DNA of 55,868 bases from a virus (lineage: Duplodnaviria > Caudoviricetes): IMG/VR virus record IMGVR_UViG_3300009081_000016, positions 1 to 55,868 of that record, one strand, 5' to 3'. Each line of letters opens with the position of its first letter. Within the stretch, counting starts at the first letter, position 1. The translations under genes were made by a program, and so were the position numbers. This document shows positions 1 through 55,868 of this stretch, one piece after another. The notes beneath the pieces are model-generated. The model saw nothing but the letters and a program-made list of their open reading frames with translations, did not search any database and was not told the DNA's origin.

Positions 1-123
1 ACCTCCGGAATATCCCCCCTTCTCCCGGTAAAGGGTAAAACAGGGGGTAGAAACGGTGCTCAAAACCCCTAAAATAACGTACCGCAGCGGCCCCAGAGGG
101 GGTTTTCACAGTAAAATTAGGGG
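1..123. repeat. Terminal direct repeat, left copy (assembly circularity; complete genome)
   Basis: 1-123 is identical to 55746-55868 (acctccggaa...attagggg). Confidence 0.97.
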
Positions 124-168
124 AAGGGTGGGGGTTACTTTGGGTAAGTTGCTCTAAAGAGGGAAAAT

Positions 169-230
169 ACAGTAAGTTAGGTGGGAAAAAGGCCCCTCTA
201 AGGCTAACCGTAATAAGAACAGTAAGTTAG
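169..230. repeat. ACAGTAAGTTAG direct repeat pair
   Basis: Identical 12-mers at 169-180 and 219-230; inverted partial copy cctaacttac at 55641-55650. Confidence 0.7.
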
Positions 231-835
231 CCCTGCTGACGTAAACGGGCCTTAACACGAGATTTCAGCCGGAAAAAGGAATGATAGTAGTCGTGACAAT
301 TGCTGCACACAACATATCCTGGACGACAAGAACACTCGATTCCCCATCGATGAAAGAAGGCTTCCCGATTACGTTCATCCAAATCGATGCTATCGGTAAG
401 GGGTGGCCGCACAAAAGCACCCATTTGTGGTTCGGGATGGGAAACTTGGGTTTGCGGTTCTTTCAGGATCTTCCCTCCCAATCCGAATAGCTGCTTAAGG
501 GTTCTCGTAGCTAAAGCTATTGTCACGAAATTATTGACTGTGCTTCCTTGTATAGTAGACTGGAGTGAAATTCCAATCCCCGTCAGTTGTGCCATAAAGT
601 CGGATTCAGCGAGAGGTTCATATCGTCGGGATGTTGCGGCAGGGGAGTAAAACTTAAAATACTCCACGGACGATTCGGAAACAGGATGTCCTCGATGAGA
701 CTCAGAAGCACAGATTCGGAGTTGCGGATATTCCTTATTTCTGTCTCTTCGAAAGTGGGTACAGTAGCATCCCTCACCTGCCCAAACCCAACCCAAAGAT
801 TCAGCCAATTCGATCGCTCGTTTTGTAGTCAACAT
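227..835 (-). CDS. Hypothetical protein, C-terminal Cys/His motif
   Basis: 202-aa ORF coupled to the upstream gene, AAGGA before ATG; CSC...CSNCH near the C-terminus. Confidence 0.6.
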   Translation of the reverse strand: MLTTKRAIELAESLGWVWAGEGCYCTHFRRDRNKEYPQLRICASESHRGHPVSESSVEYFKFYSPAATSRRYEPLAESDFMAQLTGIGISLQSTIQGSTVNNFVTIALATRTLKQLFGLGGKILKEPQTQVSHPEPQMGAFVRPPLTDSIDLDERNREAFFHRWGIECSCRPGYVVCSNCHDYYHSFFRLKSRVKARLRQQG

Positions 836-1475
836 TGGTGATTCCTTTAAGTGAAATAAACATCACCCAAAATCGTGTCTGGAGTATATTCTCCGAACGG
901 ACGGCGTGGTTTGATACGCAAAGAAAACCTCTTCCCCCCGTTACTCCTCCAAAGTGCAAGTAAACCATTTCCGGAGTCCATTGCTTGTAATGAGCGGGAG
1001 ATCCGAATTCATCGCAGTTCACTTCAAAGTACAATCGGCCACCAGGAATGAGAACACGGGATATTTCCGCAATCATCTTCTCGGGATTCGGTGTGTGATC
1101 GATAACGTTGATACATGCTACGTAGCTAAAGCTATTGTCACGAAATTCTTGCATATCCTCCCCGTCTCCCGTAAAGGTGCTGTGGAAATAAGGGAGGAGC
1201 TCGGGAAACAAGCATTTGTAGTCAGCAGCCAGGGGGTCTATGGAGATGATGCGCAAGTTAATTCGCAGTGCATTTTGCTGCTCCCTTGAGAATTCGAAGG
1301 GCGAAACCAAACCACATCCAATCTCCAATCCATGCCCCTGTTCGAATGAAAGAGAAGGAAATCGGGCAAAGAATTCGTGTAAATCTGCTCTTCGCATTTC
1401 CAAAAATCTTTCCTGACCTATCTGAGTATAGAGCTCCCGCCAGAAATTCAATTCAGCACTTTGCTGAGCGGTCAT
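801..1475 (-). CDS. Class I SAM-dependent methyltransferase (Methyltransf_11-like)
   Basis: Motif I LEIGCG, acidic IDP, GEDM..F.DNSFSYV.CINVIDH, EISRVLIPGG. Confidence 0.88.
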   Translation of the reverse strand: MTAQQSAELNFWRELYTQIGQERFLEMRRADLHEFFARFPSLSFEQGHGLEIGCGLVSPFEFSREQQNALRINLRIISIDPLAADYKCLFPELLPYFHSTFTGDGEDMQEFRDNSFSYVACINVIDHTPNPEKMIAEISRVLIPGGRLYFEVNCDEFGSPAHYKQWTPEMVYLHFGGVTGGRGFLCVSNHAVRSENILQTRFWVMFISLKGITNVDYKTSDRIG

Positions 1476-1777
1476 GGTATGTTAACTCCCTGAGGTTTGT
1501 TAGTGTGGATACACGAAATGAATTTGGCCCGTCTTTCTTCTTTTAGGCGAACGACACCCCCTTCTTTGGCATAGGAAGCACGATATATACGTGCAACATC
1601 CCTTGTATCGTATGATACGCACACAACTTCGTCGTATAGAAATTCTCTTCGAAAATAAACAGCGTCCGCCAGAGAACGAAAGAGATGTACGCATCTCTTT
1701 TCGAACGGTCTCACCCAACCATCGGCTTTTATGACCTCAAGATTCTTAGTGGCATGGTATCCGATTCGGGTGGCCAT
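1472..1777 (-). CDS. Small ADP-ribosyltransferase-fold protein (Tpt1/KptA C-terminal-like)
   Basis: GYHATK.LEVIKADG..RP..KRCVHL matches the YHxT...I...G..P..R..VHL pattern; start reassigned to ATG 1777 (TAATG coupling). Confidence 0.5.
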   Translation of the reverse strand: MATRIGYHATKNLEVIKADGWVRPFEKRCVHLFRSLADAVYFRREFLYDEVVCVSYDTRDVARIYRASYAKEGGVVRLKEERRAKFISCIHTNKPQGVNIP

Positions 1778-2370
1778 TATTCTATCCATCCCATTTTGCG
1801 GCGGATTGCCTGAATACAATTGAAACGACCGTTACGGGGTTCTTCGTCTCGTGTCCAATCTACGCAGAGCGATTCGGCAAACTCATAGAGCGCTTCGTTA
1901 GTACGCAGGGTGCTGGCACAAGCAAACAGAAAACCAATTTCGCTTTCGGTTTTGGCCTTGGATCGAAATTCCTCTTCGGGAGTTTTGAAGGTGGGGAATT
2001 CGACCAGCAGGTAATAAGTAACCAAAATGAATGCACCCTCGTGGCTGATAACCGGAACCGTTCTTACGCCTTGCGCATCGGGAGCGATACCGGAAAGAAA
2101 CTCGTTTACTTCGTCGGTGCTGATTAAGCGAAGGGACTCATCCGAAGGATGCTTCCGTCTTGTAAAATTCAAAAGCGCTGTCTTGTAGACCCGCCGAAGA
2201 ACGGTAAGACGGTCGTTGGATGTCTCGGGTGGCGTTCCGTAAAATCGGGAGATGGAACAGTTGGGTCCGTATGTCTGACGTGCTTGCACCAAGGCATGGG
2301 TTGGATCCGTTCCCTCTACCCAGCCAATCTGAAAGCCATCCTGAACAACTTTATAAGTCTGTTTCGACAT
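1777..2370 (-). CDS. Hypothetical protein
   Basis: ORF with GAGGAG before ATG 2370 (MSKQTYK). Confidence 0.7.
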   Translation of the reverse strand: MSKQTYKVVQDGFQIGWVEGTDPTHALVQARQTYGPNCSISRFYGTPPETSNDRLTVLRRVYKTALLNFTRRKHPSDESLRLISTDEVNEFLSGIAPDAQGVRTVPVISHEGAFILVTYYLLVEFPTFKTPEEEFRSKAKTESEIGFLFACASTLRTNEALYEFAESLCVDWTRDEEPRNGRFNCIQAIRRKMGWIE

Positions 2371-2557
2371 CGTTCTCTCCTCGTTTTTCTTTTGAGATGA
2401 CGCGATTGAATTCGGCCCAACGTGGAACGTAGAAATTGGTTCCTCCAAACAGTTCGATGAAGCGTTTTGTATTGTCCTTCCCAAAAGCTTCATAGTATAG
2501 AAATATGAGGGTGTCGGAGAACTCTTCCTTAATTACCTCTTCCCATTTCGTTGGCAA
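2351..2557 (-). CDS. Mor/C-family transcription activator-like small protein
   Basis: EAFGKDNTKRFIELFGGTNFYVP resembles the Mor FGG..IYIP motif; lacks an obvious full C-terminal HTH. Confidence 0.55.
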   Translation of the reverse strand: MPTKWEEVIKEEFSDTLIFLYYEAFGKDNTKRFIELFGGTNFYVPRWAEFNRVISKEKRGENDVETDL

Positions 2558-3227
2558 GTTCGATCCTCAGTTTTACGAGAACGTACTGATAGAGATTTAT
2601 AGCTTCGTCCCGTGTTTTGTTTCTAAAGAACGTCCTACGCAGGATTCTTATGACTTCCTTGCGGGTGCTCCCCACAAGTACAAATGTAGAAACCCAACGA
2701 CACAGAGCAGGATTCATTTTCCAAGAAATCTGAACAACGTTGTTGGCCACAAAGTCTTCGGTGAAATAAGGATTGAAAAACGGATCAGGCGTAATCTCGA
2801 AGGCTTCATTATCCTCTACGAGTCGTTGGTGGTGATATCGAGGAAACCCAATACGAAGTGCTTTCCAATAACCCAACATACGCAACCAAGGAACTATACG
2901 CCCACGGAACGGTTGGAATTTCATCAACTGACCTTCCAAAAAATACAGCAGAAGGTCATGAAGAACATCCTCAAAAGCATCCTCGATACCCATTTCCTGA
3001 ACTGCAAGAGCAACCATGTTCCGGATCGCCCGAGATATCCCTTGGACCAAAACCCCCGTAGATACCCCCGTTCGTTGGTAGCGGATTACCTCCTCGTACA
3101 GCCACTCCTCAAATTCGGCAGGTTCAAGCGTTTCAGGAACTGGGAGGTGTTTCCTCCGCAAACGCAGCATCTTCCTCGTTGGAAACGCTTGTTCGTCTTT
3201 GTTGTTTCCTCGGAGATTACGAGGCAT
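2529..3227 (-). CDS. Sigma70 region 2-like protein (start uncertain)
   Basis: FEDVLHDLLLYFLEG.LMKFQPFRGRIVPWL resembles the sigma region 2 ED..Q...KFDP.RG pattern. Confidence 0.5.
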   Translation of the reverse strand: MPRNLRGNNKDEQAFPTRKMLRLRRKHLPVPETLEPAEFEEWLYEEVIRYQRTGVSTGVLVQGISRAIRNMVALAVQEMGIEDAFEDVLHDLLLYFLEGQLMKFQPFRGRIVPWLRMLGYWKALRIGFPRYHHQRLVEDNEAFEITPDPFFNPYFTEDFVANNVVQISWKMNPALCRWVSTFVLVGSTRKEVIRILRRTFFRNKTRDEAINLYQYVLVKLRIELANEMGRGN

Positions 3228-3280
3228 TCTGTTTTCCTTCTGCAGCGACGACAGAACATGGTTCTGTATTTAGTGTTCAT
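3086..3280 (-). CDS. Small zinc-ribbon protein (DUF5679-like)
   Basis: MFCRRCRRKTE...TKTNKRFQRGRCCVCG two-CxxC pattern; overlaps the 5' end of 2529..3227. Confidence 0.55.
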   Translation of the reverse strand: MNTKYRTMFCRRCRRKTECLVISEETTKTNKRFQRGRCCVCGGNTSQFLKRLNLPNLRSGCTRR

Positions 3281-3282
3281 AC

Positions 3283-3495
3283 TTATTTGGTGGGCTTGAA
3301 GAACTTTTCAATCAACGAAAGGAAAGAAACATTCGATGCCATTCTTTTCATAGCACGAACCTTAACCGCTGCTGCTCGAATGTCCTGCTTCACCAGATAA
3401 AGACGGTGATTCTGGCGTCTCTCGATGTTCTCCTCCCCCCGCTTCTTCGAGAGACGGTTGTGCCGTCGGCGTTGTTCCGGAGACTGTTTCTTCAT
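3283..3495 (-). CDS. Small basic hypothetical protein
   Basis: TTAGGAG before ATG; Arg/Lys-rich 70 aa. Confidence 0.55.
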   Translation of the reverse strand: MKKQSPEQRRRHNRLSKKRGEENIERRQNHRLYLVKQDIRAAAVKVRAMKRMASNVSFLSLIEKFFKPTK

Positions 3496-3817
3496 TCTTC
3501 TCTCCTAAGGATTTGTGGATTCTGCTAACCATACCCAAACACACAGCCCGATATTCGACAGCTAACGTAGCCATCCTTTTAAGGTCTTCGAGGTTATTTC
3601 GGGCCTCCCCTATAACTCCCCCTTCCATCAATTGTGGTGTCCGCTGAGGAGTTGGAGGGTTTAGGGCGATCTCGATTTCTGACAGGAAACGCACGAAGGG
3701 AATCTCAGAAAAGGTTTTTCCTGTTGCGACGAGGAGTCCCTGTATCAAAGTAAACTCCTCGTCGGTTAGACGTCGGCCAATGGGGCGAGGGTGAAAGGGG
3801 GTAATTATCTTAGTCAT
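3362..3817 (-). CDS. Hypothetical protein
   Basis: GGAG before ATG 3817; coupled to the radical SAM gene. Confidence 0.55.
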   Translation of the reverse strand: MTKIITPFHPRPIGRRLTDEEFTLIQGLLVATGKTFSEIPFVRFLSEIEIALNPPTPQRTPQLMEGGVIGEARNNLEDLKRMATLAVEYRAVCLGMVSRIHKSLGEKNEETVSGTTPTAQPSLEEAGGGEHRETPESPSLSGEAGHSSSSG

Positions 3818-4730
3818 GAGTTTCTCCAAACGGATTGCGAACTAAGCCAACATACGCTCCTCCGGAGTAAGAGCACGCGGCGCAGGGGGAAATCTTAGAT
3901 CGTTCTTTCCGGTACAGAGTTTTCAAGATCGATAGATGGGTTTTCGAATACCAAATTTCCCGGAGACTGTACTCTTCCTCTGTTCCCAGAACGTTCTGTT
4001 CGCGCCAGTCCATACAGCAGATAAGGAATTTACCGGAATAGGTAATGGTGCATTCACGAAAAGGCCGAGTACACATCTTAGCCAACGGCGTAGTTGGTTG
4101 GGGATGACCCAATTCCCGGAGAACAATATTAGATACGTTTCCGGCGTAATTGTGAATTGTACGGGAGCGTCCTGCCTTTACCTTCAAAATGTCAGGAACC
4201 AAATTCAGAACCCGAAGCTTTTCGCCTTTTGGGTATCTCCTATAGGCACTGAATTCCCGGAAGTCGGAAATGGTTATGGTATTCAGTGGGTGGGAGAAGG
4301 AAAGAAGTTCCACCATTCGGTTGTAGGTGTTCCCGTAGCAATCGATGTTCAGAATGTTTATCCCCGATTCGATGATCTGAGTTATGAACGCAGGTTGGGA
4401 ACGAATGGTATCCCCGTTGGTAAACAGGGACATCTGAACAAGGGGGAGAACCTCCCGGAAAGTCTTAATCGCATCCAATAAATGAGGATGCATAAGCGGC
4501 TCCCCTCGCATGGCGAACTCTATTCGTCCTCGTTCATTCAGAACCCGAATCTGATGGGCCATTCGATAAGCCAATTCGAGACTCATGTTCCATTGGGGGG
4601 TAGAAGCAGGTTCGTATGCGGAGGGACAAAATCGGCAACCCCGATCACACCCTCGATGTAGTTCAATCTTGAACGTCGTTGGCCGCGCAATGAGGTTTTC
4701 ATACCGACGTGAAATGGATGACGGTGGCAA
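3810..4730 (-). CDS. Radical SAM protein with C-terminal SPASM/twitch domain
   Basis: CDRGCRFC (CxxxCxxC), RGEPLMHP, FTNG; C-terminal CTRPF...ICCMD...PCAAC; TTG start with AGGAG. Confidence 0.9.
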   Translation of the reverse strand: MPPSSISRRYENLIARPTTFKIELHRGCDRGCRFCPSAYEPASTPQWNMSLELAYRMAHQIRVLNERGRIEFAMRGEPLMHPHLLDAIKTFREVLPLVQMSLFTNGDTIRSQPAFITQIIESGINILNIDCYGNTYNRMVELLSFSHPLNTITISDFREFSAYRRYPKGEKLRVLNLVPDILKVKAGRSRTIHNYAGNVSNIVLRELGHPQPTTPLAKMCTRPFRECTITYSGKFLICCMDWREQNVLGTEEEYSLREIWYSKTHLSILKTLYRKERSKISPCAACSYSGGAYVGLVRNPFGETHD

Positions 4731-4736
4731 ATTCTC

Positions 4737-5177
4737 CTACCTTTCGTCGTTGGGAGACTGAACATCCTCACCGCTATATCCGTTGTCTATGGGTTCGTGT
4801 TTTGGATCTTCTGCCCCTTTGGTGGCTTTATCCTCTGCGCATTTTGCGGTGTGGGTGGTGTAGGAACCGTCGTCATATCCTACCATAACAAAAATCTCCA
4901 CATCCATCTTCGTTTTCAGGTAAGATATGCAGACGTCCCATATCCCATCTACCGGAAGTAGGAGAGGTTCATCCATACTGCGTGACACCGTACGTCCCAC
5001 GACCCGGTCGTCCACAACTACTTCGATTAGGACAATCTGCGGGACAGAGGTCGGGTCACGCGGATTCAGGTCTGCCTTCAATGGAACGGTTAGTTTATCA
5101 GAAAAGTTCGACGGATCACTCAGCTGTCGGAACACTTCATTCGGATCCGTTAGGTGTCTCACCATTGTGGTCTTCAT
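4737..5177 (-). CDS. Hypothetical protein
   Basis: ORF fills the gap in the operon; start uncertain. Confidence 0.55.
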   Translation of the reverse strand: MKTTMVRHLTDPNEVFRQLSDPSNFSDKLTVPLKADLNPRDPTSVPQIVLIEVVVDDRVVGRTVSRSMDEPLLLPVDGIWDVCISYLKTKMDVEIFVMVGYDDGSYTTHTAKCAEDKATKGAEDPKHEPIDNGYSGEDVQSPNDER

Positions 5178-5622
5178 TGTTTGGGCCTTTCGTTTCGTTT
5201 GATTCTCGGATTTGTATTCTACCGCTACGAACTCCAAATAGATTGTCGAAGGGGGAAGGAAATGTATTTTCCCAGGGGGAAGGTGGGATCTTCGTTATGT
5301 AGTTGCACCAGAAAACGTTATCCGTGCGTAGGTGGTTAAGAAAGTCCGTTGCAGGTTGCCGATCCAAAATTTCTTTGTAGGTATACCCCTTTAGGAAGGG
5401 GCATTTCGGATCTTTACACTGGAAAAAGTATTGCCCGTTTCGGTAGTTGTGGTTTCGAGTAGGAAAGTAGGTCGGCAATTGCGTTAGGCCCTTCTTTCCG
5501 CATTCCGGACACCGTAACGTCCCTGTGCCAATCAAGGCTCCCTGTAAGCGTTCCCTTTCCTTCTTTGCCAGCATGGGGTGGGTAAAAAAATCAATAAGAG
5601 CAGACAAAATAGAGCGCTTCAT
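5137..5622 (-). CDS. Zinc-ribbon protein
   Basis: CPECG...FFQCKDPKC C4 ribbon. Confidence 0.55.
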   Translation of the reverse strand: MKRSILSALIDFFTHPMLAKKERERLQGALIGTGTLRCPECGKKGLTQLPTYFPTRNHNYRNGQYFFQCKDPKCPFLKGYTYKEILDRQPATDFLNHLRTDNVFWCNYITKIPPSPWENTFPSPFDNLFGVRSGRIQIRESNETKGPNNEDHNGETPNGSE

Positions 5623-5626
5623 AATG

Positions 5627-6565
5627 CTACTCCAACCGCAATTTAGGTTCCTTAGGAACTTCTCCTGCTTTTATTAGGGCAGGATAAAGTGACAACAAGG
5701 GAGTGTATTTGGAGGAATAGGGTGTAGATACCAAGGGAGAATACCGAGCAAACAAATTTACGAAAGCGGCCTCCGAACGTTCCCGATACCCAGTAGAGCC
5801 CAATGAACTAAGCTTTTCTCCGATGACAGGCCACTCTACGTAGCACCCGCTATTACACAACAACTCCAACCCTCGAAGTTGCGCGCGCAAGCACCAGTCT
5901 ACATCCTGTATAGGTTTTCTGTTTCTCAAGAAGGGACCGATCTCCCGAAAAAGACTGTTATTGAGTATGAAGAAATTAGATAAGAGAACTGTCCTTCGAA
6001 TATACCGACGCCAGTCGTCAAGAGGATTGTATCCCTTCTCCATTAACTGAGATACTTCTAACGAAGTCTGAGTTCCGGTTATTTTGCATATTGTTCGAAA
6101 GAACTTGTGTCGCTGTACAAACTTGATACCGGCAACATGATCATTCTTGTCCATCAGGTGCAACATGAATAACAAATGTTCATAAAGCGGAGGGTTCATT
6201 TGAAGAGCGCCATCCCGATCCCGCATTCGAATATCATCGTCTGCGTGAAGCGTATATTTAAATCCAAACTTGTCCGAAATCCAAGCGGCGATGTTTCGGG
6301 CAGCAGATATCCCTATCGCCTTCTCGTAGTCTACATACGCAAAGATATTGAGATTTCTGCTCTCATCAAATAGATCCCCCTGTCCAACAAGACAAACGGG
6401 AAGTGTGGGCATCGTACGACTGCAGTCACGCAAAAAGCCTTCGATCCTGCGTGGCCGATTATAGCAAATAACTCCAATCATGCAGGACTGATCGGTTCTT
6501 AGCCGTTCGTTTATAAGAACTCTGCGAGGAGAGATGCCTTCGGACAAAGAAGTTGGAATTTTCAT
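5627..6565 (-). CDS. GT-A fold glycosyltransferase (GT2; possibly TAGT/JGT-like DNA glycosyltransferase)
   Basis: IGVICYNRP, GISAARN, LHADDDI (DxD), IQDVDWCLR; located among DNA metabolism genes. Confidence 0.75.
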   Translation of the reverse strand: MKIPTSLSEGISPRRVLINERLRTDQSCMIGVICYNRPRRIEGFLRDCSRTMPTLPVCLVGQGDLFDESRNLNIFAYVDYEKAIGISAARNIAAWISDKFGFKYTLHADDDIRMRDRDGALQMNPPLYEHLLFMLHLMDKNDHVAGIKFVQRHKFFRTICKITGTQTSLEVSQLMEKGYNPLDDWRRYIRRTVLLSNFFILNNSLFREIGPFLRNRKPIQDVDWCLRAQLRGLELLCNSGCYVEWPVIGEKLSSLGSTGYRERSEAAFVNLFARYSPLVSTPYSSKYTPLLSLYPALIKAGEVPKEPKLRLE

Positions 6566-6996
6566 TTCTGTTGCTCTATAAATCTTTTGGCCATCGAAAT
6601 AAATTGCCTAAAGTCTTCGGATGTTGGGGGACTCCAAATCTCCAACTCCACCCACTCGTATTCCTTACCGGGAGCCTTTATCTTGATCTGCTGAGGAACG
6701 GGGACACTAACGTATTTAGGTTTGTCCCCCGCGATTATTCCGCTTTCAACCAGCGCATCGTTGATCACCTTAACGTAGGAACCGTATACGTTATCAATGT
6801 CTAACTGATTTCTACGATAAAGCGTATACCGCAAAATGGCAAAGGAAAATAGCGGAGGTCGTCCAACGCGTATTCTTCGGCGAAGAAAGCCTTCAATCTT
6901 CCTTCGTGCTGACAATTTCAGACCAAAATGACCGCCGATTAGACGATTCAGTGGGGGCAGATCTTCCTGAATGATTATCTTCACGTAACGAAACAT
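6562..6996 (-). CDS. rusA: RusA-like Holliday junction resolvase
   Basis: LPPLN; RNQLDIDNV...KVINDALVESGIIAGD acidic motif. Confidence 0.75.
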   Translation of the reverse strand: MFRYVKIIIQEDLPPLNRLIGGHFGLKLSARRKIEGFLRRRIRVGRPPLFSFAILRYTLYRRNQLDIDNVYGSYVKVINDALVESGIIAGDKPKYVSVPVPQQIKIKAPGKEYEWVELEIWSPPTSEDFRQFISMAKRFIEQQK

Positions 6997-7390
6997 TAAC
7001 CGTTTCCCGTTCTATTAGTTTCAGCCCATCGACAAGAAGACCATCCCGAACTAAAGATTGAATGATCGTTCTATTCGGAGTTACGGACAAGATCTCGGGT
7101 ATGTCCTTCTCTTGAGCAAACTGGATCAGCGAAGTAAGATCGTACTCCCAAGAAGGAGTTGTCCGAATGGACACCGTTCCTCGAGTGGTTTTTACCGAGC
7201 GGCGGTCATCCTCTCGAAGGAGGGTTTGCAAAGACTCCCGTAGATAAGCCAGTTGCCATTCTACCTTTCGGGTTTCCCGAGAAATGAATTCTCGTGTTTC
7301 CCGAGAATACTGAACCAACTCCGCCTTCCGAACGTTGATCTGACGAATCTCATCGAGGATGTCGTCTACGGTGGACAGACTTATGGCCAT
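6893..7390 (-). CDS. Gam/Gp157-like coiled-coil DNA end-binding protein
   Basis: Coiled coil then RSVKTTRGTVSIRTT and PNRTIIQ...VDGLKLIERETV; start reassigned to ATG 7390. Confidence 0.6.
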   Translation of the reverse strand: MAISLSTVDDILDEIRQINVRKAELVQYSRETREFISRETRKVEWQLAYLRESLQTLLREDDRRSVKTTRGTVSIRTTPSWEYDLTSLIQFAQEKDIPEILSVTPNRTIIQSLVRDGLLVDGLKLIERETVNVSLREDNHSGRSAPTESSNRRSFWSEIVSTKED

Positions 7391-7595
7391 GGAATGCCTT
7401 TCTATTCCGAAATAATAAACGTATCTCCGCTCTCTTAAGCGAACGAATTGGAATGGGCCCAAATGTAGTTCCCATATCGTTACTCAGAAATACCAACTCC
7501 CGTTCCGGGGGTCTTGGAGGTGGGACAATAGCAACTATGGTGCACAGAGAATTGGCGTATACAACAAGGTCCCCTCTTTTAAAGTGGATTGGCAT
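7350..7595 (-). CDS. Small hypothetical protein (SH3/KOW-like start)
   Basis: FKRGDLVVY; coupled to neighbours. Confidence 0.5.
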   Translation of the reverse strand: MPIHFKRGDLVVYANSLCTIVAIVPPPRPPERELVFLSNDMGTTFGPIPIRSLKRAEIRLLFRNRKAFHGHKSVHRRRHPR

Positions 7596-8496
7596 CTTCC
7601 AACCCCCGAAAAGCTGAAACCCAAAACTTAAAGCGAGTCAGCATGGAAACAAACCTTCGTTCAATGAAATATTGACGAACCCAGTTCCAATCTATTTCTG
7701 GTTTGGAGTAATGGTGAAGAACGCTATCCAAGTCATCCGTATAGGGGAATAACGAAAGATCCGTTAGCATTCGAGCCATATTGCACACCGAGAGATTTGA
7801 ACGTACGATTGGTTCGTGATTAGCCAGATCGTTTATGTTATCATAGCGATTGGCCCAACGAGCAGCCGTTTTGGGGCCAACTCTAAATATCCCGGGAACG
7901 TCATCCCCCGAATCTCCCTTGAGAGACATGAACAGGGGTAGACGATCCTGCCGAACCCCAGCCAATTTCTTACTGTCGGCCGCAAACTTCCTGTAGTTGT
8001 CTAACGTAACCAAAGTATTGGTGTGTGTCAAAAGAACCTGAACGTTCTTACTCAGTAACTGGAGCCAATCGTGATCCACTGTGACCAAAACGAAATTGGA
8101 CTTCTCTTTCAGGGGAAATCGATTTACAATATAATATGCCAGATCGTCCGCCTCCATACCAACCCAACGAAGTTGGTATATTGGCATGCGTCTGAGGATC
8201 TCTTCGCACTCCCCAATCTGACGATACCGCTCCTGCTTCCGTAGCCTGTCGGCCTCGTCCTTGGGTTTTCTTCTACTCTTGTAACCAGAAAAGAGCCTCT
8301 TTCGGTACAACGTCTTAGCGGGAGAATCCCAGCAGACGAATACATGGGTAGGATCCATGGTCTCCACAGCCAGCTGTAGCAACTCTAAGGTGCCATAGAT
8401 ACCACTCACTCTCCGTCCGCTGGGATCCGTTAAATCAAGGACCATGTCCGCACGGTAGAGAAGAGGATTGCCGTCTACTACCATAATACGGTTCAT
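7579..8496 (-). CDS. 5'-3' exonuclease / flap endonuclease
   Basis: VVDGNPLLYR, WD, YKSRR, EADD, DHDWLQL, GDSGDDVPGIFRVGPKTA. Confidence 0.95.
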   Translation of the reverse strand: MNRIMVVDGNPLLYRADMVLDLTDPSGRRVSGIYGTLELLQLAVETMDPTHVFVCWDSPAKTLYRKRLFSGYKSRRKPKDEADRLRKQERYRQIGECEEILRRMPIYQLRWVGMEADDLAYYIVNRFPLKEKSNFVLVTVDHDWLQLLSKNVQVLLTHTNTLVTLDNYRKFAADSKKLAGVRQDRLPLFMSLKGDSGDDVPGIFRVGPKTAARWANRYDNINDLANHEPIVRSNLSVCNMARMLTDLSLFPYTDDLDSVLHHYSKPEIDWNWVRQYFIERRFVSMLTRFKFWVSAFRGLEDANPL

Positions 8497-8502
8497 TGAC
8501 TG

Positions 8503-9258
8503 TTATTCCTCAACCCGTTCTTTTCGGCGTTTGCCCTTTTCATTTTTCTCCCGCTTCCGGAGTAAATCCAAATCGGTGGCTTCGAGCAATTCGGCGAGTT
8601 CCTCGTAGGTTGGGGGCTTAACCACCTCCATAAGATCTACCCGCTGGCTGAGAAGTTCTTCGATTTCGTCTTCATCCCCCAACGAGGTTTGCTTCGGGGA
8701 AACTCTCGGGAAGTATTCTGATTCCATACCCGTGCCTTCCTTCTCGATAGTTACCCAACGACCTGTCTCAGGGTCTGTAAAGTCCCCAAATTCCGGATCG
8801 AGAAAGCACTTAACCAACTCCGTATGGACGGTTGAACCATAGGGCAGAACAACCACTCCCGTTCCCTCCACCAATGCGTTAGCAAAGTAGCGGGACTTGG
8901 AACGGAGACGCTTAGCAACGTGCTGATCGGAGTCGGAATCGGACTTGTATAGCTCCCGAACCTTTTCGCAAATGGGACAACGGTCCCCTGAAGTTAAACG
9001 GGGGCATGCGATGGTCGATTGTTCGGGACCAACCTTGTAATGGAATCCCGATTCGAAGTAAAAATCCCCGAACGGTTCCATGGAGGGAAGAATCCGAACG
9101 CGAGTCTTGCCTTCCGGAAACTTGAAAAAGGAAGTCTTCCCCCCTCTTTTTTTGCTCCGGTTCAGCGATTCTCGCATACGATCTTCCCGCTTCTTCTTAG
9201 CATCCGCAGTCGAAATGGTTCCAGAACCACCGGATCTATTCCGGGTCTTAATGGGCAT
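8503..9258 (-). CDS. Single-stranded DNA-binding protein (T4 gp32-like)
   Basis: RVRILP, FHY, CP...DRCPICE, RYFAN, GDFTDPETGR. Confidence 0.85.
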   Translation of the reverse strand: MPIKTRNRSGGSGTISTADAKKKREDRMRESLNRSKKRGGKTSFFKFPEGKTRVRILPSMEPFGDFYFESGFHYKVGPEQSTIACPRLTSGDRCPICEKVRELYKSDSDSDQHVAKRLRSKSRYFANALVEGTGVVVLPYGSTVHTELVKCFLDPEFGDFTDPETGRWVTIEKEGTGMESEYFPRVSPKQTSLGDEDEIEELLSQRVDLMEVVKPPTYEELAELLEATDLDLLRKREKNEKGKRRKERVEE

Positions 9259-9270
9259 CCGATCTCCCTT

Positions 9271-11694
9271 CTACAGTTTTTCCTGTGTTCCCCAAGAACT
9301 TCCAACGGCAAACTCGACCGGAGTCTTGACCTTTAGCCACGGTAGTTTGGGGTTTTCCATGATCTTTTTAGCGATTCCTAACGCCCGATTTTCTTCCCCT
9401 GGGTAGAGATCCATGAGAATCATATCGTGTATCAGATCGATAACCAATGATTGGAGTCCCTTTTCCCGGAAAGCCTCGGTTATACGCATAGAAGACAGGT
9501 CTGTGAGCATGCTGGCTGCGTTTTGTATTGGAGAATTAACAGCCTCCCGCTCCATAGATGATCTGTCTCGATCGTCTGAATGGGCGTAATTGGGAAACCA
9601 ACGTCGCGAACCGAAGGGGGACTCAACATAACCGTTCTTGATGATCTGTCGAACCACATGATCTCTAAACTCTCCTACTTCGGGATAAAGTTCGTTATAC
9701 CTTCTTAGAAAATCCCTCCAATACTTTATGGTCTTTCCGTGTTGTTCGTGCAATCCAATTTCGCTTTCCCCATACAGCACACCAAAATTAACTCGCTTGG
9801 CGTCACTGCGGATATTCTCCGCTACTGGTTCATCCGCAGGTATGGAGAAAACCTCCCGAGCAACGGCCTCGTGAATGTCACCCCCTGCCGAAAACACGGA
9901 CAACATATGTCGGCAGTTCGCTAATACCGCGAATATCCGTAACTCGATCTGACTATAGTCTCCCGAAGCAACCTTTCCATCCGGCCAACGCGAAATGAAT
10001 AGGGACTTAATATTGTACTCAGACCCCGAAGTGGACTTACGAGGGATGTTCTGTAGATTTGGTCCAGAGGACGACAGTCTTCCGGTCTCGGTATCGATGT
10101 TGAAATTGCTGTGGGCTAATCCATCTGACTTAACCCACTTTCGAACTGCGGTACCTGTATAGGTGGTAAGCAGCTTAACCAAAGTTGAACGTTCAACCAA
10201 ACCACGAGCAACAGGGTGATCGAATCGGGCGATTATGTCCTTCTCTGTTGAGGGCATCCCTGTTTCGGGGGTTACGTACGTTGTGTCCAATCCGCAATGA
10301 ACGTATAGAATCTCTCTTTTAACATTGGGAGATGCCCAAGCGCTCTTCTCCCCCAACTTCGTAGTTACCATTTTAGCTTTGGGGTGTAATCGTAAGAACG
10401 CCTCAACAGCCTTGGTCTTGCTAAGCTTTAAATCTATCGCCTGAATGGAGGCAAACAACTTGTTGGCCAACGCATCAGATGCCTGAAGATCAATCTTTGC
10501 ACCGTTCGATCTAACTGTCCTAAGATGGCCATTCAGAGGATGAAGAATTGTATGGTAGTAATCGGTCAACCCCTCTTTCTCCAAACGTGGAACGAACACC
10601 CGCTTCTTTAGAGTAAAAGTACAGACAGCGTCTGTTCCGTTGTAGACCGCCAGTTGTCTCCGGGAGGCGGAGGTCATAGATACCGATTTCTTCGGCGACT
10701 TAGACCTAACGCTCTCCTTGAAAACGGTCTTGTATCCAGCGTACTCAGGAAGATGAACAGCCACCATATAGGCCAAATCGTGCTTGGCGGATGCCGGATC
10801 GAGTACGTAGCTAAGAAGTTTTGTGTCCCAGACAAAATTGTTTACGGTAATTCCGACAACAACTTGCAGGTATAGAACATCGAAGTTTCCGTTCTGAGCA
10901 ATTATTTCACAGGGAAGGTCAAATACCTTTCGCCACACAGCAATATCGGATTCGGAATAAAAGCTAACCAACCCTATATCGTCTTCAGCACAGACCCCGA
11001 TGCACAGTATCTTGGCGTCCGTTGCCCATGGATCCTTGCCCGTAGTTTCAAGATCGAACGCAAACTCTTTCTTATCCCGTAGGTACCGTAATATTTCTTC
11101 CGGAGAAACGATATGAACTTCGGGAACCTTCATTTCGGCGGTGGTGCTTTCGTCGAACAGAACACTCATATCCTTTATGAACGTGTCCGTAAGTCGAGGA
11201 TCATAACCAATCGCCGCAGGATGGTACATCGGGAAGAAGGTTCTTCCTCCCTGAACGATCTTCCTTCCTCGCGCTTGTTTAATGGACTTGAGTCCAAGCA
11301 ATGCCTTGAGAGCGGTACCACCCAATGGAACTATTACTTTGGGGTCGGTTTCTTTTATCTCCTCCCCCAACCAACGCATACACGCTTTTATGTTCTTCGA
11401 ATCAGGAGTCGCATTTCCGGGAGGTCTGCAACGTACGGTGTTAGTGAAACGAACTGTTAGCTCCAGATCGTTGGCTCGTTCTACAAGACTCCGAAGACGT
11501 TTTCCGGAAGCACCCACAAAGGGTACGCCTTCGTCATCTTCCGTTGCTCCAGGGGCCTCCCCAACAAAGAGAATATCTGCATCGGCGGGACCATCGGGTC
11601 GAATGCAATTGCTACGACAATCGTGACACAGACTGCATCGATCGCATAGAAAAGACGCGGAATCCGACGGGACCCACCTATTTCCTTTTATCAT
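9271..11694 (-). CDS. polA: Family A DNA polymerase with N-terminal family-4 uracil-DNA glycosylase domain
   Basis: UDG: CDRC, FVGEAPG, FVGASG, NTVRCRPP, YHPAA. Exonuclease: FDLETTG, QNGNFD, YNGTD. Polymerase: DYSQIELR, AKRVNFGVLYG, IHD. Confidence 0.96.
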   Translation of the reverse strand: MIKGNRWVPSDSASFLCDRCSLCHDCRSNCIRPDGPADADILFVGEAPGATEDDEGVPFVGASGKRLRSLVERANDLELTVRFTNTVRCRPPGNATPDSKNIKACMRWLGEEIKETDPKVIVPLGGTALKALLGLKSIKQARGRKIVQGGRTFFPMYHPAAIGYDPRLTDTFIKDMSVLFDESTTAEMKVPEVHIVSPEEILRYLRDKKEFAFDLETTGKDPWATDAKILCIGVCAEDDIGLVSFYSESDIAVWRKVFDLPCEIIAQNGNFDVLYLQVVVGITVNNFVWDTKLLSYVLDPASAKHDLAYMVAVHLPEYAGYKTVFKESVRSKSPKKSVSMTSASRRQLAVYNGTDAVCTFTLKKRVFVPRLEKEGLTDYYHTILHPLNGHLRTVRSNGAKIDLQASDALANKLFASIQAIDLKLSKTKAVEAFLRLHPKAKMVTTKLGEKSAWASPNVKREILYVHCGLDTTYVTPETGMPSTEKDIIARFDHPVARGLVERSTLVKLLTTYTGTAVRKWVKSDGLAHSNFNIDTETGRLSSSGPNLQNIPRKSTSGSEYNIKSLFISRWPDGKVASGDYSQIELRIFAVLANCRHMLSVFSAGGDIHEAVAREVFSIPADEPVAENIRSDAKRVNFGVLYGESEIGLHEQHGKTIKYWRDFLRRYNELYPEVGEFRDHVVRQIIKNGYVESPFGSRRWFPNYAHSDDRDRSSMEREAVNSPIQNAASMLTDLSSMRITEAFREKGLQSLVIDLIHDMILMDLYPGEENRALGIAKKIMENPKLPWLKVKTPVEFAVGSSWGTQEKL

Positions 11695-12037
11695 CTATTC
11701 TAATCTCCCAGATTTCAAATGCAAGACTTCCTTGTGAATCGAGTTTGTTGGTCCAAAAGAACAGATTCAGCTTGGTAAGAGGATCTAATGACCCACAAAG
11801 GGCGTAAGCGTTCAAATCATTAGAGACCATAACGTCTCCGCCGTTGGCAACCAACATGAGTTCTGGTTCGGAATCCCCCGAAACAATCTGAAAGAAGTCA
11901 AATACAAGCGTTCGAATTTCCTTTCCGATAGTGAGTTCGATCCGCTTGCCGTTATTCTTCTGATTCCATTCGAGAAGCGGGAAGAAATGCACTCGAGCCG
12001 GATACCCCGAATTGTTTATTTCGGCGGGCAAGTTCAT
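11678..12037 (-). CDS. Hypothetical protein
   Basis: GGAGG before ATG 12037; overlaps both neighbours. Confidence 0.55.
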   Translation of the reverse strand: MNLPAEINNSGYPARVHFFPLLEWNQKNNGKRIELTIGKEIRTLVFDFFQIVSGDSEPELMLVANGGDVMVSNDLNAYALCGSLDPLTKLNLFFWTNKLDSQGSLAFEIWEIRIDDKRK

Positions 12038-13109
12038 GTGCTTTATCCTCCAATCGAATAAATAAACGTGCGTGCGCATTTGCTCCCAACTGTTCTGAGC
12101 CCAACCCATCCGCCGGGATCAGTTCCTCCTGAGGTCGATAGACGTAGCGCCGCTTGATCCGTCTATCCACCTGGCCCTCCAGCCCTGTGCAGTACTTGGA
12201 GAATTCGCATAGAGAATGTTCTATCGCTCGCACGTCCAAAGTAAGACTAAAGGGGGTTCCGGAAAAGAAACGTTGGAGGAGACACTCCTGGTTACGACAC
12301 AGATAGTAGATAAAATCTTCCGGGGTATCCAGAACTTGGGCAGCCTTATCAGTCAGATGCAAATTAATCATGGCGGAACCCAAAGGAGAGGTGGGCGGAG
12401 CAGGGGAAAATATCCTACGTAGGCCTCTCTTGGCCCCTGGCCCAGCGTTACACCAACTATCCTGTAAATAATCGGGAGTGAAACACCCAAACGGTGTGTA
12501 GGTCAAATCCGTAGCGATCTCGTACCCTATAAAACCACCTATCCCGGGCAGTTTACAGAGCGCCTCCCAGTAGTCTCGTAAATTGGGCTTGTCCAAAAGT
12601 ATATCATACAACCAAGGAAGAGAATTCGAAATTGTGCGAAGGCGTTTTACGGTCTCTCGAATCTTATTTGATCCTGGCCCTCCCGCCCGTATAATATAGG
12701 CTGAACCAAAAACAGGATCCGTATCCGCTATTTCTCGGAGACCCTCTTCGAAGCGTTTCCACCCAGCGGCACCCCAATTTTTGTTTACATAAGGATATCC
12801 CCATGGTAAATTCATGAGGGTCGTAGGACGGTTTATTAGGCGATACGCAATTATATTGAATACCAACTGGGCGTCGTAGGTTGGAGAGTACCTAATGATC
12901 TTTTCAAACAGCCAAACAGTTCCGCGATCGAGGTCTCGGAATACGTTGGTGAATCGATAGTCCCGAAGAATTGGATCATCCGTAAGAACGGTTTTGTGTT
13001 CGAGAAAACGCCGAACCCACATCTGATACCGTTCTTGAATCCAATACCAGAACAATCTCATGGCCACTGGGTTGATGGCCACAACGGTTTTCTTATTGGG
13101 AGTCGGCAT
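11952..13109 (-). CDS. aGPT-Pplase1 family (alpha-glutamyl/putrescinyl-thymine pathway, amino acid:DNA transferase-like)
   Basis: ER...RR...TDDPILRDYRFTNVFRDLDRG, HhH LPGIGGFIGYEIATDL, NAGPGAKRGL, IEHSLCEFSKY. Confidence 0.88.
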   Translation of the reverse strand: MPTPNKKTVVAINPVAMRLFWYWIQERYQMWVRRFLEHKTVLTDDPILRDYRFTNVFRDLDRGTVWLFEKIIRYSPTYDAQLVFNIIAYRLINRPTTLMNLPWGYPYVNKNWGAAGWKRFEEGLREIADTDPVFGSAYIIRAGGPGSNKIRETVKRLRTISNSLPWLYDILLDKPNLRDYWEALCKLPGIGGFIGYEIATDLTYTPFGCFTPDYLQDSWCNAGPGAKRGLRRIFSPAPPTSPLGSAMINLHLTDKAAQVLDTPEDFIYYLCRNQECLLQRFFSGTPFSLTLDVRAIEHSLCEFSKYCTGLEGQVDRRIKRRYVYRPQEELIPADGLGSEQLGANAHARLFIRLEDKAHELARRNKQFGVSGSSAFLPASRMESEE

Positions 13110-13596
13110 CTGATCTATCCCCTAATATGGAAATAACAGAAGTCAGTTCCCGGAGCAGATACGGGAGCAGCGCATGCGGATCGATGGGGGTGGGTTCTGG
13201 AACGATCCGCTCGTGGCGGTATTTTCTTACAGCCAGTTGTATGGCTTCGGCCAGACGATCTTCCACCAAACCGTTATCCGACTCGTTACCGGATCCACGT
13301 GAGGATGCTACGGCCCCGATCAAGGCGTATCCTGCGAGGTCAGTCCAAGGGTCTTCCTGGAGTGCAGATGGTGCGTGGGCAATACGCATGATCTTATCGA
13401 ATATTCTACCTAGTATAAAGGAGTCCCGCATTCGTTCGGGAGGAATTCCTTGGGGCCACAACAGAGAAAAGAATCGACCCACCACAAACGCACTACTTCC
13501 ATAGGAAGCATTTTTGTGGCCCAACAATTTTCCCAGAGAATCCCCCCGACTTAGAAATTCTTCGGATAGGGTCTTGAAGTTTTTAGGCTGGGCCAT
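13093..13596 (-). CDS. Nucleotide-modification-associated domain protein (Nmad1/DUF1599-like)
   Basis: KNASYGSS...RIFDKIMRI...EDPWTDLAGYALI; GGAG before ATG 13596. Confidence 0.7.
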   Translation of the reverse strand: MAQPKNFKTLSEEFLSRGDSLGKLLGHKNASYGSSAFVVGRFFSLLWPQGIPPERMRDSFILGRIFDKIMRIAHAPSALQEDPWTDLAGYALIGAVASSRGSGNESDNGLVEDRLAEAIQLAVRKYRHERIVPEPTPIDPHALLPYLLRELTSVISILGDRSDADSQ

Positions 13597-14320
13597 CGAA
13601 TAGACTCCCATTAAATATCTGAAGACGAATTTCCTGATACAAAGTTGTTTTAATTTCCATGGGTATTCTCCCTTTTTCATCATGAATAAAGGGAGCCAAG
13701 ATAAAACCACAAAGGGTTTCAAAGTTCGATCGGCCATTCCCGTCGGGTTTATCATTCCTGCAAAAAATACAGGGATTTAAACTGTCCTCGGGCAAACGCC
13801 GTGAGGCCAATTCTTCACACAAACTATTTGTGGTGATCTTCAAAACGTCAGCCATTTCCGGATCGGGGTTCCCTTTCTTCAGTTCCTGAGTGGCGTAAAG
13901 GTGCAGTTCGAGACGATCGAAGAACTTGACAACTCGAAACTCCAAACTGCTTAGACCCAAATCAGGGTGCGCCTCATTTACCCTATCCATGGAGGTGACT
14001 TCCGCCGAATACAGTTCTTCCCGAAATTTCTCGGAAGCAAAATTTTTGAAGGGATAGGGAATATCCCCTGAAAAGGCTTCAGGCCAATCGTGCTTAAGAA
14101 TACCACGAGATACTCTTACCTGATCCACACAAAAGCAGGGCCAAAACATTTCGTGCAGGAGCAGCGCAAATAACGTGTGCTCCGCTACGCTACGCTTCTC
14201 GTAGGTAAACATTAGACCGCAGTGGTTGATTCGCGATAACCGTTCATAGCTATTATATTTACGATGGCAAGGAATCGCGGCCTCTGTAAGTTGATACAGT
14301 CTATCATTGCTCTGGAACAT
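13583..14320 (-). CDS. HD-domain 5'-deoxynucleotidase (YfbR-like)
   Basis: SVAEHT, LKHDWPEAFSGDIPYPFK, VKFFDRLE; AAGGAG before ATG 14320. Confidence 0.88.
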   Translation of the reverse strand: MFQSNDRLYQLTEAAIPCHRKYNSYERLSRINHCGLMFTYEKRSVAEHTLFALLLHEMFWPCFCVDQVRVSRGILKHDWPEAFSGDIPYPFKNFASEKFREELYSAEVTSMDRVNEAHPDLGLSSLEFRVVKFFDRLELHLYATQELKKGNPDPEMADVLKITTNSLCEELASRRLPEDSLNPCIFCRNDKPDGNGRSNFETLCGFILAPFIHDEKGRIPMEIKTTLYQEIRLQIFNGSLFDGPA

Positions 14321-15425
14321 CGGATACACTCCTTGTGTTAGTCCAATCAACGTAGTGAGTCTGATTAGTCTTTATAACGGGAGATCGAATTCCGGCTAAT
14401 AGTTCTTGGACAGCCGCATTCTCCCCCCCTCTCCGCAATAGTTGGTGTATCTGAAATACCGAAACCCAGTCGTATAATTGCGCTGGAAATATTGACTCAA
14501 TGTCAACGGGGGTAAGTGGGTTGGGGCAATCGGGAACGCCCCCATCTCCCTGGGCCATCGCGCTGCCTACATTGTGCAAGCGCTCTACGTCCGATAAGCA
14601 AAGGGGTGAGGTAGACCCTCCGAATTCTCGAAGCGCAGCCGGGAACCAAAGTCCGCCAACGGGCATCCCGTTTTTCTCAAGAAGGTTTTTGGCCCGTTTC
14701 CAATGCCGTTCATAAAGATGTAAACAGCTAACGAAATGCGTATACTTGTGTGGGCGAACTTTCATTGTTCGAGTGGGGTCTTCCCGCATTATCATATCGG
14801 ATAGAACCTCCATCAACAATGACCACGTAAACAGATTGACGTTGCTGCCCCAAAGAATATCCATGGAACGCTGAAATATTTTCAGCGAGAGGAGAAAGTT
14901 TGGTTGCCCCCCGTTCCATTCGTCTGGTTCAAGAAGGACATGAAGAGCAAGATTGCAGGGAAGATCTTTAGTATGGCCCCGAGCGGTCAGATCGGCGGGA
15001 TGGGCTATCAATATAAATGCCTGGCGAGACAACGGATTATGGGCCAGCAAGTTGGCAACTTCCAGCAGTTGATCCGTCTTCATAATGTCTCCAATTGGGA
15101 ATGCTCTAATACGAGGACCGTATGCTGCCCTCCAAGCCTTACCGTTATCGCTGAAGTCCTCAGCCCGAGGAAGGTATACCTTCAACGAGGATATATAATT
15201 CTCGCCAAAAAGAACCCAACAGGCCTCGAACATGGTGGCCGCGAGACAGTCCCTACGATCCTGCAGATCCAGAACACGGAAGGAAGGTTCAGACAGCTGA
15301 ATAACCACGTCTTCCAATTCGAGAGACGCCTGATCTCGGCGTTCTATCTTCTTTCCTTCCTTGAATAACTTGGTCAGTCCGGCCAATAGAAAATCGCTGT
15401 TACCAACGGCGGTAATTAAATGCAT
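14304..15425 (-). CDS. Thymidylate synthase-family enzyme, probably dUMP hydroxymethylase
   Basis: AYGPR, DQL, SRQA, KDLPCN (catalytic Cys), QRSMDILWGSNVN (Asn at the dUMP-specificity position), LHLYERH; start reassigned to ATG 15425. Confidence 0.85.
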   Translation of the reverse strand: MHLITAVGNSDFLLAGLTKLFKEGKKIERRDQASLELEDVVIQLSEPSFRVLDLQDRRDCLAATMFEACWVLFGENYISSLKVYLPRAEDFSDNGKAWRAAYGPRIRAFPIGDIMKTDQLLEVANLLAHNPLSRQAFILIAHPADLTARGHTKDLPCNLALHVLLEPDEWNGGQPNFLLSLKIFQRSMDILWGSNVNLFTWSLLMEVLSDMIMREDPTRTMKVRPHKYTHFVSCLHLYERHWKRAKNLLEKNGMPVGGLWFPAALREFGGSTSPLCLSDVERLHNVGSAMAQGDGGVPDCPNPLTPVDIESIFPAQLYDWVSVFQIHQLLRRGGENAAVQELLAGIRSPVIKTNQTHYVDWTNTRSVSDVPEQ

Positions 15426-15458
15426 GGAAGAATCCTTTATCGAAATTTTACGGATACT

Positions 15459-15514
15459 AAAAAGACCCCAGGTGGTCGAATCCGGCATTAAGACTCGACC
15501 AACCTGGGGGGGTC
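15459..15514 (-). terminator. Long hairpin followed by U-tract (intrinsic terminator)
   Basis: Minus strand gacccc(ccc)aggttggtcga...tcgaccacctggggtc followed by ttttt. Confidence 0.7.
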
Positions 15515-15680
15515 ATTCGCGGTGGCTCGCCGCGACCTTAGGAGGACTTGACCCTTTAAATTAGGGGAAGGCAGAACGTCAATCTATCCCAGATAAGTGG
15601 CGCCATTCCCTATCCGGTATTCACTAAAAGCAATTACGCTTTCGGTCAATTATGTTCGGACTTCTACCGAAACCTTCCCC
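15459..15680 (-). ncRNA. Candidate structured sRNA carrying an anti-Shine-Dalgarno segment
   Basis: ggggaagg/ccttcccc closing stem (15673-15680 / 15564-15571), internal hairpins, unpaired aagtcctcctaagg (15549-15536), hairpin, terminator; no credible ORF. Confidence 0.5.
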
Positions 15681-15683
15681 GAG

Positions 15684-15778
15684 AACGGGAGGCGGGATTC
15701 GAACCCGCACGCACCATGATCAGTACAGAGGGGAAACGAAGAAAACCCTCTCGCGTCTACCATTTCCGCCACTCCCGT
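15684..15778 (-). tRNA. tRNA-Leu-like (class II) element with aberrant 15-nt anticodon loop; no encoded CCA
   Basis: ACGGGAG-TG-GCGGAAATGGTAGACGC-G-AGAGG[gttttcttcgtttcc]CCTCT-long variable arm-GCGGG TTCGAAT CCCGC-CTCCCGT-T. Confidence 0.8.
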
Positions 15779-15802
15779 TACCTACGCGATGGCCGGAACG
15801 AA

Positions 15803-16711
15803 TTATTCCGGGTCTTCCCAACCCGCCTTCTCGTTGATGGCGGTGATGATGCGGAGACGATTCACCTGACGGGTCTTGGACTCTTTCCATGTCACGCCCA
15901 TCTTCTTGGCGAACTTCTCGAGAGCCTCGTCGTCGGCGAGCTCGTCCTTCAGCATCTTCTTGAACTTCGCCTGGGTGATTTCCTCGTCATCGTCTCCGGA
16001 CTTTTTCTTCGGGGGTTTCTCCTCCGTACCGCCGTTCTCTTCACCCTTGGTTCGGTTCCGGATGTCCTTCTCGTCTACGTCCTTCAGGGCGACGGCGTCT
16101 TCCTCCTCTTCCCCCGCGATCAGAACGTGGAGTTTCTTCTTGATCTTGACGATCTTGGCTTTCACCCAGTTGTCGTCTTCATCCCGCACCCAGACCTTGT
16201 CGTCTTCCTCGAGATCATCGAGGTCGTCGATCTTCGTGCCCGGAGCGGCGGACTTCTTTTCCTTGGGGGGTTTGTCTTCCCCTTCATCCGCGTTCTTGCC
16301 CTTCTTGGGCTTGGCTTCCACGCCGACCGTAAGGGTCTCGGAGTCTTCATCCCAACCGAGAGCGCACGTACCGTTGTCCGCCAGCTGTTCTGAGATCTCT
16401 CCGATGGCCAACGCAACGGCGGCTACGAGGGCGGAGTCGAGTTCTTTTTTCTTTGTCATGGATTTGGTTTCCTGCGTAATGGTTTGCTTTTGGGGCTGAA
16501 CGAGAAAGATTGGAGAGTTTTTCTTGAGACCGCTCCCAACTTCAACTCCCTCGGATTCAATGTACTTCAAAAGTTGGGGGGAGAAGCCACGGGTGCTTCC
16601 ATAGTTACCCAGTGTGTAGTTGATCACCTGTTTGCGTGCCCGATCATCGGGACACAGTTCATCGAGTTCACTCAGGTTCAACTCGTCCATAAGTTTGCTT
16701 AGGTCATACAC
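15803..16711 (-). CDS. Highly charged K/E/D-rich protein with Tudor/SH3-like and C-terminal HeH-like segments; second in-frame start at 16459
   Basis: LEEDDKVWVRDEDDNWVKAKIVKI; C-terminal ALEKFAKKMGV...RLRIITAI; TTAGGAGG before GTG 16711. Confidence 0.7.
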   Translation of the reverse strand: MYDLSKLMDELNLSELDELCPDDRARKQVINYTLGNYGSTRGFSPQLLKYIESEGVEVGSGLKKNSPIFLVQPQKQTITQETKSMTKKKELDSALVAAVALAIGEISEQLADNGTCALGWDEDSETLTVGVEAKPKKGKNADEGEDKPPKEKKSAAPGTKIDDLDDLEEDDKVWVRDEDDNWVKAKIVKIKKKLHVLIAGEEEEDAVALKDVDEKDIRNRTKGEENGGTEEKPPKKKSGDDDEEITQAKFKKMLKDELADDEALEKFAKKMGVTWKESKTRQVNRLRIITAINEKAGWEDPE

Positions 16712-16720
16712 AAATCCCTC

Positions 16721-17284
16721 CTAAGGTTTAAAGCCTTCTGTCCCTTCATCCAGTGAAACGTTCCTGCCAAACCGTTGTTCATAGTCCTTTCTTAAACGCT
16801 TGAACGCTGCCCGTCTTTCCCGATTACTTTTTCCTACAATAGAAGTAAGAATAGACCAACGGAATCCCCCTATCCGGATCTCCATCAACAACTGCCGTCG
16901 TTCCGGATTTACAACCCCCCGCATAAAACGAGCAGCAACTAAGTTATCGGTGTCGAATGCAACTTCAAAAAGACGGTCAAGCAATTCGTCCTTATCGATG
17001 CCCACCAGTAGGTCGTCTTCAAAATCAGAAACAACCAAATCAATATCATCTTCTATAGACTGAAATCTATTACGCGTACGTAACGATCTTCGGTAATCCC
17101 TACAAGAATTTAGTATGATTTTACCCGCCATACGAAAGAAGTCATTCCCGTATTTCGTATAGGCATGCCATGAAGATATAAGAATGATCTGATAAAGTTC
17201 GGCCCAATCACTTCGAGCGTATGCTCGAGCGGCAGCCCGTAATCGGTGATCGTTCTCTGATAACCAAGTATCCCAACGCTTCAT
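16721..17284 (-). CDS. ECF-like sigma factor (region 2)
   Basis: RLRAAARAY...AELYQIILISSW...AGKIILNSCRDYRRS. Confidence 0.65.
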   Translation of the reverse strand: MKRWDTWLSENDHRLRAAARAYARSDWAELYQIILISSWHAYTKYGNDFFRMAGKIILNSCRDYRRSLRTRNRFQSIEDDIDLVVSDFEDDLLVGIDKDELLDRLFEVAFDTDNLVAARFMRGVVNPERRQLLMEIRIGGFRWSILTSIVGKSNRERRAAFKRLRKDYEQRFGRNVSLDEGTEGFKP

Positions 17285-17970
17285 TTTCCCCCCCCAAACC
17301 TTTTTCGTCTAATCGTAAGAATCTTTTCGGGAGAGGACTTCTTTGTAGAACGCGCCACTCTATTCCCCCGATCAAAGAATTTGGAGTAGAGGCGTTCAAG
17401 ACGTAGCGTATTATCATCGTCCGGAACTACGATTTCTTCCCCTCGCTTAATCGCGCTCCAAAAGGCTTTGGCTTCCTTCCTTTCCTCACTTCGCTTTGCT
17501 CGGCGCTCCTGCCGATCCAAACGTTCCTTCTTGATACGGGCGCAGGTTTCCCAAGCTGCGTCCACTTCGTCCATTGACAGGGTAGGAGCCACGGCGGGAC
17601 AGCGCTGAGCTATGTATTTGGGCTTAGTAATTCCGAACCATTCGGCAGACAGCAGACCTCTCTGATGCTTTAATTCAAGGAAGCCTATAAAGCGGCCATC
17701 CTCCAAAACTTGGTCACTGGAAACAGTCAGCAACTTTTCCGCGTGACCCACCCGTTCGAAGGTGCATATCCATCGGGGAACAGAGGGGTCCTCATCACCC
17801 ACCAAACGTTCCGTAAGTAACCATTTTGTGTGGTGCAACCCAATCGCAACCTTCTCCCACTCCGGACAACGATCCGGTTCAGCCAACTCCAGCGTAACGA
17901 CATCCCCTCGCCTGAGCCAGAGTATTTGTGCTCGAACGAGGAATAGCCCTTTCCTCTCGTACCAATTCAT
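17281..17970 (-). CDS. Hypothetical early protein
   Basis: TTAGGAGG RBS; 229 aa. Confidence 0.75.
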   Translation of the reverse strand: MNWYERKGLFLVRAQILWLRRGDVVTLELAEPDRCPEWEKVAIGLHHTKWLLTERLVGDEDPSVPRWICTFERVGHAEKLLTVSSDQVLEDGRFIGFLELKHQRGLLSAEWFGITKPKYIAQRCPAVAPTLSMDEVDAAWETCARIKKERLDRQERRAKRSEERKEAKAFWSAIKRGEEIVVPDDDNTLRLERLYSKFFDRGNRVARSTKKSSPEKILTIRRKRFGGGK

Positions 17971-17990
17971 AATGTCCTCCTAAGAAATAA

Positions 17991-18059
17991 ACAGAACTCC
18001 CCCCGTGGGTGGGGTTCCATTAGTCGGACTGGGGAAAATCCGATTCGGGGGGAGTCTGT
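17991..18059 (-). ncRNA. Structured intergenic element (multi-branch stem with C-rich loops)
   Basis: Outer stem acagactccccccg / cggggggagttctgt; inner tcgga-ttttccccag-tccga. Confidence 0.5.
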
Positions 18060-18083
18060 AATTGCAAGAGCCAATTTTGGGGT

Positions 18084-18659
18084 TTACCCTTCGAGGAGTT
18101 TCTCCAACAGGGAGATGATGCGACTCTGCTGCTTCTCGAGATTTTGAGTCGTCTCATATATCCGACGAACCGCTTCGTTCTTGCCCACACGTCCGGTCTT
18201 TTCTTCCTTGTTTTTCCCATAACCGAAGTGCTTCTTGAGGGCACCCAGCAGGAACATATGTTCTACCGACTCATTTCCGGTGGACTTTGGGCAGGGTATG
18301 GAGTTCTTCTCGCAGAGTTTACGCATCGCGGCGTTGCTCATAGCCTTTAGAGACTTTAGAGAAGGACGATCCCCTTCTTCCTGTTCTTCAACATCAGGAC
18401 GTTCCTTTTCAACAACCGCAGCCTTCTTTTTCTTCTTGTCTTTCTTGTCGGGAAGATGCATGTTCGTTTCTCCTTTCAAATTCCGTATGGTTCGTATTTC
18501 TTTTAGAAGCGGATTGTAACGTTCGGGCTGATGGTAGTCTTCGGCCCACCTCTCCCGTAGGTTGGGGGCAATGGCGGATTTCTGCAACGCTTTAACCTGC
18601 AGTGCTTCCTCCACCCGACGTGCCGCACGGTTCATCCGAGATTCGATCAATATCTTCAT
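18084..18659 (-). CDS. Lys-rich protein with HeH/Rho-N-like segment and C-terminal coiled coil; strong internal start at 18461
   Basis: SLKAMSNAAMRKLCEKNSI; AAAGGAG before ATG 18461; ATGA coupling at 18659. Confidence 0.65.
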   Translation of the reverse strand: MKILIESRMNRAARRVEEALQVKALQKSAIAPNLRERWAEDYHQPERYNPLLKEIRTIRNLKGETNMHLPDKKDKKKKKAAVVEKERPDVEEQEEGDRPSLKSLKAMSNAAMRKLCEKNSIPCPKSTGNESVEHMFLLGALKKHFGYGKNKEEKTGRVGKNEAVRRIYETTQNLEKQQSRIISLLEKLLEG

Positions 18660-18946
18660 GAGACTCTTGTAAGATCTCCCTGTGAGGAGACATTCCAAAC
18701 GGGATCGGCGCTGTTGGACGCCAAAAAGTTGTAGCCCGATTCCATTGTCCGAAGGATACTAACCATTTCGGGACGTGCCTTGCTTAAGGAACTCCTTTCA
18801 TACCACAACGTAGAACACCCGAAGTATTCCACCTCTTCGGAGGGGGGAACTCCCAAAATCTTTTGGGCTATCCATGAGTGAAAGAGGCGCAGGGTAATGT
18901 TGAAGAATCCTCGGTGGCTTGTTATGGCAACCAATTCGTAAGTCAT
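18656..18946 (-). CDS. Hypothetical early protein
   Basis: ATGA-coupled at both ends. Confidence 0.65.
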   Translation of the reverse strand: MTYELVAITSHRGFFNITLRLFHSWIAQKILGVPPSEEVEYFGCSTLWYERSSLSKARPEMVSILRTMESGYNFLASNSADPVWNVSSQGDLTRVS

Positions 18947-19359
18947 AGAGACGTCCCTTCCTTCGTCGGCGAAGAAAACTTTGAATCGCCGTCACAAATG
19001 TCGAGTAGAACACGCAGTTGCAAATTGGGGCGGTCACTCTCATATACCACAATCGGAACCTCAGACCAGTGGACATCGTCGGCGTCCCAATACCGCCGAG
19101 TGGTTCCCTCAACTTCCTGGAGGTATAGGGTATGGGTGTAGCGGGACATTGATATACCGCTTACCCGGAAACCCGCCTCCGTAGCCTTCTTATATAGGTA
19201 CTCAATCTGTCGGCATACGGTATGGTCTTCGTACGACTTCTCGTTTAACCTCCCGGCCAAGATAATCGCGTCCGGATCAGATCGGCAAGTGTACTCCTCC
19301 AAATCTCCAGGGATGCTGTACACGTTACGACCTCGGGCCTCGAACTTTTGATTGGACAT
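18943..19359 (-). CDS. Hypothetical early protein (downstream of hammerhead 1)
   Basis: TTAGGAGG RBS before ATG. Confidence 0.75.
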   Translation of the reverse strand: MSNQKFEARGRNVYSIPGDLEEYTCRSDPDAIILAGRLNEKSYEDHTVCRQIEYLYKKATEAGFRVSGISMSRYTHTLYLQEVEGTTRRYWDADDVHWSEVPIVVYESDRPNLQLRVLLDICDGDSKFSSPTKEGTSL

Positions 19360-19384
19360 AATAGAATCCTCCTAAAGTGTTCCC

Positions 19385-19463
19385 TGGCTTGCCATCATCG
19401 GTGCCTACGTAGCCAACGTAGACAGAAGAAAGAGGTGGTCACGGCACCTCTTTCGTTTCGGCA
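19385..19463 (-). ncRNA. Type II hammerhead ribozyme with pseudoknot (HHR-1)
   Basis: tgcc GAAA c gaaagaggtg-loop-cacctctttc t TC | tgtctacgt tggct acgtaggca CCGATGA t ggca agcca; loop I tggct pairs with 3' tail agcca. Confidence 0.85.
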
Positions 19464-19484
19464 TAGGGGAGGAAGAGAAAAGGA

Positions 19485-19799
19485 TCAGTCGGCGTTTGCC
19501 TTCAGTTCCTTGCGGTATTCCCGCACCTCGCGGACGGTGTCGGAAAGATAGGCAATCACGACCTTCGCGGACTGGTGCATCCGGCACTCGTTGCGCTTCG
19601 CATGAAACTTGATGGCCTTCTTCCAGTCGCCGGAATCAACCAAGCCGATTTCCGCCTTGTCCAGCGGATAGCGGTCTACCAGCTTGACGCGTTCGACGTT
19701 CTTTTCGGCTTTGGCTTTCTTCTTGGCTTTCTTCTTGCCGCCGTTGGAGGTTTCGTCTTCTTCGTGACGATGCTTTTTCGCTACTTTGATTTTCGCCAT
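19485..19799 (-). CDS. Small Lys-rich basic protein
   Basis: MAKIKVAKK...KKKAKKKAK; GGGAG before ATG 19799. Confidence 0.75.
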   Translation of the reverse strand: MAKIKVAKKHRHEEDETSNGGKKKAKKKAKAEKNVERVKLVDRYPLDKAEIGLVDSGDWKKAIKFHAKRNECRMHQSAKVVIAYLSDTVREVREYRKELKANAD

Positions 19800-19856
19800 G
19801 ATCGGATCTCCCATGATTTGGGTTTGTGGTTTTCCGTAATAACGGAGGGTATTGTT

Positions 19857-20276
19857 TTAGGCGTGCAACAGACCACCGCCAGTAGCGGCAGTATCAGACA
19901 TAACTTCAGGTATCTTGATCGCGACCTCCTTCGGAGAGGCCTGAACCTTCCAAGTGAGCAGACCCCAAACGGAGAGTTCGCTGCCTTCTGTCTCGGACGT
20001 TACCTGAATTCCGTAGGCTTCGGCCACCGTGGCCGCAGGATCAAAACCTGTGTATTCGTGCTCGATTGCCTTGCGGATCTTGGTGGAACTGAGCGAAGTA
20101 GGAATGCCTTCGTGGCCCTCGATCGTGGATGTAAAACCGCTTATCAGTTCCTTAAACGTAAGATCGGCATCGAGCGAAACAGAGAATAGCGATTCTCCCG
20201 GTCGGTTGTGGTGGTCGGTAAGATTATCGGCCCCACAAACGTCAATTTGTTTGAATGAACAGCCATAGGTTGGCAT
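19857..20276 (-). CDS. Hypothetical early protein
   Basis: CCTTAGGAGGACTT-ATG leader. Confidence 0.75.
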   Translation of the reverse strand: MPTYGCSFKQIDVCGADNLTDHHNRPGESLFSVSLDADLTFKELISGFTSTIEGHEGIPTSLSSTKIRKAIEHEYTGFDPAATVAEAYGIQVTSETEGSELSVWGLLTWKVQASPKEVAIKIPEVMSDTAATGGGLLHA

Positions 20277-20300
20277 AAGTCCTCCTAAGGATTGTTAAAC

Positions 20301-20714
20301 CTAAATCACAGTTCGCGGGTGTATCAGGTGATTGTCTTGGATCTGGTGGTGGAGAAACACTGTGTGAGAACCGTCTCCGGTAATAGGGAGGTAGATGTCC
20401 AACGAGTCCATGGAAGCATCCATTTCGTCGGTGTATCGATAGTAGTCCAGATCCCGAAACGACCCTCCCCACTCGAGCATAAGTTCGGAAGTGTTTTGCG
20501 AGTGCAGATAGACACGAACCAATTCTCCCAAACAAGTAACGGTCAGCTGGTAGGCGGAATCCCAAACTTGCATAATAAAACCGTTGGGGGAGCGTCCAGT
20601 GAGCGGCAAATTAATCACCCGCAAAGCGGGGGAGAAGGATCCATGAGTGAACGATCGTTTCAGAATCTTCTTGAAATCGTTCACCGTCTTGGGTTTGGGC
20701 AGTACCTTAATCAT
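20301..20714 (-). CDS. Hypothetical early protein
   Basis: AAAGGAG RBS; ATGA coupling. Confidence 0.7.
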   Translation of the reverse strand: MIKVLPKPKTVNDFKKILKRSFTHGSFSPALRVINLPLTGRSPNGFIMQVWDSAYQLTVTCLGELVRVYLHSQNTSELMLEWGGSFRDLDYYRYTDEMDASMDSLDIYLPITGDGSHTVFLHHQIQDNHLIHPRTVI

Positions 20715-21295
20715 CGGTAGCTCCTTTCAACAAAGGAAACAAAGCCGAAGAAGAAAACGACGTCCTCCGTCGGTTCCTTATCGTTTGGATCGTCTTTCGC
20801 CAACAGAACCTGCCCAACGTTTGGATCGAGTGCCAACCAATCGGTAATGGCGTGTTCCGCCTCATCCAATTCGATCCCTGCCTCCAGAGCAGAAACCATC
20901 AACGCATCGTTATTGGAGAGAAGCGATTCTACCATCTCTCGTTGCGTGGTATTATTGTTCAGATAGATGAAACTGAATCCAGGGAGTTCTACCGAAGGAA
21001 ACTGCGAGATGGGGCTAATCCCCAGCGTAACGAAGACAACCCTTCGGGGAGGTCTCCCGAAGATAATTGGTTTCGTACCATCGCAGAGGTTGTTTCCGAT
21101 GATCGAAAGGTTGCATAAATAATTGGTAACGGTTTTGAAGGATGGGTCGTTACGGATGACCCGGTCTTCCTCAACGTAGACTATGTTCGGTTCGCTATCT
21201 TGGGGGAGGTCCCCCAAAACATAACCACCAATCTCTGGTCTCCACAAGCAGCCATTCTCGGTCAACCAGTTTTTTACTTGTCGGGAAGTAAGCAT
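20711..21295 (-). CDS. Hypothetical early protein (downstream of hammerhead 2)
   Basis: TTAGGAGG RBS; first gene after the large non-coding region. Confidence 0.75.
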   Translation of the reverse strand: MLTSRQVKNWLTENGCLWRPEIGGYVLGDLPQDSEPNIVYVEEDRVIRNDPSFKTVTNYLCNLSIIGNNLCDGTKPIIFGRPPRRVVFVTLGISPISQFPSVELPGFSFIYLNNNTTQREMVESLLSNNDALMVSALEAGIELDEAEHAITDWLALDPNVGQVLLAKDDPNDKEPTEDVVFFFGFVSFVERSYR

Positions 21296-21326
21296 GACAG
21301 AATCCTCCTAAGGAGTTGAAACCGTG

Positions 21327-21405
21327 GGCTTGTCATCATCGGTGTGTAGGGAGCCACCCTAACACAGAACGCCAGGTTGCGGGAACAATACCTGGCGTTT
21401 TCGAC
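21327..21405 (-). ncRNA. Type II hammerhead ribozyme with pseudoknot (HHR-2)
   Basis: gtc GAAA acgccaggt-loop-acctggcgt TC | tgtgt(t)aggg tggct ccctacaca CCGATGA t gac aagcc. Confidence 0.88.
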
Positions 21406-22020
21406 GTCGAAAAGGTAGCGGCCGACATCTCGCTTCCGGTCGTGGGCTGATTACCTGTGAACTCCAGTTTTAAACCAGAACAAACCGTTTTCTGAACAGA
21501 CCTTTCGCGTCCCATTGAATTCGCCCACTCCCTCCGCAAGTTTCTCAACTTGGGGTCGGCTAATGAGGGCATGAGAAAGAGCAAGGCGTGGTTTTCGCGA
21601 TAACCGCGAGAGACGCTACCGGGATTCAGCGGCACAGACGGGGGTCCCTTTCCAAAGGGGGTCAACCGTCGTCATGTCAGAGAACCGTAACCTTTACGCA
21701 TTCAATTTACAAAGAAAAAACCGCTTTCGCAAGAACTTTCTGGGGTTTCTTAGGGCTACTAAGTTAAGCAAAACCGGAAACTTAGGGGTAAAAGCACCTG
21801 AAAAGGAGAGGCGTAACAACCCCCCTTTGGGCCCCTTTTCGGGGGGTATTAAGTTACGCAAAAAAAGAAAGTTAGCCAAAATCGTCCTTTAAAGCCTCTT
21901 CAGGGCGTCCCCAGCTGGGGGGGTATAAAACCCCTAACGGCCGGAATACCCCCCGTAGACGACCCCCCAGGAGGGTAAAACCCCCGATAACGGGGTCTTC
22001 ATGAAGTAAAACGTCTGAAA

Positions 22021-22108
22021 AGGGGGGGTTGCTCACCCCCCTATAATATGTATTATCTATTATATAGAGTTATACATATTTAAGAATAGCTAACGCTATT
22101 CTTAAATA
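22021..22108. other. Candidate replication origin: AT-rich tract with tandem inverted repeats
   Basis: Perfect 14-bp IR tatttaagaatagc-taac-gctattcttaaata (22077-22108), aatatgtat/atacatatt IR, agggggg/cccccct; immediately downstream of primase. Confidence 0.5.
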
Positions 22109-22119
22109 GCTCTCGCGTC

Positions 22120-23031
22120 TTACGACGGCGAGAGCCTAAGACGAAGAGAGGAAATTCTGGAAAGGGTTTTAGCCGAAGAAATTTGTGTAACGAGTTGTGC
22201 TATATCCGAACTTCCGGGATCCTTTCCTGGGCATTCCGCGATACGTACAGAAGAGGCTCCTCGATTCTTAAGTTGTTCTCCCAACCAAATAGAGTCTCTA
22301 AGAGCATCTTGGTCCAAGCAGATAATAAATTCTTTTCTGGGAAAAGTGGAAACCAGAAGATCCAACTGTGCCCCACTGGGTCTCTTCCCTAAAAGACCCA
22401 CAAAGTGGGGGAACACACAATCGAAGGCTCCTTCCACTAAAACCGGAACAAGCGGGTGTAGATACACAGCTGCCTGTAGATTATAAAGCGCTCGATCCTT
22501 GCTCATCTTGGGGTTTAGGTACTTTGGTTCAAGACCGGATACAATGGATCGGGCGGTGTGATAAACCAAATTATTCTGGTCATCGAAGCAGGGGAGTATA
22601 ACACGGTTGTACAATCGGCGATTGAACGAATACCCAACCCTCCGATCAGCGATCATCTCGTCTGTCCACCCCCGAATGTGCAGATAGTTCCGAACTCGCT
22701 CTGCATATCGTAACTCCCCCTCTTTCTGCTTCCCCAATTCGGTAAAGCCTGCTATTGCTACGTCTGGTGATGTCTCTTTCGTTTCTTGTTGCCGAGTTTT
22801 TTCGTGGACATAGATGCTGCCGTCGTATTCCCGGAGCATCTTAGAAAGCGTTGTAGAGTATCCACAACGGAAACAATGGCACACGCCTAAGTCATCATTT
22901 ATAGAAAGGTGGAAACTCGTATCGGGGCTAAGACCCCTAAGAGTACAGAATGGGCAGCTAACGCCATACTCTGTTCCATTCTTCCCGCTACTCTCCTTAT
23001 ACATCCCAAACTTTCTGAGATATTCCTTCAC
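22120..23031 (-). CDS. DNA primase (CHC2 zinc finger + TOPRIM)
   Basis: CPFC...H...CHCFRCG, RVILP, PKYLNP, VLVEGAFD, CLDQD. Confidence 0.93.
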   Translation of the reverse strand: MKEYLRKFGMYKESSGKNGTEYGVSCPFCTLRGLSPDTSFHLSINDDLGVCHCFRCGYSTTLSKMLREYDGSIYVHEKTRQQETKETSPDVAIAGFTELGKQKEGELRYAERVRNYLHIRGWTDEMIADRRVGYSFNRRLYNRVILPCFDDQNNLVYHTARSIVSGLEPKYLNPKMSKDRALYNLQAAVYLHPLVPVLVEGAFDCVFPHFVGLLGKRPSGAQLDLLVSTFPRKEFIICLDQDALRDSIWLGEQLKNRGASSVRIAECPGKDPGSSDIAQLVTQISSAKTLSRISSLRLRLSPS

Positions 23032-24284
23032 GATTGAATCTCCCGGATTGTTCGAGTATGGGTTATTTCCATCGGAACTGAAATCCCCCGTTTGGTATTT
23101 CGACTATAGGTCACAAATAACCGCATTAGATCCCTGCGGAGTTCCTGATCAGTTTGGTTTATGGACATAACGAAGTCGGCGGTAGCAATCTTTCTGAAGT
23201 CTTCGGCAACATCCGTTCCCTCCACAAGTGCTGCGCCTACACTGTCTTTATTTGTTTGACTGGCTGTCCAAAGAGGAATCTGTAGTTCCACAGCCAGCCC
23301 TCGCAAGCCAACATAAATATCATTAAGATTATGTCTTGGATCCTTATAATGCTTTTCTGGCGCCATCAGATCGGCGTAATCTACAATTACCAATCCAACC
23401 TTCTTGTTGTTTTGGGCCTCCCATGATAACAGAAACTGCCGCAAGGAATTTACGGTAGGATGACCGGAAGGATATTGCTTGAACGTTACCGGAGATTTAA
23501 CCACCCGTCCAACGCTGCTTACTCGATCTTTTACTTCCTGGGGAAACTCTCTGGTCTCATCGAACTCTCGTCCCGACAATAATGCATCCAACCTTGCGGC
23601 CAGAATGAGTTCGGCCACTTCCATCGAAAAGTAAACAGAAGGGGTACGGGTCAGGAGCGCTCCCAATATTAGATGCAATAGAAGCTGTGTCTTGTTGCTT
23701 TTAGGAGGAGCGATTATGAGACCCAATTCCCCACAACCCAAACCCCCACGAAGAACCTTGTTGATCGAGGGCCATGGAGTGGGGACTTGGGGGGGTAACT
23801 CTACCATACGACTTTCTCTCCCATGTATATCGAAGTAGGACAACCCCAACTCCCGCTCTTCCCGGTGCAGATCGAAGGCTGAATCTACGTCCCGTCTTAT
23901 CTGTTCGTAATCTCCAGCCTCCAGATGGTCTATGCAACGCGATAATGTTTCTCGAAGAGAACGGGAGAAGATGAATTCAGTAAGCAGTTCATCAACTTCA
24001 GCGGAAGTCATGTCAACTTCAGTCTCTTCAATGAGACCTAACTCTAACAAGCATCCGGATTGTATGGTACTGGGAAGTGCCTGTATTCTCTCCGCAAGGT
24101 ATCCCACACTTGGTCTTTCTCGGCCTCTGACCTTACAATCAGAAATCAGGGATAGTAATTGTGCTCGATAAGGATTGTCCATAAAATAGGTGGGCAGCAG
24201 GTGGGTAACGTAGGAATTGAAGAACCGTTCATCCACGATCAGTTGCTGCAGGATGTACCGCTCGAATTGCTCACTTATCTTCAT
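23028..24284 (-). CDS. dnaB: Replicative DnaB-like helicase
   Basis: GGLGCGELGLIIAPPKSNKT (Walker A variant), YFSME, IVDYADL, WTASQ, ADFV, SRN. Confidence 0.93.
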   Translation of the reverse strand: MKISEQFERYILQQLIVDERFFNSYVTHLLPTYFMDNPYRAQLLSLISDCKVRGRERPSVGYLAERIQALPSTIQSGCLLELGLIEETEVDMTSAEVDELLTEFIFSRSLRETLSRCIDHLEAGDYEQIRRDVDSAFDLHREERELGLSYFDIHGRESRMVELPPQVPTPWPSINKVLRGGLGCGELGLIIAPPKSNKTQLLLHLILGALLTRTPSVYFSMEVAELILAARLDALLSGREFDETREFPQEVKDRVSSVGRVVKSPVTFKQYPSGHPTVNSLRQFLLSWEAQNNKKVGLVIVDYADLMAPEKHYKDPRHNLNDIYVGLRGLAVELQIPLWTASQTNKDSVGAALVEGTDVAEDFRKIATADFVMSINQTDQELRRDLMRLFVTYSRNTKRGISVPMEITHTRTIREIQS

Positions 24285-24717
24285 GTGTTGTTACAATGTT
24301 TAAATCTCGATACTGAATAAATCGAGTTTGGGTTTGGGGGGAAAGCTGATTCCAGAGAACATTCAGAACATACAGAGGGTTTTCTCCGAAGGAGCTAACA
24401 ACGGATCGAAGCCACGCAATTTCTGCATCCAGTCTGTTTCCGTTTGCCGCAGGTTTTCGGGTGTGTACGACTTCGTTCATGATGTCAAGGCGAAAATATA
24501 AGGCTGCGTTCCATTTCTCTGAGGGCCTTAACGCCTTTAGGTATTCACCTACAGACAATTTACGGAGGAGTAATTCCATAACCACGTTACGAAAGACGGT
24601 GTAGTTTCTCTGTTTTCCCAAGGGAGAGTTTATGTTCAGATACCAACGACCAGTAATAGAATGCACCAAAATTGTAAATCTACGAACACGTATTTCGTTT
24701 GTTATATCGTGTGACAT
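24271..24717 (-). CDS. Hypothetical protein (possible helicase loader)
   Basis: ORF between SF2 helicase and DnaB; function inferred from position only. Confidence 0.6.
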   Translation of the reverse strand: MSHDITNEIRVRRFTILVHSITGRWYLNINSPLGKQRNYTVFRNVVMELLLRKLSVGEYLKALRPSEKWNAALYFRLDIMNEVVHTRKPAANGNRLDAEIAWLRSVVSSFGENPLYVLNVLWNQLSPQTQTRFIQYRDLNIVTTHEDK

Positions 24718-26105
24718 ATTTCTGCCTTGTGAAAGCGCTCCCTTATCATGTTGAATCGTTTCTCAGAATGTTCTTTAAGATAGGGAACATCGAACATAAA
24801 GTCGTGTATATGAACGACGTTTTCCCCTCCGCTCTTTTTCCGTTGGCCACGAGCAATGCTCTGAACAAATTTTATGGGACTCTCTAAGCCACCCCCCAAT
24901 GTAATCTGACGAATCTCTGGAACGTTGATTCCGGATTCGAGTATCGAACTGCTAACCAAAATCGAATATCGTCCTTGCTGAAAGTCTCGAAAACGGTGGT
25001 CTCTAACAGCTTCGGAAGTTCCTCCGTGCACGAATTTGGATCCAGAAAGACCCCTACAAATTGCTCTGCCTTGTTCTATGTTATTTATAAGAACGAGCCT
25101 CTGTAATTGCGGATAGGCGCGAGTGCAGTTGCGGATCAGGCAATGCATGAAGGGCGACTTATGCAGATAGTAGTCGTAATAATCCTGCCACGTTACCAAA
25201 GAAGGGAGCGTTCCATAGACCACTCTGGGAACAGAGATAGCGTGGTATATTACTCGAGCAATGGAACCTTCTTCGGTAGGTTCTTCCTGATCTAATCTAT
25301 AACGAAGAGGTCCCAACATTCCAATCAGTCTCCAGTTTCTCGCTCTATCATATTCAAGAGGAGTTGCGCTGAGACCCCAGCGGTAAAGAGCGTTGGTCAA
25401 CTGATTGAATACTCTTTGGTAGGTATCGGCTCCCCCCTTATGACACTCGTCAACGACCACACAATAGACCTGGCTGAGATAGTCTGTAAGCCTCCTATCC
25501 CATATCCGTGCGGCCAGAAGCTGAACATTGGATATTGTAATTCGGTTTATGTCGTAGCGTTCGCCATCTATTGTTCCCACCAAAGCGGGATCTACCCCCC
25601 GCGTGACTAATCGTTTAGCCCACTCTTCCCTTATTTCGTTGGTGTGAACCACAATCAATACATCCCCCAAATTAACCACACTTTTGATGGCCGCGATGGT
25701 CAATTCAGTCTTTCCTACTGCTCCGGGAATCTCTATGATCCCCCGCTCCTTTTCAATTAAGAAGCGACCTGCTGTTATCTGCTCCTTCCGTAAAGTAATA
25801 GTCTCATTTGGACCAATCAAAGTCTTTTCCAACGGGGGAACAGCTTCGTTCATCCGGACTCGCCTGTCTAAAAGTTCGACAGGTATTTCATCCTCCCGAC
25901 ACAACCGTCGAATCATGGGGATCAGTCCTGAAGGAACACAGTTACCTTGGAGAAAACAAAAGGTTCCAGACCATTTCTTCTCCCGGAAGAGATGTGTGAA
26001 CGCCGATCCCTCAATGGGAACAGTTAGAACTTGTCGCAACCACAACTCCTCCATTGGTGAGGAGTAATCTATCGTGGCCACGTTATTTCTTAGGTATATT
26101 TTCAT
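24702..26105 (-). CDS. Superfamily 2 DExH helicase (UvsW-like)
   Basis: LRKEQ, AVGKT, VVDECH, LSATP, ESGINVP, QSIARGQR. Confidence 0.93.
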   Translation of the reverse strand: MKIYLRNNVATIDYSSPMEELWLRQVLTVPIEGSAFTHLFREKKWSGTFCFLQGNCVPSGLIPMIRRLCREDEIPVELLDRRVRMNEAVPPLEKTLIGPNETITLRKEQITAGRFLIEKERGIIEIPGAVGKTELTIAAIKSVVNLGDVLIVVHTNEIREEWAKRLVTRGVDPALVGTIDGERYDINRITISNVQLLAARIWDRRLTDYLSQVYCVVVDECHKGGADTYQRVFNQLTNALYRWGLSATPLEYDRARNWRLIGMLGPLRYRLDQEEPTEEGSIARVIYHAISVPRVVYGTLPSLVTWQDYYDYYLHKSPFMHCLIRNCTRAYPQLQRLVLINNIEQGRAICRGLSGSKFVHGGTSEAVRDHRFRDFQQGRYSILVSSSILESGINVPEIRQITLGGGLESPIKFVQSIARGQRKKSGGENVVHIHDFMFDVPYLKEHSEKRFNMIRERFHKAEICHTI

Positions 26106-26107
26106 AG

Positions 26108-26133
26108 AAAAAGAAGTCCCCTGTTGGGGGACT
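26108..26133 (-). terminator. Intrinsic terminator at the end of the late operon
   Basis: agtcccc-caaca-ggggact followed by tcttttt. Confidence 0.7.
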
Positions 26134-26163
26134 ATGGTTGATTGTTATTTGGGCAGAATCTTT

Positions 26164-26517
26164 TCAGGCGGGTGAGGGAGAACTTTCGTTTGTGGGTGTA
26201 CTGTTTTCGACAGTGCCTTTCTGCACAATTTCTTCGGCAGAGATGCCAAAGGTTTGGGCGGTGGAGAACAGCATCCGGAGTGCCCCTTCCGCGATCGTAA
26301 GGGCAGTTTCAGCGTCCCGCAATTTGACACGGGAGTTTTCCACATCCCGAAGAGCGGCGGTCTTCTGTGTTTGGATGTTGGAAAATTGCTCTCGAAGATA
26401 CTTCTGTAAACTGCTCTTATCGAGAGGGGGTGGAGCATCTCCGAAGAGACGAATTCTTCCTCCAGGAGAGGTCGGTACGCCTGAAGGGATTTCGGGTGGG
26501 ATCTTTGATTGACTCAT
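26164..26517 (-). CDS. Small coiled-coil protein
   Basis: Heptad-rich LREQFSNIQ...AEGALRML. Confidence 0.65.
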   Translation of the reverse strand: MSQSKIPPEIPSGVPTSPGGRIRLFGDAPPPLDKSSLQKYLREQFSNIQTQKTAALRDVENSRVKLRDAETALTIAEGALRMLFSTAQTFGISAEEIVQKGTVENSTPTNESSPSPA

Positions 26518-26654
26518 GGTTTTAGCCTATTTTAGGGGGGGTTTTCACTTAGTGAAACGTTCGAAGATTAAAAACGAGTCAGACGACTAAAAACAGCTGC
26601 GTTGGGGCCTTAAACGGTGCCCAAAAAGTTTATACCCTGCTTTGTTTCAAAAAA

Positions 26655-28223
26655 CTAAGCTTCAACAAGAACACAGATGTGTCCCGCTACATCCCCTGTT
26701 GTAGCAAGAACCAAAGCCTCTCCTGCGGCTGTTTCAAGCAAATGAGAGGATACTTGACCCACAGCAACTAAGGGAATATTAGCGGCTAAATACATAATAC
26801 CTGAAATAGCAGTTGTAGCTCTTTTGAACTGTACTTGAATAGCCTCCTTTGCAACAAGAACATAACTAACCACCTTGATCTTTTTATCTGTTACACCCGC
26901 AAGGATGGTTATGTCTGAGCTACCTGAAATTGAGAGGAATTGTACATCGGAAGATCTCCCCTGAAGAGTGGCTACTGTCCCACGCCCTGCTGTGTCCACC
27001 TGAATGTTTCGAGCATCTCCCGCACTGTCTACACCTGATATTGGAAGAGAAAAAGAGGGGACATCTGATCCGGGGGTTGATACAGGAATAAACTGTGCAT
27101 TGTTAGCAGTATCTTTTCCAAGAACAGGAATTCCATAAGCAGGGGTACTCACTAAGGCATTTCCCTGCGTCACTAAATCCAGTGGATAGCCTGTATCGTT
27201 GTCTACAATTTTTACGCTCCCCGACACAATGGCCGCACGAGCATTTACCCAAAGTGCCCCATAGTCATCTGTAATAAGGGGGATATAGTCAAACTCGTCC
27301 CCTGCTAAAGCAGTGCAGTCTTTGTTTCTAACTGCCAAAGCCATCACCCCAACGTCCCCAGATGTATGAGCCGCGTCCTCTGCCTTCCCTAAATTGGTTG
27401 CTGCTACACCGGGGACAATAGCACTTACCCCCACAGTTCCATCTACTGTAATAGTATTTCCACCGTCTTGAATGGTTACAGTTCCTGTAATACCGGGGAG
27501 AGAAGATACAGCTACAGTTCCATCTACAGTTATTGTATTTCCCCCATCTTGAACAATTAACCCGCTTCCCGCAGCCGTTACCAAGACAGAATAGTCTGCG
27601 GCCAATTGTAAAGCTCCGTAACCGTCTGCGCCAACAGAGTATCCCCCTATTGGAACAAAATAAAGATTAATATTATCGTCCTGATAGAGAGTCAGATCAT
27701 GTGTTCCATCCGTGAGCCTAACCCTTCCAATATAGTTTGTGGTAGCCTCAGCACGGATGGATAAATGACCAGAGGAGCTTATTTTAGAGTGATAGACATT
27801 TCCAGAATAGTCCGTTCCTAATAACATAACCCCATAGGGGGTACCTGTTCCAGCACTTTGATATTCTCTTGGACCCGGATAGGAGGATACAGCTACTGAT
27901 CCATCTACTGTAATGGTGTTTCCACCATCAGCAATGTTAACATTCCATGCCCCACTTTGAGTCGCAGCGACTGTTCCATCTACTGTAATGGTATTTCCGC
28001 CATCTTGGATGGTCACAGTTCCCGTAATGCTGGGGAGAGAGAGAACGTCTATCTGAAGATGCCCTGCTGCATCTGTTAAAATCAACTGTGCTTGTGACCC
28101 GTCTGACCCCATTAATAGAGGAGAGTAGGGAGTACCCACAATCTCCACACCAGCGGGGTGAAGGGTCAGGCTGTGTACATCATTTGTTGCATGGATGTAG
28201 ACGTCAGTTGGATCGAAGCTCAT
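26655..28223 (-). CDS. Tail fibre/spike-like protein with internal repeats
   Basis: Four DGGNTITVDG(T/S)V repeats; G/T/V-rich; distal end of the tail operon. Confidence 0.65.
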   Translation of the reverse strand: MSFDPTDVYIHATNDVHSLTLHPAGVEIVGTPYSPLLMGSDGSQAQLILTDAAGHLQIDVLSLPSITGTVTIQDGGNTITVDGTVAATQSGAWNVNIADGGNTITVDGSVAVSSYPGPREYQSAGTGTPYGVMLLGTDYSGNVYHSKISSSGHLSIRAEATTNYIGRVRLTDGTHDLTLYQDDNINLYFVPIGGYSVGADGYGALQLAADYSVLVTAAGSGLIVQDGGNTITVDGTVAVSSLPGITGTVTIQDGGNTITVDGTVGVSAIVPGVAATNLGKAEDAAHTSGDVGVMALAVRNKDCTALAGDEFDYIPLITDDYGALWVNARAAIVSGSVKIVDNDTGYPLDLVTQGNALVSTPAYGIPVLGKDTANNAQFIPVSTPGSDVPSFSLPISGVDSAGDARNIQVDTAGRGTVATLQGRSSDVQFLSISGSSDITILAGVTDKKIKVVSYVLVAKEAIQVQFKRATTAISGIMYLAANIPLVAVGQVSSHLLETAAGEALVLATTGDVAGHICVLVEA

Positions 28224-28747
28224 ACGACGGCCTCTCCGGTTAGCATGGAGTAGTAGTCTACTGAAGCTGCGGTATTGTTGATGATGTTAAGAGTTACTGT
28301 GGTTGAATCTTCAATTACAATTGGATTGGGGAACGACCACAGACCGTTTCTTTCAACGTTATGGATTCTCCACTTCAGAGTTTTAGCTACTCCTCCGTCT
28401 GGAGTGAAGGTCAACGTAATTGTTGCATCCCCATCTCCATAAACGTAGAACCCCCGAAGCTTGAAGGAGGTCATACTTTGAGAGATAACATTACTGTTCC
28501 CCGCCCCAGCAATACTGTTGGGGTTGGTTCCAAAGTAAACTACTGCGTCAGCCACGTCTCCTCCTGTTCCACCTCCGTGTGCAGCAATGTAATCCAACAC
28601 ATCTTGAGCGAGTGCAGCAAGAGGTAGGGGTCTTGACCATTTATCCAATCGCACCTTACCCTGTCCGTTGACGTCCAAACCCAGTATTTCGTGCGAGAGG
28701 GACTTAACACCAACACTTCTATCCGGTACGGGGGGGTTTGTAGACAT
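28220..28747 (-). CDS. Virion structural protein (tail region)
   Basis: Beta-rich, coupled within the tail operon. Confidence 0.6.
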   Translation of the reverse strand: MSTNPPVPDRSVGVKSLSHEILGLDVNGQGKVRLDKWSRPLPLAALAQDVLDYIAAHGGGTGGDVADAVVYFGTNPNSIAGAGNSNVISQSMTSFKLRGFYVYGDGDATITLTFTPDGGVAKTLKWRIHNVERNGLWSFPNPIVIEDSTTVTLNIINNTAASVDYYSMLTGEAVV

Positions 28748-28748
28748 C

Positions 28749-30083
28749 CTACTGCACCTGTAACGTTAGATTAGCGTAGAGCGTAAGTACGTTACTGCCA
28801 TCTGGCTTTACATGTACCGTGAACTCTTGTGGCTCTATATAGGTACTAGGGATCACGAGTTCGGATGACGTATACCATGCCGCATCCCCACTCTTAACTA
28901 CCAATGCTCCCTGAACCCCGGAGGTAACGTGCTCCAAGACAACGTCAGCTTGACCGCTACCTGCAACGTTACCGTAAACCAACAGACGTATTCTTTGAAA
29001 GGATTCCGAGGTTGGGTCAAGCCACACACGGGCGACAATTGTTAGTGTGCCGGAACTCTGAGTCCAAGAAGACAACGTTGGGGTCGCCCCAGGAGTTAGT
29101 GCACCGGACGCAGCCAATGTTGGGTTTGTCCAGATGGTGCGCCACAATTCTGTGACTGCGGGATACTGTAGATGCCACAACACACCCAACTTCGAATCCA
29201 GCTCCAGCAGTGCGCTCTTCAGGGCGGATGCTGAATTTGCGGAAACCCGACTCAGAAATACGGAACCGGTATAATCGAAATCTCCCGTGTGGTATTTAGT
29301 AACGACTTCGTACCACTTGCTGTCCGGAGCGTAAATTTCTACAGCACCCCAAGTACCACTTCCAGAGGGGGAGGTGTCGAATTGAATATCCGCGCCATTT
29401 CCGTTTCCGGAGATGCCGGAAGCGTCGAACATAAGAGGGCCAGCATTCGCCCCGCTGGCTACACCTGTTATTCCCCCACCTGTGATGACTCCGGTACTGG
29501 AATTACGCCACGTATTCACTTCCGTTTCGGTGTAATACCGTCCATCGTGGGTATGGTATGCCGAAGCGTCAATGACCACCGAAGGGCCACAAACAGCAAC
29601 CAACGCAGCGTTGGTTATCGAAGATAGAGTGCTCTGAAGAGCGGTAATGGCCGTAGCGTTGGCCTTTACGGTCTCCGTTGTTCGGCCGGATCCCGCTATT
29701 TCCGCAAGAGCACCTTCCACTGTCGTAGCCGTATATCGCCCTCCGGAATCCTTTATCCCAATTCGTTCCGCCCCAGCAGTTCCGGATAGGGATCCGGTAT
29801 CCCCCAACTGAGTGGTCGAGGTCGCGTCGGCTCCCGAAATCCACTCGTCGGTTAGTTCATCCTGCGGAGAACCGGAAACCACGATGGTGTATTGGTTTGT
29901 TTCCGGGATGGTGATTCTGTAGCAGCCACTCCCTACTGGATCCTCTGTTGCCGTAGAAATTGTAGAGCCAGCTGAGCGGCCATTGATGGGAGCAGACCCA
30001 TATTTCAACGTAACCGTTGGACTGGTTGTATCTACTGCACCAGTGAGAGGCGCACAGATAACAACCCACTTGTAAGACGCCAT
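28749..30083 (-). CDS. Tail fibre protein
   Basis: GAERIGIKD, TVEGALAE, HTHDGRYYTETEV fibre motifs. Confidence 0.75.
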   Translation of the reverse strand: MASYKWVVICAPLTGAVDTTSPTVTLKYGSAPINGRSAGSTISTATEDPVGSGCYRITIPETNQYTIVVSGSPQDELTDEWISGADATSTTQLGDTGSLSGTAGAERIGIKDSGGRYTATTVEGALAEIAGSGRTTETVKANATAITALQSTLSSITNAALVAVCGPSVVIDASAYHTHDGRYYTETEVNTWRNSSTGVITGGGITGVASGANAGPLMFDASGISGNGNGADIQFDTSPSGSGTWGAVEIYAPDSKWYEVVTKYHTGDFDYTGSVFLSRVSANSASALKSALLELDSKLGVLWHLQYPAVTELWRTIWTNPTLAASGALTPGATPTLSSWTQSSGTLTIVARVWLDPTSESFQRIRLLVYGNVAGSGQADVVLEHVTSGVQGALVVKSGDAAWYTSSELVIPSTYIEPQEFTVHVKPDGSNVLTLYANLTLQVQ

Positions 30084-30096
30084 CTAATCTACCTCC

Positions 30097-30627
30097 TCAA
30101 CAAAGGCTAACAACATTTGAAGCGGGTGAAGTAACTTGTTTCCTTCGAGCGGGCATCTGGAGCCACCGAGTCCCTGATTTTCCGGAACGACACAAACGCA
30201 GATTGTCACGATCGGGGACTTTGGAGATTAAGTATGCTGCTTCGTAGTCCAAAACAACACGGGCAACGCTGCTGTTCTTTGGATCCTCCGGTTCGATAAT
30301 AGAGTTTTCCGTTAATTGCATGGTGTAGCATATTAACGGTTCATCTGCATAAGGCCATACCACCACGCAGTCAGCGATACTGAACGCAGCGAACACATCC
30401 TCCAAGGTTTCCGCATCAGTTATTATATAGGTCAGTGTCAGGTTAGGCCGAATTCCGGCCCGTTCATTATTCCTAACCCTACGTACGGACGTAAAGGCTT
30501 CGCATTCAGGGACATACCGTAGAGCACGGTTGGTGGGTGCTGGAAGAGAAAGAGTAAGGTCTCCTCCTGAGGTGGAGGACCGCCACTTTACCTTAACGCC
30601 CCCAGTTCCAAAAGAATCAAAACTCAT
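30097..30627 (-). CDS. Tail tip protein (Dit-like, uncertain)
   Basis: Position and size in the tail operon. Confidence 0.5.
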   Translation of the reverse strand: MSFDSFGTGGVKVKWRSSTSGGDLTLSLPAPTNRALRYVPECEAFTSVRRVRNNERAGIRPNLTLTYIITDAETLEDVFAAFSIADCVVVWPYADEPLICYTMQLTENSIIEPEDPKNSSVARVVLDYEAAYLISKVPDRDNLRLCRSGKSGTRWLQMPARRKQVTSPASNVVSLC

Positions 30628-32978
30628 TGGGATATCCTTCTTTCAGTGTCTCTAAGCCGATCGGTAACTATAGTTGAGGTCTGACCCTGACGAGAAATCT
30701 TTCGAACCAAAAGCAACTCCGGAATCTCGGGAACCCATAGCCCATCCCCGACTTTCAATGCAAGAGCCCAAGTGGGAACGTGCGAACCAACCATCGGGAT
30801 GTCTATCTCCACCGACCCCAATATGAGACGAAAATAATCGTTGTAATAATAGTAATCCACCTTGTTTCGATACGATTCCGGTAGACCCGTAAGGAGAGGA
30901 AAGTTTATTTCCGGTATGTCCTCTTTGGAGGCATAGTTCTCGTCCTTAATGCGTATATCGCTAATGGAGAGGGGATCTACAGAATAGACGGATGTGGGAT
31001 AGGGAGGAGACACTCTCGAGCGGAATCCAACGGCTATATTTGAGGGGCCTCGATCCTCCACAACGGGAACGGAGTTGGTTAACTTCGATATCAGTTCTAT
31101 CACATCCGTTGCTCGTGCGTTTTCAAATGCGTAACATAAACGGTCGAAGAATATATCTCCCGAATAAATCAGCGCCTCCCCCATACGTTGGTATGTTCCA
31201 ACTGTTTCGGGGGGAAGATTTTCCCAAGGTTGATCAAAATACAGCCACTCTCTCCCCCCCTGTCTCCCGTTCAGATCAGGGGATGTTTCGCAGAAAAACC
31301 GAGGGGACCCCAAAAATAAACCAAAATTATTGGGCGGAAGTATCCACGGCGGAGGAGTGCTGGGGCGTCCATTGCTATCCGTAAGAGGTTTTTTACCCCA
31401 TGCTCTCAATAACTTTTCGTTGTCTTCCCATCTCCAATCCTGTCCCAGAGTAAATTCACTGTTGTTATTTATTCTAATCCCAACCGGGATGTGTGCCGCT
31501 GTTTCCTTGACATCGAATAGATCTCCCGATGTTGTATTTAGGCCCTTCATGTGCAAAGCAATTTCGGACACCCAACTGAACACCTGAGAGGTACCTTCTC
31601 GTTCAACATATCTTCGAGACTGGAACCACCCAAAATATACGATATTCGAGGCTGAGGGATCCTTAAAGCCCACAAAGGCAAACATGGAACCATCCGGGTG
31701 TTCGGAGGCATATAGATCTGGGTGTGCGTGCCGATCTACTTCAACAGAACTCCACAGGTTGTTTGGTAGTCGAGACCAATTGCTGGTGTTTCCACTTTCG
31801 TACGCCAAATAACTATAGGGAGGGTTGTCAAATTGGTAGGTGGCTATCTGAGTTAGTTCCACTACGTTTACAAGTTCGTATACCGTTACTTCCCACTGGT
31901 CTTTCCACACAAAAACCAAGACACGATGCAGGGGAGCGCTGCCTGATAGCAGCATTCCGACGTGCCATACTCCCGTAGATACTGCAACTGCACCTCGCTT
32001 AACCACCAGACTGGGAACCGAACCAGAACGAAGAAACGTTGGCCACTTATTTCGTCCGCACAACCTCAAATATGTATTTACTCCCTCAAGAGCATCATCC
32101 AGCATCTGATCCAGACTCACAAAGGGCAACCCTCTTGTACCCCAAACGCGCCATCCCGGGATCGACACCCCGTTATACCCTCCGGAAATTGGACGGTAAT
32201 AGAGGGGTCCCTCTGTAATTCGTCTCGTTCCCGTATAGCTGTCGAATATGTTAACTCGATCCAACACAGCGTCATCTCCGGGGAGCAACCGTCCTGGGGC
32301 GTAGTACGTATCTGGTTCGACATACGTAATAACATCCCTCTTCATGTTCTCCAACCGTGTTGTATATTCCTCCTCTGTTTCCGTATCTTCCTTTGTTGGT
32401 ATGGGGATCTCCGGAGGTATTCGTCTGTCCGTACGTCGAAAAAGTTCGAATGTCCGATTTGGGCGATCTGAATCTATGTACGTGGAACACTTACCCAGAA
32501 GACAGATTCGAAGTACCGCCGAAAAGTTACAGCAATTCACGGTAGTCTTCATAAACCTGCCAATTCGGGGGCGAGTAGAAATTCCATCGGCTTCAATATA
32601 ACCGTACATAACTCGCGCTTCTTCCCAGGTACCTGAAATGAGGCAGCGCCTATAGATTTCAACTCGGGAATCGTAGGTCAGACGGCATTGACCTAAACCC
32701 TCTATCGTTATTCCAACCCTCCAATCCCCCCGCAATTCCAAGGACACAGAGGAAGCGTAGAAGGTGAAGAGTCCATCCTCTTCCTCTGTTCCATCCACAA
32801 TCCCCTGCTCGGACAAGTCGATGCTTACCCAAGAAGAAATATCGAAGAAGGGGAACAGAGTCTCGACTCCGCTAACAGCGTCCACACAAAGTACGTCTGC
32901 AAGAACTCGAAAGTGCTGACTGAGCGCTGTGTTCATCCTAACCTGCCAACTTTCTACTATTACGTTTTCTCTTTCCAA
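30624..32978 (-). CDS. Large tail tip/baseplate hub protein
   Basis: Follows tape measure; C-terminal LKVGDGL...VRKIS hub-like pattern. Confidence 0.6.
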   Translation of the reverse strand: MERENVIVESWQVRMNTALSQHFRVLADVLCVDAVSGVETLFPFFDISSWVSIDLSEQGIVDGTEEEDGLFTFYASSVSLELRGDWRVGITIEGLGQCRLTYDSRVEIYRRCLISGTWEEARVMYGYIEADGISTRPRIGRFMKTTVNCCNFSAVLRICLLGKCSTYIDSDRPNRTFELFRRTDRRIPPEIPIPTKEDTETEEEYTTRLENMKRDVITYVEPDTYYAPGRLLPGDDAVLDRVNIFDSYTGTRRITEGPLYYRPISGGYNGVSIPGWRVWGTRGLPFVSLDQMLDDALEGVNTYLRLCGRNKWPTFLRSGSVPSLVVKRGAVAVSTGVWHVGMLLSGSAPLHRVLVFVWKDQWEVTVYELVNVVELTQIATYQFDNPPYSYLAYESGNTSNWSRLPNNLWSSVEVDRHAHPDLYASEHPDGSMFAFVGFKDPSASNIVYFGWFQSRRYVEREGTSQVFSWVSEIALHMKGLNTTSGDLFDVKETAAHIPVGIRINNNSEFTLGQDWRWEDNEKLLRAWGKKPLTDSNGRPSTPPPWILPPNNFGLFLGSPRFFCETSPDLNGRQGGREWLYFDQPWENLPPETVGTYQRMGEALIYSGDIFFDRLCYAFENARATDVIELISKLTNSVPVVEDRGPSNIAVGFRSRVSPPYPTSVYSVDPLSISDIRIKDENYASKEDIPEINFPLLTGLPESYRNKVDYYYYNDYFRLILGSVEIDIPMVGSHVPTWALALKVGDGLWVPEIPELLLVRKISRQGQTSTIVTDRLRDTERRISQ

Positions 32979-35900
32979 CCTCAGTTGTTATTGATAACCC
33001 CTCGGCAGTCGCCCTCTCTGATATCCGAACATGCGTTTCGGGCTGATTTTTAAGATCCGAACGTAGGTTTCTTATCTCCCGTACAACGAGAAGACTTGAA
33101 TCTTGGCTGTTTCTCTGAATTCGGTAAGTCTCCCCCATCGAAACAGCAATTTGTCTCCGTACCGAAGACATGATGTCCGCACCCGAATTGATGTATTCCA
33201 AAGCAGGCCGATTAATCGCTGTTCCGTGGGGATTAACAACGTATTCCCCATCTGTTACCTTTATAACTTTCTCTCCTGAAGCCTGAACGTACCCACCTGA
33301 ATGGAAGATACCAAAGGGGATCCCCAAAAAGGCCAGAGGGAGAGTTAGCCATCCCAAAACTCCCATACCCGCTTCGGCGCCCATGACCGCCAGTTTTGAT
33401 TTCTTAGCCACTGTGGAAGCCTGATCCGCCGTTGTTTCTGCCGTGGTGGCGCCAGTTCTCCCTATAGCAGCACCGATTACCGCAGGAGTAATGGCAACAC
33501 CCCCAGCGTCCGCTGCAGTTTTGCCAACTTGAGCAGCTGTTGAAGACATGGTTGCGGCAGTCTCCTGACGAATACTGTGCAACCTCAGAATCGAAGTTAG
33601 TTGTTTAGTTATAACACCTCGTCTATCGGCGTTTTCCCGGACTTCGGTGCTGAAAAGATAGGCAGCTGTCTCCTCCGCGAGGCGTGACAGAATTGCATTT
33701 GTAAAACTACGCCATATCCGTTCTCGTCTTTCCTTACCCGTCATTTCGATATCACCGAAACTCTGAACGGTGTCCATATACACACTGCGAACTGCCTGCA
33801 AATTATTTATCTTCAGAGAGTTTTCCTGCTCCCACATCTCTATTCGTTTGGAATTTTCCTCCCGGAGTCCTTCTGTTATCTGACGTTCTATGGAAACGAG
33901 TTGGGCAGCATATTCCCAATAACGATTTTCCCCCTCCTTGGTAGTTCGATCTACCCACTTTAGTTGTTCCTGTAGATATTTACGTTGATCCTCCAACGCA
34001 GAGCGAGAAACTTCGGCGCGATTTCGGAGTTGGGATTCCCGGTTTTTTCTTTCCGTTTCCCGTTCCTTTTCTGCCGCTTGGTCGTTCATTACACTTACGG
34101 CCGTATTTACCTGTCCTTGTAGCTTTTCGGCCTCCTTAATTAGTCCCCCCTTCCTAAGTTCTTTTATTTTTGCATCCTGTTCAGACGCCCATTGCAGTAT
34201 ACGTATTCTCTCTTGTTCGCCTTCATCCTTAGTAATTGCTATCTGCAATTCCCAAGACATCTCCCGTGCCTTATCCAAAATTTTGGGGTCAATCGGTGAT
34301 CTCTTTTCTACAGGAGGTTTGGGCATTCCTTTTGCTTCGATTTCCGAAATACTCTTTTCAATAGCCAAAAGCTTTTCCCGTTTTTTGTACGTATCCTCCG
34401 CAAACTTTTGCAAATCAGACCAATACTTTATTGCTTCCTGCATTGTTTTCAAGTCTTCAACATCGGCTCCGGGAGAAGAAAGAATTCCTCGTTGCACCTC
34501 TCTGAGCCTCTTTATTGTATTTCCGTACTCCAGTTGAAACTCATCGAGTGCTGCTTTTGCGGTATCGATGTTAGAAGACGCTAGTGTTTCAATCAACTGA
34601 GAATACTGAGGCGCTTCTACCGTGTCCCCAATTCGTGCAGACAACCAATCCGTAAACTCTCCAATAGTCTTCTGGGCTCGCCGAGTTCCCGCTGGGATAT
34701 CCTTAAACGGCTGTAATAATACACCCTCCAGTCCAGCGGCTTCCTTCTCCAGATCGGCAACGGTAAAGGAAGAAACTTCTTTATCCAAATCCGCAATGGT
34801 ATTCTTAAGCCGAGTATAGGCTTCGTCCAGATTATCTACACCCCCAACCAGATCTGGGACCAACCGTGTAAGATCGGAAAGAAGTTCTCCTAACTGCTTC
34901 TGTCCTTCTGCAGTCTTTCTTCCCTCTTCATAGAGCGTTATATATTGACGGGCCAGATTGAGCGCCTGTTCTCGGAATGTTCTAAAGGACTCTTCCCCCC
35001 GAGAAGCCTCCTCCCGGAGTTCCCGTTCTTGGTCGGTTGCGCTTTCGGCGGATGACGTAAAATCCTCCATGGCAGAGGAGGTAAGTCCAACAATGGAAAA
35101 GATGGAAGTAAAGGCAATAACGGCCCAACCGATAGGCCCGAGTTTCAACCACAGTAAATCAAAGCGTCGGGTTAGGAGGAGAACTGCGGCACTAATAGCC
35201 GTAAATGCTAAGATTCCGATATGAACGGCCTTAGGAATCTTTTCTCCCAGCATTAGACCTAACGCTGAAGCTACAAGAATAAGTCCACCAACGGTTGCCT
35301 TGTACCGAAGAGCGGACATTGCTGCCTTGTCGGCAGTTAGAGCCGTAAGTCCCCAAGCCACGACACCCTTGTACAGAGCAGAAGTAAATCTAACCACCAC
35401 TGCGTAAACGAAGAAATTCTCTATGGCCTTGGGATGCTTTACCAACCAGGTAACAATCTGTACAACAAAACCGACAACCCTTCCCAGCGAACGGCCCAAA
35501 GTCTCGAACACCTGATTCAAATCGGCATTCTTCATTCCTTCTTTGTAAAACTGAGTAAGGGATACGATAATGAGAGAGAAGGCTTTCTGTAGGTGGGTGC
35601 CCAACTGAACCTTGAACTCTTCCTGATAGCGCTCCAACGAAGTGAGTTGCTTCCCAGCCTTGGTCATGGAGGCTTCGTAGGTTCCGGTAATGCGCGATCC
35701 GGCCACCAACACTTCGTTCAGAGCAATCTGTTGCTTTTCCTGCGACGTTATCTGTTCAGCAGATTTTCCCTGGGCCTTCCCATATCGTGCATAGGCGCGC
35801 TCCAAATCTACAATGATTCCGTAGGTTCTTAGAACCCTTGGCATCAGGGTTACAATTCCATGAATCATACCCTGCAAGGTTTCGCTGGAATTCTGATTTG

Positions 35901-36393
35901 CAATTACCGCCGCATCCTGGGCCACTCGAGCAACCTTAGCCACCTGACGAAGATCCAATCCCGCTTGTATGAATCGAGTCGTAGCTTCGTTAGCAACAAT
36001 TTGGGTGATGCCTAAATTCTCAACAGCCTTCGTGTACTTTCGTACTTCCTCCGCCGAGTAACCCGCAGTCTTTCCAACCTGCTCGGATACGACTTCAAGG
36101 ACTTCGACTCGCGCAGCGAGATAAGTTATGTCCCGAAGAAACCCGTATATTTTGCTAACCGCAAATGCGCCAACAACGAGGCCCGATAGTCTCCGGAGGG
36201 GATCGGCCACCGCGACAGTAGCATCGTGTACCTTCTTGGTTGCCGTTACTACCTTATTGAACTCCTGAGTCCACCGATTAACGGTGTTCTTAACATCGTT
36301 CTCGGCGTGCTTAAGAGCCTGTTGCACCTGCAGAAGATTACCTCCAATGGTAACTTCCACACCATGCAACTGATTGTAGGTGACCTCACTCAT
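32938..36393 (-). CDS. Tape measure protein
   Basis: 1151 aa, alpha-helical/coiled coil with hydrophobic segments, FHSGGYV...DGEYVVN near the C-terminus. Confidence 0.92.
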   Translation of the reverse strand: MSEVTYNQLHGVEVTIGGNLLQVQQALKHAENDVKNTVNRWTQEFNKVVTATKKVHDATVAVADPLRRLSGLVVGAFAVSKIYGFLRDITYLAARVEVLEVVSEQVGKTAGYSAEEVRKYTKAVENLGITQIVANEATTRFIQAGLDLRQVAKVARVAQDAAVIANQNSSETLQGMIHGIVTLMPRVLRTYGIIVDLERAYARYGKAQGKSAEQITSQEKQQIALNEVLVAGSRITGTYEASMTKAGKQLTSLERYQEEFKVQLGTHLQKAFSLIIVSLTQFYKEGMKNADLNQVFETLGRSLGRVVGFVVQIVTWLVKHPKAIENFFVYAVVVRFTSALYKGVVAWGLTALTADKAAMSALRYKATVGGLILVASALGLMLGEKIPKAVHIGILAFTAISAAVLLLTRRFDLLWLKLGPIGWAVIAFTSIFSIVGLTSSAMEDFTSSAESATDQERELREEASRGEESFRTFREQALNLARQYITLYEEGRKTAEGQKQLGELLSDLTRLVPDLVGGVDNLDEAYTRLKNTIADLDKEVSSFTVADLEKEAAGLEGVLLQPFKDIPAGTRRAQKTIGEFTDWLSARIGDTVEAPQYSQLIETLASSNIDTAKAALDEFQLEYGNTIKRLREVQRGILSSPGADVEDLKTMQEAIKYWSDLQKFAEDTYKKREKLLAIEKSISEIEAKGMPKPPVEKRSPIDPKILDKAREMSWELQIAITKDEGEQERIRILQWASEQDAKIKELRKGGLIKEAEKLQGQVNTAVSVMNDQAAEKERETERKNRESQLRNRAEVSRSALEDQRKYLQEQLKWVDRTTKEGENRYWEYAAQLVSIERQITEGLREENSKRIEMWEQENSLKINNLQAVRSVYMDTVQSFGDIEMTGKERRERIWRSFTNAILSRLAEETAAYLFSTEVRENADRRGVITKQLTSILRLHSIRQETAATMSSTAAQVGKTAADAGGVAITPAVIGAAIGRTGATTAETTADQASTVAKKSKLAVMGAEAGMGVLGWLTLPLAFLGIPFGIFHSGGYVQASGEKVIKVTDGEYVVNPHGTAINRPALEYINSGADIMSSVRRQIAVSMGETYRIQRNSQDSSLLVVREIRNLRSDLKNQPETHVRISERATAEGLSITTEVGKRKRNSRKLAG

Positions 36394-36719
36394 GTTTTTA
36401 CCTGACGAATTTCCATTCCGGTCTTTTCCGCAAAACTGCGTATGGACAAATCACTATCAATTTCCTTTTCTTCCATAGTAGACTGCGGATCTCGCATTTC
36501 AATGGCCTTCTCTATCCGACGAAGATTCTCCTCCAACTCGTCTACGTCCTCCGCTCCGTGACAACGGGCCACAAATATTCGATCGGCAATTACGTCCCGT
36601 GTACGTCTTAGATTCTCAAGTTGTTGAGAACGTAACAGCCGCAGGGCATCTACGAGGGTGAAATACCAACGGATATAACACACCGATTCGGGTTGCCCCT
36701 TGGATAATTCGAATATCAA
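36390..36719 (-). CDS. Tail assembly chaperone, frameshift extension (gpT-like)
   Basis: This -1 frame is open from the T7 slippery site at 36842-36836 through to 36390. Confidence 0.8.
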   Translation of the reverse strand: MIFELSKGQPESVCYIRWYFTLVDALRLLRSQQLENLRRTRDVIADRIFVARCHGAEDVDELEENLRRIEKAIEMRDPQSTMEEKEIDSDLSIRSFAEKTGMEIRQVKT

Positions 36720-37159
36720 ATCCCCCCATCCGAAGGCGGCTGTTCCGGAGTTGCTGCCATCGTCGGCGCCATCCCCTGCAACGTCGTGGAGAAGTCCGCA
36801 ATTCCGGAGGCGAGTTTGCTCGCGTCGTTGCAGGTAAAAAAATCCTTGATCACTCCCAATGCAATGTCGATGGTCAGATTGTTTTGGATGAACGCAAGAG
36901 TCTCTTCGAAGTTGCGTGTGTCAAGTCGAGCTCCCTGTTCCACGAGAACAATAGATATCGCCCGACTTATCAATTTGCGCTTGAACAGTTCAAGAACCAA
37001 CGCCTGAACTCCGCTCTCTTCCAGATTACGGGCCTGTCGAACTGTTTGGGAAGGAAGATCGGCCATCAGTTCCCCAAGTGCCTCCAGTTGTCCCAGAGTC
37101 AGTTCTTTCTGATAAAAGGTCTTGTCTCCAACTCGGTAAGTAAAGTCACGGTTCTCCAT
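36716..37159 (-). CDS. Tail assembly chaperone (gpG-like)
   Basis: Between tail tube and TMP; IKDFF encoded by GAT TTT TTT. Confidence 0.85.
   Translation of the reverse strand: MENRDFTYRVGDKTFYQKELTLGQLEALGELMADLPSQTVRQARNLEESGVQALVLELFKRKLISRAISIVLVEQGARLDTRNFEETLAFIQNNLTIDIALGVIKDFFTCNDASKLASGIADFSTTLQGMAPTMAATPEQPPSDGGI
36836..36842 (-). promoter_or_regulatory. Programmed -1 ribosomal frameshift slippery site (T TTT TTT)
   Basis: In-frame X XXY YYZ heptamer; -1 frame reads FYLQRREQTRLRN...WGDLIFELSK without a stop. Confidence 0.85.
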
Positions 37160-37196
37160 GACGAGCCTCGATTGTTAGGTGTACGTTGTGGGGTGG

Positions 37197-37736
37197 TTAC
37201 ACTTCTTCTTCGATGTAGCCGAGAACTTCGCTCGAGGAACTCTCCGGCAGGAGGTTGAACTCGACGCTGAATTTCCTCTCCTCTTTCTTTTGGAAAGGGA
37301 GATCGAGACCGTTCCCCGGCATCGCTTTCAGGCACTTCACGCGCCAGTTCTTGGCCGTGTTGCTGGTCTTCGGACAAATGTACTCGAGATAGCAGAACAA
37401 AGGGTCCTGCTTCCCACCGAAAGAAATTCTTTGGTAGGTGGGTTGGGAATAAATTCCCGTCGAGGGCTTCAGGCCCAGAGCGATCGCGAGTGAACGGAGG
37501 CTTTGTTCGATGATGTCGATCGTCAACTTGCCTTCTTCTCCGATCATGATGTGGGTCACCGGAGACATCGCCTGATCGCATTCGATCGGTTTCATCTCCT
37601 GCTTGTAGGTCAACTTCATACCGGAGGTCGCTCCGACTTCCACCGCATTAGCGGCCAATTCACCGTCGGAAGTTACCGCGATCTTCAGATACCCTGCGCC
37701 CAATTCGAGTTTCGAGGTGGTGTAGGTTCCAGCCAT
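37197..37736 (-). CDS. Major tail (tube) protein
   Basis: LELGAG...VGATSGMKLTY...IECDQ; GAGGA before ATG 37736. Confidence 0.85.
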   Translation of the reverse strand: MAGTYTTSKLELGAGYLKIAVTSDGELAANAVEVGATSGMKLTYKQEMKPIECDQAMSPVTHIMIGEEGKLTIDIIEQSLRSLAIALGLKPSTGIYSQPTYQRISFGGKQDPLFCYLEYICPKTSNTAKNWRVKCLKAMPGNGLDLPFQKKEERKFSVEFNLLPESSSSEVLGYIEEEV

Positions 37737-37749
37737 CTTTCTTTGTTCC

Positions 37750-38142
37750 TCAGGATGAAAGAGTGGTAAGAGAAAAGGTACAGGAAAAAAACTGTTTTGC
37801 GGTCTCGGACTCTCCCTCATATGTTGGAGCAGAAACAGCGGTACATACAATCTTGTAATCGTTATACGCTGTTGGTGCCGGAAATTCGTAGTTATGTAGG
37901 GTAGAGTAGACCAATTCGATTGCTTGTCTTGCACCGTCGTTTGTATCGTGGTGCACGAGCACCTTCATTGCAACCATCTTGATGGGAAACTCTTCATCTC
38001 CCGGAAATGGCTGAACGACTGCGGCAAGACCTGATTGATTTGCCGGCAAGTTTAGCTTACAGCAACTGGCCGATGCGCTCAGAGTTTTCAAGATGGAATC
38101 CACCGTTACTCGCATCAGTTCGCTAAGATCTTTGTCCGGCAT
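37750..38142 (-). CDS. Tail terminator / tail completion protein
   Basis: Position before the tube; ends FSCTFSL. Confidence 0.65.
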   Translation of the reverse strand: MPDKDLSELMRVTVDSILKTLSASASCCKLNLPANQSGLAAVVQPFPGDEEFPIKMVAMKVLVHHDTNDGARQAIELVYSTLHNYEFPAPTAYNDYKIVCTAVSAPTYEGESETAKQFFSCTFSLTTLSS

Positions 38143-38144
38143 AA

Positions 38145-38708
38145 TTATTTTGCCTCCACACGTTTTCCTTCACCAGAAGTTCCAGTTCCGCGTTTCGCCC
38201 ATGTCTGAAGGTAGGCACGGTAGCGCTCTATGTTTGCGGCCAAGGCTCGGCTTAAAAATTTTGGTCCAATCTGCCCCGCGAATGATCGGGCCTTCCCCGT
38301 CTTTGGATTAACAGCTGTATTAGCTTGCTGAGAATACTTACCCAACTTGTAGGTCCCCTCGTGCACCTTCTCTGCATAGGGAGTATAGAATCCCACTGTA
38401 AATGATAATTTGTCTACTGTTGTTCCCTTCCCCAAACGCCGTATTAGATTGGGGTCCGGTACCTTCTTGGCCTGAACGCGATGTCTACCAACCTTCTTCA
38501 TCCCAAACACCGACCTATTTCCTGGAGAAAAGGCAACGTTGCCACTCCCTCTCAAAGTACCTTCTTTTATGGGGGTAAACGTGACCGCCTTCCGGAGAAG
38601 GTCTTCGGAGCATCGATAAAGAACCTCAGCGGCCTCTCCTCGAAGTTCCCGCATAATACTGCCTACCTTTAGGCGCCCATCTCTCCCTGCAAATGCTACT
38701 ATCTTCAT
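38145..38708 (-). CDS. HK97 gp10-like neck protein
   Basis: TPIKEGTLRGS, VGFYTPYAEKVHEG, GPKFLSRA. Confidence 0.8.
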   Translation of the reverse strand: MKIVAFAGRDGRLKVGSIMRELRGEAAEVLYRCSEDLLRKAVTFTPIKEGTLRGSGNVAFSPGNRSVFGMKKVGRHRVQAKKVPDPNLIRRLGKGTTVDKLSFTVGFYTPYAEKVHEGTYKLGKYSQQANTAVNPKTGKARSFAGQIGPKFLSRALAANIERYRAYLQTWAKRGTGTSGEGKRVEAK

Positions 38709-39076
38709 TGTGCGCTGTTTACATCCCGTAGAACCAATGTCTGCATTGAAACAGAATTGGTGAGTGCGTTTGCTTTTGACCGTTCAATAACTGCATATTC
38801 CCCAATAAGAACGGAGGAACTGCGATTGTAGACACGCAAATGGTCTCCGATGTCTATGGAGAGGGAACCATCAGCCATCAGGACTAAATCACCCTGATCC
38901 CCCACCGAAAAACCTGCTTTAAACAAGTTCCGCTCTGAGCGTCTCCCCAAGTAATATATTGGGAAAGTGGCCCACGTATAGGAACTGGTTCCCGAAGTTC
39001 CCAAGACCTTTGTGGCCAAACAGAATTTACTGTCGGCTGTAATAGATAGAAGAGTCACGCAGCCTCTGCTTTCCAT
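38705..39076 (-). CDS. Head closure protein (putative)
   Basis: IDIGDHL...EYAVI; position in the neck module. Confidence 0.55.
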   Translation of the reverse strand: MESRGCVTLLSITADSKFCLATKVLGTSGTSSYTWATFPIYYLGRRSERNLFKAGFSVGDQGDLVLMADGSLSIDIGDHLRVYNRSSSVLIGEYAVIERSKANALTNSVSMQTLVLRDVNSAQ

Positions 39077-39960
39077 TTGGTATCGAAGGGGAAGGTGTCT
39101 GAATCAAATTTTGATTCCCCGATTTCCTGTTTATTTGCCAATTCCACAATGAAAGGCAATTCAACGTGCAAACAATTTGGGTGTAATGGACAACCCTCAT
39201 TGGGAAGTATACTGAGCGGGGGATAGACCCCATCACTTTTACCGATGCAGAAAACTTTTCCTTCGAGAGGAGCACAAATATCGCACTTGCTCCCGTGAAG
39301 GCTAATCATAACGTATTCAATCCCGTTGCTGACCAATCGAGTTTCAGTTCCTCGAGAATGGGCAACTCTCATCTGAGTACGGGCCAGCAACTCTGCATAG
39401 GTATTAAGTTTTAAATTCTTCTCCCCAACTTTTATCCAACCGCCAACAGCCCTTGCGGCCAACCGTTCCTCTATTCTGGAACTGACCAACGTTCTCGATT
39501 CTCCCAGCGTAATTCCCTGAGCGATTTCTCGGAGCACCGCTCGCTTCTCGGGAGTCGCTTGCTTCATTCGAGATACAAAATTCAGGAGCGACCCCTCGTA
39601 TAGCCGAATCCCTTCATTTATGTTTCTTCTCATCGCGTCAACCACAACAGCTATAGCTCCAGCATGCGGCTGAACAAACAACGAGGAAACAGGGGTAATA
39701 CCCAACAGGCGTAAACGTTCCTCCGCAAAGGTAGCACCCCGTTGAAACATTGGGGGGATCTCATAATTCATCCAGCGCTCCCCTTCCCGTTGGATGGCGC
39801 GCAACTCATCCCGAAAGTGTTTTGCCATCAACGTAAGACGACCAACGTCTTCTATGGGAGCGTTGCGCAGCTGATTTCTGATGTCAAGCAATACCCGTTC
39901 GTAGTAGGAAGCGAACAGACGAGACTTGACTATCACATACTCTGAATCGTAGCTAACCAC
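39055..39960 (-). CDS. Minor capsid / head morphogenesis protein (MuF/SPP1 gp7-like)
   Basis: YAELLART, HGSKCDICAPLEGKVF, PLHPNCLH. Confidence 0.85.
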   Translation of the reverse strand: MVSYDSEYVIVKSRLFASYYERVLLDIRNQLRNAPIEDVGRLTLMAKHFRDELRAIQREGERWMNYEIPPMFQRGATFAEERLRLLGITPVSSLFVQPHAGAIAVVVDAMRRNINEGIRLYEGSLLNFVSRMKQATPEKRAVLREIAQGITLGESRTLVSSRIEERLAARAVGGWIKVGEKNLKLNTYAELLARTQMRVAHSRGTETRLVSNGIEYVMISLHGSKCDICAPLEGKVFCIGKSDGVYPPLSILPNEGCPLHPNCLHVELPFIVELANKQEIGESKFDSDTFPFDTKWKAEAA

Positions 39961-40501
39961 GATCGGCTCGCGCTCCGCGCAGCAACCATTTCGAAATAAC
40001 CATCATAACCTGAGGCGCAATATCTGACATCGCGGAGACGCGACCGCCGTATTGTTCGCTCATTCCGGGCATCGAAATCCCTGATACGCCCTCGTTCTGT
40101 AACCGAACTCGCGGAGAAGCTTCCCCCAAAGTATCGTTTCCCAGGATATAGTTAGCTTGCTCCAAACAAGCCTCCCGAATTTCCTTTGGGATTATCAGAA
40201 CGCTCGAATCGTCGTAGCTATACGGAAGAGCGTTGTCTCCACTCCAACTATCGGTTCGGGGGAATTGTAATGGCTGATAAGCAGCGTTCCCTTCCGCGTA
40301 ATTGGCATACTTCTCCCCTCTCCAACGTAGCCTGTCAAGCTGCCGCGTTGCTTCGATGAGCGCTGCTCTCTTCTTGTCCGCATCCGTGGTGGCTGTCCAA
40401 GCACTGTCCGGTCGGGAAGCAAAGTAGGCAGTTGCCTCCGTTTCCCCAACGTAACTGTTTGCGTTGTTGGCACCTGCGGTTGCTACAATGGTTAGACTCA
40501 C
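39953..40501 (-). CDS. Head-tail adaptor (DnaT-like N-terminus)
   Basis: ANSYV...A.AYF..R..W, AALIEATRQLD, QPLQFPR, IPKEIREAC. Confidence 0.8.
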   Translation of the reverse strand: MSLTIVATAGANNANSYVGETEATAYFASRPDSAWTATTDADKKRAALIEATRQLDRLRWRGEKYANYAEGNAAYQPLQFPRTDSWSGDNALPYSYDDSSVLIIPKEIREACLEQANYILGNDTLGEASPRVRLQNEGVSGISMPGMSEQYGGRVSAMSDIAPQVMMVISKWLLRGARADRG

Positions 40502-40902
40502 TCTTCCTCCTCCCCAACGGGTTTTATGTTCAATTCAGCCCAACGAGCCTTCTCCGTACGGTACGCCAGGAGTTGCTCGGCATCCTTTATAGTAAAGTTC
40601 TCGTATCCTGCTGTACTCTCTGCAACAGCCAACCACTCTTGAACGTTTTCGGGTTGATCTTCTTCATCCGCCGCATACATAGAAATCAGTCTCTCATAGG
40701 GTTCATACTCCGGAAATTCGACCAGAACCGGAAGTACGTTGGCTAACTCTCCCGCGTTGCCGCTCTCCAATTGTCCGCCCGTGTTCAATATGGCGGCAAT
40801 CATCTCCTGATTTTCGGGGACGTTTGCTATCCGATGCGTTTTCCCAGAGGCGGGAATCCGGATAACTACATAGTCCTGCTTTGAACTTCTTTTCTTGGTC
40901 AC
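40498..40902 (-). CDS. Hypothetical protein (head module)
   Basis: GTG-start ORF coupled to the adaptor. Confidence 0.65.
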   Translation of the reverse strand: MTKKRSSKQDYVVIRIPASGKTHRIANVPENQEMIAAILNTGGQLESGNAGELANVLPVLVEFPEYEPYERLISMYAADEEDQPENVQEWLAVAESTAGYENFTIKDAEQLLAYRTEKARWAELNIKPVGEEEE

Positions 40903-40911
40903 GGTTTTAAT

Positions 40912-42018
40912 TCATCGGTATAACCGATGTTCTCCGAGTTTGGTTCGTGAAGACACCGACAAGAATTGTTTCAGCACCTCTTCCACAGAAATTTCGTGCA
41001 TACAGACACTGGCAACATCCTCCATGTTCATTTGATTGCAATAGAAGTTTCTACTCTTCAATAAATAACAAGGGCGTTTACAACGATCCGGACGAAGCAG
41101 TTGAATCGCGTGACCGTCATGATAATGTTTCTCCAACAACGTTTTACCATTCGTTTCACCATATAGACCAAAAGTCGTAACACCCAAGCCAGCGGCCATG
41201 TAGGTCAAACCAGAGTCCACACCTATAAAGGCATCCAAATGCGCGAGGTGAGCTACCGCTACTTCGAGTGGCACATTACTAATTCCGGGTATACCATCTA
41301 ATATTTCCTTTGCATCGAAGGTAACTACAAAATAACCTGCTCTCTGAAGTGCCTTGGCCAATTGAAACCACCGATGATAACTCCAGTCTCTCCACCGTTC
41401 GGTAGATCGGAGACCAATCCCAACAACCTTTCTACCAGAAGGGAAAGGATTATCGATGGGGTGGGTTAAAACAATTTCGGGGCAGCGGACAGGAACGTTT
41501 AGTTCCATATCTCGATAGAAGGTTTCAACACGAGACAATTCCACGCTTCCGGGAGTTGTTTTTAAAGTCGCATGTTTTCCCTGTTCGTATTCCATACAAG
41601 GACATAAAAGGTCGTGGTATTCGTGTACAAGACTAAGACGATCTGCCAAGTGTATGAGAATGTGCCCATGAGACGATAAATATTCATCTCCGTCTAACAG
41701 TTCTACATTCAGAGTGGATAAATGCTCAAGAAAAATTCGGTGGGCAGTGAGTACGCACACAGTGACAGGAGCATAAAATCCGTAGAGGGAGCGCCACTCA
41801 AGAATCTTGTCTTCGACCGCTGGCAACATATGGATGATGTCGCCAATCCCTCCCCCGCACCGTTCTATCCACAGTCTTTTTGGGGGTGGAGCATCATTGT
41901 TGTACAAATGACGATCCGAAACCAATATCGTAAACTCTTTTCGGAGATGCGGAAACATTGACTCCCAGTTTTCAGGAAGCCACAATCTCCGACCGGAGGG
42001 ATTCATTACCATTGTCAT
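40912..42018 (-). CDS. GT9 (heptosyltransferase-like, GT-B) glycosyltransferase
   Basis: GGIGDIIHMLP, RDWSYHRWFQLA, FIGVDSGLTYMAAGLG.TTFGLYG; AGGGAG before ATG 42018. Confidence 0.88.
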   Translation of the reverse strand: MTMVMNPSGRRLWLPENWESMFPHLRKEFTILVSDRHLYNNDAPPPKRLWIERCGGGIGDIIHMLPAVEDKILEWRSLYGFYAPVTVCVLTAHRIFLEHLSTLNVELLDGDEYLSSHGHILIHLADRLSLVHEYHDLLCPCMEYEQGKHATLKTTPGSVELSRVETFYRDMELNVPVRCPEIVLTHPIDNPFPSGRKVVGIGLRSTERWRDWSYHRWFQLAKALQRAGYFVVTFDAKEILDGIPGISNVPLEVAVAHLAHLDAFIGVDSGLTYMAAGLGVTTFGLYGETNGKTLLEKHYHDGHAIQLLRPDRCKRPCYLLKSRNFYCNQMNMEDVASVCMHEISVEEVLKQFLSVSSRTKLGEHRLYR

Positions 42019-42087
42019 CTTTATTCTCCCTAACGAGCGGGGGGAGGGGAAACATCCCGGGAGAATGATCCCCTCCCCCAAACGGAG

Positions 42088-43002
42088 TTAGCTCAGCAGC
42101 GCCGAACGGAAGTCCACCAAGCATTCCGGGCGCATCGTCTTGACGCCAAACAAAATGTCCAGCGTGATCTGATAGCCCAAAACGTTGATGTTGTAACCGT
42201 AGAGAATCCGCAGAACGATGTTTTCAAACATCGTGTAGTATGCGGCAACTCCGGTCTTCGGATCCGGCAACGGCAGAGGCCGCGTGGCCAACGTAATGGC
42301 CGCCGGATGGAACATAAGGTTGTGCAGAATTCCGGGAGATCCCGCTTCTTCCGCAATTCTCGGATCCTCGTAGCAACCGAAGCCATGGATTCTTCCCATC
42401 AGTCCTTCCGGAATGGTGGAATAACCCAGCTTGGAGGCTTCCGTGAATCGCTCGATCTGCAGAAGCTTCTCGAAATCCTGACACACGAAAACACGCCCCG
42501 TCTTCGGAATCTGAGAAGTATTCAACTTCCGACGTCCCGACAAGACGTTCGCTTCCGTAATGTTCGTGGAGCCGTTCCCCACAACGTGGGTCGCATACGC
42601 CCACTGGGCAGCGATAACAGCCTCCACGGCAGTGACCAGGGCAACGGCCGATTCTCGGATATAACCGTCCATAACGGCGACATTGGATTGCGCTGCAAGA
42701 ATGTCTTCCACGATGAAGGAGGATTCTTTGTGGTATGCCAGCGAGACATCCACCTTATCCCCTTCGGTATTCTGCAGCGTTACCGTCTTGCCGACTTCCT
42801 TGTCATTGGCGGTCATCGTACCGAATTTCGGCACATGAATGGTTGCGCCCTTGGTCTGAATCTCGTCCTCGTAATCACGATTTACCAACCGGACCAACGC
42901 TGCGGCGTCAAAGAACGAGGCAATAGCCCGCGACGCCCAAAGTTCCGGGATGAAGTCTTCGTGATTTGAAGAGTTGATCGTAGTCGTTGCAGTTCCAGCC
43001 AA
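42088..43002 (-). CDS. Major capsid protein (HK97 fold, P22-coat-like)
   Basis: FIPELWA, VNRDYE.EI..KG.TIHVP, DILFGVK; follows scaffold; TTG start with AAGGAG. Confidence 0.9.
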   Translation of the reverse strand: MAGTATTTINSSNHEDFIPELWASRAIASFFDAAALVRLVNRDYEDEIQTKGATIHVPKFGTMTANDKEVGKTVTLQNTEGDKVDVSLAYHKESSFIVEDILAAQSNVAVMDGYIRESAVALVTAVEAVIAAQWAYATHVVGNGSTNITEANVLSGRRKLNTSQIPKTGRVFVCQDFEKLLQIERFTEASKLGYSTIPEGLMGRIHGFGCYEDPRIAEEAGSPGILHNLMFHPAAITLATRPLPLPDPKTGVAAYYTMFENIVLRILYGYNINVLGYQITLDILFGVKTMRPECLVDFRSALLS

Positions 43003-43078
43003 AGTACTTTACTCCTTGTGATAGTTTGGGTAACCAAAAACAGTTAGGCCCAAACCCACGGAGGTGTGTTCCCAAGCG

Positions 43079-43834
43079 CTACTTCTTGGCGCCTCTCTGG
43101 ATCAACACACTGATCTGATCCCAGTTCTTCCTTACAAAGGCAGGATCGGCCAATTGCTCTCGAGTAATCGTGCTCCCATCACCGAGAGAACCGCTCTGAA
43201 AATTGCCACCTTGTCCGGGGACAACCATCCCGCGAACGAGATTTGGGTTTTCAGTTAGGTACGTCTTGACCCCGTCTTCTACGGAAACTGGAACGGCGAC
43301 CCCATCCTTTCCCTTTCCCGGCATGGTCAGCTTGAACTGCGGGGGTTTTCCTTCCTCCGTAATCTCTTCGATCTGAATCGTATCGAAAAGCAAGGTGACC
43401 ACCTGCTCGGGACGATAGGCATCGTTCTTTATCGCCGCGTCACTCAACGCACGGCGAATAGTTTCGGAATTGTGGAGACCCTTCCACCGTTCGGCTTCCT
43501 TCTTTGCGGAGCCAAGAGCAACGTTATGTTGCTCTTTCAGAGTCAACAAGGCACGCTGGTGTTTTTCCTCCACCGACATCCCCTGTTCCTCCAACTCGCG
43601 GAGCCGTGTCTTAGCCTTCTCCAATTCCTCAGTCGTGAGTTTGGTTTTTGTACCCTCATTGGTCAACTGACCAAGGGTATTTTTAAGTTGCTGTTGGAGT
43701 TCAGTTACCTTCTGATCTCGCGTTTGGGCTCCCTTTCCGTAGGCCTCGTCATACAACTTCTGTTGGTCGGGTGTAAGATCCTTCCAGTTGTCCGGACGGA
43801 GTTCTTCAGGGAGTTTAATTTTGTCCTCAGCCAT
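43079..43834 (-). CDS. Capsid scaffolding protein
   Basis: Coiled coil, ENPNLV..PGQGG; directly upstream of MCP; GAGG before ATG 43834. Confidence 0.8.
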   Translation of the reverse strand: MAEDKIKLPEELRPDNWKDLTPDQQKLYDEAYGKGAQTRDQKVTELQQQLKNTLGQLTNEGTKTKLTTEELEKAKTRLRELEEQGMSVEEKHQRALLTLKEQHNVALGSAKKEAERWKGLHNSETIRRALSDAAIKNDAYRPEQVVTLLFDTIQIEEITEEGKPPQFKLTMPGKGKDGVAVPVSVEDGVKTYLTENPNLVRGMVVPGQGGNFQSGSLGDGSTITREQLADPAFVRKNWDQISVLIQRGAKK

Positions 43835-43910
43835 CTTGCTATCCTCAAGATGTGTTAATTGTTTCACTCCGACGATAGCTGTCCTCTATCGCAGAGACTA
43901 CCGCGATCCG

Positions 43911-44204
43911 TCACGAAATGGGAACGTAGTCGGGGACGACTGCCTTGGCCGCCTCGATCAGTTCATCCAGAACCTTGTCGTCCCACTCGGACGGAGACGC
44001 CACAATGGCCGCACGAAGTTCTTTCTCGAAGTCCAGAATTGTACGGCACGTCGACTTCAGAATCTTATCGCCGAGTTCTCCGTCCACGAGGGACTTCTCA
44101 ACCGCAACGATCACCTTGTCCAACTGCCCCACGACGAGTTCGAGCAGGGCATTTCCCTTCTCCTTCGAGAAAAGGGTAGTCAGTACGTTCTTCAGAATTT
44201 CCAT
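43911..44204 (-). CDS. Small helical protein (holin-like WDDK motif, uncertain)
   Basis: AAGGAG RBS; SPSEWDDKVLDEL. Confidence 0.6.
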   Translation of the reverse strand: MEILKNVLTTLFSKEKGNALLELVVGQLDKVIVAVEKSLVDGELGDKILKSTCRTILDFEKELRAAIVASPSEWDDKVLDELIEAAKAVVPDYVPIS

Positions 44205-44272
44205 GACAGTTCTCCTTGGTTTGGGCCTATCCGCAGCATAAACACTGATGCTGCGTTCTTACTCAGCTATTC

Positions 44273-46726
44273 CTATCTCTTCTGAATTATATAGCCCTGC
44301 ATGTAGATGCGCGGTCTTTTTGCTTCTACGCCTTCACTTGAATTGAAATACACATATCGGGTTGCGGCTGGATACTCTGGGGAAAGTACGGCAAGACCAA
44401 AGTTCTTCGTAGAGTCCGCTACCATTTCGTTAATCGCATATCCTAATCCTCCAAACCATACCACTCCTGTATCTGACGCGCTTATAACCTGTGTTCCATA
44501 ATTCTGTGATCCATAACGAGGATCACACCATACATCATTAGGGGCATCATACCCTGTCCAGTTCCAACACACCTCGGTTGCAGTGGCGACATTGGACGTT
44601 CCGTATCCATCTCCCTCTTTCCATAAACAGTTTGTGACATGAACTTCGATGAGGGGCGTCCCGACCACCTTGAAAATATAGCCACCAAACTTTGCATCAT
44701 TGATAACAATTCCTCGGTTATGCAACAGTGCAAAACTATTATAGAAAAATCCTATGTACTGTGCGGGGCCAGTTGTTGAGTACCCAACAGTAATTGAATC
44801 CCTCGCCCCCCATTCAGAGGTAGGGGCAGAGGATGCAATGTGGGCATCCTCCGAGAAATACATCGTCGTGTCCCAGTAGACACGCTGAGAGTCAGAGTGT
44901 AGGGCAACTATGTAGTAACCCGAATATGATAAACTTGGCCAGTTAGCCAGTTGAACATTCTGCCGTGAGCTAAATGCCGCGCTCCGATTAGACGTAGAAT
45001 CCGACTTCTTAATAATAAGGCCGAAATTTGTGAGGGGGTCATTTACAAGCGATTGCACCAAGGACGTAATTGTCCATGAGTACCGATTGGTATCATTTGC
45101 AATTGCAACTGTATCATTTGCGTTCCCACTACACATCGTATTCATTGGGCGATCCCACAAACTATGACCGCGATCTATGGTGTCTCCAGTCACGGACAAT
45201 GAATCAAATTTTGACCATCCTCTCCAGTCCCAGCAAGCCCCAGCAGTATCAATAGCTCCCATTTGGGTGCCCTCCACCCAATCTGATGCTGCCTTAAACA
45301 CGCTCACGTTGGTAGGATCTGTTACGGATACAGCACTTGCACCAAATAAACCCTCTGTAATAACGATACAACAGTCTTCATAAGCCAATGGGAAATATAC
45401 CTGACTCTGCATAGTATCAGAGTTAACACCCGCATAGAGAGCAGTGCTGATACCATAATTACGAGTAGTGTAATTCTTGCTAATGTGGGCATCAGCCGTA
45501 GGTGAAGCCGTTGCAGCAAAGGGGATAAACTTTACGCTGTCTGACAACTCTACCGTGAAGGGTGCAGAAGTATCGCACAAGAAATGATGGGCAGCACTCA
45601 TGAGCCGAATACGAGCACTATCTGCACTCACCGAGGGTTTCCACAGATACACCCCGTTATTCGGAGTGCTCTGCGTGATGAGTTCCCAATTCCCCGATGG
45701 GTAATTCCGATCCCACTCGATACGCACATGACCCGCAAAATTAGCTGTACTCCACTTGATCGTGTCCTCGTTGGCAACGTAGATTGTTGCACCACTACCA
45801 GGTTTCGTAAGTGCAAACAACGTGGAAGGATGAATTCCAACCAATGCCCGATTTAATTCTGGAATGGAGTCGGCGGGAAGGTTGTTAACATACCACCATC
45901 CCGTCCGATCCGCATGATTTATCTCTAACCCATAATTAAAATGTAGTTGGTTTCTACCGTTATAGACTCGCCAACCATCACATACTACTGCATGGTCGTT
46001 AATACGATATAGTATGGGACGACCCAAATTAAGCTGCGCTTGCAATATTTCAAACCAAGCGGTTGAGTCATAATCACTGCGTAGTAAACGACGTGCTCCG
46101 CTTGCATAGCCAAAATGTCTGTTAATTACTTTCCCCGCCAAACTATCCCACATCGCCCCTGCGTAGGAGGACGACCTTATGGTGCCATAGTCCATTTCTA
46201 TGGCTACGCCAATTTCGTAACACAACTCTGCAACGGCGGCTCTCTGGTCAGCGGAGGCTATGGCTGTTAAATCGCCTGTTCCCCATATGTTGTATCTTCC
46301 GAGTATCTCCTCCCAATCATACTCATCCGAGAAGGTTGCTGATAAGTTCTGTCCCTCAGTCTCACCCGCACCCGTACTATCCCCATCCCAAGCGTAGGTA
46401 TGCGATCCAAAACCACTGGCAGGATATTGCCAATACTCCATAATCATCCCAAGTGCTGTGGCTACACAACCCGCTCTACAGCGTGTGCCACCAACCCCCG
46501 TCGGACAATCCTCGTTCCACGGTGAATATTGATCCCAATATATGTCCCCTAATAACGGTTTAACTTGACTCTTAACTGGAGCCGGTTCTGGATCGGAAAT
46601 GATATTACCCGCTGTTCGCTTCGTTGGGTTTTCGCCCCACCGAATTCGCGCCCAATCCCAATCAGTGTCTTGAGCAAAAGACACCGACTGAAAAAGAACA
46701 AAGAGAAGTAAAAATACTCTAATCAT
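44273..46726 (-). CDS. Secreted peptidase C10 (streptopain/SpeB-like) with Ig-like and two DNRLRE-like domains
   Basis: Signal peptide (MIRVFLLL...VSFA-Q); WDQYSPWN, AGCVATA (Cys), AELCYEIGVAIEMDYG, HAVVCDG (His), HFNYG; DAHI...NYG/EWG...F.S.(Q/E)...P repeated twice. Confidence 0.88.
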   Translation of the reverse strand: MIRVFLLLFVLFQSVSFAQDTDWDWARIRWGENPTKRTAGNIISDPEPAPVKSQVKPLLGDIYWDQYSPWNEDCPTGVGGTRCRAGCVATALGMIMEYWQYPASGFGSHTYAWDGDSTGAGETEGQNLSATFSDEYDWEEILGRYNIWGTGDLTAIASADQRAAVAELCYEIGVAIEMDYGTIRSSSYAGAMWDSLAGKVINRHFGYASGARRLLRSDYDSTAWFEILQAQLNLGRPILYRINDHAVVCDGWRVYNGRNQLHFNYGLEINHADRTGWWYVNNLPADSIPELNRALVGIHPSTLFALTKPGSGATIYVANEDTIKWSTANFAGHVRIEWDRNYPSGNWELITQSTPNNGVYLWKPSVSADSARIRLMSAAHHFLCDTSAPFTVELSDSVKFIPFAATASPTADAHISKNYTTRNYGISTALYAGVNSDTMQSQVYFPLAYEDCCIVITEGLFGASAVSVTDPTNVSVFKAASDWVEGTQMGAIDTAGACWDWRGWSKFDSLSVTGDTIDRGHSLWDRPMNTMCSGNANDTVAIANDTNRYSWTITSLVQSLVNDPLTNFGLIIKKSDSTSNRSAAFSSRQNVQLANWPSLSYSGYYIVALHSDSQRVYWDTTMYFSEDAHIASSAPTSEWGARDSITVGYSTTGPAQYIGFFYNSFALLHNRGIVINDAKFGGYIFKVVGTPLIEVHVTNCLWKEGDGYGTSNVATATEVCWNWTGYDAPNDVWCDPRYGSQNYGTQVISASDTGVVWFGGLGYAINEMVADSTKNFGLAVLSPEYPAATRYVYFNSSEGVEAKRPRIYMQGYIIQKR

Positions 46727-47190
46727 TGAACTGCTCCAGTATGCACTTCAAACTTAGGAGGATTACTAATCGGAGCTACCCACAGACAGTCTGCACGAAA
46801 CGGTACCCAAAAGGACGTACCGGGTGCCATAGTAATTGGTGACCCGCAGGAAGGGACGAGTCGAATCATGTAGGTAGAAGTGGTATCGGTGTTTCTCATA
46901 ACAAACCCCGACTGGGTTCCGGTGTTGGAATTCGATAACTTCATTCCCCTTCCCTCTTCGGGGATTCCCATCAAGGTATCAACTTTCATGGAATCAAATA
47001 CCGCACCCGTAAGCCCAAGAGGGCGGTATCTGTTTGCTACTTTATCCAACCCGTATTGAACGGAAACAGGATTTCCGTTGTCATCAATGGGCGTTATCGC
47101 TCCGGTGTTGCTGGGTTGCGCTATGGCATTCGACAAGCCGAAAACAACCAGAAACACAACCATAATGCGGAAAATGATTTGGGTTCTCAT
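46723..47190 (-). CDS. Signal-peptide-bearing hypothetical protein
   Basis: MRTQIIFRIMVVFLVVFGLSNAIA-Q. Confidence 0.7.
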   Translation of the reverse strand: MRTQIIFRIMVVFLVVFGLSNAIAQPSNTGAITPIDDNGNPVSVQYGLDKVANRYRPLGLTGAVFDSMKVDTLMGIPEEGRGMKLSNSNTGTQSGFVMRNTDTTSTYMIRLVPSCGSPITMAPGTSFWVPFRADCLWVAPISNPPKFEVHTGAVQ

Positions 47191-47196
47191 TTTGTT

Positions 47197-48657
47197 CTAC
47201 TCCTCGGGAGTTGAGTGAGGGGGTGGCAAAACAATGGATAACTCAGGGAGAGACTTTATCTCTTCCCCAATAGTTTTCATATCAGAAGTGGACGCATCAG
47301 GGAGCGCACGTCCGGCTATCTTCATCTTTGTTAGGTAAGAGAAGTGCGAACCTAAACGTAATTCCTCCAAAGACATTGCGTCAGCCAACTCAGCGGAAAA
47401 ACTTCGAGGATCAAATTCTTTGGGGTATTGCGCTTTCCATAAACCCTCCCCCGACTTTACCCCCATAAATTTGGATACCGAAGCGGAGAGATTCATTTCC
47501 CCCTCTTCCATGAGAGAAGCAGCGCTGGATAACGCAGCATTTGTGTCCTCGAAATCTATTTCCTTCCCTAATGCGGTGGCGTACACTTCATTAGGATTTG
47601 CGCCGCGAGAGGGGAGAGTGGCCATACGATACATTTCCTGTATCCCAACATGGATCCATTCCATGATCAGTTTGGCCTGAGAAGCATCCGGGGAGATGTA
47701 CTGAGGAGGAAACGGTGTATTCTTTGGATACGTCCATATCTTCGACACCCCCATGATCTGGTTGTTTACTTCGGTTTCCTCCGCTCCAACCACCAATTGG
47801 GAGAAGGTTTGTTCGTACATAATGGTATCCACCAGAGAACACCAATTGTATACCGAACGAGCTAAGATGGAGATGTCCGATATAAGACTGGGGGGTTCCT
47901 CACCACCCAAGGCTCTCCCGTGAGAAAATTCCACATAGGGCACAACACCCCAAGTATTTTCGCCTTCCTCTACCAAAATTAGCGGTTCTTCCTCGCTTTT
48001 GTTCTTGTCACGTCGGAATATGCTAAAGGAATCTCGAGTCCAGAGCTGATACCGAGTCTCCGATTTCCTTTCAATGTTGGGATTTTTATCGTCGCTCCAT
48101 TCATAGGAAAAGAATACCCAGTTGAATTCGCTGTTTCGATCCCGCGACCAGTCCAAAAGCTGGGTAGGCTTGATAAGGGTGAGCCGAGGGAGAAGAGAGT
48201 TGGATACCACCCCCGTAATTATTTTAGGTTCATTTCCGCCCTCGGGACCCCGTATAAGAACACCGACGCGGCCAAAAACACGGGTTAGAGAAGCAATTCG
48301 AGACATGAATACGGCCAGATCAGTCCCTTCGCCATCACAGTTTTTAGCGAAGGAAGAATAACGTTCTTCCTGAGCAGAGTCGACTGCAGTGCGCAGGAGA
48401 GCACGTCCATTTGTGTACTTGGTGTAGGTCTCGACTATGGCCTTAACAAAGTTGAGATAGTACGAACGCTTCCGCCGTGATTCATAGTCGGATGACGATT
48501 CGAATCGGTGGTTAAACAGCATCAACTCTCCTCCTCTGGAAATGGAGGAACCACCGATTTTAGTAGCAGTATATTTATCCCCACCGTCGTAGGCCAGTTC
48601 ATAGAACTGCCATTGGTTATAATTTGCGGTGAAGTTTGGGTGCTTGCGTATCTTCAT
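47197..48657 (-). CDS. Portal protein
   Basis: 486 aa right after TerL; RFES..DY..R..RSYYLNFVK, WGVVP, YISPD. Confidence 0.9.
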   Translation of the reverse strand: MKIRKHPNFTANYNQWQFYELAYDGGDKYTATKIGGSSISRGGELMLFNHRFESSSDYESRRKRSYYLNFVKAIVETYTKYTNGRALLRTAVDSAQEERYSSFAKNCDGEGTDLAVFMSRIASLTRVFGRVGVLIRGPEGGNEPKIITGVVSNSLLPRLTLIKPTQLLDWSRDRNSEFNWVFFSYEWSDDKNPNIERKSETRYQLWTRDSFSIFRRDKNKSEEEPLILVEEGENTWGVVPYVEFSHGRALGGEEPPSLISDISILARSVYNWCSLVDTIMYEQTFSQLVVGAEETEVNNQIMGVSKIWTYPKNTPFPPQYISPDASQAKLIMEWIHVGIQEMYRMATLPSRGANPNEVYATALGKEIDFEDTNAALSSAASLMEEGEMNLSASVSKFMGVKSGEGLWKAQYPKEFDPRSFSAELADAMSLEELRLGSHFSYLTKMKIAGRALPDASTSDMKTIGEEIKSLPELSIVLPPPHSTPEE

Positions 48658-48658
48658 C

Positions 48659-50233
48659 CTACCATCCCACTTGTTTGAAAGGTTTCTTCTTCCGCAATTG
48701 CCAGGCTATGGCCAAAGCGAGAACCAAATCATCATTACTACCCGACTGGGCTTCTACCTTCCCACTTGGTTTCTCTACGAAGGTCAAACATTCCCGCAAC
48801 TGTATCACGTCATGAATAGTAACATAACCATTTAATATCGCATCGGCAAGATCGTCCAACATAATAGGACGACTCTTTCCATCCGTTGACCAACCAGGAC
48901 GAGTTTCGTTCTTTCGGGCAATTTCATCGTAGGAAGTGTAATGATAGATATAACGCTGTGGAACGTGCTCCGCTTCCATCAGAGCGAGAAGCACAGCATG
49001 ACCGTGATTATTGCGCTCTATTCCCCAAAGAACATCCCCGTATATATGAATAGAATGGGCGATCTGACGCGCAAACATCCGAGGGCCAAAACGGCTGTGA
49101 ATTACGGCAACCTCTTCACCTGTCTCCTTATCAAGAATTGCCCCAGCATCGTAATCCCCACCGGATATTCCTTCCGCCGTATCGCCGCCACCAACGTATG
49201 ATCTTCCGGGAACGGGTAATGTATAAACTCTCCAACCTAAAGGTATAGCCGTCCCGTTGGACCAATGCTTCAGTGGCTGCTTCTTCTCAGTAGAATCCAA
49301 TCGTGCCTGAATTCGCCTAACATCGAAGAAGGGTCTCCCGCTGTGAAGAAAGGCTTCCACATCGTCAACCGGAAATTCCTGCGGAAACTTCGCGCGACTC
49401 GTAGACATCGCGGCCCTCTTAACGCGACGCCACTTAATTTGCTCCAGGGTCAGATTGTACTTCTTTATCAGAGCCTTTTCTTCCCGCGTAAGATAATCCG
49501 GACTTTCTGGGTCCAACAACCTTTCTTTTTCCCCCTTCAACAACGGAAGACTGCACTTTGAATCGCCATACCAAGGAAAGAAATGAGGTTTGTATCCTCC
49601 CAATCCAGTTGCTGCTTCTCTCCATCGCGCGAAGAAGTCGTTGTATCCATTAGCCGTTGTTTCGATGGAGATCTCTCCCGTCAACATAGGAACGCACGGC
49701 TCCAACGCTGCCCACGAATCGGTGGGCAACGGCCAATAGGCATACTCTGAACAGTGAAGAAAGTGAACCACTCCGCTTCGACCCAAGCTCTGTGCTTCTG
49801 TAATGTTTTTTCCTGCCGTCGTTATACTAACCCGACTGTTCAATTCAGGAAAAGTCAGTTCCGTTCTGTTGTTCAGTCCAACTTTAGGTCGTAGTTCGTT
49901 GGGTATCGAGTGGAACATAATCTTTAAGTGCTCAAACAAACCATTTGCACTTTCGCCTTCGTGCGTTACAATTAAAGCAACATACCCCTCTCGCGTACAC
50001 ACCCGAGCGAGCGCCTGTCCTAATTTCAGAGAGGAAAACCCCTGACGACGAGCCTTCAATATCAGATCGCGCTTGGTTCTGTTTTCCCAATAAAGTTCCT
50101 GTACGTTGTTGAAAAGAAACGGAACCATACCCCCGGATTCAGACCGAATGTCAAGAAGCGTCTCGATAAAATACCGCTCGTCCTGAAACAGGCTATCTGT
50201 CAAGTCATAATTACTTTTTGGAAAGGCAACCAT
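48659..50233 (-). CDS. terL: Terminase large subunit
   Basis: ILKARRQGFS, LHCSEYAYW, IETTANG, GGDTAEG..DY, IERNNHG, DDLVLALAIA; start reassigned to ATG 50233 (TAATG). Confidence 0.96.
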   Translation of the reverse strand: MVAFPKSNYDLTDSLFQDERYFIETLLDIRSESGGMVPFLFNNVQELYWENRTKRDLILKARRQGFSSLKLGQALARVCTREGYVALIVTHEGESANGLFEHLKIMFHSIPNELRPKVGLNNRTELTFPELNSRVSITTAGKNITEAQSLGRSGVVHFLHCSEYAYWPLPTDSWAALEPCVPMLTGEISIETTANGYNDFFARWREAATGLGGYKPHFFPWYGDSKCSLPLLKGEKERLLDPESPDYLTREEKALIKKYNLTLEQIKWRRVKRAAMSTSRAKFPQEFPVDDVEAFLHSGRPFFDVRRIQARLDSTEKKQPLKHWSNGTAIPLGWRVYTLPVPGRSYVGGGDTAEGISGGDYDAGAILDKETGEEVAVIHSRFGPRMFARQIAHSIHIYGDVLWGIERNNHGHAVLLALMEAEHVPQRYIYHYTSYDEIARKNETRPGWSTDGKSRPIMLDDLADAILNGYVTIHDVIQLRECLTFVEKPSGKVEAQSGSNDDLVLALAIAWQLRKKKPFKQVGW

Positions 50234-50601
50234 TATTTTACTTTGCTGTCTATGGACTTGACTTTTTCCAGAACCAAAGTAACGTTGGTTTCTGTTCGGT
50301 TGTGACAACCACGTGCTTCTGTCGTCCACCCACTAAATTCGGAATGCATGGCCGCTGTCTCGAAATGTAATCGTTCGAGGGTAGCGATCTGCTGCCGCAT
50401 AAGATTCACTTGTTCTTCGGACGTCTTTTGAAAGGCCTCAACCAGAGTCTGAGCTACGACATTGGCATCATTTGTTTTTCGGTTCACGAGAGGCCTGACG
50501 ACCCAGGCGAAGATACCAAATACGACAAAGGTAGCAAATACTACTATCACACCTCCTTCAAGAAGGCGTTGAATAATGGTGGGTTCAAGCACTGGTTCCA
50601 T
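50233..50601 (-). CDS. Membrane-anchored coiled-coil protein (holin-like)
   Basis: One N-terminal TM (GGVIVVFATFVVFGIFAWVV) then coiled coil. Confidence 0.6.
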   Translation of the reverse strand: MEPVLEPTIIQRLLEGGVIVVFATFVVFGIFAWVVRPLVNRKTNDANVVAQTLVEAFQKTSEEQVNLMRQQIATLERLHFETAAMHSEFSGWTTEARGCHNRTETNVTLVLEKVKSIDSKVK

Positions 50602-50625
50602 GGAATAAATCCCTGTTAAATTTTT

Positions 50626-50698
50626 TCGCGGAGCGGGGGACGAGGCCCAAGGAGAACCGTGACCTTACTCCCACCCACAAGACTCCCCCACCCCGCGA
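50626..50698 (-). ncRNA. Structured intergenic RNA with exposed anti-RBS sequence
   Basis: 15-bp stem tcgcggggtggggga/tcccccgctccgcga with two G-U pairs on the minus strand; inner ggag-taaggtcacggtt-ctcc. Confidence 0.55.
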
Positions 50699-50707
50699 TG
50701 AATCAAA

Positions 50708-50992
50708 TTACTTCTTCGGAGGTTTGGGCTTCCCGCCTCCGCTACCTTTCTTACCGCCACCGCATCGGGCCATCTTCTGGATCACCTCCTCCCGAATATA
50801 GGGGATACTATAACACGGCATGTATACCGTATCTCGAGGTTCACCACAAACGAAGATAACAACAGGTTCCCACCGAATCGAATCTCCCAGAGTAACCAAT
50901 TCCGTACTGTCGTTAACGGTAACTTGCCCGGCACGCAACGTTATCGACATCAACAAAAACGGAATAACTTTAAAGAGTAGGCGGAGGCCCAT
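50708..50992 (-). CDS. Small signal-peptide protein; contains in-frame 21-aa mini-ORF (50708..50773) with its own strong RBS
   Basis: AAGGAG before ATG 50992; GGAGGTGA before ATG 50773 (MARCGGGKKGSGGGKPKPPKK). Confidence 0.55.
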   Translation of the reverse strand: MGLRLLFKVIPFLLMSITLRAGQVTVNDSTELVTLGDSIRWEPVVIFVCGEPRDTVYMPCYSIPYIREEVIQKMARCGGGKKGSGGGKPKPPKK

Positions 50993-51713
50993 CGAACCTG
51001 CTCCTTCCTTCGGTGCTCTGTCCCTGCACATGAATGAGACGTATCGAACAACAGAAGTTTTTCCTCCCAAGTCTCTCGGCCTCCGCGCAAATCCAACGAT
51101 CGCTGGCCATATATGGATGGCCTATCTTCATGTACCCGATCTGTTCCAGAAGGTCCTTCGAGTAAAAGTGAAACGCCCCAGTGTTCCATTCCACACTTCT
51201 CATTTCCGGAAACTGATCTGTCCATCGCTCACACTGGTTCAGATGATTCGAATGGCCGATTCCCCCTGCGTGATCGATCAGTGCATCGTCTCCGGTCAAG
51301 ACCGCTCCCATTACTCCGATAAGGGGTTCGTTCTCCCGATAGCAACGAAGTGCTCGGGCCATCCAACCTTCCTGAACGTCGCCGTAACAATCGGGATTCA
51401 TTCCTATGATGTAAGGACCCCCCGCCAAGGTGAGACCCCCGTTCATAGAATTTCCGTACCCGTCCGTTCCTTCTACTGGAACCCAAAACAGGTTCCGATC
51501 GTTCCAGACCATTGTTACTGGCGCAACATTGGAGGAAAATTCGCCCAACAAAATGTTCATAGCACCCACATGATTGGGCGAACTGTGATTGTCTACAACA
51601 ACCAAGTCGAAGTTGGTGTGACCACCATTCTTCAACCCTCTAAGAAACCGAGGAAGAACGTGACTGGAGTTGTGGGTGAGAGTTACAACCGTTATGTGCA
51701 AGGGATCTGTCAT
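50970..51713 (-). CDS. GT2 glycosyltransferase
   Basis: VVTLTHN, VVVDNHS, MNGG, MNPD, DRWIC; ATGA-coupled start 51713. Confidence 0.9.
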   Translation of the reverse strand: MTDPLHITVVTLTHNSSHVLPRFLRGLKNGGHTNFDLVVVDNHSSPNHVGAMNILLGEFSSNVAPVTMVWNDRNLFWVPVEGTDGYGNSMNGGLTLAGGPYIIGMNPDCYGDVQEGWMARALRCYRENEPLIGVMGAVLTGDDALIDHAGGIGHSNHLNQCERWTDQFPEMRSVEWNTGAFHFYSKDLLEQIGYMKIGHPYMASDRWICAEAERLGRKNFCCSIRLIHVQGQSTEGRSRFDGPPPTL

Positions 51714-52495
51714 AGTTTTACGGCCCTTTCGCAGTGACGACAAATTACCAAGCCACCATACAAACACGCTTGTCTCACCGCATTCTTGATGGGGCCTTCG
51801 TATATTTCAGAATAGGTCTGGGAAAATAGATTTCCCAGAACGTGTCTCCGGCCGTAATCCATACAGCATAGAATAACGTCGCCGTTGGGCAAAAGAACGT
51901 TTTGGTCGAAGCGTAAAGAGGCGTAGGAACAACGGATTCCCCCCTCCCGAAGAGTTACTGGCAACAGGGGATTGGTTCCCGCTCGTGAGATCATACTGTC
52001 TTCGATCCAACGATCTTCCGGATACGAATTGAGGAGCCGCTCTCGGATTCGCAGGTTAGGTTGTCCAACGCTCACATAATAGGTTGGGGTAAGCCTCGTT
52101 CCCTTCCGAAAGAGTTCGTTTAAATCCAACCAACGTTGCTCATCGTAAACAAAGGTCGTTCCACCAGGAACATGGACTACGATTTCCCGGAATTCCAGAT
52201 CCCGAAGCATCATTACGTCCCGCTCTCGTAGACCAACCAACGTGGTATACAGAACCATCGTTCGACGCTGCTGCCCTGTGTGAACCATCATGTCGGCCGC
52301 TTCGGGATTCAGAAAGGGTTCGCACATCCCCGAAAAGTCAATCTGAACATCCGGAGGAACTTTGTCTAAGGCCGCAACAAAGTTTTCAAGAGAAAGAACT
52401 CTTTCCCCTTCGTAGTTCAACATCAGCTGCTCCTGCGGGCAATAGGAGCAACCATTGGAGCAGCCAATTTGCGTGGTTATCTCTAAGGTTCTCAT
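51710..52495 (-). CDS. Radical SAM protein with SPASM/twitch domain
   Basis: CSNGCSYC, FSGMCEPFLNP, LPNGDVILCCMD, ICRHC. Confidence 0.9.
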   Translation of the reverse strand: MRTLEITTQIGCSNGCSYCPQEQLMLNYEGERVLSLENFVAALDKVPPDVQIDFSGMCEPFLNPEAADMMVHTGQQRRTMVLYTTLVGLRERDVMMLRDLEFREIVVHVPGGTTFVYDEQRWLDLNELFRKGTRLTPTYYVSVGQPNLRIRERLLNSYPEDRWIEDSMISRAGTNPLLPVTLREGGIRCSYASLRFDQNVLLPNGDVILCCMDYGRRHVLGNLFSQTYSEIYEGPIKNAVRQACLYGGLVICRHCERAVKL

Positions 52496-53232
52496 AGTGG
52501 CCTCTTAGGAAACGCCCGAATACGCTCTTCGCTCTTCTGGAGATGGTGATAATCGGATCCCCAATCATAGGCATCATATACATATGTTACATTGGGGTTA
52601 AACACCACCTCTTCTGGTTCACACTGCTCAGCCATTTCATACATCGTAGCCTGATCTTCCGCCAGGAAGGTGAAAGTCTCCGGTCGCATATTCTGCCATA
52701 GCCCATAACGGAACGTCCGCATGTGCGACATAAGCCAAGGGTGCTTCCGGTAGTCTCGCGTCTCCTTCACTTCGATAGAGTAGGCCGCGCAATGACCAAC
52801 ACGGTCAGTTCCATGAAATCGATACTGACCGTATATGATCTTGGCTTGTGGCAGCGCCTTATACAGATCAGCGTACAGATCCACCACTTGCGGATGGGCC
52901 AGATAGTCGTCTCCGTCCAAATTAAGAATCACGGTATTCGGATGGATCTGATAACACGCAAACGCACGTTGTCGGTTTGCATGCAGCAACATCGTACGGG
53001 ATTCGTTCCGTAACAGAGTAAACGGAACCCGATCTTGATTAGCGATAAGGTCACGGGCCTTCTGATACGTTTCGTCCGTAGAGCAGTCGTCCGTTAGCAG
53101 AAGGGTGAAGTCTTGGTTGGTCTGCTCAAAAACGGAGTTTAGACACCGCTCTATTTTATCCGCAAAGTTCCATGCCACGATGGAAATGATGAACGGAGTT
53201 TTAATCAGTGCAGCTTCGGCTCTCATGTCCAC
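52492..53232 (-). CDS. GT2 glycosyltransferase
   Basis: CLNSVFEQT, TDDCSTD, LDGDD, SHMRTF, ED. Confidence 0.92.
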   Translation of the reverse strand: MDMRAEAALIKTPFIISIVAWNFADKIERCLNSVFEQTNQDFTLLLTDDCSTDETYQKARDLIANQDRVPFTLLRNESRTMLLHANRQRAFACYQIHPNTVILNLDGDDYLAHPQVVDLYADLYKALPQAKIIYGQYRFHGTDRVGHCAAYSIEVKETRDYRKHPWLMSHMRTFRYGLWQNMRPETFTFLAEDQATMYEMAEQCEPEEVVFNPNVTYVYDAYDWGSDYHHLQKSEERIRAFPKRPL

Positions 53233-53858
53233 AACTCCCGAACCTTCACCAAGACTTTGTCCACTATACCGATCTTGGGTTGGTTCAAGTCGCAGAATTT
53301 ACGAGCGAAGTGATAGTCCGGAGTATCCCCCCCACCGAACATGATCTGATGTTTCTGGATCAGTGGCCAGCGAAACAGACCATTCGGTGTTCCAAAGTCA
53401 CAACGAGTTGGGATCGTATCGAGATTTCGGGGCACGGCTTCGCCGTTCAGCAGCATGCGACTGACAACCAGATCGAAATCTTCCTCCACTGCCTTGGCCA
53501 CCATTTCCGAGATCCAACTTGGTGCGTAGCCATCATCATCGTCGGCGAATGCAACGTAATCTATCTGAGGCTTGAACATCGAAACCTGAAACATCATTTC
53601 ATTTCGGACAAAGGATCCAGTGTCACGATGCGGTCCGGAATCGAACTGGAACAGGTTAAAAGTACCCGCCTTTCTTCCCTCTCTGGAGTTGATCAAATCC
53701 GCAAGTAGCATCTTCTTCTCCGTCGAGAGTGTCCCGTCTTCCCCCAAAAAGAGATGCAAGAGGGGATAATCCTGCTTTACCAGTTGCAGAAGAGAACCAC
53801 GACTCTCTTCCGGTGGCCGGATCGTGGGTACCAAAACCGCAACTCGGGGGGTGTTCAT
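53223..53858 (-). CDS. GT2 glycosyltransferase
   Basis: VAVLVPT, GEDG, VRN, YVAFADDDD, PDY; ATGA-coupled start 53858. Confidence 0.88.
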   Translation of the reverse strand: MNTPRVAVLVPTIRPPEESRGSLLQLVKQDYPLLHLFLGEDGTLSTEKKMLLADLINSREGRKAGTFNLFQFDSGPHRDTGSFVRNEMMFQVSMFKPQIDYVAFADDDDGYAPSWISEMVAKAVEEDFDLVVSRMLLNGEAVPRNLDTIPTRCDFGTPNGLFRWPLIQKHQIMFGGGDTPDYHFARKFCDLNQPKIGIVDKVLVKVRELWT

Positions 53859-54400
53859 ATTGCGGCTCCTTCCTCCCGGCAGTATGGAACAGGGGGTTCC
53901 AGTCCCTGTACCCAAAGCGCTCCGTTCTCGATCTCCGTATTATCCGGGAGAAGGGCCAGCGTGTTCTGGAACGCCTCGAACAGCGAAGAACCTGAGCCAC
54001 CGTAATGGCGGTATTCCCGGACAACGGAATCTCCCGACTTAACGTCTTGGAGCAAATTTAGGTGCACTTCGTATCGTTCCGTCTCATTTCCCGGCTCAAT
54101 CACGAACTGGGTGGGGACTTGTTTCTTGATCAGCTCTTCGATGATCACTCTCCAATCCCCATCGGTTCGGAGAGCGTCCAGTTCCTCTCGCCAGTCTTCG
54201 GAAGGCTTGGGGATCTGGAGATTGTTGAGGGTAGCCCATTCCTCGAGAGCAGCGAGAAGAGGACAGCAGTCGCGGGAACTACCAACGGTGATGGATTTCT
54301 CCCGAGTGGTTAGCCAAGCCACTAATCCCAGCAGTGCTCCGTACAGCATTCTGTCCACGGGCGGACTGAGTTCGGTGTTCTGTTCTTTAGACATGGTCAC
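53855..54400 (-). CDS. Hypothetical protein
   Basis: AAGGA before GTG/ATG; coupled to GT2. Confidence 0.65.
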   Translation of the reverse strand: MTMSKEQNTELSPPVDRMLYGALLGLVAWLTTREKSITVGSSRDCCPLLAALEEWATLNNLQIPKPSEDWREELDALRTDGDWRVIIEELIKKQVPTQFVIEPGNETERYEVHLNLLQDVKSGDSVVREYRHYGGSGSSLFEAFQNTLALLPDNTEIENGALWVQGLEPPVPYCREEGAAI

Positions 54401-54408
54401 GGTTTTCC

Positions 54409-55143
54409 TTAGTTAGGACTCGGTAGTGGGATAACGGCATAGTCTTCTTCGGCGTTCTGAATTTCCGGCCGGGACGTTTCGGATATGATGTTTGCATCGG
54501 TAGTCAGTCCTCGTTCCATTCGGCGCTTCTTGATCAGTTCGTCGAAAGAGTGATGTACTTCGGTTTTCTCGATGAAGGTTCCGGCCTCCTGCCCGATCTG
54601 TTTGAGAAGATTGGCAGCAGTCTGTATGTCTTTCTCGACTACGATGTGATGATTCCGGGTCTGTTGGAGACGTCCGTGTTTGTTGTATTTTGGCTGCCCA
54701 TGCTCATCGAGGAGCGTTTCCATCCATTCCAGAACCTTGGTAGGAGTCGGCGTAATCTCGCCGTAAAGTTTAATGAGCTCTTCGATGCGGACTCGGGCGT
54801 GAGCAAGGGGGATGCTTTCCAAATCTCGTACGAAAATTTTGCGGTGCTCGACGTATTGCTGCCATAGTTCTTTCCAGAATTGCTCTTTTCGCTGAAGCTT
54901 CATTCCAGGATCAGCGGATAGCTTGGCTAACCAGCGAGCAATCTTGTCGTAGGAGTTCGGATGAAGGGGAAAGTGGAACTGATTCTCGAAAAGCTGAAGC
55001 GTTTCGTTCTTGGGTCGGAAGGTGGACATGCAAAGAACGACGAAGAGATAGTGCCGGAAGGAGAGTTTCTTCTGGGGTACTTCGGTATTAGGAGAGAAAT
55101 TTGCGTAATTCGTTTGAGGGGGGAAGGGCCCCATTAGCGCCAT
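54409..55143 (-). CDS. Putative terminase small subunit (DUF2280-like)
   Basis: HRKIF..LESIPLAHARVRIEEL...AANLLKQIGQEAGTF; first gene of the late operon; start reassigned from 55506 to about 55143. Confidence 0.6.
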   Translation of the reverse strand: MALMGPFPPQTNYANFSPNTEVPQKKLSFRHYLFVVLCMSTFRPKNETLQLFENQFHFPLHPNSYDKIARWLAKLSADPGMKLQRKEQFWKELWQQYVEHRKIFVRDLESIPLAHARVRIEELIKLYGEITPTPTKVLEWMETLLDEHGQPKYNKHGRLQQTRNHHIVVEKDIQTAANLLKQIGQEAGTFIEKTEVHHSFDELIKKRRMERGLTTDANIISETSRPEIQNAEEDYAVIPLPSPN

Positions 55144-55285
55144 AGTCGCTTTTTTTCCCGAGTCTTCCTGAACGTTCACACCAAACGAGAATGATGGCGC
55201 ATTGCCAGGCAGAGGAGCAGAATGAACATTGCTGGTAGAGCACTTAGAGCCTGATAGACGAGGTGAGCCATCCCCATACGTGCTG

Positions 55286-55411
55286 TAACTCTCCCCACTA
55301 ACTCTCCCACTCTCTCTTACTCTACCTAACTCTTCTACTCTACCTCTCTTTCCTGCTTGCGAAGCAAGCTCTACCTCTACTCTACTCTCCTTCACCTTAC
55401 CCTTCTTCTTA
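55286..55411. repeat. Pyrimidine-rich ACTCT repeat tracts flanking a small palindrome
   Basis: Eight ACTCT copies; G-free 55286-55354 and 55369-55411; gcttgc-gaa-gcaagc at 55355-55369. Confidence 0.75.
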
Positions 55412-55745
55412 GGTAGATACTTGATACGCTCAGTCTCGCTACTCGCAGAATGGCGTATCGCTCTCCTATCATCCAGTATCACTTGCTTACCAACAACGAT
55501 TCGCATAACAGGTTAGCCTCCGGCAGTCGGGTTTACACTTACTTATGTCACTTCCCACCCACTCGCGCGCAGAAGTAACTTAAAGTAACTTGACGCCACA
55601 TAACGTGGCGTATGCTCATAGTATAGGGGGGTACCAACGACCTAACTTACCTAATACCCATGAAAACAAACGCAATCAGCAGACCAACAACAAAACTAAG
55701 AAAACCGGAAAGGCAACGATCAGATGCGTTAAATGCTGACATAAA

Positions 55746-55868
55746 ACCTCCGGAATATCCCCCCTTCTCCCGGTAAAGGGTAAAACAGGGGGTAGAAACG
55801 GTGCTCAAAACCCCTAAAATAACGTACCGCAGCGGCCCCAGAGGGGGTTTTCACAGTAAAATTAGGGG
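55746..55868. repeat. Terminal direct repeat, right copy
   Basis: Identical to 1-123. Confidence 0.97.

Follow-up and report, generated by a model that had tools for sequence, protein, structure and literature searches.

The locus described here raises the question of whether a phage genome carries a hammerhead ribozyme that still cuts itself with a C in the turn of its core, and what such an element would do for the genes that follow it. The window, i.e., the whole stretch of DNA that was analyzed (55,868 nucleotides), is a complete phage record with terminal repeats, and nearly all of its long ORFs lie on the minus strand. A preliminary description had proposed a hammerhead (HHR-2) with a CCGAUGA core followed by U, a UGGCU loop, an AAGCC tail, a UUC site and a GUC/GAC stem. 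All of these parts were found, on the minus strand, where the element is read from 21405 down to 21327. As presented in Table 1, a second copy (HHR-1) lies further along the same strand.

Table 1. Position and anatomy of the two hammerheads and of the genes that they bracket (positions are those of the window).
Feature	Position	Strand	Remarks
HHR-2, complete type II hammerhead	21405..21327	minus	R1 match 21324-21408; parsed by the same grammar as the relatives
HHR-2 stem II, 3' strand GUC	21405-21403	minus	pairs with GAC 21334-21332; stem II open
HHR-2 core G12 A13 A14 and A15.1 (GAAA)	21402..21399	minus	invariant in alignments A2, A3 and A4
HHR-2 stem III hairpin	21399..21368	minus	A15.1-U16.1, A15.2-U16.2, then 7 G/C-rich pairs; loop of about 14 nt
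HHR-2 C17 of the UUC site	21367	minus	predicted cut 21367/21366, from the position in the model alignment and geometry
HHR-2 stem I hairpin	21366..21343	minus	9 pairs and one bulged U; loop UGGCU at 21356-21352
HHR-2 core C3-A9, CCGAUGA	21342..21336	minus	variant C4 = 21341; extra U after A9 = 21335
HHR-2 tail AAGCC	21331-21327	minus	AGCC (21330-21327) complementary to loop I GGCU (21355-21352)
Shine-Dalgarno 13-mer; ATG of the 194-aa ORF	21311-21299; 21295-21293	minus	directly follow HHR-2; ORF 20711..21295
Block of four small ORFs (194, 137, 139 and 109 aa)	21295..19485	minus	bracketed by both hammerheads
HHR-1, second type II hammerhead	19462..19386	minus	R1 match 19383-19465; C17 = 19425, C4 = 19400

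In both copies, parsing gave the three-helix layout of the type II hammerhead, in which loops close stems I and III and stem II is open. The core letters C3, G5, A6, G8, A9, G12, A13, A14, the A15.1-U16.1 pair and H17 (not G) are all present in HHR-2 and in HHR-1, and 12 of the 13 core positions are intact in each. The exception is position 4, where the U of the CUGA turn is absent and both copies have a C. The cut after C21367 that had been proposed earlier is placed as hammerhead geometry predicts, and cleavage there is itself a prediction. The UGGCU of loop I and the AAGCC tail had both been noted before, but their complementarity had not been connected; in HHR-2, GGCU of the loop and AGCC of the tail form a predicted pseudoknot. 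In the minimum-energy fold, all three helices are present in HHR-1; in HHR-2, stems I and III are formed and stem II gives way to a helix of 5 pairs that takes up G12 and core letters. This alternative helix joins CGUCG (21406-21402, including G12) to CGAUG of the core (21341-21337), with C4 paired to G12. Such a helix would be inactive, and it would be slightly stronger with C4 than with U4.

A search for the heptamer CCGATGA alone gave no signal, with 8 matches in the window against 8.8 expected. We do not rely on it, and used a covariance model (R1) built from 24 canonical U4 hammerheads of other phage contigs, without any sequence of the window. Both strands of the 55,868 bases were searched with this model, with its filters switched off. 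HHR-2 was matched with 58.1 bits (E 4.9e-12) and HHR-1 with 54.3 bits (E 4e-11). These were the only two elements matched by R1 in the window, the third-best hit having an E-value of 1.2. With Rfam, the whole window gave 0 matches at the gathering level (cut-off of 37 bits for Hammerhead_II), and even with E-values up to 10 allowed, no hammerhead was reported for 21200-21550, for the whole record or for pieces of 97 and 95 nt. Since the independent R1 model finds both copies, this Rfam null in the window was not read as absence.

Relatives were fished with a pattern that combined the loop and the tail with the core heptamer, in which position 4 could be C or U. Because this pattern was taken from the window, the letters of these three parts are shared with the relatives by construction, and the GAAA, stems I, II and III and the cut site lie outside the pattern. 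At least 119 viral-contig stretches matched, with at least 124 pattern matches; among the matches listed, 39 of 124 (36 distinct) also have the GAAA, the matching stem II strand and stems III and I. Rfam RF02276 (Hammerhead_II) gave 15 matches in 11 of the 14 relative loci tested and none at the two loci of the window. Six of these 15 matches reached the 37-bit cut-off, including one C4 copy at 38.7 bits, and nine were below it. At E up to 10, RF02276 did not match two canonical relatives with full architecture (L007 and L011) or a C4 copy (L032). The Rfam Hammerhead_II model under-reports this phage subfamily.

The alignment of the 24 U4 relatives was paired in 95.6% of its cells, and 15 of 22 pairs change on both sides. 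None of 500 shuffles reached its share paired or its covariation score and 5 of 500 reached its count of double-change pairs, and slid controls of the same alignment paired in 31-43% of cells. Overall, this sequence comparison confirms that HHR-2 and HHR-1 are real type II hammerheads, members of a known family with an uncommon C4/UUC core. Loop I and the tail change together in the relatives, as seen at L195:1501-1572 (minus strand) and in rows of alignment A4 (GGCU/AGCC, GGUU/AACC, GGUC/GACC, GGCC/GGCC, GAUC/GAUC, GGGG/CCCC and a pairing of 7 nt, UUGAGCA/UGCUCAA), and this covariation supports the putative pseudoknot independently of the fishing pattern.

Covariation of HHR-2 with HHR-1, also claimed in the preliminary description, held when the two copies were compared pair by pair. 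Across the 18 modelled pairs, 8 are identical, 2 are changed on one side and 8 are changed on both sides. Seven of the 8 double-changed pairs are a standard pair in both copies, and the eighth lies at the bulged U of HHR-2; one of the two single-side changes is a C/U mismatch of HHR-1 (C15.2/U16.2). Stem II is GUC/GAC in HHR-2 versus GCC/GGC in HHR-1, with a middle pair of U-A versus C-G. Core, loop and tail are unchanged, with 23 of 23 aligned columns identical between the two copies, and loop I GGCU and tail AGCC are complementary in both. HHR-1 begins 22 nt past the stop of the 109-aa ORF, and 27 nt lie between its end and the start codon (ATG) of a 138-aa ORF. After each hammerhead stands an identical 13-nt ribosome-binding stretch, which occurs exactly twice on the minus strand. 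A comparison of the two proteins encoded downstream of HHR-2 and HHR-1 found no relationship between them. The reading that fits best is that HHR-1 and HHR-2 are old paralogs derived from a single leader cassette.

In both window copies, U4 is replaced by C4 and the GUC site by UUC, and we analyzed how rare these states are. Among the matches listed, 52 distinct pattern-fished viral-contig copies had C4 in 4, U4 in 48 and UUC in 1. A second sample, free of selection on the core, consisted of 65 copies that the model detected in five other phage records; here U4 was present in 65/65, and C4 and UUC in 0/65 each. In the same 65 copies, position 7, which is free in hammerheads, was U in 46 and C in 19, and the site was GUC in 64. 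With A or G at position 4, the pattern was matched 3 times, in no case with the hammerhead architecture. A scan of metagenome contigs for C4 gave 50 matches, 14 of them with full architecture, some duplicating the viral ones; in bacterial genomes, 0 of 39 C4 matches had full architecture.

The C4 set that was retained contains 15 copies, the 2 of the window and 13 on other contigs, and comes from the window and at least eight other lineages. When aligned to R1, a procedure that favours pairing, the 15 copies were paired in 94.1% of cells, with both sides changed at 15 of 18 pairs; 0 of 500 shuffles reached these values, and slid controls paired in 34-48% of cells. None of the 12 remaining core letters is changed in any of these copies. 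Since the copies, from multiple lineages, retain the fold, we conclude that selection maintains their structure. The complete phage G003 has one C4 and one U4 hammerhead, and C4 copies therefore sit among working relatives. It had been stated previously that the U4C variant is maintained, and sequence comparison bears this out: both diverged copies of the window have C4, and the 13 further copies keep the fold. C4 thus looks retained, not freshly broken. C4 copies were also observed on four short metagenome contigs (L212, L220, L226 and L227), which have nearly the same stem I (one G-U swap in L226) and stems III that differ but still pair, and which differ in their downstream sequences and genes. 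Judged by sequence, these four form a second lineage with several C4 paralogs.

Taken together, our best explanation is that HHR-2 and HHR-1 are self-cutting type II ribozymes that release a four-gene mRNA and are slowed by C4 and UUC, a reading to which we give a probability of roughly 0.6. Self-cleavage of the window hammerheads, at a slower rate than in the U4 relatives, is in our judgment somewhat probable. Both hammerheads would be transcribed within a long minus-strand message, and the RNA would fold as three helices around the core, with loop I paired to the 3' tail. It would then cut itself after C21367 in HHR-2, and after C19425 in the case of HHR-1. Cleavage would leave the upstream RNA with the stem III hairpin and a 2',3'-cyclic phosphate at its end, and the downstream mRNA would start at 21366, about 45 nt before the Shine-Dalgarno sequence, with a 5'-OH and the stem I hairpin/pseudoknot. 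In bacterial mRNA, hairpin-type end structures slow exonucleases and 5'-end-dependent decay, and the structures at both product ends may do the same here. The nuclease-resistant 5'-OH end proposed in the preliminary description is a prediction of this kind. As a pair, HHR-2 and HHR-1 would release the block of four small ORFs as its own mRNA, with stability and translation uncoupled from those of its neighbours.

With a C4 core and a UUC site, cleavage is probably slower than in the canonical relatives, since published changes at U4 lower activity, but it would not be nil. Against high activity we counted C4 in the CUGA turn, the extra mismatch of HHR-1, the rarity of UUC and the alternative stem II fold of HHR-2; for activity, the 12 intact core letters in the 15 C4 copies, the pseudoknot scaffold and the precedent of a working viroid U4C hammerhead. 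The evidence from public runs consists of assembled contigs, which show neither RNA ends nor joints and cover parts of the stretch. An RNA-library contig (X11, 21204-21586) runs unbroken over the HHR-2 cut site, and this is weak evidence because contigs show no ends and the library may contain DNA. A further contig from an RNA library ends near 19408-19412; it falls 12-16 nt short of the end predicted for the HHR-1 product, and we give it no weight.

The same facts bear on a different reading, in which both elements are hammerhead-derived structured 5' leaders whose fold is kept and whose cutting is lost or barely left, and which would, for example, insulate translation or bind a factor. C4 breaks the U-turn consensus and published mutants of the turn have low activity (PMC3088659; PMC9901934), a contig bridging the HHR-2 cut site is what such a leader would give, and a structural role would equally explain the conserved fold and the place before a ribosome-binding site. 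However, the 12 other core letters have no secondary-structure role and are nevertheless intact in the window copies and in the 13 other C4 copies, a phage with both C4 and U4 places the variant among working relatives, and a viroid hammerhead with U4C works in vivo (PMC3088659). We consider this reading rather unlikely, and the alternative that survives best.

C4 may also be regarded as a setting and not as damage. Recurrent U4C would then make cleavage slow or conditional, for example through pH via a protonated C or through a particular metal ion, as in the A6C phage variant, and would time the processing of the gene block during infection. This reading is allowed by the presence of C4 in both diverged copies and in at least eight other lineages with intact folds, one of them with several C4 paralogs, and by the finding of no A4 or G4 hammerhead among the matches scanned; we hold it as a tentative and unlikely idea.

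Decay offers a third alternative, in which the two elements lost activity via U4C and now drift as relics without a present function. Two rare states in both copies, an added mismatch in HHR-1 and an Rfam score below reporting would be expected of such relics. By contrast, 8 pairs have changed on both sides since the copies parted with pairing kept, drift would not have spared the core, loop and tail letters or the 13-nt ribosome-binding stretch, and the fold is also kept in the C4 copies of other lineages, all of which makes decay improbable. Finally, a reading without any ribozyme, in which the stem III hairpin and a U-rich tail are an intrinsic terminator and the remainder is chance, can point to the HHR-1 stem III flagged by a terminator scan (19454-19428, 10 pairs), to a weak likeness of the HHR-2 hairpin to sRNA terminators (Hrs12, 15.6 bits, E 1.6) and to a TTTT after the HHR-2 hairpin on the plus strand, but it is close to refuted by the E-values of the independent hammerhead model at both loci, the tails are weakly U-rich, and it leaves the conserved core, loop and tail unexplained. 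A plus-strand terminator was also considered and rejected, because no long plus-strand gene ends at the HHR sites.

Returning to the self-cutting ribozymes, we analyzed their placement ahead of genes. R1 found 23 (L315, G006:C1:1-14500; 14.5 kb), 16, 10, 8 and 8 copies in the five records L315-L319, where copies are spaced 240-1700 nt apart, about one before each small gene. With the two of the window, 64 of 67 copies have a Shine-Dalgarno sequence, a start codon and an ORF of at least 40 codons within 50 nt, both window copies among them, against 319 of 2000 positions drawn at random from the same strands. A looser measure, the distance to a start codon, was not discriminating (67/67 copies versus 69% of random positions). 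Multiple arrangements have been described, with tandem and triple ones tested (PMC3088659), and several hammerheads flank genes in prophages and cut during transcription (PMC3088659). It has been proposed that phages cut long messages into gene-sized mRNAs in this way, a purpose that the same literature still calls open (PMC3088659; PMC6765202; PMC7151607). The placement of the window hammerheads matches this published gene-flanking picture of prophages.

The preliminary description had also placed HHR-2 at the head of the early operon, as the start of the first early mRNA. Along the direction of transcription, the gene order is terminase, portal, head and tail genes, helicase, DnaB, primase, an 820-nt gap and HHR-2, followed by the four small ORFs, HHR-1, more small ORFs, thymidylate synthase, DNA polymerase, SSB and exonuclease. 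A scan of 19200-22300 for sigma-70-like promoters gave 0 sites, a weak result, since the consensus may not be that of the host. RNA-library contigs reach 21586 and 21697, 180-290 nt upstream of HHR-2. With replication genes on both sides of HHR-2 (primase, DnaB and helicase directly upstream), no promoter-like site and RNA contigs extending upstream, a position at the head of an early operon is not supported.

Several features were observed in the gap between primase and HHR-2. The part at 21409-22119 (minus strand) has no convincing gene, is rich in G- and C-runs and has a fold z-score of -3.0. On the minus strand, two G/C hairpins (22041-22018 and 21995-21977) are each followed by UUUU. A perfect 14-nt inverted repeat (22077-22108) lies just after the primase stop, and the gap also contains an A/T-rich stretch (22075-22042) and two 21-nt direct repeats (21832 and 21909). 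The gap could hold terminators, promoters or an origin, and because of its U-tailed hairpins and inverted repeat a new transcription unit could begin there.

As to the genes themselves, none of the four small ORFs matched a PHROG family, and a search for relatives of the 194-aa ORF found none. With 18900-22100 as the query, blastn likewise found no match in the phage collection. Relatives of the primase are only 25-30% identical, and in the one primase-relative record tested (G005) no hammerhead was found. Elsewhere in the window, ARAGORN reported a single tRNA-Glu (anticodon UUC) at 15683-15778 on the minus strand, which at 96 nt is unusually long for a tRNA. The region 19300-22200 was recovered as identical DNA contigs, with no variant letters, in freshwater-sediment and soil metagenome runs of several studies, and parts of it also in two wetland metatranscriptome runs (X9 and X11). 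Since identical contigs occur in the runs of several studies, this phage recurs across samples.

These results matter first for annotation, as the standard Rfam model overlooks two real ribozymes of a complete phage genome. Because Rfam misses the window copies and some canonical relatives, phage hammerheads are under-counted. Moreover, although U4C is regarded as crippling for the core, it has lasted here in two copies that diverged long ago, and it is met again in other phages, whose hammerheads keep their fold. The C4 copies are thus a natural test of how much core damage is tolerated, or exploited, by the pseudoknotted type II scaffold. One copy before each small gene also fits the long-standing proposal that messages are cut into gene-sized mRNAs.

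Among known systems, hammerheads with U4C have been described as rare natural variants, and the change "considerably decreases activity in vitro" (PMC3088659). This was the one source found on hammerheads with U4C, and its listings of core variants may already include C4 among the hammerheads of bacteria or phages. Low activity has also been reported for all single CUGA-turn mutants of a type III hammerhead (Roberts et al., 2023, PMC9901934). A viroid hammerhead with U4C is reported to have lowered activity in vitro yet enough in vivo (Ambros and Flores, 1998, as cited in PMC3088659) and shares this core substitution with the window copies; in contrast to them, it belongs to a viroid RNA that replicates via multimeric transcripts and not to the message of a DNA phage. 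The hammerhead of phage Bcep176 has an A6C core variant with low activity in the presence of Mg2+ that is retained in nature (PMC3088659; Naghdi et al., 2020, PMC7151607). Like the window copies, it is a natural single change of the CUGA turn in an intergenic phage hammerhead; it differs in the position changed (6 and not 4), and the Mn2+ shift was measured for A6C only.

Three type II hammerheads have been reported to cut in vivo, in work on Desulfovibrio vulgaris (Olzog et al., 2021, PMC8782182). They are of the same ribozyme type as the window copies and in a similar phage-like gene setting, and differ in having canonical predicted cores, measured activity and both product ends captured in vivo. 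Type II hammerheads with a pseudoknot between loop I and the 3' tail are a known family, which occurs commonly in phages (Perreault et al., 2011, PMC3088659; Rfam RF02276), in which the pseudoknot boosts activity and is needed for fast cleavage (PMC3088659). With this family the window copies share the open stem II, the GAAA, the A15.1-U16.1 pair and H17, as well as their occurrence in phages, where several copies flank genes. The extra U after A9, the UGGCU loop and the AAGCC tail are common to the window copies, the RF02276 consensus and the fished relatives. In contrast, the window copies have C4 and not U4, UUC and not GUC, and larger stem III loops, and, unlike most of the relatives tested, they are without an RF02276 match even at E up to 10. 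The kind of element is unchanged by these differences: it belongs to a known class and is ordinary within it, apart from its uncommon core.

Follow-up and report, generated by a model that had tools for sequence, protein, structure and literature searches.

An RNA hairpin exists at positions 50626-50698 of the viral DNA studied here, where the first-pass annotation of this sequence had placed a 15-bp stem carrying a candidate antisense loop, and the fold is confirmed for the minus strand. We consider it to be, with a probability of roughly one half, a cis-acting intercistronic element for processing, stability or attenuation of the transcript. The annotation's own interpretation, in which the hairpin loop acts as an antisense RNA on the starts of several late genes, is partly supported; it is plausible but unproven.

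Genome setting and structure of the hairpin

The window, by which we mean the whole stretch of DNA analyzed, is the complete virus record IMGVR_UViG_3300009081_000016 (55,868 nt, with a 123-nt direct terminal repeat). By codon score, coding-like ORFs lie on the minus strand without exception, so transcription is taken to run from high to low coordinates. Gene identities come from family scans in which 63 proteins were compared with Pfam, and the resulting gene order is given in Table 1 together with the features of the hairpin and its proposed pairing sites. A glycosyltransferase/radical-SAM block (55.5-50.7 kb) meets a packaging/structural block (50.6-26.7 kb) at the hairpin. No small terminase was recognized in the family scans.

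Table 1. Positions of genes, hairpin parts and sites complementary to the hairpin
Feature	Position	Strand	Remarks
Three glycosyltransferase-family ORFs and a radical-SAM/SPASM ORF	53915-50970	-	Family scans
Small ORF	50708-50992	-	5' of the hairpin; probable start M27 of a 120-aa frame; stop TAA 50710-50708
Compound RNA hairpin	50626-50698	-	26 pairs in the MFE structure, 6 of them G.U; minus-strand specific
5' arm of the 15-bp lower stem	50684-50698	-	Folding
Open 13-nt apical loop UAAGGUCACGGUU	50655-50667	-	Only accessible part of the proposed seed; opening cost 1.4 kcal/mol
CUCCU, anti-SD-like pentamer	50650-50654	-	Paired with GGGAG 50668-50672; unpaired probability ~0
3' arm of the 15-bp lower stem	50626-50640	-	Followed by AAAAAUUU, without U tract
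First ORF of the packaging/structural block, 122 aa	50233-50601	-	Hydrophobic N-terminal stretch, read from sequence
TerL	48659-50329	-	After ORF 50233-50601; family scans
Portal	47197-48657	-	After TerL; family scans
Peptidase_C10-domain protein, then scaffold	Between portal and capsid gene	-	Family scans
Major capsid protein	42088-43002	-	Family scans; followed by a GT9-like ORF, then head-tail adaptor and tail genes
Tape measure	32938-36393	-	Family scans
Control region, 450 nt	21666-22119	-	After the replication genes; followed by small genes with a common strong RBS
tRNA and 300-nt non-coding region, then nucleotide-metabolism, DNA-polymerase and DNA-modification genes		-	Low-coordinate end of the gene order
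SD and start (GTG 54400 or ATG 54394) of ORF 53855-54400	54395-54410	-	15/16 complementary, 10 nt of them to the loop
Internal, non-start site in glycosyltransferase ORF 52492-53232	53046-53056	-	11 nt complementary to the loop; net -12.3 kcal/mol
RBS of ORF 43911-44204	44209-44219	-	Match of 11 nt, most of it to paired positions of the hairpin
GTG start region of ORF 40498-40902	40897-40906	-	10 nt complementary to the loop; net -10.8 kcal/mol
ATG and first codons of ORF 36716-37159	37139-37160	-	20/22 complementary, 13 exact

The hairpin begins 9 nt past the TAA of ORF 50708-50992 and ends 24 nt ahead of ATG 50601, within an intergenic gap of 106 nt; minus-strand ORFs that cross it (50585-50680) have a codon score of -0.130 per codon. 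Its lower stem consists of 15 consecutive pairs, 13 Watson-Crick and two G.U, and is continued by a helix formed by 50641-50646 and 50673-50679. The 121-nt context folds at -44.9 kcal/mol on the minus strand (z -2.42, with 4 of 200 shuffles equally stable) and at -29.6 kcal/mol on the plus strand (z -1.04, 26 of 200 shuffles), and because of the six G.U pairs the structure is favorable only as minus-strand RNA. Among all 80-nt minus-strand windows it ranks third in stability (-41.2, compared with a mean of -17.7 and sd of 5.0). Its gap also has the highest folding energy per nucleotide of the 17 intergenic gaps folded, from a set of 19 gaps of at least 25 nt with two long ones left out. At most positions of the apical loop the unpaired probability is at least 0.7. 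The anti-SD seed proposed in the first-pass annotation survives in part: its non-SD portion is exposed, whereas the CUCCU core is paired. On the 5' arm, four G-runs (50670-50694, minus strand; GGGG U GGGGG AGUCUUGU GGG U GGG) fit a G-quadruplex motif, which would compete with the stem.

Several other features of the genome were recorded. It encodes a 5-hmdU DNA kinase domain (11952-13109), a thymidylate-synthase-like ORF (14304-15488), a UDG-PolA fusion (9271-11694), radical-SAM/SPASM ORFs at 3810-4730 and 51710-52495, several GT2 ORFs and the GT9-like ORF after the capsid gene; a match at 5627-6565 to a TET-associated glycosyltransferase-like family is weak and below the Pfam cut-off. Together, the genes at 3810-15488 and 50970-53915 suggest that the DNA is hypermodified, that virion proteins are glycosylated, or both. 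In the head module, the ORF at 44273-46726 (817 aa) has a streptopain-like Peptidase_C10 domain (E 7e-42) and weakly matches CBM96. ARAGORN calls a tRNA-Glu(UUC) at 15683-15778 on the minus strand, which at 96 nt is unusually long, and an intron, a long arm or a miscall are possible. The terminal repeat (1-123 = 55746-55868) lies inside the largest non-coding region (55809-55868 plus 1-226); the ends of the record may be real, a random assembly break there being unusual. The control region (21666-22119, 454 nt) contains several G6/C6 hairpins, some with U tracts, and a repeated TTGC(G/T)TAACTTA, and probably holds promoters, terminators or an origin. Another sequence, GTGAAAACCCCC, is found at 98-109 (= 55843-55854) and 26537-26548 (minus strand), which places it in both of the large non-coding gaps ahead of gene blocks and makes it a candidate for a promoter or a regulatory motif.

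Judged by sequence comparison, the phage is an orphan in the collections searched, from which records close to its own genome may be absent. A blastn search of 48659-51100 at a distant setting gave no match in phage records, and a portal search found no relative in genome contigs or viral contigs. With TerL, one locus was detected in viral contigs (33% identity), in which an ORF abuts TerL without a comparable gap, and three loci were detected in metagenome contigs (26-29% identity). The exact 22-nt loop pattern has 0 matches in viral contigs. Parts of the window are contained in 12 public runs, two of them RNA libraries, from freshwater sediment, soil and wetland samples. When four runs were compared with 36000-55868, contigs were at least 99% alike, with no differences or joints at the hairpin or the target sites among the pieces listed. 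Contigs of one RNA library (X11) have depth in bin 50586-51248 and none in 47934-50585 among the pieces listed; these contigs resolve neither strand nor transcript ends and may include DNA carry-over. In a soil run of DNA contigs (X4), the match ends at 38982 and 42475 and continues into 255 letters unlike the window, which hints at a mosaic relative that has only a ~3.5-kb connector-to-capsid segment in common.

A probable cis-acting role between cistrons

The preferred reading rests on anatomy. RNA polymerase would read through the hairpin within a long minus-strand transcript, since the structural genes have no sigma-70-like promoter near the junction: none was detected on the minus strand between 52573 and 46345, including 50700-50850. 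A late-promoter search likewise found no motif common to the hairpin gap and other intergenic gaps. The interrupted helix of ~26 bp, about two and a half turns, would then act at the RNA level. Conceivable functions are RNase III-type processing, a block to 3' exonucleases on which the stability of the preceding message would depend, and partial, weak attenuation. The matches of the loop to three gene starts would be a by-product, due either to chance inflated by selection or to short sequences common to boundaries between cistrons.

RNase III sites of this kind comprise about two turns of double-stranded RNA in an intercistronic position, in many cases interrupted by an internal loop, and the hairpin presents 26 pairs in three segments between the stop at 50708 and ATG 50601. 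A review (PMC3867540) describes how RNase III acts on five processing signals in the polycistronic early precursor of phage T7, and how processed 3' ends act as stability determinants. As in T7, a long interrupted helix (~26 bp, with internal loops) lies in an intercistronic gap of a transcript made from one strand, and after cleavage it could remain as a 3'-end stability determinant of the upstream message (PMC3867540). Unlike that of the T7 hairpins, its cleavage is hypothetical. We know of no T7 processing site with a loop complementary to gene starts.

A second minus-strand hairpin (42040-42079; 80-nt window, -41.3) begins 8 nt after the TAA of the capsid gene and ends 21 nt before ATG 42018. 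Its stem is formed by a G-run and a C-run, it has no U tract, and its layout is that of the hairpin at 50.6 kb; the two are the top-ranked coding-strand structures outside the tRNA region. Because of the identical layout, the missing U tract and the lack of a separating promoter, both may be read as intercistronic punctuation. Sequence kinship between them was considered and rejected, as several coding windows align with a score just as high (30). The position of the second hairpin also implies that the GT9-like ORF starts at 42018, not at TTG 42081.

Complementarity of the loop to gene starts

The four complementarities quoted in the first-pass annotation (15/16, 13 exact or 17 with G.U, 11 nt and 10 nt) were all recovered, and its remark that the match extends beyond a generic SD holds as well, the loop being complementary to three cistron starts through its non-SD part. 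Complementarity between loop and start covers 10, 10 and 9-13 nt at 54400, 40902 and 37159, respectively. Once the costs of opening are included, the predicted net energies range from -10.6 to -12.5 kcal/mol, the latter for loop-only pairing at the start of ORF 53855-54400. ORF 40498-40902 starts 9 nt after the upstream TGA. The third target, ORF 36716-37159, belongs to a pair of ORFs that precedes the tape measure gene. Its 13 exact positions (37145-37157) extend to 17 nt with one G.U at a net -11.3 kcal/mol, and the repeat search reports 37139-37160 and 50648-50669 as an inverted repeat (22 nt, 91%), among the highest-identity of 25 listed inverted pairs. Synonymous-codon choice in its first codons is unremarkable. 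A local hairpin of 7 bp encloses both this site and the AUG, and opening the site costs 8.8 kcal/mol. The match at 44209-44219 has an opening cost of 7.3 kcal/mol because the anti-SD pentamer is sequestered, and a net energy of -7.0 kcal/mol. Gene starts account for three of the four most favorable loop duplexes, which counts against a purely cis-acting element; the best duplex energy of all sites, -19.2 kcal/mol, belongs to the internal site in a glycosyltransferase ORF (53044-53073), whose 53046-53056 match the first-pass annotation had not listed.

The annotation had proposed enrichment of the motif at gene starts as a test, and such enrichment was found. On the coding strand, AACCGTGAC has three copies, all three at cistron starts (54400, 40902 and 37159), and its single inverted copy in the genome is the hairpin loop. 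It is the only 9-mer present in at least three start regions besides the RBS family CTTAGGAGGA and ATGAAGATA. With start regions defined as -25..+15 around 68 starts (4.9% of the genome), three of the four loop sites of at least 9 nt fall in start regions. Only 36 of 55,855 genomic 13-mers, in eight clusters, have at least three start-region matches. Four of these clusters are CCTCCTAA-type anti-SD strings and the loop is among the other four; one of the three other non-CCTCCTAA-type clusters complements an ATG start. None of 20,000 shuffled loops reached at least three start regions, so that complementarity to three starts is rarer than the cis-acting reading predicts. When start regions are narrowed to -20..+12, the exact loop scores 2. 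For 22-nt queries and 10-nt matches, at least three start-region matches were obtained with the hairpin, 46762-46774 and 15545-15558 (clustered) and also with the isolated queries 37309 and 12034. Matching of the loop to starts thus exceeds chance within this genome, for a pattern that was chosen after the whole genome had been read, in a scan of very many windows, and with two of the three target starts being GTG codons inside the motif by the longest-ORF rule, both at most 9 nt from an upstream stop.

These within-genome statistics favor an antisense role over pure chance. The co-transcribed hairpin, either released or within the transcript, would use its loop GGUCACGGUU to kiss the starts of 53855-54400, 40498-40902 and 36716-37159 and so lower or tune initiation; the SD-complementary part would pair only after the upper helix opens. 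We regard this role, which resembles that of c4 RNA and is compatible with punctuation, as rather unlikely. In addition to the statistics, the 22-nt inverted repeat, the net pairing energies and the open loop argue for it, as does a separate non-coding region of the genome that exposes an 11-12-nt complement to the RBS common to five genes. Several results argue against it: the hairpin has no promoter, U-tract terminator or Rfam match, the best loop site is intragenic, the 37159 site must be opened, narrower start regions leave two matches, two targets depend on GTG starts within the motif, the pattern was picked post hoc, and the targets have no evident functional coherence.

In c4 RNA, a loop pairs with the ribosome-binding region of the target, and the hairpin loop is similarly complementary to ribosome-binding regions of targets on its own strand. 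Rfam at gathering score gave nothing relevant to the hairpin across the whole window. At E up to 10, the segment 50300-51000 gave no match to C4, the family that we take to represent the c4 antisense RNA of P1/P7, and the sole match there (50956-50983) is unrelated. According to PMC8198154, which cites Citron and Schuster 1990, c4 RNA shares its operon with icd and ant, and ant is fully repressed only when c4 is present; this provides a precedent for an RNA encoded in the operon of its targets. The hairpin differs from c4, which has one target, in that three to four targets are proposed, up to 13.5 kb away and on both sides, and in having no Rfam match. Trans-acting sRNAs with anti-SD seeds, including sRNAs derived from 3'UTRs, form a known class. 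Like them, the hairpin has an exposed seed complementary to initiation regions and lies directly 3' of a coding sequence; unlike them, it lacks a promoter and a terminator tail, its SD part is paired, and its exposed seed is non-SD. It thus has neither the promoter nor the terminator of its own that a free-standing sRNA gene would possess. A literature search for phage-encoded small RNAs with anti-Shine-Dalgarno sequences led to a match that concerned Caulobacter and an element of another kind.

The two roles could be joined. The hairpin would then be punctuation and, at the same time, a co-transcribed antisense regulator with a loop that recognizes a non-SD start motif, AACCGUGAC[C], and tunes three to four cistrons of a ~29-kb unit. 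Such an element would apply the c4 principle to several targets from within an operon, beside a second, SD-directed non-coding RNA for early genes. We consider this combination rather unlikely.

The non-coding region that follows the tRNA (15452-15690, minus strand) exposes GUCCUCCUAAGG at 15536-15547, ahead of a small hairpin and a canonical U-tract terminator (15461-15512). Five genes, with starts at 21295, 20276, 19359, 17970 and 16711, have the CCTTAGGAGGA RBS to which GUCCUCCUAAGG is complementary. The region resembles a free-standing sRNA more closely than the hairpin at 50.6 kb does. The first-pass annotation had taken the latter for a late-operon counterpart of the early anti-SD RNA. 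At the level of sequence this relationship did not hold up: the two architectures differ, and the alignment between them is equalled by 276 of 2000 shuffles, so that homology is not above background. At 19424-19453 (minus strand), a terminator-like hairpin (AAAGAGGUG / CACCUCUUU, then CUUCU) carries a 7-nt loop, CCGUGAC, that is complementary to the loop at 50.6 kb; loop-loop pairing spans 8 nt with a net energy of -10.2 kcal/mol.

Other explanations and biological meaning

The hairpin could also terminate transcription conditionally between a middle (modification) unit and the late structural unit, until an antiterminator or some other factor overrides it. Its position at a module boundary just after a stop codon, its very stable G/C stem and the absence of a promoter-like site for the structural genes downstream are consistent with such a function, and a G/C-rich hairpin directly past a stop codon is also what an intrinsic terminator would present. 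However, it is a 73-nt compound hairpin with a 13-nt loop, its 3' flank is AAAAAAUUU / AAAAAUUUAAC in place of a U tract, and it is not among the 18 terminator-like sites that the terminator scan called in the genome. Other parts of the genome do contain canonical U-tract hairpins with G/C stems (21.7-22.1 kb, 15461-15512, 26106-26130 and 19424-19453), which makes the absence of a U tract here meaningful. No antiterminator-like protein was detected among the 63 proteins scanned against Pfam, and we consider conditional termination improbable.

More improbable still is an element that acts as DNA, such as a terminase or packaging site, a protein-binding site or a G-quadruplex motif. The hairpin lies ~300 nt upstream of TerL in a genome with no small terminase recognized in the family scans, and its 5' arm contains a direct repeat of G-runs (GGGTGGGGGAGT / GGGTGGGAGT; four G-runs). 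Against this, the six G.U pairs favor minus-strand RNA only, and the 123-nt terminal repeat in the largest non-coding region would fit genome ends located there, not at 50.6 kb.

The alternative named in the first-pass annotation, that a genuine plus-strand gene of 66 aa (50659-50859) has its RBS and GTG start in the motif, is hardly credible: although AAGGAG is followed after 4 nt by GTG and the region is 15/16 identical to the start region of ORF 53855-54400, the ORF scores -0.109 bits/codon, compared with +0.161 (sd 0.075) for 65 called minus-strand ORFs, and is shadow-like, on the low side of 113 plus-strand shadow ORFs (mean -0.033, sd 0.077), it is antisense to minus-strand ORF 50708-50992, which itself scores +0.159, all coding-scoring ORFs lie on the minus strand, and no plus-strand promoter-like site is found just upstream, the nearest being at 50183-50211.

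The most likely reading is an ordinary intercistronic hairpin by which the mRNA would be processed or stabilized where two modules meet. In this form the finding would mainly help to map transcription in an orphan phage of sediment, soil and wetland samples. To our knowledge, the phage RNA regulators described to date mostly have one target each. If pairing between the loop and the gene starts has a function, several late cistrons of a dsDNA phage would have their relative translation set by an element embedded in their own transcript, and the start codons would carry a private, non-SD address tag.
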